A stretch of DNA of 63,593 bases, the filler included, from Klebsormidium nitens (Eukaryota; Plantae; Klebsormidiophyceae), in assembly GCA_000708835.1 (NCBI GenBank). It is 4 parts of 4 records of this genome, joined end to end, with 100 filler letters (N's around TTAATTAATTAA, not from the genome) between each part and the next. Parts side by side here need not be neighbours in the genome. Positions count along the whole stretch, not along the records: positions 1 to 31,082 come from DF237778.1; 3 more parts are not named here. The stretch is one strand, 5' to 3'. The position numbers were made by a program, and so were the translations under genes. The notes below the pieces were generated by a model, which saw nothing but the letters and a program-made list of their open reading frames with translations, had not been told where the DNA came from and did no database searches. Shown here piece by piece: positions 1-63,593 of the stretch; within the stretch, counting starts at the first letter, position 1; every line of letters begins with the position of its first letter.

Positions 1-300
1 TCTGCTTCCCGGGTTGTTCAATTAGGATGGTTCTACATTGTCCCTGAGCTGAGCATCCGCCACATAAGATGCCTGGCATGAGCATACATCGCAACCTCTG
101 CTTGCTGCGAGACATTGCTCAGCGTGTACCAGCGCACAAATCGGCTTGCAGCTTCAGTATATTTCCCCACGATATTAAGTAGGCTTCTGTTGATGCTTGT
201 CATGACTTGTTTCAGCAATTCAGCAAACCAAAGCCATTGTAACCACTTCGCAGGAAACTCGCTTTCACAAATGCCAATTACCCGTTTCTGCTTTCTGCAG

Positions 301-1607
301 CTGCAAAGGTGGCTGATGCCAGCGGGGTCCTTACATTGGATCGATTTCAAGCAGGCCTGCAACCAATCCAAGAAGGCTTGCAAGGCCTGCTCGAAGAGCT
401 GCGAAAGGCCAAAGAGAGGAAACCAAAAAGTTTCTCTAGAGTCGGTTCCACGGAAGCTCAAAAGCTCCTGGCCCAACTAGATTTCGCTGAGGAACTCGGG
501 AATCTCGAGGATCCGATTCTCCCGCCATCAGATACACCAGAAGCAGAAGCTTTCGATTACTCTCTCTATCCCAATGAAGACTCTGGCACTCCTGCTCTCC
601 TTGAACACCACCGGCAACAGCTTCAGAAGTATGGGGTGCTTTTTGGACGGGGTGCTTTCCAGATGTATGACATTCATAAGAATAAGACACTATACCTAAT
701 CACTGCCCCGGATGAAAGTCAGTTCACAGGCACTGCAGATGGGCTTCTGGCGCCCTTCGGGCTGTACCCTGAGTCTGCCGCTAGACAGTGCAGAGTGCTT
801 TTTGACCATAAGCAGACCGAAGATCAGAAGCAAAGCTACAGAGAGAATCACCCCAACACCGCTGGAGGGGTAAGTTGATGTCAAGTTGCTGAATTGTCAA
901 ATCGATGAATTGATCATTACACAAATCAACCCTTAGCACCCTTGACCTTACAGATTGTGGTGGTACATTTGCCTAGACACATTCACCCGAAGAAACGCAC
1001 ATATAGAAGACTTGCGCTGCTTAATGAAGGCTGGCCTGCAAGTCTTACTGAAAGAGATCGTCCCAAAGACAAGAAAAGAATTGTCCATGATAAGCATTTT
1101 CAGCTGCAGTACTGATCGGGTACGAATGATGAAGCTTTCTTCTTGCAGTCTGGCAAGGATGCAGGACCTCCTGGACCAGTCCAGTATGGGGCGCACAAGG
1201 GACAGGTCTTGGTTTGCTACCTCGCGTCTTTGGCAATCAATTCGTTCCCTCTCATCTATGACCTGTGCGATGGAGAGACACACAACCTGCTCCACTTACG
1301 AGACGGTTTCATCACAGTCTGGGAGGGCTTGAGCCCAACGCAAGCATACTGGAAGCTGTCACAGCTACTACAGCAATTTCCGGAGGCCACTGAGAAACGG
1401 CTGCGTCTGGAGGCGATCCCGGAGGAGTTTCAGGTGCCTCTGAAAAAGCTGCGGGTCCTTGAGCCCTCGTCCGGAATCCTGGAGCAGCTTGAGAGCATCT
1501 TACCTTTCGTGCCAGAGAGCGAGAGAGTTGCTTGTACCCAAGAGCTGCTTGCCCCATGGCTACAGTCATCTAGACTCCCAGAATCTATCCTTCACATGTA
1601 CAACTGA
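301..1607 (+). CDS. Crinkler(CRN)-type PD-(D/E)xK restriction-endonuclease-like protein, 5' incomplete; exons 301-869 and 1149-1607
   Basis: Acceptor tgcag at 300, donor GGG|gtaagt at 870, acceptor cttgcag at 1148 in phase 0. Motifs FTGTADGLL...VLFDHKQ and GQVLVCYLASLAINSFPLIYDLCDG resemble the CR-REase pattern. Recognised from memory only. Confidence 0.45.
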
Positions 1608-3653
1608 GTTTGGTCTAACCTGTGTCTAAAATTAGAACATCCATTTGGGAGACTATCAAGGCAGAATTGGTTACACTCTGTTTGTGAGAAGTACCTGGTG
1701 TTTGACGGGTTGATGCAATTTGGGGATGTGAAGCTGCTTCAAGCTGCTACTTTGTTATTCGTATTTCTCTCACCAATTTTGAGCATGAGTTTGAATGGTT
1801 GCGCTCCATCAACCCGCATAACTACACGAGAAAGCCGCTTGAGCCGTAGTGTATATCTCCTTGCTACTCATGTTGCAAGATATCCGGAGCTTTTGCATTC
1901 TCAAAAAGTCAACGGTAGATGTGATTCGACCTCTGAGCGTTGGTTATAAAGAGAATACAGGGATCACTCATATGCACGGAAGCTGATCTGATATGTATTG
2001 TAGATGCTTCTAGTAAGATTCGCATGATTCAGTAACGTCTTTGCAAATTACGTACATAGAAAATCGAAAATGGCAAGGACTCACATGCACTTCAATTATA
2101 GCGTGCTTTACTTGTTGATTATAACATCTTTTGATTGCACATGCGCGCAGCTAGATCGTGAACGGCGTCCAGTACTGTGCAAAGTTGATTCATGAAGAAA
2201 TTAGCAGAGATATACTTTTCAAAATCGATGTCACCTTCAACGCTGCAACAGTCCCATGCCTTTTGGATCTGAACCTAGGGTTCTGAGTTTTGTTCACCAT
2301 GCCGATCATATGATGTGATTCGTTTACATTGCCTTGTAATTTTCAATCGCCGAGTCATGTACATTGCTCAATATTCGATTTGAATACTTGTATGTTGCTC
2401 GATCTATCATGGTTGATGAACATTGACAAGTGTACATCAACCAATCATTTGTGTTCCTAGTCATGAATTTTTGGATCTACATCTTGCAAATGCATGTAGA
2501 CGATTACCAAGCAGATGTGTCTCCATCTTGATACACTTTAGACGCGGTGCGTCGGAGCACTTGTTTACGTGCGGTATCAGGCCGGTCGGGCGGTCGCGCA
2601 GGTCTCAAATGCGCAGTTGGCGCGACCTATTCTAGGTGTCCCATATAATAGCAGCCCTCTACATCTCATGCAACGGGACACCAAACTTCGGGGTTTCGAA
2701 GGTGACCCTACTGAGATTCAATCGGACCGGTGTTGGTTTCCGGGCAGTTAGCCGTCTGGACACTGTCCTTAAGTAAGCAAGCAATTTGCCTGGAGCCCTG
2801 ACCCAATCCAGCCCATCAGTCTACTGGGCACCCGGGAGTCAGCCCCCTCGAGCATAGGCTATGTGCCGTAAGTTGTATGCGCACCGGTACCGGTGCAGAC
2901 CGTGACTGGACCGGGTCAGACTCACGGTCGTTCTCGGTCACGAGCCCGAGTCTCCAGCATAGACGCCACTGCTAGTCTCCAGCATTGTGCGAGCTGCCAG
3001 CATGCCAACTTAAACAAAAACAAGCTCGCAATAGCACAGGATATTGGATGAGCGGAGCTGCAAGTGGTTAAGTCTCGGTAATGCAGAGGCAAGGAATGAG
3101 TGGCCGAGCTTCCAAAAGGATTTCACTCGTCCCTATTGTCAAAGCAAGACTGTGTCTGCAATGCTTCCGTTTGTGGCAGTCACGTCAGCGCGACACATGG
3201 TTTCCTGAGCCAGGTCCAAGTCAGGTACTCTGCCACAGCTTCCACTGGCATGCGTTTTCTGTTGAATTCTTCCTTTGATACAACCAGGCCAACTTGAAAA
3301 TCCATTGGAAGATACAAGCATTACAGGAAGAGTGTGCGCTTCAGCCTGCAGGATAAGTGTTTTGTTCAGCACGTCTCTAGGGCTGCACGCTTTTGGCGCA
3401 GACTGATCCAGACAATCTGCTTCAGAATTGTACGCTGTCCTGAAGCTGTGTACAGCTCTGAGCTGAATTGAGCATCAGTATTTCTTTACTGTGGGCAATT
3501 CAGTCCTTCCTTTTGTGTGCTTGCAGCGGTGATGAGCGGCGCTAGTGCTTCAAGCTCACGGCAAGAAGCTGGCCTTGTGGACGGTCCAAGTCTGATCACA
3601 TGGTCTGCCAGGCTGCTCGCTTTGCACGCGCTACAAAGTATAGGGAGCACATA

Positions 3654-4305
3654 TGTAACGTTTGGAGTTCGGTTAAGACTAACCATCCATCCGTTAACAA
3701 ATATGCCAATCTAACTCGGCATAGCTCAAGTCTGATGTGACTCAATAACAGGCATTTAATTGTCTTAGAGTCCTCATCATTGGGTTGTCACTGTCGGCGT
3801 AAAAGTCGAGGACAAGCCCATGTGTCTGAATGATGAATGGCATGTATACATACTCTGTATGGTGCCAAGTCGTAGTGCAAGTCATGACATGTATGCATGT
3901 TTGACCAATGAATGCGTGCTTAAGCCTGCTACATGGTATGCAGCATGCTAGAGGGTGCACGTTGCACTACTACGGTCTGAACCTGATGTTGACTGTGTAA
4001 ACCAGTGCATAGCTTATTGACGTTGACTAGAGGTATGCATTAGGGCAGTCTGCGGACAGCCCTAAGTAAGACTGATACTCTAAGATTCGCCATGAGGCGT
4101 ACTGCCTGGGAAGACAGAAGACTGAAGGATTGTGAAGCGGGGATCATTCATTCGAATTCCCAACCAGCAACACAATTCCTACGAACTCAGGGAAGATCGT
4201 TTCTGAAGAGCCGCACCCTCGAACTGCAAGCATATCTGTGAAGGCATCCATGATTCCGCCATGGCTGCCCTGACGTGAGAGCGAACTAGCACGTCCAACA
4301 TTACA
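3654..4305 (+). repeat. 5' LTR
   Basis: Starts TGTAACG and ends CATTACA; direct repeat of 11946-12597 with no difference seen in the stretches compared by eye. Confidence 0.96.
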
Positions 4306-4306
4306 C

Positions 4307-4317
4307 TGGTATCAGAG
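4307..4317 (+). promoter_or_regulatory. Primer-binding site (initiator tRNA-Met type)
   Basis: TGGTATCAGAG lies 1 nt after the 5' LTR, matching the canonical plant tRNA-iMet PBS. Confidence 0.92.
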
Positions 4318-4687
4318 GGCAAAGGGGCATTCCTTCGTTCATCCTGGTGAGGGCGTTTTGGGCATGCCAGTCTCAGAAGGAGAGGGTTGCTGCTTCTCTT
4401 GAGCAAATCACTTCGCTGTGTTTTCAGATCTCTGGGTTGGCAACAGTGGTTGTTGAAGACGAAGGGGAAAAGGCAGTGAGCACGTTTCCAACGTGTATCT
4501 CCTCCTCCGAGTCGCGATTAACTGCGACGTCACCACCTTTTGTTCCAAAAGAAAAGGAGAAGGTTGGTGTTTCTGATTCTGCATCTGTCTGGTAACCCCT
4601 GTTCGCTCGGGATATATTGGTGCTCTCACTAAACCTAAGCCTTCTGTTTCTGCTAAGGTTGGGGCATCAACTTCTGGATCATCGGAT

Positions 4688-5773
4688 ATGGCTGCTCCTA
4701 TGCAACATGCCAATACGGCTCCAGCATTCCTTGCTGCTTGGAACGCTGCCCCCGATGATAATGCCAGGCAAGCGTTAGAGCAGGTTGCTCTTGCGCATGG
4801 CACTACTGCTGTGAGGGTTGAGGCCTTGCTCAAGCGCGATGATAGGTCGCGAGCTGATATGGCTGCCCTCCATGCATCTCTGAATGCGGCTACGGCTGCT
4901 GTGAACGCTGCGAACGCAAATGCACAGGCCGCTCAGGCTGTTGCTGCGGCAGCTACTGCTTCCGCCTTTAAGCCAGCGACTCCTCCTCGTTATGAGAACA
5001 AGGATAAGGATATGGAGATTCGCAAGTGGCTTCCTGTTGTGGAGGATTATGCCAGGACCTGCAATGATGTCGATTATTTGCGCATTGTCAGCTCCTTTCT
5101 GCATGGCAAGCCGAGGTCGTACTTCCAGTCGAAGTATGATGCTCATAAGGCTGCTAACGGAGGGAATGAACCGGATGATCCCCGGGCATTCTTCCGCGAG
5201 ACCATGATCAGTGGATACGGTCTCTTTGACCAGACCCAGGTTTACTGGGATAACTGGAACAATCTGAGGATGTTGGGCAATATGGATATCGGTGATTACA
5301 ACATCGCCTTTACTCAGTGCCTTACTGACCTTGGTGATCAGATCCAGGGAGAGCAGGTGAAGATCGAGAAGTATCGTCTCGGCCTGCAGTCTGATATGCG
5401 CGAGATGGTTCGCACCTCTCCCCAAGGCACTCGCTGGGAGACTCTGCAGGCTCTTATTGAGTATTGTTCGCTCCAGTGGCCTATTGTGGCTGCCAGGATT
5501 GCAAAGCGGACCAAGCATCCTCCTGCAGCTGGGAAGGTGGGAGGCAAGCGCAAGTCCAGTGGGGGTGGAGGTGGCTCCAGCTCTAGGCCCAAGTTGGGGG
5601 CAACTGGTAGGCTCTCTGAAGAGCAGAGGGCCCACAATCTGAAGAACGGGCTCTGCCATATCTGTGGAAAGGCAGGTCATATGGCTAAGGATTGCCCTGA
5701 TAGGGATCCTTCTAAGCCGTTTGACGAGAACAAAAAACAGAAGAAGGGCAAGAAAGACTCTAAGGATTTTTAG
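4688..5773 (+). CDS. gag: Gag with CCHC zinc knuckle
   Basis: 361-aa ORF; retrotransposon gag-like core and CHICGKAGHMAKDC knuckle. Confidence 0.93.
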   Translation: MAAPMQHANTAPAFLAAWNAAPDDNARQALEQVALAHGTTAVRVEALLKRDDRSRADMAALHASLNAATAAVNAANANAQAAQAVAAAATASAFKPATPPRYENKDKDMEIRKWLPVVEDYARTCNDVDYLRIVSSFLHGKPRSYFQSKYDAHKAANGGNEPDDPRAFFRETMISGYGLFDQTQVYWDNWNNLRMLGNMDIGDYNIAFTQCLTDLGDQIQGEQVKIEKYRLGLQSDMREMVRTSPQGTRWETLQALIEYCSLQWPIVAARIAKRTKHPPAAGKVGGKRKSSGGGGGSSSRPKLGATGRLSEEQRAHNLKNGLCHICGKAGHMAKDCPDRDPSKPFDENKKQKKGKKDSKDF

Positions 5774-5806
5774 AATCTCTAGGCAGTACAGGACGACTTC
5801 CTAGAG
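5764..5806 (+). promoter_or_regulatory. -1 programmed ribosomal frameshift signal (G GAT TTT, 6-nt spacer, stem-loop)
   Basis: Pol frame is -1 to gag and is closed upstream by TAA at 5761-5763. Slippery heptamer at 5764-5770; stem CTCTAGG(5777-5783) pairs with CCTAGAG(5800-5806). Confidence 0.8.
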
Positions 5807-8800
5807 TAAATCCTCAATCTGCGTTGCTAGATCTTACAGTGGGAGACTTCCTGGATATTTCAATGACACTAGGACGTGTATTTGAAATTGGAGTTTCTCA
5901 TACTAAAGGAGATTTGGCTACAGATTGGAGTCCTTCTTCTCAGTTCTTGGCCCCTGTGCTAGCAGGAAAGCATGTGTGGTTGAATGCTCAGAATTCTACA
6001 GAGATGTCAGAACGTCTGAGGCAATTTCATTCTGCTTACTTGTCTAGTCCTACTGACACGTCTGCTTGTGTATTGATCAGGCAGAGTGCTCCAGTAGATC
6101 TGCATCTGTTGAAGAACTTCGTTGAAGTACTAGCTTTGCCTAAGGGGTCTCCTGTTCGTCGTTTGTCTGACGATGGAGAGTGGTCTGTTGTTAAGAGTCC
6201 TGAGAAACTGCGTGTTCTGTATCTTGCTTCTACCGTTGACAAGGTGTCTGCAGAGGCGGGACTTATGACAGGACGCATTCTGGCAGCTTCTCGTAAAAGG
6301 GCTGATGGGTCACCTGCCCTTCGGATGATGTTTGCTGCTCGTGCCGCAGGCACTAATGCGAATATCTTGTTTGACAGTGGTGCTTCGCATAACTATGTGT
6401 CGACCACGTTTGCCAAACTAACGGGCATCTCGGTTAGTCCTTCTTTGCAGAAAGTTCGACTCGGATCTGACCAGGAGGTAGCTCCTGATGGCGAGGCGAC
6501 GGTATATGTTCGAATAGGGTCGTTTCATAAGCCAGTCAAATGCCTTGTCATGAATCTGTTGTTTGAGGTAGATATGATTCTGGGAGATGAGTTTATGAGC
6601 AAGTATGATCGCATCTTGCATTATGGCCGTAAGTGTCTTATGATTCAGAAACGAAGAAGACACATTACTGTCAGGACTCCTCCTATGCACAGGGAAGCTC
6701 CGGAAGAAGCCGAGGCTGTTCCTAATGTGTTCTCTGCCTCGCAGAACTTTGAAGAGGGCTGTTCGGCGAGGGGAGCGTGTAACGGTACGGAAGCCGACCG
6801 CCTTAGCCGCTCGGCTATGCATCCAAAAAGCTGTCGACTGGATGCACACTAAGGCGCTTCCGTAATTTATATATCGATTTTGCGTCGGCCGTCCGCGCGT
6901 CGCGGCCGGGTTATCGCGTCGATTTTCGTTCCGCTNNNNNNNNNNNNNNNNNNNNNNNNNNNNNNNNNNNNNNNNNNNNNNNNNNNNNNNNNNNNNNNNN
7001 NNNNNNNNNNNNNNNNNNNNNNNNNNNNNNNNNNNNNNNNNNNNNNNNNNNNNNNNNNNNNNNNNNNNNNNNNNNNNNNNNNNNNNNNNNNNNNNNNNNN
7101 NNNNNNNNNNNNNNNNNNNNNNNNNNNNNNNNNNNNNNNNNNNNNNNNNNNNNNNNNNNNNNNNNNNNNNNNNNNNNNNNNNNNNNNNNNNNNNNNNNNN
7201 NNNNNNNNNNNNNNNNNNNNNNNNNNNNNNNNNNNNNNNNNNNNNNNNNNNNNNNNNNNNNNNNNNNNNNNNNNNNNNNNNNNNNNNNNNNNNNNNNNNN
7301 NNNNNNNNNNNNNNNNNNNNNNNNNNNNNNNNNNNNNNNNNNNNNNNNNNNNNNNNNNNNNNNNNNNNNNNNNNNNNNNNNNNNNNNNNNNNNNNNNNNN
7401 NNNNNNNNNNNNNNNNNNNNNNNNNNNNNNNNNNNNNNNNNNNNNNNNNNNNNNNNNNNNNNCCGTTACAGAGCGCGTGTTCCTTGCATCACTGAAGCTG
7501 CTGGAACCAGACGCTGCTGCTCCGGAGTCGGCTTCTCCTTCTGCCCAACCTGGTCATCCGGCAAGTGAGAAACCGTGGGTCTCTAACTTGATTGGCGAGT
7601 TTTCTGAAGTGTTTCAGGATCCTCTTCCGGAACAGTTTGCCTCCTATGAGAAAGGAAGTGCACAGTATTTCCACAGAGCCAGGACATCCGCCTCCGTTTC
7701 GGCAGATGTACCGTTTATCTCCGTTGGAGTACAGAGAGTTGGAGAAACAGGTCACGGCTTTTCTTAAGGCTGGGATTTTGGAAATGTCCACGTCCCCATA
7801 TGGTGCACCTGTTCTGTTTGTTCCAAAGCCTAATGGCAGGGGTTTGAGACTGTGTGTCGATTACCGGGCTTTGAACGCAATCACTATCAAGAATCGTTGT
7901 ACGATTCCCAGGATAGATGATCTTCTGGATGCAGTGTCAGGATCAAAGTATTTTACTTCATTGGATCTGACGTCTGGTTATCATCAGATACTGATTTCTG
8001 AGGAGGATCGACCTAAGACTGCGTTTCGCACTCCGTTTGGTCATTTTCAGTTTAAGGTGTTGATAGAAGGCCTGACGAATGCACCTGCGACGTTTCAGAC
8101 GGCTATGAACTCTATCTTCCATCCTTACCTCCGAAAATTTGTTGTTGTCTATCTAGATGACATTCTGATATACTCTCGGACAGAGAAGGAAAATAAGGCA
8201 CATGTTCGCCTAGTTCTGGACGTTCTCAAGCGTGAGAAGTTTTACGTGTGTAAAGCTAAGTCCACCTTTGCTGCCAAGGAGATTAAGTTTCTGGGACATA
8301 TTGTCAATTCGGAAGGCATTCGCCCTGACCCTAAAAAGGTCGAGGTTGTCCAAAATTGGCCTGTGCCGAAGAACGTTCATGAGGTTCGTTCATTTCTGGG
8401 CTTGGCTAATTATTTTCGGAAGTTTATTAGTCATTATTCGGAAGTCGCCGCTCCCTTGACTAATCTTACGAAAAAGTCTCACGTGTGGCTTTGGACTGGC
8501 AAATGCCAAGATGCTTTTGAGAAGCTTAAGCATCTTCTGACAGAAGCTCCGTTGTTAATGACTCCAGATGAGTCAAAGACCTATCGTGTGGTTACGGATG
8601 CTTCTGATATTGGTCTGGGCGGAGTTTTGCTACAGGAGGATCTTCCTATAGCTTATGAATCTCAAAAACTGAATTCTGCTGAGCAGAACTATACAACGAC
8701 TGAACGGGAAATGTTAGCCGTTGTTCATGCTCTGCGTGTGTGGCGTTGCTACCTGGAAGGTGTGTACTTTGAAGTTGAGACGGACCATAAGTGCAATACT

Positions 8801-11511
8801 TTCTTCCAGAGTCAGCCGAACCTCTCACGGCGCCAAGCACGTTGGTCGGAATTCCTACAGCGCTTTGGCAAGTTCAAATGGGACTATCGCCCTGGCGAGC
8901 AGAATGTTGCGGATGCGTTAAGCAGAAGGGATGTAGCTGCCAGTTCGCAAGATTTTGTATCTGTTTTTAAAGCTCTGGCGGTCTGCGCTGCTGCTGTTTT
9001 GAGCGGAATGTACGATCGGTCTAGTAAGCCCGGCCAGGCTGAACGGTTAGATCGCGACCAAAGTTGTGCTTCGACCCTAACGTTTGAATTGCCGTCTTCC
9101 TTGCTCAAGTCTCTCCACTTGGAAAGTCAGGTTCTGTGCGAACAGATACGGCGAGATGCAAACCGTCCCTCTAAGTCGCCTGGGTTGTGTGTCAACTCGC
9201 AAGGTCTTGTCATCAAGGATTCCCAAGTAGTAGTCCCTGATCATTGTGATCATCTGAAACGGGATATCATGGAAGCTTTTCATGATACACCCTCTGCGGG
9301 ACACTATGGAATAGCCAAGACTTGCAAGGCAATCCAGAAACTCTTCTTTTGGACATCCATGAGAGNNNNNNNNNNNNNNNNNNNNNNNNNNNNNNNNNNN
9401 NNNNNNNNNNNNNNNNNNNNNNNNNNNNNNNNNNNNNNNNNNNNNNNNNNNNNNNNNNNNNNNNNNNNNNNNNNNNNNNNNNNNNNNNNNNNNNNNNNNN
9501 NNNNNNNNNNNNNNNNNNNNNNNNNNNNNNNNNNNNNNNNNNNNNNNNNNNNNNNNNNNNNNNNNNNNNNNNNNNNNNNNNNNNNNNNNNNNNNNNNNNN
9601 NNNNNNNNNNNNNNNNNNNNNNNNNNNNNNNNNNNNNNNNNNNNNNNNNNNNNNNNNNNNNNNNNNNNNNNNNNNNNNNNNNNNNNNNNNNNNNNNNNNN
9701 NNNNNNNNNNNNNNNNNNNNNNNNNNNNNNNNNNNNNNNNNNNNNNNNNNNNNNNNNNNNNNNNNNNNNNNNNNNNNNNNNNNNNNNNNNNNNNNNNNNN
9801 NNNNNNNNNNNNNNNNNNNNNNNNNNNNNNNNNNNNNNNNNNNNNNNNNNNNNNNNNNNNNNNNNNNNNNNNNNNNNNNNNNNNNNNNNNNNNNNNNNNN
9901 NNNNNNNNNNNNNNNNNNNNNNNNNNNNNNNNNNNNNNNNNNNNNNNNNNNNNNNNNNNNNNNNNNNNNNNNNNNNNNNNNNNNNNNNNNNNNNNNNNNN
10001 NNNNNNNNNNNNNNNNNNNNNNNNNNNNNNNNNNNNNNNNNNNNNNNNNNNNNNNNNNNNNNNNNNNNNNNNNNNNNNNNNNNNNNNNNNNNNNNNNNGC
10101 TTAGTCTAAAAAGCTTATCGGACGGTTCCCAGGCGCGCGGTGCACGTGGGTCTTTATCGAACGGTCACTCGGTGAAGCAGTAACCTGGACACGTGGCGTG
10201 TAGTGATTCAATAAGTCGATAGCGTATAATAACGGACGATGCGCGGCCGCGAGTTCAGCGCGCAGCCGGGAGTCGGTGCGCAGTCGTGCCGTTGCAGAGG
10301 ATGTCGCAAGATATGTCACTAATTGTGTCAGCTGTGCTCGTAACAAGGCGAGGCGCCACGCGCCATACGGCCGGCTGCAGACAATTCCGGTCCCTGAAAA
10401 GCCTTGGCATAGCGTGTCTATGGACTTAATTGTCAAGCTACCAGTAACGGCCAGGGGCCATGACTCTATCTGTGTTTTCGTTGACAGGTTGACGAAGATG
10501 GTACACTTCGTGCCCTGCAAGGAAAAACTGTCTGCGAAAGGATTCGCAGAGCTCTACGTAGACAATGTTTTCCGTTACCATGGTCTTAGCGAAGAGTTCA
10601 TTTCTGATCGTGATAGTCGGTTCACGAGTGAGTTTTGGAAAGGAGTGACCGAGTTGCTTGGCACGCGGCTTTGTGTGTCATCTTCTTTTCATCCTCAGAC
10701 GGATGGTCAAACTGAACGGGTTAACCAGACTCTGGAAGCATATCTGCGTCATTTCGTTTCTGCAACGTTAAATGACTGGGATCTCTTGCTGTCACGTGCA
10801 GAGTTTGCCCATAACAACGCTTTCCATGAATCTGTTCAGGCCACGCCGTTTTATCTGAATCACGGCCGCCACCCGAGGACTCCAATGGGTGGTAAGCGCG
10901 ATGATGATGTACCTGCTGATTCTGCTGCCTTCGTTGAAAGATTGCAATCAACTCTCACCTTGGCACGCAAGTTGCTGATTGCTGCTCAACAGAGACAGAA
11001 GGCATATGCAGATAAGCACAGGATTGAAAAGTCCTATAAGATTGGAGAACAGGTTCTTCTGAGTACGAAGTACCTGAACATAAAGCATGGCGAAACTAAT
11101 CGCAAGCTTCTCCCGAAATGGATTGGTCCATTCAAAGTCGTGCAGAAGGTGGGTCCCGTCTCTTATGAGTTAGAGATAAATCCAGGCTGGCGTGTGCATC
11201 CTGTGTTTCACGTCTCTCTGCTGGAGCTGTACAAAACTGACGGCAGGATCCGACCCCCACCTCCTCCAATTGAATTGGAAGGTGCTCTGGAATATGAAGT
11301 GGAAGCGATCGAAAAGCATCGAACCACTGGGCGTAAGAAGCCTAAAACCTCCTATCTTGTTTCATGGAAAGGTTATGGTCCAGAACATAACTCATGGGAG
11401 CCGGAGGCGAACGTCGCGAATGCTCCTGAAAAACTTGCGGAGTACTGGAAAAGGTACGCTGAGAAACAGAGTGGGGTTGAGGAAACCCTTGGAGCCCTCA
11501 TTCTGAAGTAA
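5764..11511 (+). CDS. pol: Pol polyprotein: degenerate N6-MTase-like domain, aspartic protease, RT, RNase H, integrase, chromodomain; interrupted by two assembly gaps and apparent frameshifts near 6750 and 7630
   Basis: ILFDSGASHNYV (PR); VVVYLDDILIYS (RT); VVTDASDIGLGGVL (RH); HDTPSAGH...CVSC, SMDLI, ISDRD, GQTERVN (HHCC and DDE integrase); KWIGPF; EYEVEAI...YLVSWKGYGPEHNSWEPEANV (chromodomain). Confidence 0.93.
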
Positions 11512-11945
11512 CAGGTACAGAGCCAAGACAGTTGTGGCTCCCCGCGACACCTCGAGATAAGTCGGATCTCTTGGTTACCTCGTGTAGTTCAAAAACTGTT
11601 TCTGTTCTGTTCTGACTTCTGAACTGGTCTCAAATACGTGACATGTCAATAGCTGACATTCTGATGCAATTTCTGCAAATCTGAAAATGATACCACTGTG
11701 ACGATCGGGGTCCTTACCACTGGACCACGGAGCCAAAAGGCATTTCTGAATCTCTGAAATTTCTGAATTGATTAAAGTCTTCTTTAGTCTCTACTGCTTG
11801 AGTTAGAGCAATTTGAGCTCTTCTCGGGACTCTGAATAGAGCCACGGCGTGTTTCGTCGAGGGGCTCGTCTTTCTGTTCTCTGAATTCTGTTACAAAATC
11901 CCCAGTATCTGAGTGTTGAGCTGCTGGGGTGTAAGTCTGGAGCAC

Positions 11946-12597
11946 TGTAACGTTTGGAGTTCGGTTAAGACTAACCATCCATCCGTTAACAAATATGCCA
12001 ATCTAACTCGGCATAGCTCAAGTCTGATGTGACTCAATAACAGGCATTTAATTGTCTTAGAGTCCTCATCATTGGGTTGTCACTGTCGGCGTAAAAGTCG
12101 AGGACAAGCCCATGTGTCTGAATGATGAATGGCATGTATACATACTCTGTATGGTGCCAAGTCGTAGTGCAAGTCATGACATGTATGCATGTTTGACCAA
12201 TGAATGCGTGCTTAAGCCTGCTACATGGTATGCAGCATGCTAGAGGGTGCACGTTGCACTACTACGGTCTGAACCTGATGTTGACTGTGTAAACCAGTGC
12301 ATAGCTTATTGACGTTGACTAGAGGTATGCATTAGGGCAGTCTGCGGACAGCCCTAAGTAAGACTGATACTCTAAGATTCGCCATGAGGCGTACTGCCTG
12401 GGAAGACAGAAGACTGAAGGATTGTGAAGCGGGGATCATTCATTCGAATTCCCAACCAGCAACACAATTCCTACGAACTCAGGGAAGATCGTTTCTGAAG
12501 AGCCGCACCCTCGAACTGCAAGCATATCTGTGAAGGCATCCATGATTCCGCCATGGCTGCCCTGACGTGAGAGCGAACTAGCACGTCCAACATTACA
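11946..12597 (+). repeat. 3' LTR
   Basis: 652-bp direct repeat of the 5' LTR, followed by the TSD ACATA. Confidence 0.96.
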
Positions 12598-13063
12598 ACA
12601 TATCTATTAGTGGAGAAAGGCAAGAGATCTTGATTGCTGCTGTCAGTGCGCAGTGCGATGACGCACCTGCCCCTTGCCGCCGGCGGTGCCAAAGGCCAAA
12701 GGGATTGAAGCAGGAGGAGCAGCCTGCTCGCGAGGTTCCGCGAGGCCGGCGCTTCAGCGCTGCTGACCAGAAAGCAAAGCAGCAGGATGCGCCGGTACTC
12801 GAAGAAGCTCTGAATTGCGCTGCGGAACGTGGTGAGCAAAAGGCGGATTGTTTGCTTCTTCAGATGCCAACACTTAAGTTCAGGGGATCTTTGATTGCTG
12901 GCCCTGCAAGCAAGTGTATCAAAGCTCATTCTCTTTTCATTTTCAACAAACAGTAGGACATCAGTGCCATCAAACATACCACGGTTTCAAGAAAAGAGTG
13001 TTCTTTGGAACTTTAGAACAGTGGGTCGATGATCCTTCATGAAATGACCAGCAGATTTTCAGT

Positions 13064-13495
13064 GGCATGGCTAGGCGTGCGTTGGGAAGTGTACCAAGAT
13101 TTTGCCATTCTTTCTAAAGATACTAATGGGCCATTTCTTGGTACAGCGCGAGAAGTTGGTGGCATGGCTGGATCTGCGTTGAAATTGTACCAGGTTTGAC
13201 CACATAAGAATGGCATTGATGGCATGGCTGGGCATGCGTAGGGAAGGTACCAAGTCCTGACCACTTCTTTTTCAACATAACAATGGCACCAAGAGTTGAT
13301 GGCATGCCTGGGCGAGGCAGGGAAGTGAACCAAGTTCTGACCCATTCTTTCTCGAGATGATCATGGATCACTTCTTGGTACAACGCCAAAAACTGATGGC
13401 ATGTCTGGGAAGTGTACCAACTTTTGGCCAATTATATGTTAAGATAACAATAGGTCATTTCTTGGTACAGGGCCAGAAGTTGATGGCGTGGCCGG
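13064..13495 (+). repeat. Diverged tandem array (~5 units) of the GTACCA...TGGTAC family, intronic
   Basis: GGCATG(G/C/T)CT flanks at 13064, 13161, 13221, 13301 and 13398; cores at 13091, 13187, 13247, ~13326 and 13413. Confidence 0.8.
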
Positions 13496-14158
13496 TCTTG
13501 CAGGCAGGTGTGTGCGATAGGAATGATGGCCATGATTCTCTTCGCCTTCGTCTCTTTTCTAGACCTCATGCCTTTCATTGCCGTGAGTGCGACACGCCCG
13601 CAGGATTCAGGCTTCGTGGGGGCAAGTACGGAGGGAATGTCAGATACTATTGCGAGCGCCACGGCCCTACAAAGGGTTGTTTCCAGATCGACAAGGACCG
13701 TGCAGGTAAGAGGAGACACACACACCTTGCTTCAAGTTGTGTGCAGCAATCAGCAACTCGACCTTAATCACAAGTGCAGGTCTTTGCATGGCTGTGCACA
13801 GCCCCCGCAAACTTGCCCTTATCGTGCCCTTTCTTCATTGCAGCATGGGTTCAGGGGCGCGAGAAGACGGGAAGGAAGGCGAACCCTGCCTGTCCTGAAC
13901 GCGAGCAGCATCTGAAGGGGTCCGGATCACCTGCTGCACGTCGGTCAGGGACAGCAACAGCAGGTGAGCGCCCAGAATTTTAAAGGGGAATAGAATTCGG
14001 CACTGTGCCAAGCCAGCTGTCACACTCTTTAGCTCGCAATCACAGAAGATGGTTCCAAGTCGCGCAAAAACCGGAGGGGTTTCAAGCGGCGCCCCAAAAG
14101 CACTGTACCAAGGAAAAGCGTTTTGTGGTGCTTCAACCCCGCTTCTCATCGAGAACGT

Positions 14159-14260
14159 GTACCAGGAACGACCTATTACTTCTTAAGAATCCTAATGGGC
14201 GTTCTTAAGAATCCTAATGGGCGTTTTTGGTACGCAAATGTCGCCGGGTATGGCCGGACA
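14159..14260 (+). repeat. Single palindromic unit with an internal 22-bp tandem duplication, intronic
   Basis: TTCTTAAGAATCCTAATGGGCG at 14180-14201 and 14202-14223. Confidence 0.88.
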
Positions 14261-14724
14261 GATTGCATGCTCTTGTATAGCCGCACGATTTGGAGGACTA
14301 CTGCAGGTTCCCTGGTAGTCAATTGTGACGTCCTAAGTGCGGCAATTCTGACCCATTGAGCGCCTCCTTTTCAGAGTCCGTGTGCGCTGACCGCGGCGCC
14401 CGCCACAGCCCCCCCACAACCGCCCCCCCTGCGGCCGCCAGCGACTCTGAGTCGGACTGCGGTCTTGGCGCAGCCTGCCATCAGCACGCTGCCAGTGACG
14501 AGGCGCAGCCCGGGCAGCCTCCCGTCCACCGCGCAGAGGGCCTGTGCGCGCTTTCAAGCGGGAGCGCCAGGTTTGGGGTTCAGCCCACTGTCATGAAGAG
14601 CGTGCTGGTGAGGAGCGCATTCCAAGGTAAGCGACGAACCCCTCCTTTCATCGACGATCCCATGCGTGTCCTCTCCTGACAGATTTTGGCGGTTTCTTCT
14701 CGAACATCAAAAGTCCGCTCAGAT

Positions 14725-15240
14725 TCTGGTACATCTTGGCAGGTACGGCCGGGGCCCCTCAAAAACGGTGCGATGCTTTGCAGGGTGCGGGGGTGTGTAC
14801 CAAGAAAGGCTGTATTACTTCTTAAGAATCTAATGAGCGTTTTCTGGTACATCCTGCGGGGTATGGCCGGCTTTGCCCATCAAGCGCATGATCCGACCAT
14901 CCAGCACACAATCAGCGCGTACCAAGAACGATGTATTACTTTTTAAAGAATCTAATGGGCCTTTTCTGGTACATCCTGCGGGGTATGGCCGGGGCCCCAT
15001 CAAGCGTGATTCCAGCCATCCTGCGCACAATCAGGATGTACCAGGAAACGCTGTATTACTTTCTTAAGAATCTAATGGGCCTTTTCTGGTACATCCTGCA
15101 GGGTATGGCCGGCCTTGCCCTTCAAGCGCATGATCCGACCATCCAGCGCACATTCCGAGTGTACCAGAAAACGCTGTATTACTTTCTTAAGAATCTAACG
15201 GGCGTTTTCTGGTACATCCTTCAGGGTATGGCCGGGCCCC
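14725..15240 (+). repeat. Tandem array of ~120-bp units with a 55-bp palindromic core (4 full units and 1 half unit), intronic
   Basis: Cores at 14797, 14919, 15038 and 15161. Core 15161-15215 has a perfect 14-bp inverted repeat GTACCAGAAAACGC/GCGTTTTCTGGTAC around TTCTTAAGAA. Confidence 0.93.
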
Positions 15241-15622
15241 CCAATATGGTGCGAGCCTTTGCCGCACCGCAAGCGCCAAGTGTTTACTTTGTAAGATTTC
15301 GAATGTCTGCAGGACCACTGGAATCGTGGCAGGACTCTCAACTCGCCCGGCCCTTCAGGCTTACCCCCCAACATTATGCTCGTGCAGGATCTCCGACCTA
15401 CGAGTGCGGGTCGGAGAAGGTCTTTTACTCCTCAGCACCAAAGAGCAGGGCGCTGATAGGTACGATGGCAGATCTCTGGCATTTGTTGGCAAGAATAGGC
15501 TTCCGTCGGCTTTGTGGATACGACAGTGAATGCACGAGTCTAGCTTGAAGGGCTTGCCATTCTGAGGACGATTGATTGAGGGATCCCTTCGGTGCGTTGC
15601 AGCGACACAACTGAAAATCGGG

Positions 15623-15646
15623 GGCGTGGAAAGCAACCCGGGGCCA
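15623..15646 (+). other. 2A/StopGo-like peptide motif GVESNPGP
   Basis: In frame in exon 15603-15712; spliced context RRLCGYDTTQLKIGGVESNPG|P. Confidence 0.7.
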
Positions 15647-16159
15647 ACACAGGATCCCGACGCCCCGAGCAGCTCGTCCGGACGGCCCCCGATTCCGATT
15701 ACGACTGCGGAGGTGAGCAGTTTGTCAGGCAGAATCGTTCAGAATTGTTCCTGCCTCCTGCCTCCTGCCTCCCTTTCCGCACCCCCAAGGTTTTCGTGAC
15801 CTTTCACACCGTGATCTGTAGCATTGGCAGAGCGACCAAGTGATCAATGATGATGAGTAAATGTCCAATCCATGTCATGCAGGAGGTCCAGGAGAGCGTC
15901 AGGCCGAAGCCAATCAGCACCGAGGCATTTGATGCGTGGCGAGCAAGCGTGAGTCTCCGCCGCTGTCCGACGTGTGCGAGACGTTGTCATCGAGCACGCT
16001 CATCCATATGCGCCCATGCACGGTGAGCGCTTGCATATGGAAAGAGTCGATTGGTTGATTTCTAACTCTTGCGTGCGCCTCTCTCATTCAGCGACCAAAT
16101 CCAAACTGGGTGGCAGAGGCGATGGCACTCTACTCAATACAAGCGGGTCAACCGCAGGG

Positions 16160-16558
16160 TCAAGAGCCGCCCAGTGAGCCAAGCGCCGCCGGGGAGGTGA
16201 GTGTCCTACATTCCTCAACTGCTGCGCGGCAGATGCGCTTGGAAAGCTCGCCTTTGAACTCCTCAAATCTGCCCACTTCACTGTCCAGAAACTCGTCGAA
16301 GAATCCGATAACATCGTCGCTCGACCAGGCGTCGAACCCCCCCGCTTGCATGAACCATCGAAACAGCCACGGCCAGGATAGATCCCTCGGGTCGTTGCAT
16401 GTGCCCCTCCTGCAGAGGCGCGTGATTGCATATGCGGCTGCATCCTGGAAGCTCTCTGCTGCCCTCAGAGTGTCTCGATCGATCATGGCGCCGAGCGCAA
16501 AGACGTCCTTCACCTGCTCGGCGGTCCTGACCGCACTCCAATTGTAGTACCATTCCAT
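16160..16558 (-). CDS. Hypothetical 132-aa protein nested antisense in an intron
   Basis: Intronless ORF with CAAAC-ATG start context, lying mostly in intron 16197-16625; globular-looking composition; no family recognised. Confidence 0.55.
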   Translation of the reverse strand: MEWYYNWSAVRTAEQVKDVFALGAMIDRDTLRAAESFQDAAAYAITRLCRRGTCNDPRDLSWPWLFRWFMQAGGFDAWSSDDVIGFFDEFLDSEVGRFEEFKGELSKRICRAAVEECRTLTSPAALGSLGGS

Positions 16559-16695
16559 GTTTGAAGTTGCCTTCTCTACGTGTCATCTGCCCCTAAGCCC
16601 CTTGCCTGAACTCCATGTCGTGCAGGAGACGGGCCCCTCCTCCAGCAACCCGCATTCTGCCAGCCAACCTCGCTCCGCTGCTGCAGAGCCGGCAC

Positions 16696-17160
16696 CTACG
16701 GTGAGCCCATTCGTGCAGCCAGAGGCATCTTGACGAGGATCCTGTTGCCTTCGACAGTGATCGAACCCTTGTCGCCCCGGTTAGCGCCCTTCCAATTGAC
16801 GGTCCCGCTCAGCTGCACTCCCCATACGGCAAAAAAGTGGGAGATGAGGTACTCGAGCCAGCTTACATAATTGTAGAGCTTCTCCCCTTTGTCCCAAACA
16901 AGGGCGCGCTTGTTGGGTGATACCGTCCACTGGCAATAGTAGGAGGGGTAGTTTTCGTATTTGTTGAACCACTCGCCAATATAACACGGCTTGAATATCT
17001 CCCGCTCGATCGTGACTGGGCGCTTCTCGAAAACTGCGTAAGGTAGCTCGAGGTCCTCCTGGTGGCGGTGGTCGTGCACGGCTTCCAGATTTGCGCTCTC
17101 CTCGGCAGTCAGGGGGCGGGAAAGGGCAAAGCGGCCGGTGAACCTTGTGTCGTAGCCCAT
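16696..17160 (-). CDS. Phage/bacterial-type conserved hypothetical protein (MGYxTxFxG...WDxGEKxYNYVxWLEYLI family), nested antisense in an intron
   Basis: 154-aa intronless ORF; the pattern MGYDTRFTGRFALSRPL...YCQW...WDKGEKLYNYVSWLEYLISHF...G.V.W.G resembles a phage hypothetical family recalled from memory. Confidence 0.75.
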   Translation of the reverse strand: MGYDTRFTGRFALSRPLTAEESANLEAVHDHRHQEDLELPYAVFEKRPVTIEREIFKPCYIGEWFNKYENYPSYYCQWTVSPNKRALVWDKGEKLYNYVSWLEYLISHFFAVWGVQLSGTVNWKGANRGDKGSITVEGNRILVKMPLAARMGSP

Positions 17161-17358
17161 GATCCAATGCCCTTCTGAGTGCCAAAGCGTTTGCCTAAGT
17201 CTGTGTGATACCGTTCTATCGGTCGAGGTCGCCTCGTCTGTGCGCCCTTTGTCCTTAACTCCTCACACTCAAGATTGCGATCTTGCAGGACCCGCGCCCC
17301 TCCTCCCACCCCCCGGATCCTACTAGCCAACCTCGCTCCACCCCTACACAGCCAGCAC

Positions 17359-17844
17359 CTACGGTGAGTCGAACAATGCCTCGATGCGGAATGCCTCGAT
17401 CGGATCCATCTTGACGACAATCCGGTCGCCATCGACCGTAATTGACCCCGTGTCGCCCAAACGATTGCCCTCCAATGTGACGGTGCCGCTCAGCTGTACT
17501 CCCCATACCGCAAAGAAATGAGAGATGAGGTACTCGAGCCAGCTTACATAATTGTAGAACTTCTCCCCTTTGTCCCAGACAAGAGCGCGCTAATTGCGTG
17601 AGACAGTCCAACGGCAGTCGAAGGAGGGGAATTCCTTGAAGATGTGGAATCCCTCCCCACAGTAGTTGCGCTTGACTCCCTTCCGCACGATCTTGACTGG
17701 GCGCTCTTGACTGGGAGCCGCAGAGGGTAGCTCTAGGCTATCCTGAGGGCGGTAGTCGTGCACAGCCTTCAGAATCGCGCTCTCTTCGGCGGTCAGGGGG
17801 CGAGAAAAGGCGAAGCGGCCGGTGAATTTCGTGTCAAAGCACAT
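17359..17844 (-). pseudogene. Tandem paralog of 16696-17160 with a premature stop and frameshift
   Basis: MCFDTKFTGRFAFSRPLTAEESAIL...CRWTVSRN* followed by RALVWDKGE and a frame change. Confidence 0.8.
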
Positions 17845-18829
17845 GGTTATAATGGCCTTTGAGCGCCAAGGCGTCCCCCTAAGTACCGGTGACGCCTGCC
17901 CTGAATTGAGCGTGTCCCGATGCTTGGATGCAGGAGGTCGCACGTCGGAAGAGGACCGCCTCGAGCAGGGAGAGCTCCCCGGCGCCCACCGGTACTCGGA
18001 TGCGGACCGGAAGCCCGGACGAAGCGGTGAGCAATCGTGTGCTGTGGCTTTTAGGGAGAAGTGTGCGCGATTGGTGAGAGAGTGAGGGGTATGCCGGGCT
18101 GTTTTGTGCCCTAAAGGCATTCGGCTCTGTCTTCATTGCCCGGCTAAGCACCTTATGCATTTGCCAATCGCAAATTCCCATTGCAGATTCCCATCGCTTT
18201 TGCTGACTGTCAATGAGGAGCAAGCACGGCGGGAGTCCGTTAATCCCTTTGTTGATGTCCCCCTGCAGGAGGCTGCGGCGATGTCTGACGAAGAGGCCGG
18301 CTCCGTCGACATCGAAGAAACGTCAGACGAGACCGAGTCCGACGAAGAGCCCACATCCGAGGATGACCGGGGCGTCGACGACTCGGTGCTGCCGGACGCT
18401 GAAACACGGGATTTGTACCGGCGGATGGAGATGGAGGAAGCGGAAGCTCGGTTCGCGGAGGACGAGACCCCGGACGATGCGCTGGCGCCCATGCGGATGG
18501 AGATGCAGTGGAGGCGGGCCCGGGATGAAGCGCCACAGACCTCTGTGTAAGTAGCTCTTCTTTAAGAGATTGTGGTGAACCTTACAAACTTGGTGGAGGC
18601 TGCAGGTCACCCCCGCTTCTCTTGGGCTGCCTGATGTGCTTCTTGGGCGAATCGTTGTCGAAAATCTGTATCAAGCAGATGGTGCAAAGTGTACATCAAG
18701 TAGCATCCAGGAATTGAGCGTTTCAACAGATCGCTGACACGTGTACATCTTGACTCTCTGATGAACACGCTTGGCGTTCTCTCTTTTTCCAGTATTCGCT
18801 TTGGGGCTGGCCTTACATTCTCCAGTGTA

Positions 18830-19075
18830 AGGCGGGCCGGCCCATCAAATGTTGCAGTGTTTTTGAAATCGCTGAATCATTTCTTATAAAAGTTGGAAGC
18901 TACTCTTGGTACATGCTTAGCGATGCTTTCCTGGTGTACGACAGCCAGTGCCATCAAGCCCATCTAGCAGAACGGGCCTATCAAACTTGTATCTCTCGAA
19001 AGCGACATGTCCCAAGAACCGACGTGTTACTCGTTAGAGAAGTAAAAGGCAGTTTCTTGGTACACCGTGGGGGTA
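18830..19075 (+). repeat. Degenerate copies of the palindromic repeat family, intronic
   Basis: GTCCCAAGAACCGACGTGTTACT...GTTTCTTGGTAC at 19009-19063 and a GGCCGGCCCATCAA flank near 18835. Confidence 0.55.
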
Positions 19076-19186
19076 CGAAAGCCCGCATCTCGCTCATGAG
19101 CACGACAGCATGTTGCAACTCCTGTCCAGGGCTTGGCACCTTTGCGCTGTGGCGTTTGACTTATCAATCTTACATTGCTCATGCAG

Positions 19187-21250
19187 ATTCTCAATGGCGC
19201 ACGAGGATCTTGTGGCAGTGCCTGAGCCAGCGGTGCATTCTGACCCGCTGACTGGCAACGAGGTCTTTAAGAAGGACGGGTTTCGGGTGCTGCGTGTGCG
19301 GGAGCACGAGACCAACTGCTTCCATCAGACGGGGGCCAACCCAACGGGCCGCCTTCCCGGCCCAAAGTTCTTCATGCAGCAGGAGGCGGCGCTCCTAAAC
19401 CACGAGGCGCAGGTGGTCCTGCACAAGTGGTCCGGAAAGGTCGAGAAATTGGTGAGGGTCCCGTGGCGCAGCTTCGCTTCGTACCCCGACTGGGAGACGG
19501 CGCGGTCGCATCTCGAGGGGCGGCACGGGTCAGTGACGGAGATCATCCAGAACGGAAAACCCTGCAAGCCCTACCTTGACCTCGATGGCAAGGACGGGCT
19601 CCCCTTCAAGCGCAAGCCGGTGACCGGGGCGGATGGGGAGGTTGTGGAGGCTGGGGAGAGGTACGGGGGGGAGGAGGTGATCAAGATCGTGGAGGAGTGG
19701 GCCGTTACTGTGTTTAAGGAACAGTACGACCATGAGCTGCAGCCGAGCAGCTTCGTCTGGATCGAGAGCCCCTGCCAGACCAAGTTCAGCCTCCACCTCA
19801 CGATCAATCAGCTGTCCCCCCGTCAGCTCGTCTTTGGCTCCAACACCGAGGGGGCTCTCCACTTTGCGAGGCGCCTCAAGAAGAGGTTGCTCCCGTGGCA
19901 TCCTGCGGTCGCGAATCTCATCGACCTGAACGTGTACACGAAGGACCGCGAGTGGCGGACGCTGGGGAGCGCCAAGATCGAGAAGCCGGAGAGCGTCTTG
20001 TCGTGCATCAATCCGGCCCATTCCTGGAAGGATGCTCTGGTGACCTGGCTGGAGCCCCTCGAGGTGAGCAAGTCATCCAGGCCCCACACCCGCCAGGTCG
20101 GTCACGTCCTGAAGAGTGTACCTGAAAACGGCCTTTTACTTCTCTGAAGAGTTATACGGCCTTTCATGGTACGGGGCAGATTGTGCGTTTGATGGGCTGC
20201 CCGGCCATACTCGCAGGACGTACCAAAAAAGGCCCTTTAGATTCTTCAAGAAGTAATACGTCGTTTCTTGGTACCTAAGTGCTGCTGTTTTTGCGCTTGA
20301 TGGGCTGCCCGGCCATACCCGCAGGACGTACCAGAAAAGGCCCTTTAGATTCTTCAAGAAGTATACGTCGTTTCTTGGTACACAAGTGCTGCTGGTTTTG
20401 CGGCGAGCCTGACCAGTGGTTCCTTGAAGCGCGGCCTTGAGGTTCCTAGAAAGAAGGATCCTGCTTGTGGCGCACTCCTCGTTTCTGATCGCCTCGTCAG
20501 CGTTGATGCTTGGTGGAATCGCTGCATTTGAAGGCGCTCCGCTTTTGCTGCAATCTGTCCTTCTCACGCAACTATTGATTGAAAGATAGTGCAAGTTTTG
20601 TTAGGTCAGAGAATTGACAAACACGAAGTGTCATGGCCTGCTTACCGGCTTCCTCTTCTCATTTAGACGTAGATGATTTGGTACGAATGCTCTCGTAAAC
20701 AGCTGCTCTCGTGCTGTCTGCAGGCTCGTGAGGAGGTCAAGCTGCCATTCGAAGTACCCAAAAGGCTCCACGAGAGGTTCCAAAACCCTCGAGTGATGTC
20801 TGAACGGGGCACGGAGCGCAGCTCACAGAACGACGAGTTTGTCAAGGCGCGCATGCTGACGCTGCTCAGAGAGCGCTTGCACCCTAGCGCCTATGAGGAG
20901 GGCCTCGATCGCTACAACTACAGAGATCGGGCAGAGCCGTGCTACACGGGTCGGATCCACGAGAACCGTCAGAATCTAACCTGCCACCTCAACCCAAACG
21001 GCAAGATCTATGCTCTTTGTTTCAGCCAAAATACCGAGGGCGGGGACTCGGACGTTCCCTGTGTCAAAAGGGCGTTCTGCCTTGGGGACCTGTTCGAGGA
21101 CAACATCTCGTACGAGACTGGCGCGGTCAAGGTAGACATGGAGCACCTGACGCGGGCCCCCGATGCGTCGACCCCTGAGCTCGTGGCTGAAGTAGGGGCG
21201 GGTATGAGGATGCCGAGCGACCTGATGAAGCTGAACACGGTCGCCAACGA
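19187..21250 (+). CDS. PrimPol-type archaeo-eukaryotic primase domain plus UL52-like Zn finger (exons 19187-20063 and 20724-21250)
   Basis: TEII..GKPCKPYLDLD (motif I, DxD); KFSLH (motif II, SxH); IDLNVYTKDREWRTLGSAK (motif III); PCYTGRIH...YALCFSQ...C Zn knuckle. Confidence 0.88.
20117..20381 (-). repeat. Three reverse-oriented palindromic units inside primase intron 20064-20723
   Basis: Cores at 20117 (degenerate), 20220 and 20328, each preceded by CCGGCCATAC..GCAGGAC for the last two. Confidence 0.88.
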
Positions 21251-21459
21251 GTAAGTGTTGTAGCGGAAAGATTAAGTACGTGTCCATTGTGATGCGGGAA
21301 GCTTTCAATTCTTTTGCGCCTGACAAGCTTTTGTTTCGGCCACAAACCCACTTTCTGGCCAGCGTCCTAGGGCTGTTCGCGACCACCGCGATTTCCCACG
21401 GAGTGTGCGCTTCTGTACGCGTACCACACAGTCGTCTTTTGCCGCTTTTGACAATTCTC

Positions 21460-21775
21460 CACATTCTTTTGCCACGTGTCGACCGACCTTCAGATGACCG
21501 CGAGGAGTTTTGCGAGTGCTGGCTGGATTGGGTGCTTCTGTGCGCCCACCTACCGCAAGGGCTTTGTTTTTGCCACATGTCTATGTTTCAGGTTAGTGGC
21601 GGGATTTTCGGCGGGGCTTTCTGCAAGTGTTGGTAGATTGGGCGCTTCTGGACGCCCACTTCCTACGAGGAGCTTTTCTTTTGCCACGTGTCGAAATTTC
21701 AGGTCGCTTGCGGCATCTGCGGGTGCTGATTAGTATGGGCGCTTCTTGGCGCCCACCTATTGCGAGAGTTTCCCC
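21460..21775 (+). repeat. Second intronic tandem repeat family, 3 units of ~100-110 bp
   Basis: TTTTGCCAC(G/A)TGTC at ~21468, ~21567 and ~21678; TGGG(C/T)GCTTCT..CGCCCAC hairpin-like motif in each unit. Confidence 0.72.
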
Positions 21776-22173
21776 CTCAGCCGCAAGTCATGCACAACTT
21801 GACAAAAGTCCTTTTGTCACAGGTCTACACCACGTCCAGATTCTGGCCATCAAGGGGTTGTTTGTTTCTTCTTGGACGCGCACTGAAGCGCGGGGTCCTC
21901 CTTTCGATGCAGACCAATGCTTGCCTATCTGTTACTGTCCACTTTGAGAGCAGCACAAGGAGCCCTACGAGCTTCCGAATTCAGGCCGTACAAGAATACT
22001 TCAAACGCTGACCTACCCTTCTGAGCTGCTTGCAGGTGAAACTCAGCACGAACGAGATTGAGGTCAAGGCATAACCCACAACCGTTAAGAATTTCGGCCT
22101 TCTTCCTGCCTAAGAGTGACTCATTTCAACACATGTCAGGGCGTGTTGATAATCCTCTTGTCCACACTTGCAG

Positions 22174-25100
22174 GTGGATCCAGGGCAAGTTTCCCCTGCT
22201 TGGCATCCGGTCGGGCGTGAACACTGGCAAGACGGTGTTCTGCGGGGCCGTTGGGGATGAGCTTTGCGAGCAAGCGACCGCCCCCTCACGTCGATCATGA
22301 TCACGTACCGAGTGGCCCAGGCTCAAGACCTGAAAGAGCGCTTTCCCCGCACCGCAAACTACCTCGACCTGAAGGCGGACTACGATCACAAGAACGTGTG
22401 GTTCGAGGATCCGAACAACAAGCACATCCTCCTAACGGCCCTCCAGTCCCGAAAGGGCTTTCCCGAAATCGTGGTTCAGGTGGACAGCCTCCTCAACCTC
22501 CGGCGGGGTGGCATTGGCGAGGTTGCCCCGTTCGATCTCGTGATCCTCGACGAGGTGGCAAGCATCCTGGCGCACCTCTCAGCAGCAACTCTAAGGAACG
22601 GCATGGAGACCGGCGAGCTGTTCTTGGAGATTGTGCAGCGGGCAAGCGCGTGTTGGCCATGGACGATGGGTACGGGCAGCGGGAGCACGACTTCTTCCGC
22701 CTCGCAAACGTGCCTGGGAAGCTCATCATCAACAGAAGAAGGGCAGCGGTAGGCACTGAATTGATCGCGCTCTGATCAGTGATGACAGCTTTTGACACAG
22801 TGCGTCTTCCTGTTTGCTGAAGTTCTGGCCGTTTGGAGTCTGGACGCTTGAAAGTGCTTGATGCGGCATGCCTTGCTTTGGCCGCGCCTTGGTTCGCTGA
22901 AGTGGTTAGAAGCAGGATCGAACGGAACAGAAACTTTGGGCCTTTTGCCACGTTCTTTTCTTCTTGAGCGCCTTCAAAGGCAAGTGTGCCTCAGCATGTG
23001 TTGCTCAGATCTTTTTAAAGCACCTCTTGAACTGCTAACAGAGCCCGGCCATACCGTCACCTTTTCTAACGGGAGTTGTGTTTGATAGTGCAGCGTGTTC
23101 GTTCCTAGATTCAAAGACGGGCTTTTTGGTACCCGATGCTCTCTCACGTACATTCAGCCCACAGCGCGCTCATTCTCTGTACCACTTCATGCGCAGGTGC
23201 CTCTGACGTTCCGCGTCGGTCAGGACGAGAAGAAGTGGTTGGATCGAATCGTCGAGGACCTCGCGGCTGGCAAGAACGTGGTCGTCGTCAGCATGTCTGC
23301 GCGAGTCCTGGACCGCATCCGGGACCGGGTGACGTCACACCACTCGCTTGGGCTTGCAGACAGGGACATCCTCATCCATAAGGCCTTGAGCGGGGGCGAA
23401 ACCACGGCTCTCCTGAAGAACGTTGCAGAGAACTGGAAGGTTCGCCTGCTCATGTACAGCCCCACCGTCAAGGCTGGCGTGAACTTTGACGTTCCTTGGT
23501 TCCATACCAAGTTCCTCTACATGTGCCAGAAGAGCACGACGGCTCGGGCAGCCTGGCAGGCGACGCTGCGGGTGCGGAAAACGGAGAGCCCGCTAGTTCA
23601 TTGCTTCGTCTAGTCGTCCATCTCCGTGATGCTCGACTGTGCGCAAGAGATCCCAGCCGCGCGACTCTGCAATCTGGAACAGCAGGTGAGCAGATCGCAT
23701 GCGGCAACTCTTCCAGGTTACTTGCTTGACGTCGAGCAATTAACCGCGCATTGTGCTCAAGCTGCGGAAGCCACTTGGATCTATCTCGTGCTGAAACCTG
23801 CATCTCTCTCCGGTGTGCCATAAGGGATTCAACTTGCTTGTCGTGCAGGGAACGACGGCTATGGCACCGCAGGCTCCGGACGTTGACGACGACCCTGCTT
23901 TGCAGGTATTCACTCTATCTCATCTGTGCGCTTCGTCCCTCCCACTATGCACATTGCTTCCCATCTTGCTTGGGTCGAGCCATGCAACCTCCAGTGGGGC
24001 AGCTCCAGTCTTCCAAGCCTGTGCTCCGAATGCTGCTTGACGGCCCCTGAAAAGTGCTTCATTGCGAAGGTGCTGACAACGCTGCTTGATAGCGAGCCTG
24101 AGACACGTGCTCCACTGCTGGGAAATTGACACGATTGTTCTCCTTTTCACCCGCAGGATGCTGATGGGGACCGCTTGGACCAGCAAGTGGCGGTCGATTC
24201 CCCTCTCAACCGGGCGTCCGATTCTCAGTCTGGGGCGAAGGTCTCCTTGGGCCAACATTTTGAGCAACTCAAGGTGGGAAGTGAAGATCGACGTGCCTGC
24301 CTTAGATTCTGTCCAACTGTCTGGCTTTACATGCGCCTTTGCAAAGCGTACAGTGAGCAAGTTGTTCCTAAGTTCATCCACTGCTCTACAATATTGTGAG
24401 GGCCATTTCAGGGGCCAGTTTCGTTGGTGCGCGTTTGGGGCCAATTTCGTGGGACTCCGTTTAGTGGGCTTGTTTTGTGGGGTCCAAGTGGGGTCCAACC
24501 GGCTTTGGGGCCGGTTCAGAGGCTAGCTTTGTTAAGGGCCACTTTGGGGGGACAGTTCTGTGAGGGCCATTTCGGGAGCTAGTGGGCAACCTCCAAACCT
24601 GATGGAGATAACAACATCTGACTGTGGCAGAGCTGTGCATGAAGATTCACTCAATCTGATGTTCCTATTTGCAGGGATTCTTTGGCCCTCCACGGCGCGT
24701 GACCACGGCGGAGACGCTGCAATTTTTGCAAGCCTGCAACAGCGAAGTGACGGCTGCATGGAGGCGAGTCGCGTCAAGGACCGAGGACCCCGGCAAAGTT
24801 GTCCGGCTGATCGAGGACGGCCCCCTCTTCCGGACGTTTGCGCATACGGAGGCGGAGCGGCGGAACTCAGACGTGCGCCTGCTTCACGAGTTCCAACTGC
24901 AAGTCGCGCGAGCTGGCCACGTGGTGGAGGTTGAAGAACCCAAGGAGCTTTCGAAAAAGAGTAAGAAGCGGAAAGGGCTGGACGCAAAGGCGTTGAAGAT
25001 CATTGGGGCGAGGGCGATCGATGCGGCAGAGTATCAGGAGTTGAGGAGGTTGCGAGACACGAAGAGGGACAGGGGGGCGCAGAGTGTCGAGGTGATGAGG

Positions 25101-25894
25101 TACGAGGCCTGCCAGTACTACGGCCTGAAGGACCTTGACGAGCACTTCTTCAAGGAGACGAAGGCCGAGTACAAGCCCCCGTTCTCAAAGAAGCTCGACT
25201 TTCTGCTGAAGGTGCTACTCGAAGGGGAGTTGCTCGATGAGGGGGGAGTGGCTCGCCAGGGTCACGAGGTCAAGATGGTGGAGACTGCGCGGGGGCTGCT
25301 CAAGGACATGGGTCTGGCGCATGCGTTCGATGTGGGCGGTGAAATCCGCTCGCTACTTGCAGGCGGACTCAAAGACAGGCTCCTGCGATCGGACCTGTTC
25401 AAAGGCCGTCCCATGCAGGTCGGTTCGAAAACCGCGATGTCGGAGCGGCCCGTTTCCGAGATGTTCCAGATTCAGTTGCCAGCGCCCAGAACGGGGAAGG
25501 CTGAACTCGATCCGGTGCAATTGAAGGGGGTGATAAACAGAGTGCTGGAACACATGGGCCTGAAGGTGGGGAAGGGGATCGAGGTGGGCCGCCCGCGACG
25601 AGGGAAGGGGAAGCAGTACGAGTCGGGGTCCGGAAAGAGCACTACAAGTACAAGCTAGATCGGAAGAGCGTTCTCAGGATGGCAAAGCTCGTCAAGCTGC
25701 AGTTCCGTGAAGTCCCTCGTGTTTGGCAGCATCGGGGAGAGCTAGAGCCTGCGGTCAGAGGGTTTCTCAACGAGGTAGATGCGAGCAATCTTGATCATTT
25801 ATTGCGTAGGCCGTCTGGTTACCCTTTGCTAGAGGATCTGAGCTCGCCGGCAGGCAAGGACGATTCTGAGGAATGTATGATTGTGGTTCGTTAG
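22174..25894 (+). pseudogene. UL9-like (origin-binding protein) superfamily-2 helicase and C-terminal domain
   Basis: IRSGVNTGKT (Walker A); ITYRVAQAQDL (Ia); QVDSL; FDLVILDEVASIL (II); VLAMD (III); GKNVVVVSMS (IV); LLMYSPTVKAGVNFD (V); WQATLRVR (VI). Confidence 0.85.
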
Positions 25895-26221
25895 TTAGCA
25901 AGCTAGGGAGTATTCTGGTCGTAATGTATTGAAGTTCTTAAGTGGAATGTGGAGGTTGAATGCGAGTGAGCTTGGCACATAGTTGGCCCGAAATTGCCTA
26001 ATCGGTTCAAGATAACTACGCGCTACATGAAGTATTACTGGACAGTGACCCTTAAGGCATGATGTTTATTACGCCAGCGAGGAGGAAGACAACGAGTCTT
26101 TGACATTGAAGATCAAATGTATTTGATGACTCTGTAATCATAAGATCGGGTCCAAGCAACAACGGCTGCGTGCAATGGTATCTTGTGATTTTTCTTCGTG
26201 AACGGTACGTCAACCGTTTGA

Positions 26222-26779
26222 ATGGATGCGATTCTTGGCTATCGTCCTCAATCGCGCTTCGCAATCATTGAGATGGACAAATCCGTCCTTGAGAGCGCTC
26301 GATCAGCTATTGTACGATCGTACCAAGAGTTTGGCTTGCTAGATACGATATTGGATGCAGCGGCTCTGGCCGGCATGCGAGCTCTTACAGAGCCGTTCGA
26401 CCTTCGTCATATAACCAGACAGCTCGTGCGGTCGCTAATCGCTGAAGGATTCAACGCCTTTTGGGACCAGTCCAATTTGCATGGCCCGTATGCAATAAAG
26501 GTGAGCTGGCGAGCCGCCCTAAATCACGCGTCTCAAGCACGACGTTGGGCATGGAAGTTGCGAATCTCAACGACTTGGACCCATGTTAACGTGCATAAAA
26601 AAGGAGTGTTATCTCCCACGAATTCCATGGAACCAACAGCAATCTCTCCATCATCCTTGTATCGTGCTCCGAGCGTTGTGTGGGACGACACTGAGCCGGT
26701 TTTGGGACTTGAAATGCTTGCAAACCCGTTGAAAGCTCGAATTGCTCACGAAGTCTCCGAAATCATGTCGCCCAGATAA
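26222..26779 (+). CDS. Hypothetical 185-aa protein
   Basis: Intronless ORF just downstream of the helicase gene; no family recognised. Confidence 0.45.
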   Translation: MDAILGYRPQSRFAIIEMDKSVLESARSAIVRSYQEFGLLDTILDAAALAGMRALTEPFDLRHITRQLVRSLIAEGFNAFWDQSNLHGPYAIKVSWRAALNHASQARRWAWKLRISTTWTHVNVHKKGVLSPTNSMEPTAISPSSLYRAPSVVWDDTEPVLGLEMLANPLKARIAHEVSEIMSPR

Positions 26780-27049
26780 CGGGAATGTCCCAAAAGTCTC
26801 CATTTCTCATTTGTGTACATCGCCAGTCACGTTATCCAGCGCCAGTATAATTTCAGCTGAAAATTGAGTGGGCATCTGGCTTTTTAGGCGGCTTTTACAC
26901 GCACTCATAACCGTTTTTACCGTTAAAAGCTGCTACCCATCTCAATTTTGTGCGAACGATTTTGAACGTGCTCGTTCATGTTATCTGGAATTGGAGACTT
27001 TGCTCAAGGTGGTCAAAATTTTCTTGAGAGTATCCAGAAATTGTGAAAG

Positions 27050-27430
27050 ATGCAAGGGTCTGTTGAAATCACGAGACGCATAACCACCGTAACCCAGGGA
27101 GAAAGGCTGCTGCGCTCGGCGTTCGAGGATTGGTACTCGAAAGGACCTGACGATTCAACAATATATGAAGCATGTCGTGCGCTTGTTTCAAGGGTTCAAA
27201 AGACAACGAGACTTCACCTGCTTCGATTGGATCAAGGATGCCGACGGAATCATCAAGTACTTTCAGGAAACATATCCCACTAAGTTGTCGATGCAGGCCA
27301 CTGGGATCAACCCGCTCCTGGTTCTCGTGCGGAAAGCATTCCCCGAGGACAAACAGCTCTATGATGCCTATTACAAGCGGTACAAAGTTGGCACGGTGGC
27401 GATCCTATCGGAGTTGAGGCGAAGCAAAGT
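27050..27430 (+). pseudogene. Frameshifted fragment resembling the N-terminal region of viral tyrosine-recombinase-like proteins
   Basis: FDWIKDADGIIKYFQETYPTKLSMQATGINPLLVLVRK...LYDAYY; frame change near 27190; no catalytic R-H-R-Y residues seen. Confidence 0.3.
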
Positions 27431-27559
27431 CCCTCCGATCGCCGTTGCCCCCGGCCTTTTTCTTGTGCCCCTGCTCGACGCCTCCAGCGGGCGCCTTCTG
27501 GACATTTCTGCCACAGATCGAGGCTCAGCAACGCCCCTCGGCTCGTCAAGGTCGACCAC

Positions 27560-28504
27560 ATGGGCAGCTTCTGGTGCCTGTGCGGTAAGAAGGCGTGTCG
27601 TGACCACGAGGTGGGGTTCCTCGAGGAGACCCGTCTCATGGGCGGTTGGTGGCGAAGTGGGGAGGCCATCTTCACGGCCTTTGACGAGAGCCGGCCGCTT
27701 GTGCGCGAGGTCACGAGCGGCGTGCCTTGGGTGGTTCCCCTGGAACAAGGGGGGTGCGTGGGGGGTGCTCTTTCTGGGCTAGACGCGGAGGCGTGGAAAG
27801 GCGGGCCGCACCTCCGAGTGTTCGTCGTTAGCAACCCTGGAGAGGAACCCGTGGTTTGCGTGCTCTGGGGAGAGAATGCGCATTGCAGCGGCGTCGACTG
27901 CACGGGTTTAGAGCGGTGCCGGCACCTTCTGGGGATGCTCTCAAAGCAAACCTTGCCCCTGATTGATCGCGCAGTTGATGAAGGCGGGAGCCAAGCGACG
28001 CGGACCCTCGCCGAGAGGCGGGCAGAAAGGGTTGAGCAGCGAGAAGCAGGGACGAGAAGGCTCTTGGTCTGCAACGACCCCGCGTGCCGGCGACCCGACT
28101 CGAGAGTTGCGTGCACCCACCAAGAGACCCTCGAGCCTTGGGAGTGCCTCTCTGCGGCGGCGCTCGACATGGGCCACAGCCACAAGAAGATTGACACGGT
28201 CATGAGCCGGGGTGGAGCGAATGTTACGAGTATCTGCGAACGATGGGGCGAAGAAGGCGTGCGGCGACGGGACAAGGCAAAGCGTTCAAGCTCTCGTGGG
28301 CTCGGCCCCTCCTCGAGCGCCCTCTTGACACCGCGCCTCGACGGAGCGGCCGCCTTGGGCTCACGGCAGTACGGGCAGGGGGCGAGATCCCTCCTTTGCA
28401 CGAAGAATTGGTGGCCGCCCTCGCTCGCCTCCTCCCCCGACCGTACCTCCCGAACCTCTTTCGTGCTGGGGAACACTTCGTACTTTGTGAAGAGTTCTTG
28501 CTGA
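27560..28504 (+). CDS. Hypothetical protein with a SWIM-like Cys/His cluster
   Basis: 314-aa ORF with CSGVDCTGLERCRHLL at ~27885-27930. The C-terminal part overlaps the antisense RING ORF. Confidence 0.45.
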   Translation: MGSFWCLCGKKACRDHEVGFLEETRLMGGWWRSGEAIFTAFDESRPLVREVTSGVPWVVPLEQGGCVGGALSGLDAEAWKGGPHLRVFVVSNPGEEPVVCVLWGENAHCSGVDCTGLERCRHLLGMLSKQTLPLIDRAVDEGGSQATRTLAERRAERVEQREAGTRRLLVCNDPACRRPDSRVACTHQETLEPWECLSAAALDMGHSHKKIDTVMSRGGANVTSICERWGEEGVRRRDKAKRSSSRGLGPSSSALLTPRLDGAAALGSRQYGQGARSLLCTKNWWPPSLASSPDRTSRTSFVLGNTSYFVKSSC

Positions 28505-29190
28505 GGAACAGGGCCCCCGGTCGCGCTCGAAAGAAAGGGGCTCCCCTCTTCGTACTGGGCCTCCACGCACCGCAAACACAGGAGGTGGCCCCCTCCACCT
28601 CGGCAGATCAGTGCCCCACCCCGGTTCCGTTTCCGCTCCCATATGGAGGGCTCGCTCCCCCGGGCGTAGACCGCTCCCTTTCCGCCACAGGTGCGCCCGA
28701 TGCATGTTGACCCAAAGCCGCCCCGAGCAAAGGCCCCGGCAGGCCGCAAGCTGAAGGCGAGTCCGTAGTCGATTGCGAAGTCGGCGGCTCCCTGCTTGGC
28801 CGCATAGGAGGGGCGGCCTCCTCGCACGCCCCCAGCATTCGGCAAGGGAGGCACAGCCGCCGGGACGCTCCTGATGTCGCTGAAGACTGGAGCCGGTCCT
28901 TCGAAGTGGACTGCCGCACAACTCCTGACGGCTTGACCGGCTTTCAAGGTCTCGTGAAGGGTCGCCGAGGCCGCAGGGGTGGTCGATGCGATGAGCACGA
29001 CGCCAGAGGATTCTTTTTCGTCACGGGACGCCGTCACGAGATTCATCCTGGCACCGGAGAGAAAGCTTTGAGTTTGAGCCGGGTTCGATGGCCCTAAGTC
29101 CCGGCGACCCTCTTGGGATTGCAAAGGGGGCGACTCTGTTTTGGAAAGAAACGACCGCCTTTCACGACCTCCTTCCGTTATGCGAGCCAT
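28200..29190 (-). CDS. Protein with a RING-like Zn finger (true 3' end uncertain)
   Basis: CIGRTC...LICRGGGGHLLCLRC...CPYCREP in the 5' half of ORF 27307-29190. Confidence 0.55.
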
Positions 29191-29371
29191 GCTTGTAGCT
29201 TGCTGACCACGCTTATTGGCAAAATCTGTACCATAGTGGCAGTACGTGACTCAGTGCTGGCAAAGGACGGCGAGATCTGGCAGCGACCAGAGGCGCAAAG
29301 AACTTATTTTTCCAATGATGGGCCTTTTGGGCAACTCAACGCTCTTCCAGAAACTCTCGTAGACGACTAGT

Positions 29372-30396
29372 CCGGCCATACCTTGCAACTTGCATGTGTA
29401 CCAGAAAAGGATCCGTTATGTTCTAAAGATATAATACAGCGTTTCCTGGTACAGGCCCATTGTGCGTTGGATGGTTGGAAGTCGGGGGGCCGGCCATACC
29501 CTGCAACTTGCATGTGTACCAAAAAAGGACCCATTAGATTCTTTAGATGTAATACAGCGTTTCCTGGTACACGTTCACGACTCCCTCTGAGCTGTGCCTC
29601 GAATGCAAAGCTCACAGCGTTTTGAGGGGCCGGCCATGCCTGCCAGGATGTACCAGAGACCAACCCATTAGATTCTTTAGAAGTAATACAGCGTTTCCTG
29701 GTACAGGCCCATTGTGCACTGGATGGTCGGAAGTTGGGGCCGGCCATACCCTGCAACTTGAAGGTGTACCAGGAAAGACACATTACATTCTTTAGAAGTA
29801 ACACAGCGTTTCTTGGTACACGTTCACGACTCCCTCTGAGAGCTCTGTCTTCTGAATGAAAAAGCTCACACCGTTTGAGGGGCCGGCCATGCCTGCCAGG
29901 ATGTACCAGGAAATGCCCATTAGATTCCGTCCAGTGAGAAATAGTACAGTATCGCTTGCCACGGTACACACGATCGTTCCCTGAGTCGAAAGAATTCTGC
30001 AATATGTCACCGGGTGTCCCGCCGCCAGAAAGCTCCAGCGGCCTCAAACCTTTTGCAGGGCCGGCCATGCCCCGCAAGATGTACCAGAAAACGCCCAATA
30101 GATTCTTAAGAAGTAATACGGCGTTTCTTGATACGGGCTGACTGTGCGCTGAATGGCTGGACTTGCGCTTGCAGAGGGGCTGCAAGCCCCCTGCAAGCCC
30201 GACCATGCCCAGCAAGATGTACCAAAAAAAGCCCATTAGATTCTTAAGAAAGTAATACGCCATTTCTTGGTACATTCAGATTGTGCGCTGGATGGCTGGA
30301 CTTGCGCTTGAGGGGCTGCAAGCCCGGCCATGCCCCGCAAGATGTACCAGAAAGCCCATTAGGTTCTTAAGAAAGTAATACGCCATTTCTTGGTAC
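29372..30396 (-). repeat. 8-unit array of the palindromic repeat family, inverted relative to the left arrays
   Basis: Cores at 29398, 29516, 29650, 29766, 29903, 30081, 30219 and 30344; linker types match the left arrays in reverse complement. Confidence 0.93.
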
Positions 30397-32122
30397 AGCA
30401 CTTCGGCGATCTCATTTTTAGATGGCAAATTTGACCGGTCTTCAGTACGTCATCCAGTTTGGAGGCACCACTGAGGTACCTCACAATTCAAGTTCATGAT
30501 TTATTCTCCAGAAACCATTGAACTGAAGCCAAGAGGGGCTGGTGGGGACCTGGTGGCGTCACTTCAAATGACTTGGAGTCTACGGAATCCTGGTGGCATG
30601 CTACAAGAATCTCTTGGAGTTTGACTGTACCAGAAGACGACCTACTAGTGAAGTCAGTGTTACTCTTTCCACTTGAGTAGTCTACTGCTGCCAGCCAGCC
30701 TTGTAGCACCGTGACTCAATCTCTAAGCTGTGACAGTGACTTCAAAAGTAAACCATCGTCGCATTGCTCACCTCCTGCCAAAAGGAAGACGCGTGCACTT
30801 CCCCCTCCAGCTCGCCCATGCTCGTGGCACCACACAATGCAGGACCAGCTCAGTCCCAGCTCAGTCTGGCAAGCTGCAAGCCAGGCTGCCAGGCTCGATC
30901 GTGACCATACTGACTGCAACTCCGACTCGGCGCGGCGGCGCATAGCTTATGAGATGCAGGGACGTACCGGGCACTTTCTGCACTTTTCAGCCGAATCTTG
31001 GATCGACGGCATTCGGATGCCCCCGGCCCATCGGACGGCTGAGAAAGTTGGGTGGGATCTCAGCCTCGCGCCGCCCCGGCCCNNNNNNNNNNNNNNNNNN
31101 NNNNNNNNNNNNNNNNNNNNNNNNNNTTAATTAATTAANNNNNNNNNNNNNNNNNNNNNNNNNNNNNNNNNNNNNNNNNNNNCCTTGAGGGGGTCAAGGG
31201 TTGCGCCATGCATTAAATGCGAATAATGCAAAGGGGCCAAAATGCATGGACCCCAATAAACGAAGGGTCCAACATGAATAGGCTATGGCCGTGCATAGGC
31301 TATGAGCCTGTGGCGGCGGCGCGATGCGCGCACGCGCGCGCTCAGGACACGCTATGGCAAGGAGCCATTCTGGCGTGACAGGAACGAAAGAAGTTTTTTG
31401 AGCTTGGTTCAAATTGGATCATGGGCCACATTCAAGTAAGTGGTTTTTGCAACTGCCATGAAATCCAAATTTCGACTCTGAAGTTGTGCATAGTAAGTCG
31501 CATATACACCACACAAATCACTGAGTTGCGTGCGCTGTGGATCGAATTGTCATGCCCATATTTTCACCCCATAAGGACAAGGACATGACAATGATTTGTT
31601 TCTTGGGGCCCGGCCGCCCATGCCTTGTGCGAGGGCATCATAATAAGAAGTATTCATGGTCATTTTTTAAGTCAGGGATAGGTGAAATTAGTTGGGAGTA
31701 AAAGCTAGTTGTCGAACCGAACCATTCAATGATTTACCCTACTCCAATCAAACGAGCGCGCGCATGACATAAGTGAACGGACATGTCCAGAATCCTGATA
31801 TGTCGCAGAAAAATCTGTGCACGCTACTGCAACCGGGTACCCTGAAGGCATTGAAGACAAAAGGAAAAGCTGGCTTCTTCTTGAAGCTCTCCTCGCAATA
31901 AGCACAATTGGTCTGCGTCTCGAGCGAAGTTGGCCCGTTCACTCATCACTCACCGCCATGATGGGCAGCGGCCGGGATTGAAACCTCATGTGCAAGCAAC
32001 CGTCCGATGAAAATTGTCTCGCATTTGTGTACATCCTCGACAACGCGAGAACACTTACTGCAGCGACCAGCCTAGTTCAAGACGACTCGCGTGATTCTTC
32101 GCAGGCGCTCCCTTTTGAAACG

Positions 32123-36422
<4,300 letters not shown>

Positions 36423-37371
36423 GATGAAGAGCGGTCCTGAATCTGTTGTAGCTTTAGTGGTGAGTGCACCTTTGCCTGCTGTTTGGAATTGCTCACAACG
36501 CAGCTTTGCTGTCTTTTGAAAAGCGATTTTTAGATGTGAAGGTGTGAAAGGTAAAGGGTGTTGCACCTTGCTTGAATGATATTGGCAAGCGCTTTCACGA
36601 ATTGACCTCAATATATGGTGCTGAGACGAGTTGGGAGAGGAAAAAGCACTGCTTCCAGACCTTCTTCGTAAAGCCGTGGATAACATTTAGGCTTGAAAGG
36701 AAGATCCGAGAGACGGCGCAGGCTTCCACCCTGCCGCCGCGCCTTGGAGATTTATCCAGGAGCAAAGTACTTCAGCCTCATGCTAGTAGTAGTAGTACTA
36801 CTGACGACTTGCAGGAGGCCCCTCCAGGATCTCCTGGTCGAGCGCCCCTGCCGATTCTGCCCCGTCCAACATCCCCGGCGGACCGTACCGGTGACGCAGC
36901 AGCCAGCTGTCCCGCGTTACCTATTGATGTCGTCCGCTTCTGCTCAAGAAACAGTCACCTTCATCCCTGAAAATAAGTGGAACATAAGTCTTGGTTCTCA
37001 ATGGGCGCTACCAATAGCGCAACGTTGCGCGACATCCTGAACCCTAAAATTCCCTGGCACTCCCGAGTCCCCAGCCAAAATTGTGTCAAGGGCAGTAACG
37101 CTGCATGCTCGTGTCGATGTCGACACAAGCAATCCGGTTGATGTCAACAGCTTCCAAGAAGAAGCCCTGCAACTTGCAAGCTGCACAGCTGCACGCCTGC
37201 TTGGATTGGCGGTCTCTCTCTTGTCTTTCTCATTTCCTGTCGAGCTGGGACTCGGAGACGGAGCACAGAAGAAGGGTAGTCCTCGCATCCACATGGACAT
37301 ATAAATCTGCTCTCACATCCTTCAGTCAGTGTTCCTGCACGGGGTTTCTTGAGGAGAAGAGGGATTGAGGA

Positions 37372-40300
37372 ATGGTGTGTTCAGAAGTGTATGGAATCCT
37401 CCCCTGCAGCGAGGGGGTTGTTGGGAGCATCTTCTTGCTCCTGGTCTATGGTTTCATCATATTGCAAGGCGCCCGATGGATCAGTGAAGGGAGCGAGCTC
37501 TTATTGAAGGTGATTCCTTAACTGATGAATATCTAACCTGGAGACGTTGAATGCTTCACCAGTGAAGAGAGAAGAGTTGGCCAGTGTCTTTCAAGTTGGG
37601 GACTCTTGCTGGAAGCCGTTTGCCTGAGGTCTTGACTGAAAAAGCCATGCCATCATGCTGTTGGTGTCTGTTTGTCCAGGACGCTTGAGTAGAGTTTGAC
37701 TTCGCCATCGCTATCAAACACTCTTCGTTGTATGCAAGTATCTTCATCTGCTTGTATCCTCTTGCAGATATGTATTTCAAATGTATAACAAACTTTTATT
37801 GGACTGGTTATGACCAATCCTGGACTGGTATTCGAGGTGCACCCTTCAATCCAGTCAAAGCTCCAGTTTTGTAGTACAGCCTTCATCCAACCAAAGTAAA
37901 CTTCTTACCCGTGCAAGCTCCACGTTTGTTCCATGAGTCCGCGACAGCTATTAAACTTCCTGCACCTTGCATCGTGCCGTGCTCGAGGCTTAAATTCGTT
38001 TGCACTGCATGCAGGTTATCGACCCAGGATTGATTGGAGGCCTGCTGCTGCCAATTGTTGGGGCCCTTCCAGATACATTTATTGTTGCAGCCTCAGGCTT
38101 AGGAGGGAGCCCTTCAGAAGCTCAGGTGAAGCTCATCACCAATGAAAGCATGTTGGCAGAAAGTGAAGTGGATCATCTCAAAATTTACCATTACTTTAGC
38201 ACTTGGGGATTCAGCAAAGACTTTGACTCAGTTCATAGAGACGGTTTAAAAGTCCCTCAGCCATGAGCTACCTGCTGAGGTGGTGGTGGTTTGAGAGACC
38301 CAGAGATGGACCATGTGGAAGCACTGATCCTTGTCATGCTAATAATCCACGAGCATAGCTTTGCTGCTAGAGAAAAAGTGCTACAGCAGAGCTTGGGGGT
38401 TTGCACGCAGCTCTTACAGTCAGCTGGGGCCCATTTTCGTTTTCATGTCAAGATGCATGGTAGACTACCCCGAGTTTGTCACGCTGTAACCTTTTTGTAC
38501 TGGCCCACGATTGATAGTGGTTTTTCCCAGTTCCTGCTTAACGGGGCTCATCAATCAAGATGACCAGAAGACAGACTGTGATGTGGAGTTTTTATTTGGT
38601 GGTCTCTTCTTAGCTGGACAAGAACCTTCAGCCTTTCTTAAAGATGAGGTAGATGTCACGAGAGCATCCTCCCAGGTGTATACAATCGCTTGTTCTCACC
38701 CCATCCTTCCTGCTACAGGCTTCCAGTTGTTGGTATTTACAGTTCTTAATACGTGCACAGCTGATTGTTCCTGCACAATCCACCTAGACCAGCAACAACG
38801 TGATCCTGAATATTCATAATCCTCTATGCATGTCTGCAGGATAAAGTAGAGATTGGTTTGGGCGCCCTCGCTGGCGCCAATGTTATGCTGCTGACGATCG
38901 TGATCGGCGTGTCCATTATCGTTGGAAGGTGTGACCTTGACAGCCACGGAAGCGCAGTCGACAAGCGACTGACGAGAGGATGGGACGCCAAAAGAACAGG
39001 GGTGACAGTGGATGGGTGAGATTTGACCTGCGCTTCGGCTTTTCCAGACTCGCATACAGTGAAAGCAATCCTCTTGTGCTGCTTTCCCGGTAGAGGAGTC
39101 CAGGGACGCTTTCGTTTTGATTAAAAGACAGGGTGACGAGCGCACTTGCTGTCGTCCTCTTGAATGAACATATCCCGGAGCAAAGCATGAAAGTGACCAT
39201 TTTCGCCACTGGTCAGCCGTTCAAGCTTTTCAACGCATAAGTGCAGTTGCATGGGCGAATACAGAGCTGGACTCCAGACGCTACCGCTAATTGTTGGAAA
39301 CCTATGCAACGCTTTCGACAGACTTCTTGTGTTGTTTATATTCACTACGAATTTTGCGAAGCAGCCAGTACCCAGACAGTTTCAGAAAGTTAGTAAATCC
39401 TTGACGCAATCTAGAAGGTGTCGCACGTCTCTCTGATTTTCAGGCTCATCAAGGAGGGCGCAATCTTCATGGTCGTCAGCGCTATGCTTCTTCTTGTGCC
39501 TCAGGTAAGGCCATGTTCAGAGGTTGAAAAACCAGGACCTCAGGGTTTGGCGTTAATCCATGACTGCGACGATGTTGGCAGAGGGAGACGGTCCTTTTTC
39601 CCAATGCTTTTCTCGATCGTGGCTTATTTTTCAAACTTCTGGCTCCGTGGTGACGGTTACTGGCTCGAGATAGGGGGGACTCAGATGGTGATAATGTCCA
39701 CTAGCGTTCGATTTTCAGAAGCCGAAGCTTTCTTGAAAAGACATGGGATAAGAAAGGGAGCGCACAACTCTCAGGGGGACGAAGCGTACGATTGGCAGGT
39801 CTCCGCTATGTGCCTTTCTGACTGGTCTGTTTCGGAAGTGCTCTGCACAAGCGTCGCATGAGAAGACTCATCGAGAATGCTTCCGGGCCGTTCTCAGACC
39901 GTTAGAGCAGCTTCCAGAAAATGAAGTTGGGGTTGGAAGAGAATGGAACAGATGGCACTGAAGTGAAAGCTCGTGCTGACACGGAATGTCTACTCGGAGT
40001 TGGTAAATGAATTGAGGCAGCTTGGATGCCTATCGGGGGCCATTACCTCGCTGGCCACCGTCTTTGGATGAAGAATTCCCCTGTTCTCTTTTCTTCTGTC
40101 TCTGAAAAGTTGGAGCATCTGACACCCAAGTCTACTGCACGTGCTCTCCCGTTGCAGTTGCCGGCCTACTGGGGAACCCGCACGCAGGGGGAAGTTACAC
40201 TAGCTGGGATGGTCTTGTGCTTCGTAATACTAGTGGCCTACGTCGTCTGGCAGGTGACGTTCTCAACCAGGCACTTTCGTCCGCAGCAGCGATTGATTAA

Positions 40301-43300
40301 GCCTTGCCCTACACAGTCTGGGTCGCGATGTCCCACTCTACGTAGTGCTGGTTCTTACGACGCCTTTCAAAGCTGCATCGTTGCTCCCTCCGTTGGTGCT
40401 CGCGGGCGCCCTTCTAAACATGATTTCTACTACAGCCCCTTTTGCGGTTGAAGTTGAAAGGGCTGATCTACTGTAAGGGCTGATCTACTGTAGTTCTGCC
40501 TCGAACGCTCCTTTTCAATCGGAACGATGTCAACCTTGACGGTCAGCCCTTACGTTCTGCTCCTCCAGACGATCGCCCCGGCCCTTCAAAAGCGGCGCAT
40601 GCGCGCCGCGCGCCACAAGCTCCTGAAGCTGTACGCAGTCAGGACGGCGCATCGCTTGGGAGGTGAGCCGTTCCGAGCGTTCTCTTCGGAATTGAGAAGC
40701 CTCGATTGCGCTCAGAAGCAGGTCCAATAAGTCGTAGCGTGAGACGGTGCTGGGAACTTCGTCACTAGTAGAGGCAGCGAGAACTTCTATTTGACACCAC
40801 CTTGATTTTTCGCCGGTTTCGGTATGATACGAGCTGGTATTTTTGGGCCTACTAGACGTCTCTCTGCGGACAGCTTTGGCCTCTTGGACGTTGGATGCTG
40901 ATTTTTTGACGTTAGATATCCGGCCACTCAGGGTACTTTTGTTGATTGATGCTTATTCGTGTTTACTGAACTTACCGCGGTGCTAGCAGGGACTACTTTG
41001 TTAGTGGTTGTTTTGCTCCCTAAGTGCTGAATTGATCTTTTCATTGCAGGTGGCGGGAACATCGATGACGAATCTTTACGCCGGATCTTCCGGCAATTCG
41101 ACCGCGGGGGAGACGGACACTTGGATGGGTCAGAGCTCAAGGTAACTCTCGAACACCATCCGCATGTTCACTTGTTAACTCGCCTTTACGCAACGATAAA
41201 AAAGGGGACTCTTAGCTTTCAAGCTTGCCGAACGGGGGGTTGTCACGAGCTTCATATAAGGAAATCAGGTGCAGAGTTGACTGCTTATTCCGAATCGACT
41301 TTATCTGAGAAATTCTTCAGTGTGAAGAGGATCTGAGGGCAGCTTTACATTTCTTGCATCGACTTGCTTCATGCCCGACCTCTGTGTCACGTGACGGGTT
41401 CGTTCGTCCCAAGGTGGTATTGGTCGTTCCCATTGAAACGCTCTCGTTCGGAGTGTGATGCGTTCCTCCTTGAGTTGGAAAGGATGATTCTCTTTACTGA
41501 AAATCGTCCTCAGACCTGGCATGCTTCTCGAACGCAATGGAACCACATCAATCTGTGAAGTTACATGCTTCAGTGAGCGCCTGGCGCTCTGGAAATCTGG
41601 CACCATTCCGCCCTATATTTATGAAATATCAGTAGCATTCTCGAGTTCCGTGCCTTTCCCAATCCTTTTTTGCAAATGAAAATATCTGCTTATATCGCAC
41701 CGATCCCCAACGGTGCAGGCGCTGGTCACGGGAATGACTTTCGGTGCGACCGGCCTTGTGACCATGGAGTATGACGCCGACTTCTGGCTGAAAAACTTTT
41801 CCAAGGACCCCGAGTCGCGCGCCATCTCGGAAGAAGACTTTGTGAAGGGGATGAAAGAGTGGATCAGCCAGGTCCGTGGTCCTAGGCTCTCTGCGTGCTT
41901 CCCTTGTGTGCGCGTCTGCGAGTACCCAAAGCTTTTGTGCGGCACCATCGCTTATGCACGGCAGCTGTGCTTATGGACGGCACCAAATGTTGCCAGGCCG
42001 AAAGGTAGACAGGCAGAAGTAGGTTCACTGTTCCCGTGGGTGCATCTCGAATGTCGATTCACAGGTGCGTCGGTTGTGCAGCATGAGCAGGTGCGTACCA
42101 AAGCTTTAGCAGGATTTTCATAGTCAAGTTTGTCAAGATTCATTTGATAACATAACGTCGACCACCGGAGCGGGAATACTCGGATCGAGACCTACCTTTG
42201 CTATGAAGATTTTAACCAGCCTGACTATGGACGGCTAACCGTAAAGGTTTTACCCACAAGCGAATTTGTTTTTTTGAGCCAACTCCCGAATAGCTAGTCC
42301 CGTTTTTCACTTTCAATATCTTTCCTCCACAAACAGCACCGCGACATCCACAAGCGCTCGCGCAGCATGCACGTCCTCCTGCGGCGCGTCACCCGCGACA
42401 GCGGCCACCACACCCCGAGCGACCCCGCTCTAGTTCCGGGGGACAGCCAGCACCCGGAGTCTGGCCCCAGTGCGATCACTCAGGAGCAGATGTCCAGCCA
42501 CGTGGCAGCCCGGGAGGAGATCGACCGGGCACTCCAGGCCGCCTCGGTCGTCAGTGATGACGACAGCAGCAGTAGTAGCAGCGATAGTGATGACGACGAA
42601 GACCGGGGTCCCCCGGTGATGCCGTCGAAGCGGCGGGTCGTGACGTGGGGCGCGTTTCTCATCCTGGCCGGGTGTGTGGTCATCGGGGTGGCGTCGGACC
42701 CCCTGGTAAGCGTTCACAATCATCTCAACTGGAATGTCCTCCCCCTTGGAAGTTCTCCGATGAAGGGTTTAGTATGGGGTTAAGAATTTCTCGTTTTCGA
42801 AGCAGGAACTCTGCTGGATCAGTAGGGGGTTAGTCGCTCAAGTTTCGATGTCGGTCAAATCCGGTCAACTCGGTAAGGGTTCCGGCCAATGGGATCACGA
42901 ATGAATGTGCCTTGCCGTTTTTGGAACATGTCATGTCATTAAGGGAGGCAAAGAGTTAAGGCGTTCAAGGTTGGTGGACAGCCGGGCCGTCTCGTCGAGA
43001 GCTCTGTGGAATGCCGTCATACGTGCCGTGCTGGATTAATCGCTGGGTTGATCGACACATCCCCTGTGTATTGCAAGACGCGGGTATTTGCAGTTATTGA
43101 CTCAAATTCGCATCTGCATTCTTCTTGATCCCCGAACACTCCTTCCGGGAGTCCCTTCGTCGCTTCCCGGGCAATATTTGCCCGACCGGGGTTCCTGTCC
43201 CTAATATAATCAGTTGCTCTTCCCAAGATGGTGTGGAAGGACATGCCACCTGTACTTGTGCGCAGCTACTGCTTGCCTGGATAATCATCGATGTTCTTCG

Positions 43301-44744
43301 TACGCTTTTCTCTACTGCCCGAACACGTTTTTGCCAAAAGCTTGGACAGCTGCGGTCCGTTCTTGTGTCCGCTTCCCGAACTCTGCTTTCAGACAGATTC
43401 TGCAGGAGCATTGTCCCTAACTAGCCCCTTAATTTAGTAGATACAATGCCACCAACGGGCTTTTTTTTTGATCTGCACACTCCCGTTGCTTTCGATCCCA
43501 GTGTTACTAGTCTGTCTCCTTCCCCTCGCCTAGAATCTGACGTCTGATCTCTTACCGCCAATTACGAGTGGTCCGTTTGTTTTTCATGCCAGGTCGACGC
43601 CTTGGACAGCTTCTCGCGCGCCTCGGGGGTGCCGCAGTTCTTCGTCTCGTTCGTGATCGCTCCCCTGGCTTCGAACGCACAGGAGGCCGTCTCCTGCTTT
43701 CTGATCGCGCGCCGACGACGGCGCAGCCACATCACGCTCGCGCTGGCCCAGGTGACTGCGCGCGCGTTGTCTCTCAACACCGTCTTCGGCCTTTATTTGT
43801 CAATTCAAGAAGATAGTCGAATTTGGGAGTTTATCTCTGTTAGATGAATACCTAAACATTTGCAAAAGCTGAGTTCCCGAAGATATCGTGCTTGCTCAAG
43901 TGACGAGTAGCGCCGCACCCGCCGCCACCATCTCTTTTGGATTTGGTCTCGAGTCCTGCGTCGGCTTATTTTCTGATGCGGATAGATTGCACGGCCAAAC
44001 GCTACGTCTTTTCCCCTCCGAGATTAACTAGTTCACATCTCTTCGGACTGCTTCTGCTTTAGTGGGTGCAAAAAGGTCCGAAATCAGCCACGCGGTCTTG
44101 AGGAGCTTCCTCTTATTATTTCGAAGCCGCTCTGTGCCTAAAACGAAACGGGTTTCTTCCATTCTGGGTCTCGATTTTGAAGTGCTCTACGTGTGACGGT
44201 AACAGGTTTACGGTGCGGTGACACTGAACAACTCGATGGCGCTCGGAGTGTTTCTGGCTATCGTGCATTTCCGCAAGCTGAGGTGGACGTTCGATTCCGA
44301 GGTAAGCGACGGATACTCGGTTGTCTTTTTCGAAGGCGAGTTTCCAGGCTGCTCTTGTTGGTTGGTACAGAACTCCCACTGTGCGGCGCTTCTGAGCCGA
44401 AGCACAAGGTAGACCGAGATGAGCACCTTCTCTCCGGGGATACACAAGAGACTTCATCGGAATTAGGAAACAGTGAGGCAGCAACAACTCGAGAAAAGGG
44501 CATGCCTGATCAGGATTATTTCTTGTAGTCTGCTTTTGACGGCATCGGACAACATTCAAACGAGAATTTTGAACCATATTTCCTTGCGCAGGTTACCGTC
44601 ATACTGGCGGTTTGCTTAGGTGTTGGCATCCTGGGAGTGCGGCGGACGAGTTATCCTCTGTGGGTAGCATACGTGTTGCTTTCAATATACCCTCTTGCGA
44701 TTGCACTGACAGCCATTCTTGACTACGGTGCTGGGTGGGGTAAG
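37372..44744 (+). CDS. NCL: Plant Na+/Ca2+ exchanger-like protein with EF-hand (NCL family); 5' end uncertain
   Basis: Exons ~37372-37509, 38015-38125, 38840-39015, 39444-39504, 40158-40253, 40569-40662, 41050-41141, 41719-41871, 42337-42705, 43593-43751, 44206-44301, 44592-44744. Motifs CSEVYGILPC, LPIVGALPD, GALAGANVMLLT, FDRGGDGHLDGSELK, PLASNAQEAVS, TLNN, WTFDSEV, YPLW. Confidence 0.9.
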
Positions 44745-45944
44745 CTTTGAGCACGAGTCCCATTACCTAAAGTGCGCAGTGCGACAAGCTTTAGAATGTG
44801 ATTAGCCAATTGTATCCAGCCGCGGCCTTGATTCAGATTTAGGTTGATCCCGTTGAGTACGTAAATTGAGCAGGTACGAGAAACTTTTCTCCCAGTGCAA
44901 ACTATCTAGAGTAGTCGTAGGCACCGCTAGAATGGTGCATGAAGTAAAGATAGGTAGCCCTGTCGTATGGCCTGCATAAGCTGGTCTGGACGGCAACTTA
45001 CAGTAGTAACGTACACTTACGTTTGTTATCTAGCCTAGCCTGTCTGGAGTGATGTATTGCCGACCGCGCGCCTCAATGCACTTTGATATCGCCGTCAAAG
45101 TCACACACGGTTGTGCTCAGATCGCAATGAGTCCGCAACGGGATGGTCCGACCTTTGATGGACACTCCTATTATAGCCCGTGCGTATCAAAGGCGCATTC
45201 GGGGCGGAGCGCAGGTACAGAGCCTTGTTTGACCGCAGATACATACATACTACTTATGGGAATGCATGCAAACGTGTATGCCTGAGAAAATTATAGGCTC
45301 ATGCCAGTCGATATAGAAACTAAAAGTTTAGGTAGACTCAGTACCTACAGTAGTACTAAGGTATACCTACTCAGTATAGGTGTAGTGTCACTATGGTCCG
45401 ATCGATATATCGTGGCCCGGCGAACGGGTGGGGTGATCGTTTGAGGGTTATACATGGTAGACCGCCCAGAAGGGCGGCGGGGGCTTTCTTTTATTGGGCG
45501 ATTGCGGGCAGAAATATAAAAGTGCACATTGTGGCATCGTGTGGCGTTGCTCTGACTGCCTCCTGTGAATTTTCGCCATAATGAAGCGAGTGCTGAAGTC
45601 TGTACGCGAGCGTGCACACGCGGTACACGGAAGTCCGTACACCGTCCTATGGTCTGAACAACTGCAGTACGTACCGGATTTCCAGTCGCTCTTCCCTCCG
45701 GACACTATGACCCATCGTTGCAATTCGAAAACAGCAATACTGAATGAGTCCATCTCATATAAGGGTGATTTGAAATTTTATTTATTGGGTTGACGACCGG
45801 GTTACGCCACAGTGTCAGGTGCATAATTGGGGTACAAACCACAANNNNNNNNNNNNNNNNNNNNNNNNNNNNNNNNNNNNNNNNNNNNTTAATTAATTAA
45901 NNNNNNNNNNNNNNNNNNNNNNNNNNNNNNNNNNNNNNNNNNNN

Positions 45945-47301
45945 TGCAGACGGGAGCGGTGCGGGGACAGTACCTGCAGAGGGCAGCGGTGCGGGGGCAG
46001 GCGGAGGGGGACGGGGAGGCGGCAGACCCTTCCGCTTTAGGCCAGGAACGAAAGCCCTGCGGGAGATTCGAAAGTACCAAAAGTCAACCGACTTGCTGAT
46101 CCGGAAGCTGCCTTTTGCGAGGCTGGTGAGTAGCTGAGAAATTGCTCTCACTTGCATTGTCAATTGCTTGCCTAAAGCCCACCTGGAGGCCATTTGCAGT
46201 CTGTGATACTGGGAATTTGGTTTTGAATTTGCGTCCTAGCTGCTAATGAAAGCGAATGTCACCAGCATCGTTGCATGTTCTTTATACTCTCGCATTTGCA
46301 CGTCGAAATAAGTATCTGACTGTCAAACCTGCACGCTGAGGGAGAACGTAAGATTCAGCAAGCATTTGGTGATACATTGTGCTCCTCATCAGGTCCAGGA
46401 AATCAGCAACAAATTGACCAAGGAGGACTTCAGGTGGGCTGCAGAGGGCTTGTTGGCTCTACAAGAGGTATGACAAGAGTCTCCTTGGTGTGAAGGGAAG
46501 TTGCGGAGTTGTCACCGCCCTTAAAACCTCCATCATTTCCTTACCCCGTCCAAGATAAATCTAGTAAATCTGCTCACGGCCATCTGCTTAAGTTAGCGAG
46601 TTAGTACATCACATTTAACCAGCTGGCGTTGGAAGCAGAGGCCCCTCGTATAAGCTTCATAAGCAAACGGGCATCGTATGCCTTACGTTGATAAGATGAG
46701 TTCAGCGTACTATGAGTGGTTTATCTGGGCCTATGACAATGTGCAGTGAAAACCGCAGATCTTGTCTAGCTGCTCAAGGCGATCCCTGCCTTTTTCGTAC
46801 AGATAACGGAGGACTTCATGGTGCACTTGTTTGAGGACACTAACTTATGCGCAATTCACGCTAAGCGGGTCACCGTCAGTAAGTCTTCTGCTCCTCGTGG
46901 TTCCATTGCCAACTTAAGACAGCGATTGGTTGCTCGTTTGAATCTCCGTGCAGGAAGTAGACGGAGTCCTCAGTAGCAGGGTAATATCTTGCCTCTTTTG
47001 CAAATCCGCTTGCGTTGATGATGGACTGGAGCGGTGCCTTTTGGATGAAGGTCTCTGTATCGTAGATAACAGGGCATACTGGGAGCAGAGGTGATCCATC
47101 CTTGTGAAGCATTGATGCAATATGTGGTGTTAGCATGGCTTATTCCTAGAGAACGTTGAACAGTATGTGGTCGCACTGAAACACTGTTTGGGGGACGACA
47201 CTTTTGCAGACAGTGATAATAAATGGGATTTTGCAGTGCCCAAGGACATGCAGCTGGCACGGCGCATTCGTGGGGGCTATTCTGGTGGCAAGCCCTTTTA
47301 A
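45945..47301 (+). CDS. CENH3: Centromeric histone H3 variant, 5' truncated by a gap
   Basis: Exons 45945-46127, 46393-46467, 46803-46878, 47237-47301. Sequence [31 protein letters not shown]...[16 protein letters not shown]...[30 protein letters not shown]. The RW motif, non-canonical tail and introns indicate CENH3 rather than canonical H3. Confidence 0.88.
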
Positions 47302-50300
47302 CCTGAGGGATTCCCGTACCCAAAAGGGGGATGGGTACGAGAGATTACCCCTGCTTCTGGTAGATGGAGGAGCTGGCACCGACCTAGTGCGTGGCATAGG
47401 TCGTGAAGTAAAGATTAGACGAAATCGGAGGATATTGAACAATTTTCTATTCTCGGATGGGCGGCCTAGTGCGTAAGCGCCGAGACGAATGACATAGCTG
47501 CTAAAAGCCCTAGTACTGCGACTAAAGGGCATGTGCCACGCTTACGGATATTGCATGTGGGAGCTCTATAATGAATCGAGAATAGTTCATCGTCCGTACT
47601 TTTGACAAGCGACTGCTTTCTTTATCAGAAAGCCGTGTTTGCTATCATCCACGCGCTGAGTGTGCAATGGTCTCATCGTCCTGACCCACTTTGATCATAT
47701 GCACGTTCAAACGAAAACTTGATACTCGTCAGGCGCTTCTTCTGTGAGCACGATAGAGCACGGGACCCTTTCTGTATTGATCTGTAGCGATCTCCAATCT
47801 TGATTGGGAACTTCGGAACGTACCGCGCCGGTTCCTTCTTCCCCTTATATGCAAAAGATCCCCTAAGCTATGAAGTACGGGGCAGGGGTTTTCTAATGGC
47901 CCGGCGCATTACGTGTCCAACCTAGATTGCTCAACATTTGCCGCGTAGCCAAAGTTGCTGCCTCTACCAGGTTCTACACACCCACGCCGCCACTGCGATC
48001 CTCCTTCCGTACAACAGATAGATTCAACGGAGTTCTCAGGCTAGGCCGCGGGCGATCCGCGGCAGAGGCGGCCGCGCTGACATGACCGTCTGACATGCAT
48101 GGGGCCACCTGGGCCTCCGCTTGGTCTCTTCCGACAGAGGCCGCGCATGCCCTGAACCCCTCCTGTTCTTCGCCTACTCTTTGCTGCTAGCTACATGTCA
48201 AGAACCTTGCTATCCTGATCGTTCTTCTCGAAATCAGTGTCATGCTTGACAAGTACTACATGCCAGGCTTAAGTGGAGAACTAGCCCTACAGTTCGGCAT
48301 GTGTGACCGGCGAGATCAGCCAGTACGTGGACAAACAGTAGCTCGCGACCTGCCAGCACTGTGAGATACGCATCTTTATTGCGCTCCGGTTGGAGATCCT
48401 CGATTGGATCTTGATCATCGGAGGATCCAACCCTTGTGTGATGCGCCAAAACCGATATATGACTTCTATCCCTCGATCAACTTGTTTCATGAACAAGCAC
48501 TGATCAGCGTACTTTGAAAATCAGCAGCACTGGTGTTTGTGGAGATACGGCCGTGCATATGCAAAATTGTCGGACACAAAGACGTGACTAACCCTTGACA
48601 TAGATACTTGTTTACGCACCCAATACAAGAGTCTAACTCCATGAGGCTCGGAGGCGGCATGCGTGCGACCGTGATGCATCAGAGAAGGCACGTTTTCAGC
48701 AAAGCCTTATGGCCTGGCAATACTCACTCCCTCTCGCTTACCACGTAACATCGTGGCATTGAAACCTCTGGACGATCGATCAAACCAAGGGTTCGAGGCA
48801 GGACCCACAACCGTCCTTCTCTACCAAACTGTCAAACCGTCTGGAAAAACGCATACCGTCTTACTACCGAAAGCATAATGTCATGGATCTTAAGGGGCAG
48901 GCGGACGCGGACCCAATCACGTTGCACCGTCCGCAAAGGTGGCCGCATCCCAACTGGCGGGCGCGGACGGTGTTGTTGCCTTGGAAAACCCGCTGGCGGA
49001 TAGGGGACCTGTAGATATACGCAGAGCCCTAGGTAACGGGGCTCGAAAAGATAAAATCGAGTTCCACACCGTTGAATGACGAGGTTCACGAGACAAGGCG
49101 AAGCACAGTCTTGCACGCCAAACAAGGCAGTCCGCTGAACAAGTGTCTAGAAAGCCGTATCAGAAGAATCTCTACTTCTGACCTCTGATGCAGAACGGCA
49201 TGTATATCCACCTGATCGGCGCCAGGGTTGATGGCGAGGGGTCGCACCTTCTGACCCCCGCAGTCAGTTCCGGATGGTAATCCAGGAAAAGTCAAGGTAG
49301 TCGAGCAAGATCTTCTACAAAGATATCGGGGGTTTCCGTTCTGGAGTCTCCAAGTTAAATTAACACACGTATAAATCCCTGCAATTTGGCTCTGCATACG
49401 AAGCTATCAGCCCTGTACACAAGTGTATCATCGGACCCGACTGTGGCGGACGTCACCTCAAGACCCGCCTTCAGTTGCAGTGCCAAAAGCAGAGCCGACA
49501 AGGGAGTGTACTGGGTACGTACCGCTAACGTTTCCGTTCCGTTTTGCTTGCGCGGGGTTGGAAGACGATGGGCCCATGACGTGCGGCACACCTGCACAAC
49601 GAATTGGCGCTCAGAACCACAATTTCTTATGTTACACTCAGTGGCGCAACCTTTGAGTGATTTGAAAAGCATTCTGCTCGAAAGCTTGCTTCAAGATCTG
49701 GGGCTAAACGTCGCCCACTTCCAGGTGGCTTTCGACCCCGTGCCACTTACCGCTCGGCAAAGATTCTACCGATGAACAAACTTGGTGGGATGTCAGATTT
49801 GCAATTCCATCACGCTTGTATCTGCTTTCGCTTACCTTCCCGACTCTCAAGTTTGAACGAAGCACACATCTTGACGAGAAAGGTGGTAAAACGGCGCTTC
49901 CCTTCAATTCGGATACACCTGGATTGGATGCCATAAAAAATCACCTGAGACTCGGCTCACCTTTCTCATTCATCTACCGGTTCCTCACAACATGTGCTAA
50001 AGTCTGTAACAATAGTTGCTGAGGCCGGCCTGCAATAGACGAGAGCCCGCCTCAGCAAGTCCTTGATTACCGAACGCTTGCAGGTTGGATACGGCACAAG
50101 ATCCGTGAGCAGATCACGATGTTTCAGATATTCGCTTGCTGCTCCTTTCGATGTCCAGCAAAGTGCACAGAATTCAATAGGAGACCGCCGGCTTAGTTCC
50201 AAATGAGCCTGCCAACCAGAACCTTTTGTAAGAGGTGAACCAATTTCAGCCGACTCGGTTGACGAAGGGCACCGGCGCTCCGAATGGGACCCGAAGGCCG

Positions 50301-53300
50301 TATCTACAACTGCTGTTTGAAACCAAGCAGTCGTCTTAGCAAGCTCGCTTATGCGGCCAGGTTGGAAGAACACACGGAGGCCCAATCTCGGTACAAACAA
50401 GTAGACTGGACGAAAGTACGGTTGTGTGTGGCTGCGCTGGCCGCTTTTCGGAACTGCAAACGCTCAATCTCTAAATCAACAGACGCGCTATTTGAAAACG
50501 GGTGGACTTCGGCGGTGCCCTTATGTCCATCGAAAGGTCGCCAAGGTAATGGCAAGAAAACTTCGACCACGTTTGCTGTCGGCCTCGTTCAGGCCTACAT
50601 TGTAAAGCTTCTCCGACGACTCACCGCGCACTCCTGGTGCCACCATGCTGACGTCATCCAGCCGCCCCGACCGGCCCTTGCGGTGACGTGCCCGCCAGGC
50701 TGAGACAGCAGCTCCAAATGAGCACGCTCTGCACCGTCCGGAGCGCCTCCGTACCTGCATTGGAAATGAAACTTCAAGGTGTGGACTGACGAAGCGAGCG
50801 AACGAAGGACTCGCCAAGGAGCCGCCGGAAAGGACGGCCGAGCTCAAAGACTCCTCCGGTTCTGCTTTCCCTCGAGCATTCCGACGCGCCTTTTCAGCAA
50901 AGAGCGGCGAACCAACCCCACCCGCGCAGCAAAAGCATGAGTCGGAGAATATCTCTTTGGACAGGCACGTCGTTTACACGCAAATGCGAGAGGTTTATGG
51001 CTCGACAATTGAGACCGACTTACAAAATTTCTCTTGCTTTCCTCCAATCGAGGGACAGGAACGGAGGACCTTGCACCTCGTAAGCTTAAATGCATCGCCA
51101 AGGTTAGAAGTCGGAGAAAGAAAAGGAAGGAAGGGTAGATTGAGATTTTTGTTTCCCCCTTGTACGTTGGGCAAACATGACGCTGAAACCTTAGCAAGGA
51201 AGACGTGAAAGAGCGAAAAGATATGGGGCAAAGGAAGGACGTGTTTGAAGCGGGCAGTTTAGGATGGGAGACGCAAAAAGAACTGCAGGAGACGCGCAGA
51301 TGATGGCGGATTTACCGCCTACGCTTTCCAAAGGTCCTTTTAGGATGGATATTTTTAGCGAAACCCCATTTGTAACAGATAGTTGGTCAGAACATTACAG
51401 CAGAACGCACGCCGAAGAAACTCAGCTTACCAGTTGACACCCAAATCAGATCCAGCCCGCTCGCATGGTTCAAGACAGCGCGCTCCTAGCGCACTCTTCT
51501 GGAACACTCAGGATGACCAGCCTCGAGATGACGTCACCGTTTTGACCGCGCGAAGCTCCACCAACGTCACTGAAGGCGCCCGATGCTTGAGTTCTTGTTG
51601 TCAAGCAGGACGCGGCAATATGAACTCTCACACCTGCAGCGTGCGGCAACGTTGCATATCAGCCGAGTGATCATGACGCCGATTTGAAAGACACGCGTCT
51701 GACTGGCATTTGCTGTTGGCAAGGGCTGTCAGTCATCTGCTTCGTATTTTCTCTTCAACAAATCATCAAAGCAATCAAAGCACTAGGAATCACACAGGAA
51801 CGTCCGAGTACTGCGCAAGTTCGACACGGCATTGGCTGGTGCGTCAGGGTGATTCCGCCCGATATCCGAGTTCGGAGTAGCCAAACGGCCAGTCACGGTT
51901 GGCCCTGTCAGCGGCAACTTCTTTGCAATGCTCAGTACGAGCTGGGCAGTGGACACGCCAAGTCTGCCGTTCCGAAAGGAGGGAAGCACACGACTGTATA
52001 TAAGGAGTAATCGCATTGAACCTCATTTCGGAGAAACGGTCCTTTTGAGATCAGCGTTGTAAGCTGCTGGCCAGCTCTGTCCAATCCAAAGAGTACTTTT
52101 GCGGCAGTCGAGATCCTACCATGTCGACTTCTAGTTTGGGTATAAGGATTTCGTTGTTCCGGCTTACCAGGCGATGTCCGGTGCCTCGTGGAAGCGCAGC
52201 CAACGCGCTGCAGTCGTCTCCTTGGCCATTAGCACAGCTGACATCACCTAGCCGGCCTTGAGCCCAGCAAAGGTCAGCTGGCCTCCTCCGAAAAGCGGTT
52301 CCTGCATCGAAGCCCAATTCATGTAAGGAAAGGGCTCGTGCAGAGTCACGTAACGGCGAAGCAATGATCTAAATCGTGGAAGTCAGCAGTCAACCTGCAT
52401 ACTTGGAGAGAGATCAGACTTGTTCAAAACCCCGAGTGGCATGGAAACACCACGGGGGAGCCTTCACATTCACTAACAGCGTTCCGCAATGTTCCGTGCG
52501 TTTTCTGGCCTTGAGAATCGAAGCGAGTACATTGGTCAGCTGTACATGAGAACGAACTTTTGGCTGACGTGTTCCTTTGTTGCACGAGCAGATGCGTGAG
52601 CCGCCGGAACACACTATAACGAAGGAAAAGATGGTGATCAGGGGGCGCGGAAAGCAGTCCCAACTATTTGCAACAGAGATCGAGGCACTTAAGTAGCTCA
52701 GCTAAAGTGTTCTTGCCGCCCTTCCAGTCGGAGGCGGTGCAAAAAAGACCTCAACCGGCATACAGCTTCTGTAGCGGTTTAAAAAGTAGTTCCAAAACGG
52801 GACAAAGCTTCCATAGCAGGTGCTGCACGGAGTCCAAGGGGATCAAGCAAAGAGGTAATGCAGTCGGGCTTAGGTGTGCGTTTGTCAATCTCTGATGAGT
52901 GGAATTGTCAAGTTCGCCAGCGTTGGGAAAACCTCTTAGGGCCCAAAGTCACAATTGAGGTCCATCTTGGAACGGAAGTGGCATCGTTCAAGGCACTTCA
53001 AGCAAGCAGACACAACCATTGCTTCTAAGTTGCTCGGTCTACCACTGAAATGATCAGAAACTGAACGACCAGCTAGAGCGGCGAATAGGAAGCGTGGATG
53101 TGAGTCTTACTTTTACGGTGCGTCCCAAGGAACGGACCCAGCAAAACGGAGCACAACTTGGAAGCTCACGTTTGAAGTCAGCTGCTGGTAGAGCTAACAC
53201 TACTCAGCTCCCGCCGAGTCTACCAAACGCATCGGCCAGAAAGTGCGAGAGCAGACATGATTATCGTTGATGAACAAATTTTCAAAAACCGAAAGTTCAT

Positions 53301-56300
53301 CAGGAAGACTCATGGAGACCCCGCCAACCGGTTCCGTTCCGGGATCCGCCCGCACAGAGCGGAATGCACCCGACAGACCGAGGCTTTGGCTGTCTCTTAC
53401 GGATCGAACTTCAAACCCCAGCAAGAAGTTGAAAACTTGACGGCCGCGTTTCAAGGAGCATACCTGCCCTGTTTCCGGCACCGGCCCTGAGTTGCCAAGC
53501 CGAAGTCAATGCGCGGCTGGTTTGCCCTGACGTCAGCCGATGACGTTCGAAGTTGAATGATGTTCTGCTGCGAAAGGGAACCCGGTGGCTGACGGGAACC
53601 CCCCGGAACAAGACGGGTGCGGGGACGATACGCGGGTTGGGCGGGTGCTCGATGCGCGACAACGTGATGGAGAACACGCTGCACATGAGGAATTGAAGGT
53701 CAGCCTCAACAAGCTACGCGAAACAATTACTTTCAACGTTGAGAGCGTGCACTAAGAAACGATCCGTGACCAGTGTTAACGACTGGTGCCAGATATCGAG
53801 CCGCACTTGGGACGCGGCGACTCAATCTTGTGGTTGTGAAGCGAAACACATAAGATCGTTGTTCTAACAAGACGAGAAATACCAAGTAGCGCAGCGTCCA
53901 CAAGCAAAGAACGAACGTCCAAAGCAGGCCAGAACCCTATGCCAGATTCTTACTAAAAAGCTTTTGAAAACTCCGGTCTCCTCGTCAGCCGAAGTGTGAG
54001 AACAGGGTACATCGGCACCTGGTTGTCACGATCAAAGTCAGCGCAAAAACAACGTTGCACTCGTTTTGCAGAGATCTCGATTCTGGCTGACTTCGTGGTT
54101 GCAATCGGTGACATAAGGCTTATCGCGTAAAGCAAGTATGCCGCCTCTGTATGCAAGTAAGAAGAAAGGGGAACCCCGGAAATCAGGGCTACGTTCGTGC
54201 AGCCAATCCTCAGATCAATCAAACCGTCATGTTGCAGGATGGATCTCCGAGACAAGACTTGCTTTCACCTGAGGCTCAATTGCGTTGCAAGAAGCGGAAC
54301 CTATGGGGTCTGTATCCAATGATTGTGGAAGGCTAATCACCGGGAAACTTGTGAAGCCCAACTTAAGGACACGTTGAAAAGCCTTCAATTTCATCGATAC
54401 GGCTGCTCACAAAGGCAGACAAAGATGGATGTCTGGGATGCACTGTCGCTCACCTGTATCCAAGGCGCTCGACGCGCAGCCCCATTGCGGGGCCTGCCCC
54501 GACTGCTGAGTCCACCAGGCCCCGAGGCCCAACCCCAGCTCTCGCCCCACTCGCGCTCAAGCTTCGTACGCTCGTTCATTGAAACGGAGAGGCGCGGGAC
54601 CAGCTGTGCAGTGAAGTCACCCGGACCTTGCTGACGTCAGCACCGGGAGCCGGCTCGGGGGTCCGTCGGACGGGGTGCGTGAAGCACGCGGCGCCGGCCG
54701 GAGTCCGACCCGCGGAACACTGCGAGAGCACGAATGACGTCAACAGGGGGCCGTGATGACGTCAGCAGGAAGGCAACGCGAATCGCAGTACAAGTTGTAA
54801 GACGCGGCGTTGGAGAGCACGGCGTCCTGAGAGGGGAGTCGGAGAATAGATAGACGGCAGCACGCCCAATGCCGTCCAATGGCAGGAAATAAGAGGGAAC
54901 AGAACACAAGCGGAACGATGAGACAGAGGGTTTGAATTTGATAACGGCCGGTATTGCCGAACTCTCGATGAGGTGCGCATACGAGAAGGGCTTTCTATTT
55001 CAAGTACGTGATGCGCAAGTACACCAGTTCTGATTGTACGGTCGGAAAAAAAGGGTTCACTAGACTCCGATCAGGTTGGATTGGAGCGAAGTCTCCGTGC
55101 CTTCACTCAGGTTTGAGTAACCCTTTTTTGAATGTAAAAGATGATGCAAGGACCTCATTTTCCACTAGGAAGGAGCCCGACAGTTTCCAAACGCAGATTG
55201 AGAACTGTAAGAGAAGAACATCAGGCAGCATATTGTCCAGTAAAACGAACCCTCTCATCAGTTAAGACCGCAAAAAAGATCCTTTCAACGTAGGCAGCCC
55301 AACCTTCAAAGAAAGCGCGTCAAGTCTTGCACTGAAGACACTGTGGCTGTCCCGTTCTCTGGAATCGTTTCGCCGGCTTCGAAGCCTGGACAGCAGTTAC
55401 CGCTTCCTCTTGGGATGACCAGAACGGCCGCTTACAAGCTTCCAATCGTCAGAATCCATCCTGTCCGCAGACGTTCCTGTTTAGTGACGACTGTAAGAAA
55501 TATTTACGGATCCTTAGCTCTTTGCGACCAACTTCAATAAGGTGCGGGAAAGTTTTAGACTGCGCGTCTTGGCTCACCACGCTCACCGGCTCGTTCGAAG
55601 CATTCGCCCCGCTCACGGTGGTGGCACCAAAAGGCGCCTCCGCAGCCAGCCTGCTGGTCGACTTGCGTGCTTCAGCGCCAGCCGCGACCCTGAGAAAAGA
55701 CCATACTCTTCTCAGCGGGACAAATCTGGACACTGACGTGTATTAAGAGAAAAGAGCGAGAAGGTATCGATACCTATCAGCCCCCCAATGGCTGGCTCAA
55801 AAGACTACGAATTTCCAAAAGATATTCGCCTGAAAAAATCCGGTCTAATTAAGCTACGGAAGATGATTTGCTGCTTAACGTGCACACAAAGTCACCTTAC
55901 AGGCATGGAGGGAACAGCCTTGTCGGGTCAAGTCCGCCTTTGCCATAGGCCGTACTCTCGAGTATCTTAAATGTGCAACCTCATTTAGCAGCTTAGAACA
56001 AACGCAAAACTTCGCAAGATTCGTTGTGCGTCTCCGGGCTCCACTCACAACCAAGCGGACGCCCAACTGGAGAAGTGAAACGGATTCTACAGGGAAGGGG
56101 CGCCCTTCTTCCGCGTATCTCCCCGTGGCTGAAGCGGTCAAAAGAGCATTCTTTTACCATCGTCCACATAAATCAGCCTCTGGTTTGGAATCCGCACGTG
56201 GACACGGTGCTCCTGAGACTCACCCTGTTTGGTTCTACTCCGCGCGCTCAGCTGACAAGGAGCGTAAATACACGTACGCACCGCTGGCCTAATAGTTAAG

Positions 56301-56968
56301 CTTGCACGGAGGGATCGGGCAAGCGTAACCAAAGGCAATATTGGAGATCAGCCCTGCAAGGGATAAGCAAGTTTTCAGAGACAGCCCCGGCAATTTGCCC
56401 AAAGTGAAGCAGGAACTTGGAACATAGAATGAAGCACAAGCCTATCTTCAAGAGCGAGTTGACTTAGGAGCCAGTTTAGAGATTCTCTACCCAAGTGATT
56501 TCTCGAGTGGTTTTCAAGAATGCAAAATAAGCACAGCAAGCTCGGCAATCCCAAAGGGAGCCTGACGAGGAGGAATAGATGCCGTTAGGTCCATCAGGCA
56601 AACTATGCAAAGCCCTGCACTCGTCGTCATCAACAAGGACGCCGAAAATGACAAGCTCTACTCTAAGTTGGAGTAGGCAGCACAGGAACTTGAAAGGATT
56701 CATACACGTGTAGGGCGTCCTTACGAAGGAGGGCACAAGCGAAATCAAAAGACTGACATTTTTTTCGAAGAGAGCAGAACGATAGCAAAGTGTCTTAAGT
56801 GCTTTCACTCTCTTCAGAACGCTTGAAGCTTTGGAACGTGTGACTATGTGGATTTCAATCAGATGCTTGATTTCGCTCTTTCCATTGCTGAAATTGCATC
56901 TTTCAAAGCCATCGTTCCTTCCACTTACCACAGCTGTTTTGTACTCCCGCCTGCGCTCACAGCCACGA

Positions 56969-59279
56969 CTACCGCTCCTGCTCCGCCCCCTCGCCCGCTT
57001 TCTTGCCGCCGTTAGTTTCTTCCGGCCTGCCACTGCAGCCTTCCGCAGCACCCCATTCTACCGGTTCCAAAGCTAAAAGGCGCAGGATCTGCGGCCCAAG
57101 GTCTCGAAGCTCACTTCGGTTCTCTTGGTACTTGGACCATTGGATTCTACAGAAGTTCTCCAGCTTTTGAAGGCTCCCCGGCTGTGCCTTAATTGCCCGC
57201 GCGGTCTCGCTGTCCGCTGCCAGACTCTTCAGAGCCCTTGCTGCATATGCATCCTCGTGTATCTCAACGTCGAGAATCTCTAGGAGTCCTGCTAAGGCCC
57301 CGGGCACCGACGCTATAGCTCTCCCAACCGCCATGTCGTCCGCCAAGTCAGCAAGCACGGACGCTTGGACCTGCGGAGCCCAGACTACCTCCATCACGGA
57401 GACAAGTCTTTCCAGGCACCCCGGAACGGCAGCGATCGTTTTCCGGTTCGCTGGGACCGCCGTCAGGTTCTTCAAAACGCTGGTTGCCGAATCCAGCAAA
57501 TCTCTGTTGTCTTCATTTGCGTCGAGAATATCGACGAGCCGCTGCAGGACGCCTGGTGCTTCCATGACCGCCTTCTGTACGTCAGCCTCTTCCGTCAACT
57601 TCCAGAGGAGTTCGGTGCTCCAAGCTGTTAGGACCGCGTCTCCCAATGTTCCCAGCAATGCAAGGAGCATCTTCAAACACCCAGGCGCGCTGGCATGACC
57701 CTTCTCTTTGCAGTGTCCGCAGCAAAAGCGTCCAGTATCATAAGACTACTTACTTGTGCGCTCGCACTTGCGCCGCCTAGCAGGCTCAACAACTCATCCA
57801 GAATCCCGGGCGCTTCCCACACCATTTTTCCATACTCTCTACTTGCTCCAAGGCCCCGAAGTATATCTCCCGCCGCTTGTTGCGCGTACGAGCTCGCACT
57901 GCGCAAGAGGCTGAGCAACTTTTTCAGGCACCCCGGCAAAGGGACGATAAGTGCTTGATGCGTCCATGCCAACCCCTTCAATGCCCCTACCACAGGCTCA
58001 AGCGCCTCATGCGTTAGTCCAGCATCCAAAAGCCCCACCAGCTTTTCCACAAGATCCGGCACATTGGGGATTGCCTCGCAAAGGGCGTAATCGCACACCA
58101 CCTTCTCAAGGACGCAGGCGGCCAGTTCACGCATGGCCCCACATCCAAGGAGATCAACGAAACAACGCAAGCACCCCGGCGTGTTTGCTATGACCACTCG
58201 CGCCTCGGGCTCAGCCGCCAAACTCTGCAGAGCCCCCAGGACACTGCTGCCAAAGGTGCGCCAACCAAAAGCTCCGCCAAGCGCGGCACTATGTCAGGCG
58301 TATGAACTATGAATCTGCCTGCAGTGTCGTCGGCTGCCAGTTCCCACAGAAGTCCAGGCACAATCTTCTGGAGGTCTCCACTTGGGGCTTGCAAGAGAAC
58401 CCCAAGGCGCTGTAAACACCCTGGCGCCTGCGCAACGGCCACCCTGCTCCCAGCGTTGCTTGCCAGAGCCAGCAGCACCCTGACAGCCTTCTCTCTTATA
58501 AGTATGCTGCGGCTGTCCAGCAGGGCAACGACTTTCTCTAGGCTCCTTGGAATGCTGATTCTTGATGGATTTTCAGTATCAATCCCGGCTGCTTCGTTGC
58601 CCCACCAAAACATTTTCCTAAGGGAGCTTGACCTCAGGGTGTACGTTGCCCCCATCAAACAGTTCAGCTCCAGGCTTGTCAAGGACGGGAACCGCTCGAT
58701 GAACGCATCGAATCTAAGAGGGGAAACTGCAAACCCTTGCAAAGTCAAGGTACGCAACCGAGCAAAAGGCTTTGGCAACCAATCATTGCACAAGAGCCTT
58801 TGAGAAACCTGCAGTTCTCTTGTCCAGTAGAGAACCTCCAGAGTCGCCAGCTCTTTGCATGCCTGAAACATCAGGAGCATGTACTCAAAATCGATGATGC
58901 TTGCTGCTCCTGCCCCTCCCATAAACAAGTGAATCTCCCCAAGCGAGTCCTGTGCCTGGAGAATGATGGACTGCAGGATAGCTGCTAGATTCACCGGATG
59001 CTCCACAACCAAAGCCACTTTTGTCAAGAGGGAAGCGCACTTTCTCTGCTGGAGCATGTACCGCAGGAAAGCTGATTCATCTTCAGACTGGTTGAAATCC
59101 CACTCCAGACACCCAGCATTGTGCACTAGTTCCTGGAATCGCTTGCAGACTGCCTCTAGCCGCAGCCTTTGGAGGGCCTTGGGCTCGCCAAACGTGTTTG
59201 GATTCCACAGCAGCTTCTCAAAGATCTGCCCAACCAAATCGTCGCTCAAGCGCTCAAAACAATTCGTGCGCGTTTCCAC
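56969..59279 (-). pseudogene. F-box + LRR-like + armadillo-repeat protein with two frameshifts
   Basis: FERLSDDLVGQIFEKL...LEAVCKRF (F-box); repeated xAxxPGCLxxLVxLL ARM units; apparent 1-bp deletions near 58243 and 57695 join three ORFs. Confidence 0.8.
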
Positions 59280-59838
59280 GGCTTTTGGCGGAGATGGCCT
59301 CTACGTTCGCTTCCCTTGCACTAGTTGGGAATTGGACGGAACAACACTGTCAACAGACAATGAAGTTGGTGCAGCGCTTTCAAATCACTGTTCAGAAGCC
59401 CTTCACTGCTCAGGCTTCAGAAAGAACATTTGTTCAACTTAATTCAAGTTTCAATCAAGTGAAAGCGCGCGGCTGCGCAGTGCGCACCCACTGCCAGCCT
59501 GTGTTTTTTCTGGTGTTGACATTGAAATGACCGTCGATCTGGCATCTTGGAGCAAGACAGCCGCTCGATGAAGGGATCATCAGTACTGGGAAGAGAGGTC
59601 CAGCTTCTCAGGATGTATACGTAGCGACCAAACACGCGGAAAAGTGCCTGGATTGGTCGCCACCGCAGTTTCCAGATGTCACGAATTCAAAAGCTTCATC
59701 CCTTGTCACCATTGGCATTGCCAAAGCCAGCATTGCAGGAGCGCAGGCTCCTATAGATGTGCGATTGTAGGTGCTACTGTATTAGCTGGTGATTTGGGGA
59801 CAGAGTTGACCGCTGCCGCTTGAGGTGCCAGTGGAAAC

Positions 59839-61391
59839 ATGGAGCCACATAGCAACTTCTTTGACACTCTGAGCGATCATATGAATTGTTGGAGTGCATT
59901 TTCGAGAAACTTCTGTGGAATCCTCAGCGTTTGGGGCGCCGCACAAGGCTCGCGAAAGAGTGTGGCTGGAGTCCGTCTGCAAAAGGTTCCAAAGGCTAGT
60001 GCACATGTCCGGGTATCTGGATTGGCAGTTCGTCAAGCCTGAGGATGGAAACGCATTCTTGTGTTACATGGTGCGCCAACGTTCGAAAATGTACAAGGCT
60101 CTTGACAAAGGTAGCTTTGGATGTTGAGGCATCAGTGCAGTTGGTCGCGATCCTCCAGGCAGTCATTTTTGCAGCCCAGGACAGCCTTGAGGAGCTTCAC
60201 TTGTTCGTAGGGCGTCTTGTCCTACAGGATGCAGTCAGTTGGGAACACATTTTCCTTCTCCTTGCTGCGGTGGAAAGGCTCCGCATTCTGGACATATTCC
60301 TTTGGGGAGAAGAACATAGGCGGCGGTCGCTGGTGGCTTTGAGCACATTCTGGCTCCCAAAACCCTTCGAAAACCTGCAGTCCCTCACACTGTACGGCTT
60401 TGCCATCCCCAGTGATCAATCTGGCGCACTCTTGAAAAGCTTCCCAGTGTTAAAAGCCTTGGAGCTTCATTCATACGTGGGCGAAACCTGTGCCCTTGAG
60501 GAAAGACTGTTGGAGAAAGCCTTCTGGTGGGGCAACCAAAAAGCTGGCATTGATGTGGCAAATCCAGAAAGAGTTAGTCTGCCTCGAGAAGCCTTGGAAA
60601 AGTGGTGGCGCTGTTGGGGAGCAAAATTCTGGTTGTAAGCCAGACGGCTGCAGTGACGCTGCGCACTCTGTCAGATAGCGCCGATGCTCGGAAAGCCATA
60701 GCCGCGGTTCTTGGGACTCTAGACAGCCTGGTGGAGCTTCTCAATAGCGGCGGGTATGCGTCTGCTGCAGCTCTGCAAAGACTTGCGGATGAGCCTGCCA
60801 ACAAGAGCCGCATAGCCAGTGAACCTGGTTGCCTGCAAAAGCTTCTCTCTCTCTTGGAGCGATACGATCCTTTCGATAATGAGATAGCTGAGATAGCTGC
60901 ACATACGCTGGTCAGTCTGGCGGCGGATGCTCATGTGCGAAAGCAAATCGGCGGGGATACTGAGATGGTGAGAAGACTTGTACACAGTCTCTGCAGCGGG
61001 TATGGGAGGGCGCGTGGGAAGGTGCGTGCGTTGTCTGGCTGGGTGCTTTGGTGCTTAGCCAGTTCAGGCGCTGGGGATGCGGTTGCTACTTCCGGGGGGC
61101 AAGTGTGCCTGCAGAAACTTGTTGCGCTTCTGGACGATGCGGGCCTGAGCATGCATTGCGGGGAGTTGCTCGTTGCCCTGTGCAATGATGGGGAGATCCG
61201 GAGGACTGTAACCTCAACGCCTGGGTTTCTTGCAAGCTTGTTGGGTCTGTTGACGAGCGAGAGGTTGGATTTAGGGATAGCAGCAGTTGAGAGCTTGCAG
61301 ATCTTGGCGACAGATGCAGAGAGCCGCAAGCTCATTGCCTTGGTTCCCGGGGGGCTCCAAAAGCTGATAGGCCTGGTGCAAAAGGGGGGGG
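59839..61391 (+). pseudogene. Divergently oriented paralog (F-box + LRR-like + ARM) with several frameshifts, truncated by a gap
   Basis: Homologous blocks LESVCKRF, AQDSLEELHLF, WLPKPF, FWWGN and ARM units spread over four frames. Confidence 0.78.
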
Positions 61392-61512
61392 NNNNNNNNN
61401 NNNNNNNNNNNNNNNNNNNNNNNNNNNNNNNNNNNTTAATTAATTAANNNNNNNNNNNNNNNNNNNNNNNNNNNNNNNNNNNNNNNNNNNNGTTCGCGTC
61501 ACGTCTTCGAGG

Positions 61513-61945
61513 GAATGTTCAGAATGAACTGTCGAGAATGTTCAGAATGAACTCCGAGTCGTTATCCGAGTCGTTATCCGAGTCGTTACCCGAGTTATCG
61601 TGGTAGTCGACAAAGTTGCCCAGCTTAGTATTGCCGGCATGGCACTGCCAGCTGGGGGGGGGGGAATTGGAGGCAAAATCCTTCCTCCGGCGTATGTACA
61701 GTGGCCATCGAAGGGCCATATATAGCTTTGTGATGATTTGTGTGGGTTTGTATTAGACAATCAATCGATACATGCTTGCATCGGCGGTACGGCAAGGACC
61801 TAGTACCGCACGGCAGCTGCCATGCCGGAGGAGCAGTTCTGCCGGAGGAGCAACTGGCCGGAGCAGTAGTCGGCCGGTGGAGCAATTGGCCGGAGCAGTG
61901 GTCGGCCGGAGGAGCTGTCTGCCGGGGGAACATGTAGCCGGAGCG
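61513..61945. repeat. Short tandem repeats
   Basis: GAATGTTCAGAATGAACT x2, CCGAGTCGTTA(T/C) x3, and about 8 GCCGG(AG)GAGCA units at 61820-61945. Confidence 0.7.
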
Positions 61946-63593
61946 GTAATGACTGCTAGTGATTGGTAATAGTTGACAATAGACTATTGTTATTGCTAGT
62001 ATTGTGGACGGCTTTTAGCCCGATAGCCCGACCTAGTTGTTGGTATAGTTAAATCAGAGGTCGGATGTCGTCATTAGAAGTCCCTAGAAGTATTGTGATG
62101 TCATAGGTGTCGCTACCAAGGGGTCGTTACCAGGGTGTCGTACCTAGAAGACCCTAGAAGACTTGTGGTCGTCACTTGACGGACTTAGGAGAAGTGCCCC
62201 GAATTTGGGACTTCCTGAACTTTGTGGCTGCTTAAGCAATCTTTTGTAAGTTAGCCTTTAAGAAGAGAATGCCATGCCGTGAGGAGCCGGTGCCGTAACA
62301 CGTTGTGCGCACGCGGCCGCGGTCCGGTAGAGTAAGGCGGGCGGCTGACAGGTATCATCCACGCCGAGGTTTCGAGGTTTCCGAGGCCCTGGTGGCCTGT
62401 CGAGTCCGCACGAGGGCAATCCCCCACCGTAGAGTGATAGCCAGTGACGAGGCTAGGTCACACGAGAGAGACCACATGCTAGGGTTGACAGTAGTTGACT
62501 CCCGGTCTTAGTGTAGATCTGGGACCGGGTGATTCCATCTCCGGCCTAGTGGTAGTGCTAGTATAACTACTTGCTTCTAGAGTAGTGTAACTCACTTCTC
62601 AAGTTGCAAGTTCTCCACGAGCTTCCTTGTAAAGGACAATGGCGACCGAGCATGTGAGAAGGATCTGAGCATTTAGCCGTGGTGCATTGGTGTGGAGCTT
62701 CGTCTCCGGTGATGTGAGTATGACGGGCTGAGCATGGGTGCCTTCTTGGTATGCGAGTCATTGGGAGGCCGGAGCAATGTGTGAGAAGTCATAGCATGGT
62801 GTGGGGTGCACGTGCTATTATGTTGTATCTATCCATGACTATCCCTTGAGCAAGCACCAATCTGTTAAGCCATGACGTGGCATTTACTTGCAACTTGAGA
62901 AGTGCTTGCTTGGTGGTCATTAGATCAGAGCATGGGCTTGTCAATTGAGTGGGGGGGTGTAGCTAAAAGGAAGCACGCCTGCCTCTGCAGTGACAAGTGT
63001 GTTCCCGGTGCGAGGGTTTTGCGCTTCGGGGACTGTTCGCAGTGATTTGAGCTGCGGGGTGACGGATCAAGAACCTGAGGTTCTTTTGCCAATTGCTTCA
63101 CTCGTTTGTTGGGGTCCTTGGGGCTCTGGCAGCGGGTCAGCAGTCACCGGTGAGCAACCAGGGGAAGGGGCATTGCGTTTGTTCCTGCTTGTTGCTTGAT
63201 CTGAGCTCGGGTGTAGCTCAGGGGAGTCAGCATTCTTGAAGTGCTTCGGGAAGGGGCACTGGAGTTGTTGACTGATTGCCTAGGGCCCAGGAAAGGGTGC
63301 CGGAGGTGGGTTTGAGCACCGGTGTGTGTTTGGGATAGGGGGTGTAGCTATAGTGTATAGCTTGTAACCTCCGGTTGCGCTGGTCTCTGCGTATGCAGCC
63401 CCAGCAAGACGGTTCTCCAGGTCCTACATATTGGACAAGGAGCCAGGGACCTGCTCCGGCAGCTGCCCCAGCTGAGGATCGTGCTTCAGCAGCCCGGGTC
63501 CTGTCGGAGTCTTCTATCCTGAGTAGCAACGCTACCGATGAGTCTGAATCTCCGACCTCCATCCCTCTTGGTGGACGGCCCAATCAGCCTGTC

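Follow-up and report, generated by a model that had tools for sequence, protein, structure and literature searches.

The known large DNA elements of eukaryotes are copied by a protein-primed polymerase, an HUH nuclease or the host machinery, and most of the virus-like ones keep a capsid. Proteins in which an AEP primase is followed by a UL9-like SF2 helicase are described for mimivirus (R8), ASFV (pF1055L), ostreid herpesvirus 1 and some Yaraviridae (mriyaviruses) (bioRxiv 2024.02.29.582850); the Klebsormidium nitens gene has the same order, with R8 and pF1055L compared by their descriptions. Polinton-like viruses (PLVs; OLV11-like and the Tetraselmis S2x group) likewise combine a replication gene with a tyrosine recombinase, integrate into algal genomes and span tens of kilobases, as outlined in PMC4642659, PMC10120064 and bioRxiv 2025.10.09.676808. 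Set beside these systems, the K. nitens locus contains both the AEP motifs and the UL9-like SF2 helicase, and the integrase expected of PLVs, Polintons and virophages (RVE or tyrosine recombinase) is represented by a truncated recombinase at 27050-27383. However, PLVs use D5/SF3, SF1 or pPolB modules, and the genes of these groups are compact and intronless, whereas the replicase here has 18 spliceosomal introns.

The locus in the window (the whole stretch of 63,593 nucleotides that was analyzed) is tentatively read as a broken copy from a family of virus-derived, host-adapted mobile DNA elements that would prime their own replication and integrate by a recombinase; we give this reading slightly less than an even chance. 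The replicase, the oriented palindromes and the truncated Cre-like recombinase likely make up one element of roughly 20 kb or more, and a mobile DNA element is likely because the alga has at least 14 intron-rich relatives of the gene and this copy lies among oriented palindromes next to a partial recombinase gene. The features are as follows.

3558 to 3653, plus strand: first part of replicase exon 1, with ACG at the start-codon position
3654 to 12597, plus strand: LTR retrotransposon in exon 1, Ty3/Gypsy-type, named by reading the sequence
12598 to 18546, plus strand: rest of replicase exon 1 through exon 12 (exon map, spliced joints, alignment A1)
13089 to 15235, plus strand: palindrome-plus-tail units in introns 1, 3 and 4
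16163 to 16558, minus strand: antisense ORF of 132 aa in intron 8, no family found
16702 to 17160, minus strand: antisense passenger gene of 153 aa in intron 9 (phrog_38666, E 2.5e-21)
17362 to 17850, minus strand: second passenger-gene copy, stop-containing, 75% identity over 610 bp
19008 to 19064, plus strand: palindrome unit in intron 12, the last plus-strand copy (43 bits)
19187 to 21250, plus strand: replicase exons 13 and 14, in open frame, with the AEP (PrimPol-like) primase domain plus a Cys/His segment
20117 to 20382, minus strand: three palindrome units in intron 13, the first minus-strand copies
22174 to 25891, plus strand: replicase exons 15 to 19, UL9-like SF2 helicase and C-terminal domain (PF02399; tblastn to P0014)
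26222 to 26776, plus strand: ORF of 185 aa, no family found, GC3 0.50, may not be a gene
27050 to 27383, plus strand: N-terminal third of a tyrosine recombinase, frame break near 27130, ending before the catalytic domain
27560 to 28300, plus strand: Cys/His-rich ORF after the recombinase break, no family found
28300 to 29190, minus strand: Cys-rich ORF convergent with the preceding one, no family found
29372 to 30397, minus strand: right array of eight palindrome units

The replicase model comprises 19 exons and 18 introns, every intron being GT..AG (exons at 12598-25891 counted), and encodes the AEP primase followed by the UL9-type SF2 helicase. The window copy has AEP motifs as well as Walker A and Walker B; the AEP motifs read CKPYLDLD, SLHL and YTKDRE, and the corresponding DxD, His and Arg are also present in most paralogs. 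Exon 15 matches Pfam PF02399 (E 1.4e-4), as do 10 of 13 relatives, and a profile of eight relatives, searched against the PDB, retrieved the herpes origin-binding protein at E 5e-26 as well as human PrimPol at E 3.7e-7. Exons 1 to 12 encode a Cys-rich motif, an ESNPG motif (about 15620-15650) and a low-complexity, acidic linker, a region missing from the intronless relatives in alignment A1. The preliminary description had named a 2A module here. The 2A ribosome-skipping consensus is D(V/I)ExNPG-P, and the window motif reads GGVESNPGP; although ESNPG itself is conserved in both K. nitens subfamilies, the consensus Asp is absent from all nine copies, which have Gly, Ala or similar instead, and the final Pro occurs in only three, so a canonical 2A peptide is rejected.

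The preliminary description also placed the left edge of the element at 12603, which marks only the end of the LTR retrotransposon. Because this retrotransposon splits exon 1, the replicase starts at 3558: positions 3561-3653 correspond to residues 2-32 of paralogs P0006, P0008 and P0014 (72-84% identity), and at 12598 contigs from X5 and X8 run into a loose end identical to window 3619-3648. Its LTRs (3654-4305 and 11946-12597) show no mismatch in 652 bp, and ACATA is duplicated at both sides; the 8.9-kb retrotransposon is a young, later guest and does not belong to the replicase element. The exons and motifs of the 19-exon AEP/SF2 gene stand as first described, but its phase-consistency does not, since the joined exons contain one-base frame breaks at the exon 1/2 join (about 13563) and near 22265, 22643 and 25640, together with an in-frame TAG at 23611. 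These four breaks and the stop lead us to reject an intact open frame for the window copy.

Spliced contigs bear out the proposed intron structure. Exact agreement with contig joints was obtained at 11 of the 18 introns, and 11 of the 15 joints listed are GT..AG and match model introns; they were seen only in X5, X8 and X11 and not in X1, and the former, three runs from three studies, were taken as RNA from these joints. Divergence between the X11 contigs and the window reaches about 12%, which indicates that paralogs are spliced at the same places. Against an active element, the main X5 and X8 contigs have a frame change of their own at 24836 and therefore do not establish that an intact copy is expressed. 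X5, X8 and X11 give almost no cover over 26.5-29.1 kb, which we do not take to bear on recombinase expression.

The gene is not single-copy, a state that would have told against the first proposal: at least 14 K. nitens replicase gene models exist, each on a scaffold of different size, comprising 10 models whose AEP exon is 59-89% identical to the window and four of a second subfamily. In a FastTree phylogeny (45 rows, 6 left out), eight K. nitens rows and P0068 form one clade (local support 0.996) among intronless virus-like relatives, which, with the PDB profile matches, supports the virus ancestry suggested at the outset. The AEP DxD is kept in 13 of 15 proteins and Walker A in 12, the other three ending before the Walker A domain, and introns are common to diverged copies. 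Of the 1,220 X1 contigs that lie on the stretch, 961 are less than 99% alike, and the summed depth of X1 is 73-471 in 26 of 27 bins (12806 to 30436) versus 11-21 for unique contigs; this excess is a weak hint, not a copy number.

It could be argued that the replicase was domesticated as a host replication or repair family and that the repeats are regulatory sites. The spliced contigs of X5, X8 and X11, the host-like introns with GC3 of 0.76-0.84 and the long N-terminal extension missing from intronless relatives would fit such a role; however, many annotated copies are partial or without motifs, the window copy is broken in several ways and virus-type passenger genes sit inside the replicase introns, so that we consider domestication very improbable.

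The palindromic unit is about 57 bp long. Some 22 copies found only in this span had been reported, and our profile recovered 17 copies above 30 bits and 4-5 weak or partial ones, all within 13.1-30.4 kb of the window (best score in 20 shuffles, 7.2 bits). A stricter pattern gave 16 matches, seven on the plus strand (13140-15235) and nine on the minus strand (20201-30348), with none elsewhere in the 63.6 kb and none in 100 shuffles. The inverted outer arrays were likewise recovered: left units lie on the plus strand and right units on the minus strand, and all of the approximately 20 units point inward. Four units at 14796-15235 form an intron array with a period of about 123. As regards a putative origin of the herpes oriS or baculovirus hr type, folding against shuffles gave four of seven copies hairpin potential with z below -3, and three were no better than shuffles. 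The dispersal that would have separated the palindromes from the replicase was not seen as far as the search was run, the units being confined to the span in the window and one recurring in one other copy, where the model of paralog P0008 ends in a translated unit (E 6e-5); the P0014 model contains the intron-4 repeat flank. The profile had no match in loci L001-L015, and Rfam had none in 1-31082. Against the element reading, no units lie in positions 1-3653, the left flank, where terminal sites would have been expected. Between this flank (1501-3653) and the right end (25901-31082), compared for shared termini such as the terminal inverted repeats of PLVs, Polintons and virophages, no match fell below E 0.4, the scaffold ending at 31082.

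The preliminary description missed the truncated tyrosine recombinase, which now supplies the integration step that its model was without. Over 84 aa the piece shares 88% identity with P0069 and 95% with K. nitens P0078, and it stops before the first catalytic residue, lacking every one of them. Across 102 recombinase-family rows the catalytic set is R189 in 102, K235 in 101, R303 in 101, H329 in 96 and Y338 in 99. The model of a full-length relative (pLDDT 95.6) has Cre as its best PDB match (E 1.4e-5), and the best viral structural matches of the family are giant algal viruses. By their predicted Cre/Int fold and the R-K-R-H-Y set, the full-length relatives are tyrosine recombinases. ATP-grasp, an Atlas suggestion for a 66-aa piece, was rejected given this family fold and the Cre match. 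A single-sequence fold of P0069 reached pLDDT 38, and searches of P0069 or A4 against Pfam, NCBIfam, PHROGs and the PDB returned nothing meaningful.

A recombinase 95-97% identical to that of the window precedes an SF3 helicase in K. nitens models P0073 and P0078, and an SF3 helicase also follows the recombinase in P0096; this layout is reported for some PLVs (bioRxiv 2025.10.09.676808). The window recombinase may therefore belong to another element, and the juxtaposition of an 18-intron replicase and an intronless recombinase suggests different ages. Such pairing elsewhere would suit a scenario in which the Klebsormidium lineage acquired an AEP-UL9 gene from a giant virus a single time; the gene would then have picked up introns and multiplied through segmental duplications or as transposon cargo, and the recombinase piece would be an unrelated Polinton-like remnant inserted into the same repeat-rich region. 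Giant-virus inserts are known in this genome (PMC5294986), 8 of the 14 copies lie on scaffolds under 60 kb, and the region gathers insertions (the LTR element and a single-copy stretch in intron 14). Yet the palindrome family, consistent in its polarity, extends from the replicase introns to beyond the recombinase, and catalytic motifs are kept in two deep subfamilies. There may also be a second, diverged replicase-recombinase pairing, since P0068 (AEP exon, 50% to the window) and P0072 (recombinase, 58%) are each listed on two contigs, the longest of 25,623 bp; this hint rests on equal contig sizes only. Taken together, we regard this scenario as unlikely.

The accessory ORFs described earlier are present. 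The intron-9 passenger gene is, by its sequence match, assigned to a virus-type family whose function is not established. In paralog P0004, a mis-predicted exon that includes the antisense passenger matches intron 9 (E 9e-7), and the second passenger copy arose as exon 9 and the intron were tandemly duplicated. For the ORFs at 27560-28300 and 28300-29190, which matched no family, a KDZ/SWIM transposase would be no more than a speculative reading. Capsid proteins of PLVs commonly diverge too far to be recognized by Pfam. Among the 94 ORFs, Pfam gave no capsid, ATPase or polymerase match, though it also misses the AEP and the recombinase here, and no capsid, family B polymerase, A32 ATPase, VLTF3 or D5 was detected by Pfam in 1-3653 or 12598-31082.

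This weak negative speaks against a further explanation, in which the locus would represent the part of a larger endogenous virus that serves replication and integration. The virus could be Polinton-like, mriyavirus-like or a small relative of giant viruses, and this copy would have lost its capsid module and SF3 helicase when a deletion truncated the recombinase at 27383. The mid-gene cut, the SF3 helicase behind the recombinase in the three models above and a 24% relative on a virophage contig (L019) that also encodes major and minor capsid proteins all speak for this explanation. Moreover, some mriyaviruses of 35-45 kb encode an AEP-UL9-like SF2 fusion and no polymerase, according to bioRxiv 2024.02.29.582850, a primase-helicase plus recombinase is common in endogenous PLVs (PMC10120064), and both core genes also occur in giant viruses, several inserts of which, with six capsid genes, are described for this alga (PMC5294986). 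On the other hand, endogenous PLVs are described as intronless in PMC10120064, in contrast to 18 introns shared by diverged copies. Viral contigs searched with P0013, A3, P0069, A4, A7, the passenger gene and the palindrome pattern contained no close relative of replicase, recombinase or repeat; searches of phages and prokaryotic genomes for other full copies gave no close relative either, two bacterial pattern matches being taken as chance. We judge a larger virus rather unlikely.

Returning to the mobile element, a cycle can be proposed in which the tyrosine recombinase, from its enzyme class, would excise or circularize the element. Herpes UL9 is the model for palindrome binding and the opening of an AT-rich center, and by analogy the UL9-like domain would bind the palindromic units and open their AT-rich center. 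The fused AEP may then lay primers that a host polymerase extends, the latter being proposed because no replicative polymerase was seen, and the recombinase would re-insert copies elsewhere. In this sense the labels self-replicating and origin-like are ones that we infer. A bolder claim is possible but doubtful, namely that large eukaryotic DNA transposons without a capsid form a class of their own, derived from a giant virus and still active in Klebsormidium, whose spliced replicase fires palindromic origins and whose Cre-like recombinase excises and inserts it. If true, it would show directly how a module of giant viruses can become a transposon, with a primase/origin-binding helicase, a tyrosine recombinase and host-style introns, and a cultured alga, a relative of land plants, would offer a known candidate site for testing binding by the AEP-UL9 proteins of giant viruses and mriyaviruses. 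Should the unit fall apart, an unusual, expressed, intronized viral gene family of at least 14 copies would still stand.

Starships and Cryptons are eukaryotic tyrosine-recombinase DNA transposons, the former large and cargo-carrying with a DUF3435 captain at the 5' end, the latter with a Crypton-type recombinase as main gene and short direct terminal repeats; neither is known to encode a primase-helicase of its own. Unlike them, the window recombinase family has its best viral structural matches in giant viruses, and DUF3435 is absent from the Pfam matches of its 102 members, so Starship membership is rejected. Helitron/Replitron membership is rejected as well, no HUH family being found by Pfam among the 94 ORFs, a weak result for Replitrons, whose Reps were absent from Pfam when described (PMC10288648). 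Prokaryotic integrative elements likewise have their own AEP primase and a tyrosine or serine integrase (PMC5862659), but they are bacterial or archaeal, with other AEP families and no spliceosomal introns. The defining genes of PLVs encode the major capsid protein, the minor capsid protein and the packaging ATPase, and Pfam found none of the three in this truncated copy. The giant-virus (NCLDV) inserts of the same alga also bring virus-type genes in several diverged copies, whereas their contigs carry capsid, polymerase, ATPase and VLTF3 genes, with no mention of the replicase, recombinase or repeats in the available text of PMC5294986. Compared with the viral AEP-SF2 proteins, the Klebsormidium gene is distinguished by its introns, by some 600 additional aa at the N terminus, by at least 14 nuclear copies and by a recombinase neighbor.

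The locus is a real, multi-copy, spliced and virus-derived replicase, accompanied by a recombinase that had gone unnoticed and by palindromes of consistent polarity, and is probably a mobile element whose make-up is undescribed and whose ends are putative; a full-text search, with most subscription papers outside its reach, returned no description of this element. The pieces of the window are separated by N-run linkers at 31083, 45845 and 61392, and the Klebsormidium nitens protein KFL_008290035 is the product of piece 1-31082, with 100% identity over the AEP exon. Mapping this annotated protein and its paralogs onto the window recovered the gene proposed in the preliminary description, with 19 exons separated by 18 introns, every one of them GT..AG. 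Contigs of four sequencing runs (X1, X5, X8, X11) were then placed on 11500-31082. Among the 15 joints listed, with 160 more beyond the listing, 11 were GT..AG and coincided with model introns, and the matching joints were present in X5, X8 or X11, never in X1. Introns 1, 12, 13 and 14 were additionally seen as approximate joints, one joint among those listed skipped exon 10, and none of them represented introns 9-11.

The predicted product opens with a Cys-rich/low-complexity N-terminal region, continues with an AEP primase and a UL9-like SF2 helicase, and closes with a C-terminal domain. Combined into a profile, eight intronless relatives match the herpes origin-binding protein at E 5e-26 and human PrimPol at E 3.7e-7, which bears out the AEP and SF2 modules recognized earlier by eye. 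The ESNPG motif is conserved in both replicase subfamilies and had been taken for a 2A peptide. The 2A consensus has an Asp before the ESNPG-like core and a final Pro, whereas the Asp is missing in 9 of 9 copies and the final Pro occurs in 3 of 9, and on sequence the segment is a weak 2A candidate.

The window copy is dead. The gene is not phase-consistent as first thought, because the joined exons shift frame by one base near 13563, 22265, 22643 and 25640 and meet an in-frame TAG at 23611. At the last three of these breaks, the whole of the X1 contig depth carries an extra base, so they could be either mistakes of assembly or private mutations. X5 and X8 give main contigs that match the window at about 99% but are without the extra base at 22643 and show a frame change at 24836, and therefore they are no proof of an intact allele. 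Breakage is indicated more decisively by the first of two features:

3654-12597: Ty3/Gypsy-type LTR retrotransposon that splits exon 1; its two 652-bp LTRs are identical, and 5 bp are duplicated on either side of it
27050-27383: recombinase piece aligning with residues 1-111 of proteins 351 aa long, 88% identical to the recombinase P0069 over 84 aa

The retrotransposon is young and dates the disruption of this replicase copy as very recent; its left LTR is followed by TGGTATCAGAG, which resembles a primer-binding site, and it contains two assembly gaps. Since replicase codons 1-32 lie at 3558-3653, and X5 and X8 contigs pass directly from this stretch into 12598, the left edge formerly set at 12603 is merely the retrotransposon end. 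Further left, a two-exon gene at 243-1604 (+) has no Pfam match and looks like a Crinkler-type nuclease-fold protein; it may be either a host gene or cargo. That the replicase has been domesticated is very improbable; its splicing is real, and the copy at hand is broken.

Each palindrome unit has two parts: 57 bp of imperfect palindrome, TGTACCA...TGGTACA, AT-rich in the middle, and, beyond a short spacer, the tail GGYATGGCCGG. We counted 17 strong and 4-5 weak copies, in agreement with the roughly 22 confined copies reported before; a stricter pattern had no match elsewhere in the 63.6-kb window and 0 matches in 100 shuffles. The inverted arrays also held, as all tails left of exon 13 are on the + strand and all those right of it on the - strand, so that the units point inward. 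Hairpin folding of four of seven copies was better than that of nearly all shuffles, and that of the other three was not. Shared non-coding features were visible in 3 of 13 other models, being detectable only through annotation accidents: mis-predicted exons reveal a palindrome unit downstream of the P0008 gene, sequence flanking intron 4 repeats in P0014 and, in P0004, the antisense passenger gene (the 153-aa ORF of intron 9, 16702-17160). In intron 14, a different repeat, of 29 bp, occurs four times at 21295-21947, where X1 depth drops to single-copy level; this stretch was probably inserted in this copy alone. On another scaffold, a divergent pair of related ORFs (56972-60635; F-box-like and ARM-like by eye) has a 107-bp inverted repeat (58924-59030 / 60099-60205), and the last scaffold piece contains a 16/32-bp tandem repeat array at 61823-61949.

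The preliminary description had overlooked the integrase fragment at 27050-27383. Single-sequence searches named no family, and a profile search collected 1031 representatives. In an alignment of 102 of these, R189, K235, R303, H329 and Y338 are nearly invariant, and PF00589 matches 13 of the 102. The profile matches solved integrases (best E 9.5e-7), and a predicted model of the family (pLDDT 95.6) matches Cre and proteins of giant algal viruses and virophages. The window gene is frame-broken and ends upstream of every catalytic residue. On a virophage contig (L019:8799-11453), a recombinase ORF runs on into lipase-like and further domains (884 aa).

We tentatively favor, at somewhat short of even confidence, one virus-derived element family, in which the recombinase would excise and integrate the element and replication would be primed at the palindromes, with a host polymerase extending; the palindromes could equally be recombinase sites or protein-loading sites instead of origins. 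In favor of the recombinase belonging to the element, the piece is flanked by the replicase on one side and the right palindrome array on the other, and it is covered, as the replicase is, by X1 contigs of several identity classes. A diverged AEP exon (P0068) and a diverged recombinase (P0072) are both listed with a 25,623-bp contig, and this equal figure suggests a second replicase-recombinase pairing. However, a 95-97% identical recombinase precedes an SF3 helicase in two K. nitens models (P0073, P0078). K. nitens-type recombinases lie beside an SF3 (DUF5906) helicase in P0073, P0078 and P0096, on 5.7-kb and 12.7-kb scaffolds. These loci are possibly a second element or a missing part of the window element; there may be a full element with both helicases, or two separate elements. 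The alternative of an intronised viral gene beside an unrelated recombinase remnant is rather unlikely.

The replicase family counts 14 K. nitens gene models, no two on scaffolds of equal length. Ten make up the subfamily of the window copy, with an AEP exon 59-89% identical to it; the other four (P0049, P0053, P0054, P0067) belong to a second, distant subfamily, in which P0049 retains the Cys-rich and ESNPG motifs and a ubiquitin-like domain is listed for P0053. In a FastTree phylogeny (45 rows, 667 columns, rooted on L015; the fragmentary or mis-predicted P0001, P0004, P0006, P0009, P0067 and L012 left out), a single clade (support 0.996) unites P0068 with the eight K. nitens rows; branches are long, and the clade is placed among proteins of ~1100 aa that come from metagenomes and from assemblies of chlorophytes. 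The AEP domain is fused to PriCT-2 in L010:489-3200, L011:523-3858, P0011, P0044, P0051 and P0052, and in P0011 is apparently joined to a different, D5-like helicase; from domain order, helicases have apparently been swapped within this primase family. We retrieved 15 metagenome loci of such relatives out of 84 candidate stretches and annotated 11. Pfam matches were obtained for 10 of 28 neighboring ORFs (T5orf172, PriCT-2, dCMP deaminase, NPH-I-type helicase, glutaredoxin, U-box, tail-fibre chaperone), a content which we take to be giant-virus-like, and none of the 28 ORFs scanned was a capsid gene. A larger endogenous virus, with the K. nitens locus as one of its arms, is an unlikely reading.

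As to known systems, the AEP-UL9 fusion is described for mimivirus R8, ASFV pF1055L, an oyster herpesvirus and some mriyaviruses (bioRxiv 2024.02.29.582850). The recombinase-before-SF3-helicase layout of P0073 and P0078 is like that of some Polinton-like viruses (PLVs), and the window recombinase family resembles the OLV11-like recombinases of PLVs (PMC4642659).

Follow-up and report, generated by a model that had tools for sequence, protein, structure and literature searches.

Organization of the locus

The window analyzed here is a 63,593-nt stretch of Klebsormidium nitens DNA (GCA_000708835.1), in which positions 1–31,082 derive from DF237778.1. On its plus strand lies a spliced gene that encodes, in this order, a Cys-rich leader, a StopGo (2A-like) motif, an acidic linker, a primase and a helicase. 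The first coding stretch of the leader (3561–3653, located by tblastn with the paralogs P0007 and P0008) has no ATG at the position where the paralogs start and is cut by an LTR retroelement (3654–12597) in the first coding exon; its LTRs (3654–4305 and 11946–12597) are 99.5% identical and it is flanked by a 5-nt target duplication, ACATA. The rest of the leader occupies several exons (12598–14626) with a Cys/His cluster (HCRECD at 13576–13593, YYCERH at 13645–13662). Compared with the paralogs, the leader exon at 13563 lacks one base, so that its frame is likely shifted. No match to the leader was found in Pfam, among PDB sequences, in the ESM Atlas above 0.80 or by Foldseek at E ≤ 0.001 (model pTM 0.37), and a single-sequence fold gave no assignment for the C-terminal domain of P0015 (pLDDT 37.5).

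The StopGo motif is encoded on the exon at 15603–15712 and is followed, between skip site and primase, by a low-complexity acidic linker on six small exons (15883–18546), as mapped with the NCBI model P0001 and contig joints. Two exons at 19188–21250 encode a PrimPol-type archaeo-eukaryotic primase (AEP) domain plus a Cys/His domain, with the primase motifs DxD (19566–19589), SxH (19782–19799) and motif III (19923–19958). A UL9-like superfamily 2 (SF2) helicase/origin-binding region (Pfam PF02399) lies at 22175–25894, with Walker A at 22211–22234 and Walker B at 22537–22563. The family profile matched human PrimPol (E 2.4e-9) and the herpes origin-binding protein UL9 in the PDB (E 1e-29). A phmmer search of the PDB with the primase exon alone gave no match, whereas the family alignment did. 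The placement of the motif between a Cys-rich N-terminus and the replicase, as originally proposed, is borne out by the model mapping and the domain matches.

P0001 (GAQ91665.1) aligns to 12654–21251 with no mismatch in any exon; being the model of the window locus itself, it does not count as independent evidence of conservation. At least 14 introns interrupt the gene. In the window copy the helicase frame is broken: it shifts near 22270, 22643 and 25630 and meets a stop codon at 23611, while the helicase part is unbroken in the paralog models P0004, P0005, P0007 and P0008. The StopGo motif stands in frame between two predicted products in the spliced model and in these four paralogs; the window copy is interrupted upstream. 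A near-identical transcript of the window copy was found in run X1, the only run with such pieces (0/253, 1/110 and 4/614 differences, one of them in the 2A exon). This transcript keeps the intron 18027–18268, and has a G>A change at 18268, the acceptor G. A full protein from the window locus is unlikely. The first-pass annotation missed the breaks upstream (LTR insertion, frameshift) and downstream (helicase) of the motif.

Splicing through the 2A helix

Splicing was examined with contigs of four runs (four studies) aligned to 14300–18700 at 85% likeness. The runs were taken as RNA by guess, and their joints have GT..AG ends. At this likeness most aligned contigs come from paralogs. Joints 14624–15386 and 15457–15601 were present in all four runs. 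They delimit an exon at 15388–15459, which encodes the first half of the 2A helix (ending in SAPKSRALI plus the first base of Ala), and a 143-nt GT..AG intron at 15460–15602, which splits the helix between −15 and −14. The same intron is present in P0001, and the contigs likewise show the neighboring introns of 761, 170 and 143 nt. The next exon (15603–15712) starts with (A)TQLKIGGVESNPGP and runs into the downstream linker. The spliced product is SAPKSRALI joined to ATQLKIGGVESNPG and followed by Pro, and its part from SRALI to the Pro reads like a typical class A StopGo helix; in short, the correctly spliced sequence ends in RALIATQLKIGGVESNPG-P (the hyphen marks the predicted skip point).

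An intron of 77 nt (15526–15602), with translation from an ATG at 15465 and a spliced peptide reading LARIGFRRLCGYDT joined to TQLK, had been predicted previously. The contig evidence agrees with this prediction in that an intron is removed at acceptor 15602, but its length is 143 nt, so that the ATG, the proposed donor at 15526 and an in-frame TGA at 15546 all fall inside it; LARIGFRRLCGYDT and the 22 upstream codons of the prediction are intron sequence. Contig depth points the same way. In the bin 15476–15622 the four runs gave 6.9, 438.9, 422 and 75.8, vs. 7.2, 441.7, 428.3 and 76.8 expected from the exon part alone; 22 exonic bases account for the observed values, which would be approximately threefold higher if 15476–15525 were exonic. 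The donor GTGAAT at 15526 has A at +5, where all 14 donors in the gene model have G. An open frame cannot single out this donor, because the frame stays open through to NPGP from any of five different GT sites in the intron. The 77-nt joint was absent among the 15 of 40 joints listed, and contigs lose rare variants, so that a minor 77-nt isoform could escape. On the joint data, the depth and the donor +5 base, with 15 of 40 joints listed and contigs as the only material, the 77-nt intron and its peptide were rejected.

It had also been suggested that intron retention brings a stop into frame and that splicing could act as a switch for the 2A helix and the replicase. The first part is correct, since retention leads into the TGA at 15546. 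Such a stop is unremarkable, as retention of most introns would give one, and this is one of 14 or more introns of similar properties in the gene. The 143-nt joint is dominant in 4/4 runs, no intron cover was detected at places where contigs span the joint, the contigs contained neither a retained nor an alternative form, and the core is not assembled across the intron. A lower-depth joint at 15459–15642 (GT..GG ends, 4/4 runs) would, if real, delete 13 core codons in frame and speak for a switch. The likeliest explanation is an alignment artifact from a divergent W-type paralog, because its ends are non-canonical, unknown letters lie between, one divergent contig per run carries it, and alignment resumes where the W-type paralog re-aligns. 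A regulated switch is therefore very improbable, and 15460–15602 is an ordinary constitutive intron. Since most aligned contigs derive from paralogs, the joints suggest that the intron position in the helix is common to the paralogs, and models P0009 and P0029 break at the same helix point.

A separate observation is a joint from 18025 to 15388, by which contigs of X2 (depth 1412) and X6 (depth 880) run from the exon end at 18026 backward into the 15388 exon. It could represent a paralog with a tandem block holding a second 2A, or a circular RNA.

The StopGo core and its family

The core GGVESNPG-P is encoded at 15620–15646, wholly inside the single exon 15603–15712; the idea of a motif assembled across an intron applies to the upstream helix, which is cut, and not to the core itself. 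The predicted skip point lies between Gly (15641–15643) and Pro (15644–15646). The expanded class A core is given as (D/G/C/N)(V/I)ExNPGP with Leu-rich upstream motifs in the available text of Li et al. (2026; PMC12846837), and the octamer GVESNPGP (15623–15646) conforms to it. This is the sole match to (D/G/C/N)(V/I)ExNPG(P/M/W) in six frames of the window, where 0.0007 are expected from residue frequencies. Both the presence of a 2A/StopGo-like motif and the replacement of D by G at the first core position, as first annotated, hold up; the same source reports G and C as confirmed at the first position, and puts the activity of natural M and W forms at about 92%.

The family consensus of the upstream stretch (−19..−10), xxxLIxxLLxI, is of the Leu-rich type. 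The window copy has two Leu only in this stretch, with Gln at −12 and Lys at −10. In the predicted structure of P0016 a helix is found at 209–218 (pLDDT about 60–70). The class B hallmark WxxxLxxEG(I/V)Ex(N/H)PGP is absent, as there is no Trp in −19..−10 and −8 is Gly instead of Glu. Its core sequence places the signal with the class A StopGo peptides of GxExNPGP type; it is neither class B nor a retrotransposon 2A.

The search with the primase exon gave 14 proteins, nine from K. nitens (59–100%) and five distant ones. Conservation of NPGP in homologs had been named as a check, and ESNPG was found in 8 of the 9 K. nitens homologs; the ninth model begins downstream. Leader searches gave 30 sites in 29 proteins, 26 fitting (D/G/C/N)(V/I)ExNPG(P/M/W). 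The leader family is also present in K. subtile transcripts, all 10 further family proteins looked up are from K. nitens, and GAQ93188.1 has the same Cys-rich leader. The 33 of 51 leader matches without ExNPG are mostly short fragments ending before or starting after the site; among them, P0047 carries DSNPGP and the P0029 model leaves the helix midway. In P0047 the leader and its DSNPGP variant precede a domain that resembles, by eye, a different AEP type.

At the first core position, the 30 sites have G (21), C (7), A (1) or E (1), and at +1 they have P (18), W (8), M (2), L (1) or F (1). The departures from the core are thus mostly on variants found active by Li et al. (2026; PMC12846837, as far as available), namely G or C in the first position and W or M in the last. 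E, N, P and G are the only invariant columns in an alignment of 12 proteins. Mean pairwise identity over 28 sites was 0.66 for −19..−1 vs. 0.12 on both flanks, a contrast inflated by the selection of sites with an NPG-requiring pattern and by the comparison of flanks without gaps. In a leader tree of 18 of the 29 proteins, W at +1 needs three changes and a single W clade was rejected (p-AU 9e-5); the 11 proteins without a detected Cys domain were left out, among them the window copy, both M forms and two W forms.

In P0015, P0017, P0018 and P0021, P-loop NTPases (weak to moderate AAA matches) follow this leader and signal, and P0020 contains the pair twice. Leader and signal together behave like a module that has been put in front of two or more unrelated enzymes.

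PGP motifs are frequent in proteomes, and the leader lacks a known fold against which an ordinary conserved loop of one multidomain protein could be tested. The probability that the motif is such a loop or a chance match is nevertheless negligible, given the expectation of 0.0007, the sharp conservation peak that ends at the Gly, the substitutions that follow known active variants and the skipping of sister peptides described below.

Skipping activity of family peptides

A reporter screen of 20-mers in human cells (Snell and Matreyek, 2026; PMC13405545) includes seven exact family peptides, of which five were classed as skipping, one as fall-off and one as non-skipping in the accessible supplements. 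The peptides of P0016, P0020, P0038 and GAQ93188.1 were skipping, that of P0051 skipping with reduced protein, that of P0015 fall-off only, and that of P0019 non-skipping. These seven share 13–16 of 20 residues with the window copy. In the result file as available, the 20-mer of the window copy was not found, nor were those of the helicase-linked P0007, P0008 and P0009; the family forms found in the supplements all end in NPGP, with no W or M forms. Near-identical peptides fall in different classes, and two of the seven family peptides lack clean skipping; the screen is therefore noisy or context-sensitive. Its classifier re-assigned only 86% of the training samples correctly, according to the same source.

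The available result file also contains paired G/D forms, which we take to be the authors' engineered entries. The change from the G to the D form turned skipping into non-skipping in three pairs, two pairs were still skipping and two non-skipping; G at the first core position is therefore no defect. For the last position, many +1 substitutions retain activity in vitro in the available part of a further report, in which W or M at +1 lowers the efficiency in cells (10.64898/2026.09.24.754024). The broad in vitro tolerance of this position weakens the argument from the W and M forms.

A different function could be that the signal is mainly a stall/fall-off element, which would lower the downstream replicase or NTPase as a self-limiting brake on a selfish gene instead of cleanly dividing two products. 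The fall-off of the P0015 peptide, the reduced protein with P0051, the lower efficiency of W and M forms in cells and the reduced abundance for 59–70% of retrotransposon-linked peptides in the screen (PMC13405545, available parts) are in line with such a brake. Four of the seven exact family peptides skip without reduction, however, and the family peptides mostly have 1–3 leucines, the range tied to viral-type skipping in the same source. We regard a brake as unlikely.

The activity data come entirely from mammalian systems and from peptides other than that of the window copy. Skipping somewhere in the helicase-linked family is quite probable. For the exact peptide of the window copy we put the odds of skipping a little below even. 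Leucines in the −19..−10 stretch drive activity, as reported in the available portion of PMC13405545, and 24 of the 30 sites have Leu at −12, the position at which all six members of the window copy's sub-clade have Gln. The motif might accordingly be a relic with read-through, skipping having decayed in this sub-clade while persisting elsewhere in the family. Such decay would fit the Gln at −12 and the additional Lys at −10 in the window copy, the breaks at several places of this copy, and its position in the tree, where it nests among W-type paralogs and probably lost the Trp codon (support of 81–86 only, which is moderate). Against decay, ESNPG is unchanged in 6/6 sub-clade members, and sub-clade transcripts are abundant among the aligned contigs, including the W form, which is visible as a three-base insertion in contigs of three runs. 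A relic seems quite improbable to us.

The primase-helicase and its viral relatives

An AEP with catalytic motifs followed by a UL9-like helicase is the domain order of Mimivirus R8 and ASFV pF1055L, and the fusion is also described for some mriyaviruses (10.1101/2024.02.29.582850, available text). The nearest relatives outside the family, in the metagenome loci L006 and L007, share 36–39% identity over the primase; they are single intronless ORFs beginning at the primase, and no ExNPG was found in either locus. L006 also encodes, by eye, apparent pieces of a D5-type primase-helicase. With P0010 as query no IMG/VR locus was retrieved, and the family alignment retrieved five distant loci, none with a StopGo core. 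One IMG/VR locus (L001, 1–16904) encodes an AEP-UL9 helicase, an A32-type ATPase and an ORF with an HUH-like motif, and resembles a mriyavirus; it has no StopGo core.

Klebsormidium is known to hold giant-virus genes (PMC5294986, as available). The window does not have the features of an endogenous giant virus or mriyavirus: among selected window ORFs, the Pfam and PHROG scans revealed no capsid, packaging ATPase, VLTF or HUH gene as hallmark neighbor, the gene has at least 14 introns, and ORFs of L001–L007 matched the window in the primase-helicase only.

No terminal repeats or transposase of a DNA transposon were found in the window, whose first part ends before the gap at 31083. Self-comparison of the window showed nothing beyond the LTR pair, a duplication within an intron and hairpins of a dispersed family, and Rfam gave 0 matches in 1–31082. 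The hairpins are imperfect, about 55 nt long with GTACC..GGTAC ends, and lie in clusters (13091–15215, 19010–20381 and 29398–30396) in both orientations, in introns of the gene and downstream of it (18 pattern matches, a few of them loose). Possible roles are those of small mobile units or of sites bound by the origin-binding protein.

Two antisense ORF remnants that are 75–78% identical lie on the minus strand in introns (16696–17262 and 17590–18132). The first matches PHROG family 38666, of unknown function, at E 4.9e-21. The remnants suggest further virus-like DNA inside the gene. Downstream there is a 185-codon ORF (26222–26779) and a short plus-strand ORF (27093–27389) that resembles the N-terminal part of a tyrosine recombinase; the latter had no Pfam match and a PHROG E of 0.039, and is cut by a 647-codon reverse ORF (27307–29250, minus strand) without family match. 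Elsewhere in the window, a spliced gene at 45950–47300 encodes a histone H3-like protein whose N-terminus is divergent; by eye it is a centromeric H3 (peptide at 46036).

The K. nitens protein GAQ92643.1 is presumably Crypton-like. Its top match is an Ndc10 domain, and row 25 of the available supplement file 4 of PMC13405545 lists for it a 2A-like peptide of another sequence, placed in the skipping class. DNA elements of Klebsormidium may often carry StopGo.

Interpretation

We conclude, with a probability of roughly 70%, that the locus holds one broken member of a spliced Klebsormidium gene present in many copies, and that the class A StopGo conserved in this gene likely frees a Cys-rich leader from a giant-virus-type primase-helicase. 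Removal of the 143-nt intron joins the two halves of the 2A helix; the ribosome would then release the leader at NPG-P and continue to a separate primase-helicase. Skipping would be expected in the alga itself, and may be partial in some members. The downstream product, Pro-linker-primase-helicase, would approximate the free-standing viral protein. A viral replicase may have been captured, gained introns, multiplied, and come to lie behind the leader-StopGo cassette. Function would be carried by intact or less broken paralogs, and the window copy probably makes no full protein; the StopGo cassette is conserved and probably functional in its new setting, and the window copy appears dead, which limits the value of this exact locus.

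A more far-reaching scenario, in our view rather unlikely, is an undescribed self-replicating Klebsormidium DNA element, with a captured spliced giant-virus primase-helicase, a mobile leader and StopGo exon cassette swapped before the replicase and NTPases, tuning by repeated P-to-W/M changes, and the 55-nt hairpins as origins.

Under the preferred reading of a StopGo divider between leader and replicase, the family is a natural experiment on the skip site, in which Trp or Met occupies +1 in a third of the sites. Trp at this position arose more than once; Trp/Met activity has been demonstrated only recently, and these forms are rare in viruses. The family further offers plant-lineage 2A peptides and a lead to a possibly mobile DNA element.

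Comparison with known systems

StopGo is known as a strategy of RNA viruses; outside them it has been described sporadically, in retrotransposons and in a few genes of animals. The setting here is new: a spliced nuclear gene family of a streptophyte alga, with the signal before a DNA-virus-type primase-helicase and an intron through its helix. We found no paper on StopGo before a primase-helicase, in the leader family or split by an intron, in a search thin on subscription literature. The first-pass annotation had called 2A motifs unknown in a spliced primase-helicase gene; the context is indeed undescribed in the literature searched, although Klebsormidium 2A peptides themselves do appear in the available supplements of PMC12338488 and PMC13405545. 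Two Klebsormidium sites, 151 residues apart, appear in Table S2 of Rao et al. (2025; PMC12338488), without discussion in the accessible text; both their sequence and their spacing match P0020. Snell and Matreyek (2026; PMC13405545) assayed the seven exact leader-family peptides; the available main text does not refer to Klebsormidium, introns or helicases, and the structure table, as available, has no primase or origin-binding annotation.

The closest system is the class A GxExNPGP type (PMC12338488; PMC12846837, available parts), with which the family's signal shares the core octamer, the preceding Gly, a predicted hydrophobic helix at −19..−10 and the mid-ORF position. In contrast to that type, the Klebsormidium host gene is nuclear and intron-rich, a DNA replicase lies downstream, the helix is encoded on two exons, and the window copy has Gln and Lys in the Leu patch. 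W or M at +1, rare in RNA viruses, is found at 10 of 30 family sites. The 2A-like peptides of non-LTR retrotransposons (Odon et al., 2013, via PMC13405545) and of sea-urchin NLR proteins are likewise encoded by eukaryotes, near the N-terminus, in multi-copy selfish or fast-evolving genes. In place of the APE endonuclease and reverse transcriptase of the non-LTR retrotransposons, the region downstream of the signal encodes either an AEP primase-SF2 helicase or a P-loop NTPase, and the genes are spliced. Mimivirus R8, ASFV pF1055L, malacoherpesviruses and the mriyavirus SF2_hel protein (10.1101/2024.02.29.582850, available text) have the same domain order and catalytic motifs as the downstream part, whereas the viral relatives examined here (L001, L006 and L007) are intronless and start at the primase, with neither leader nor 2A.
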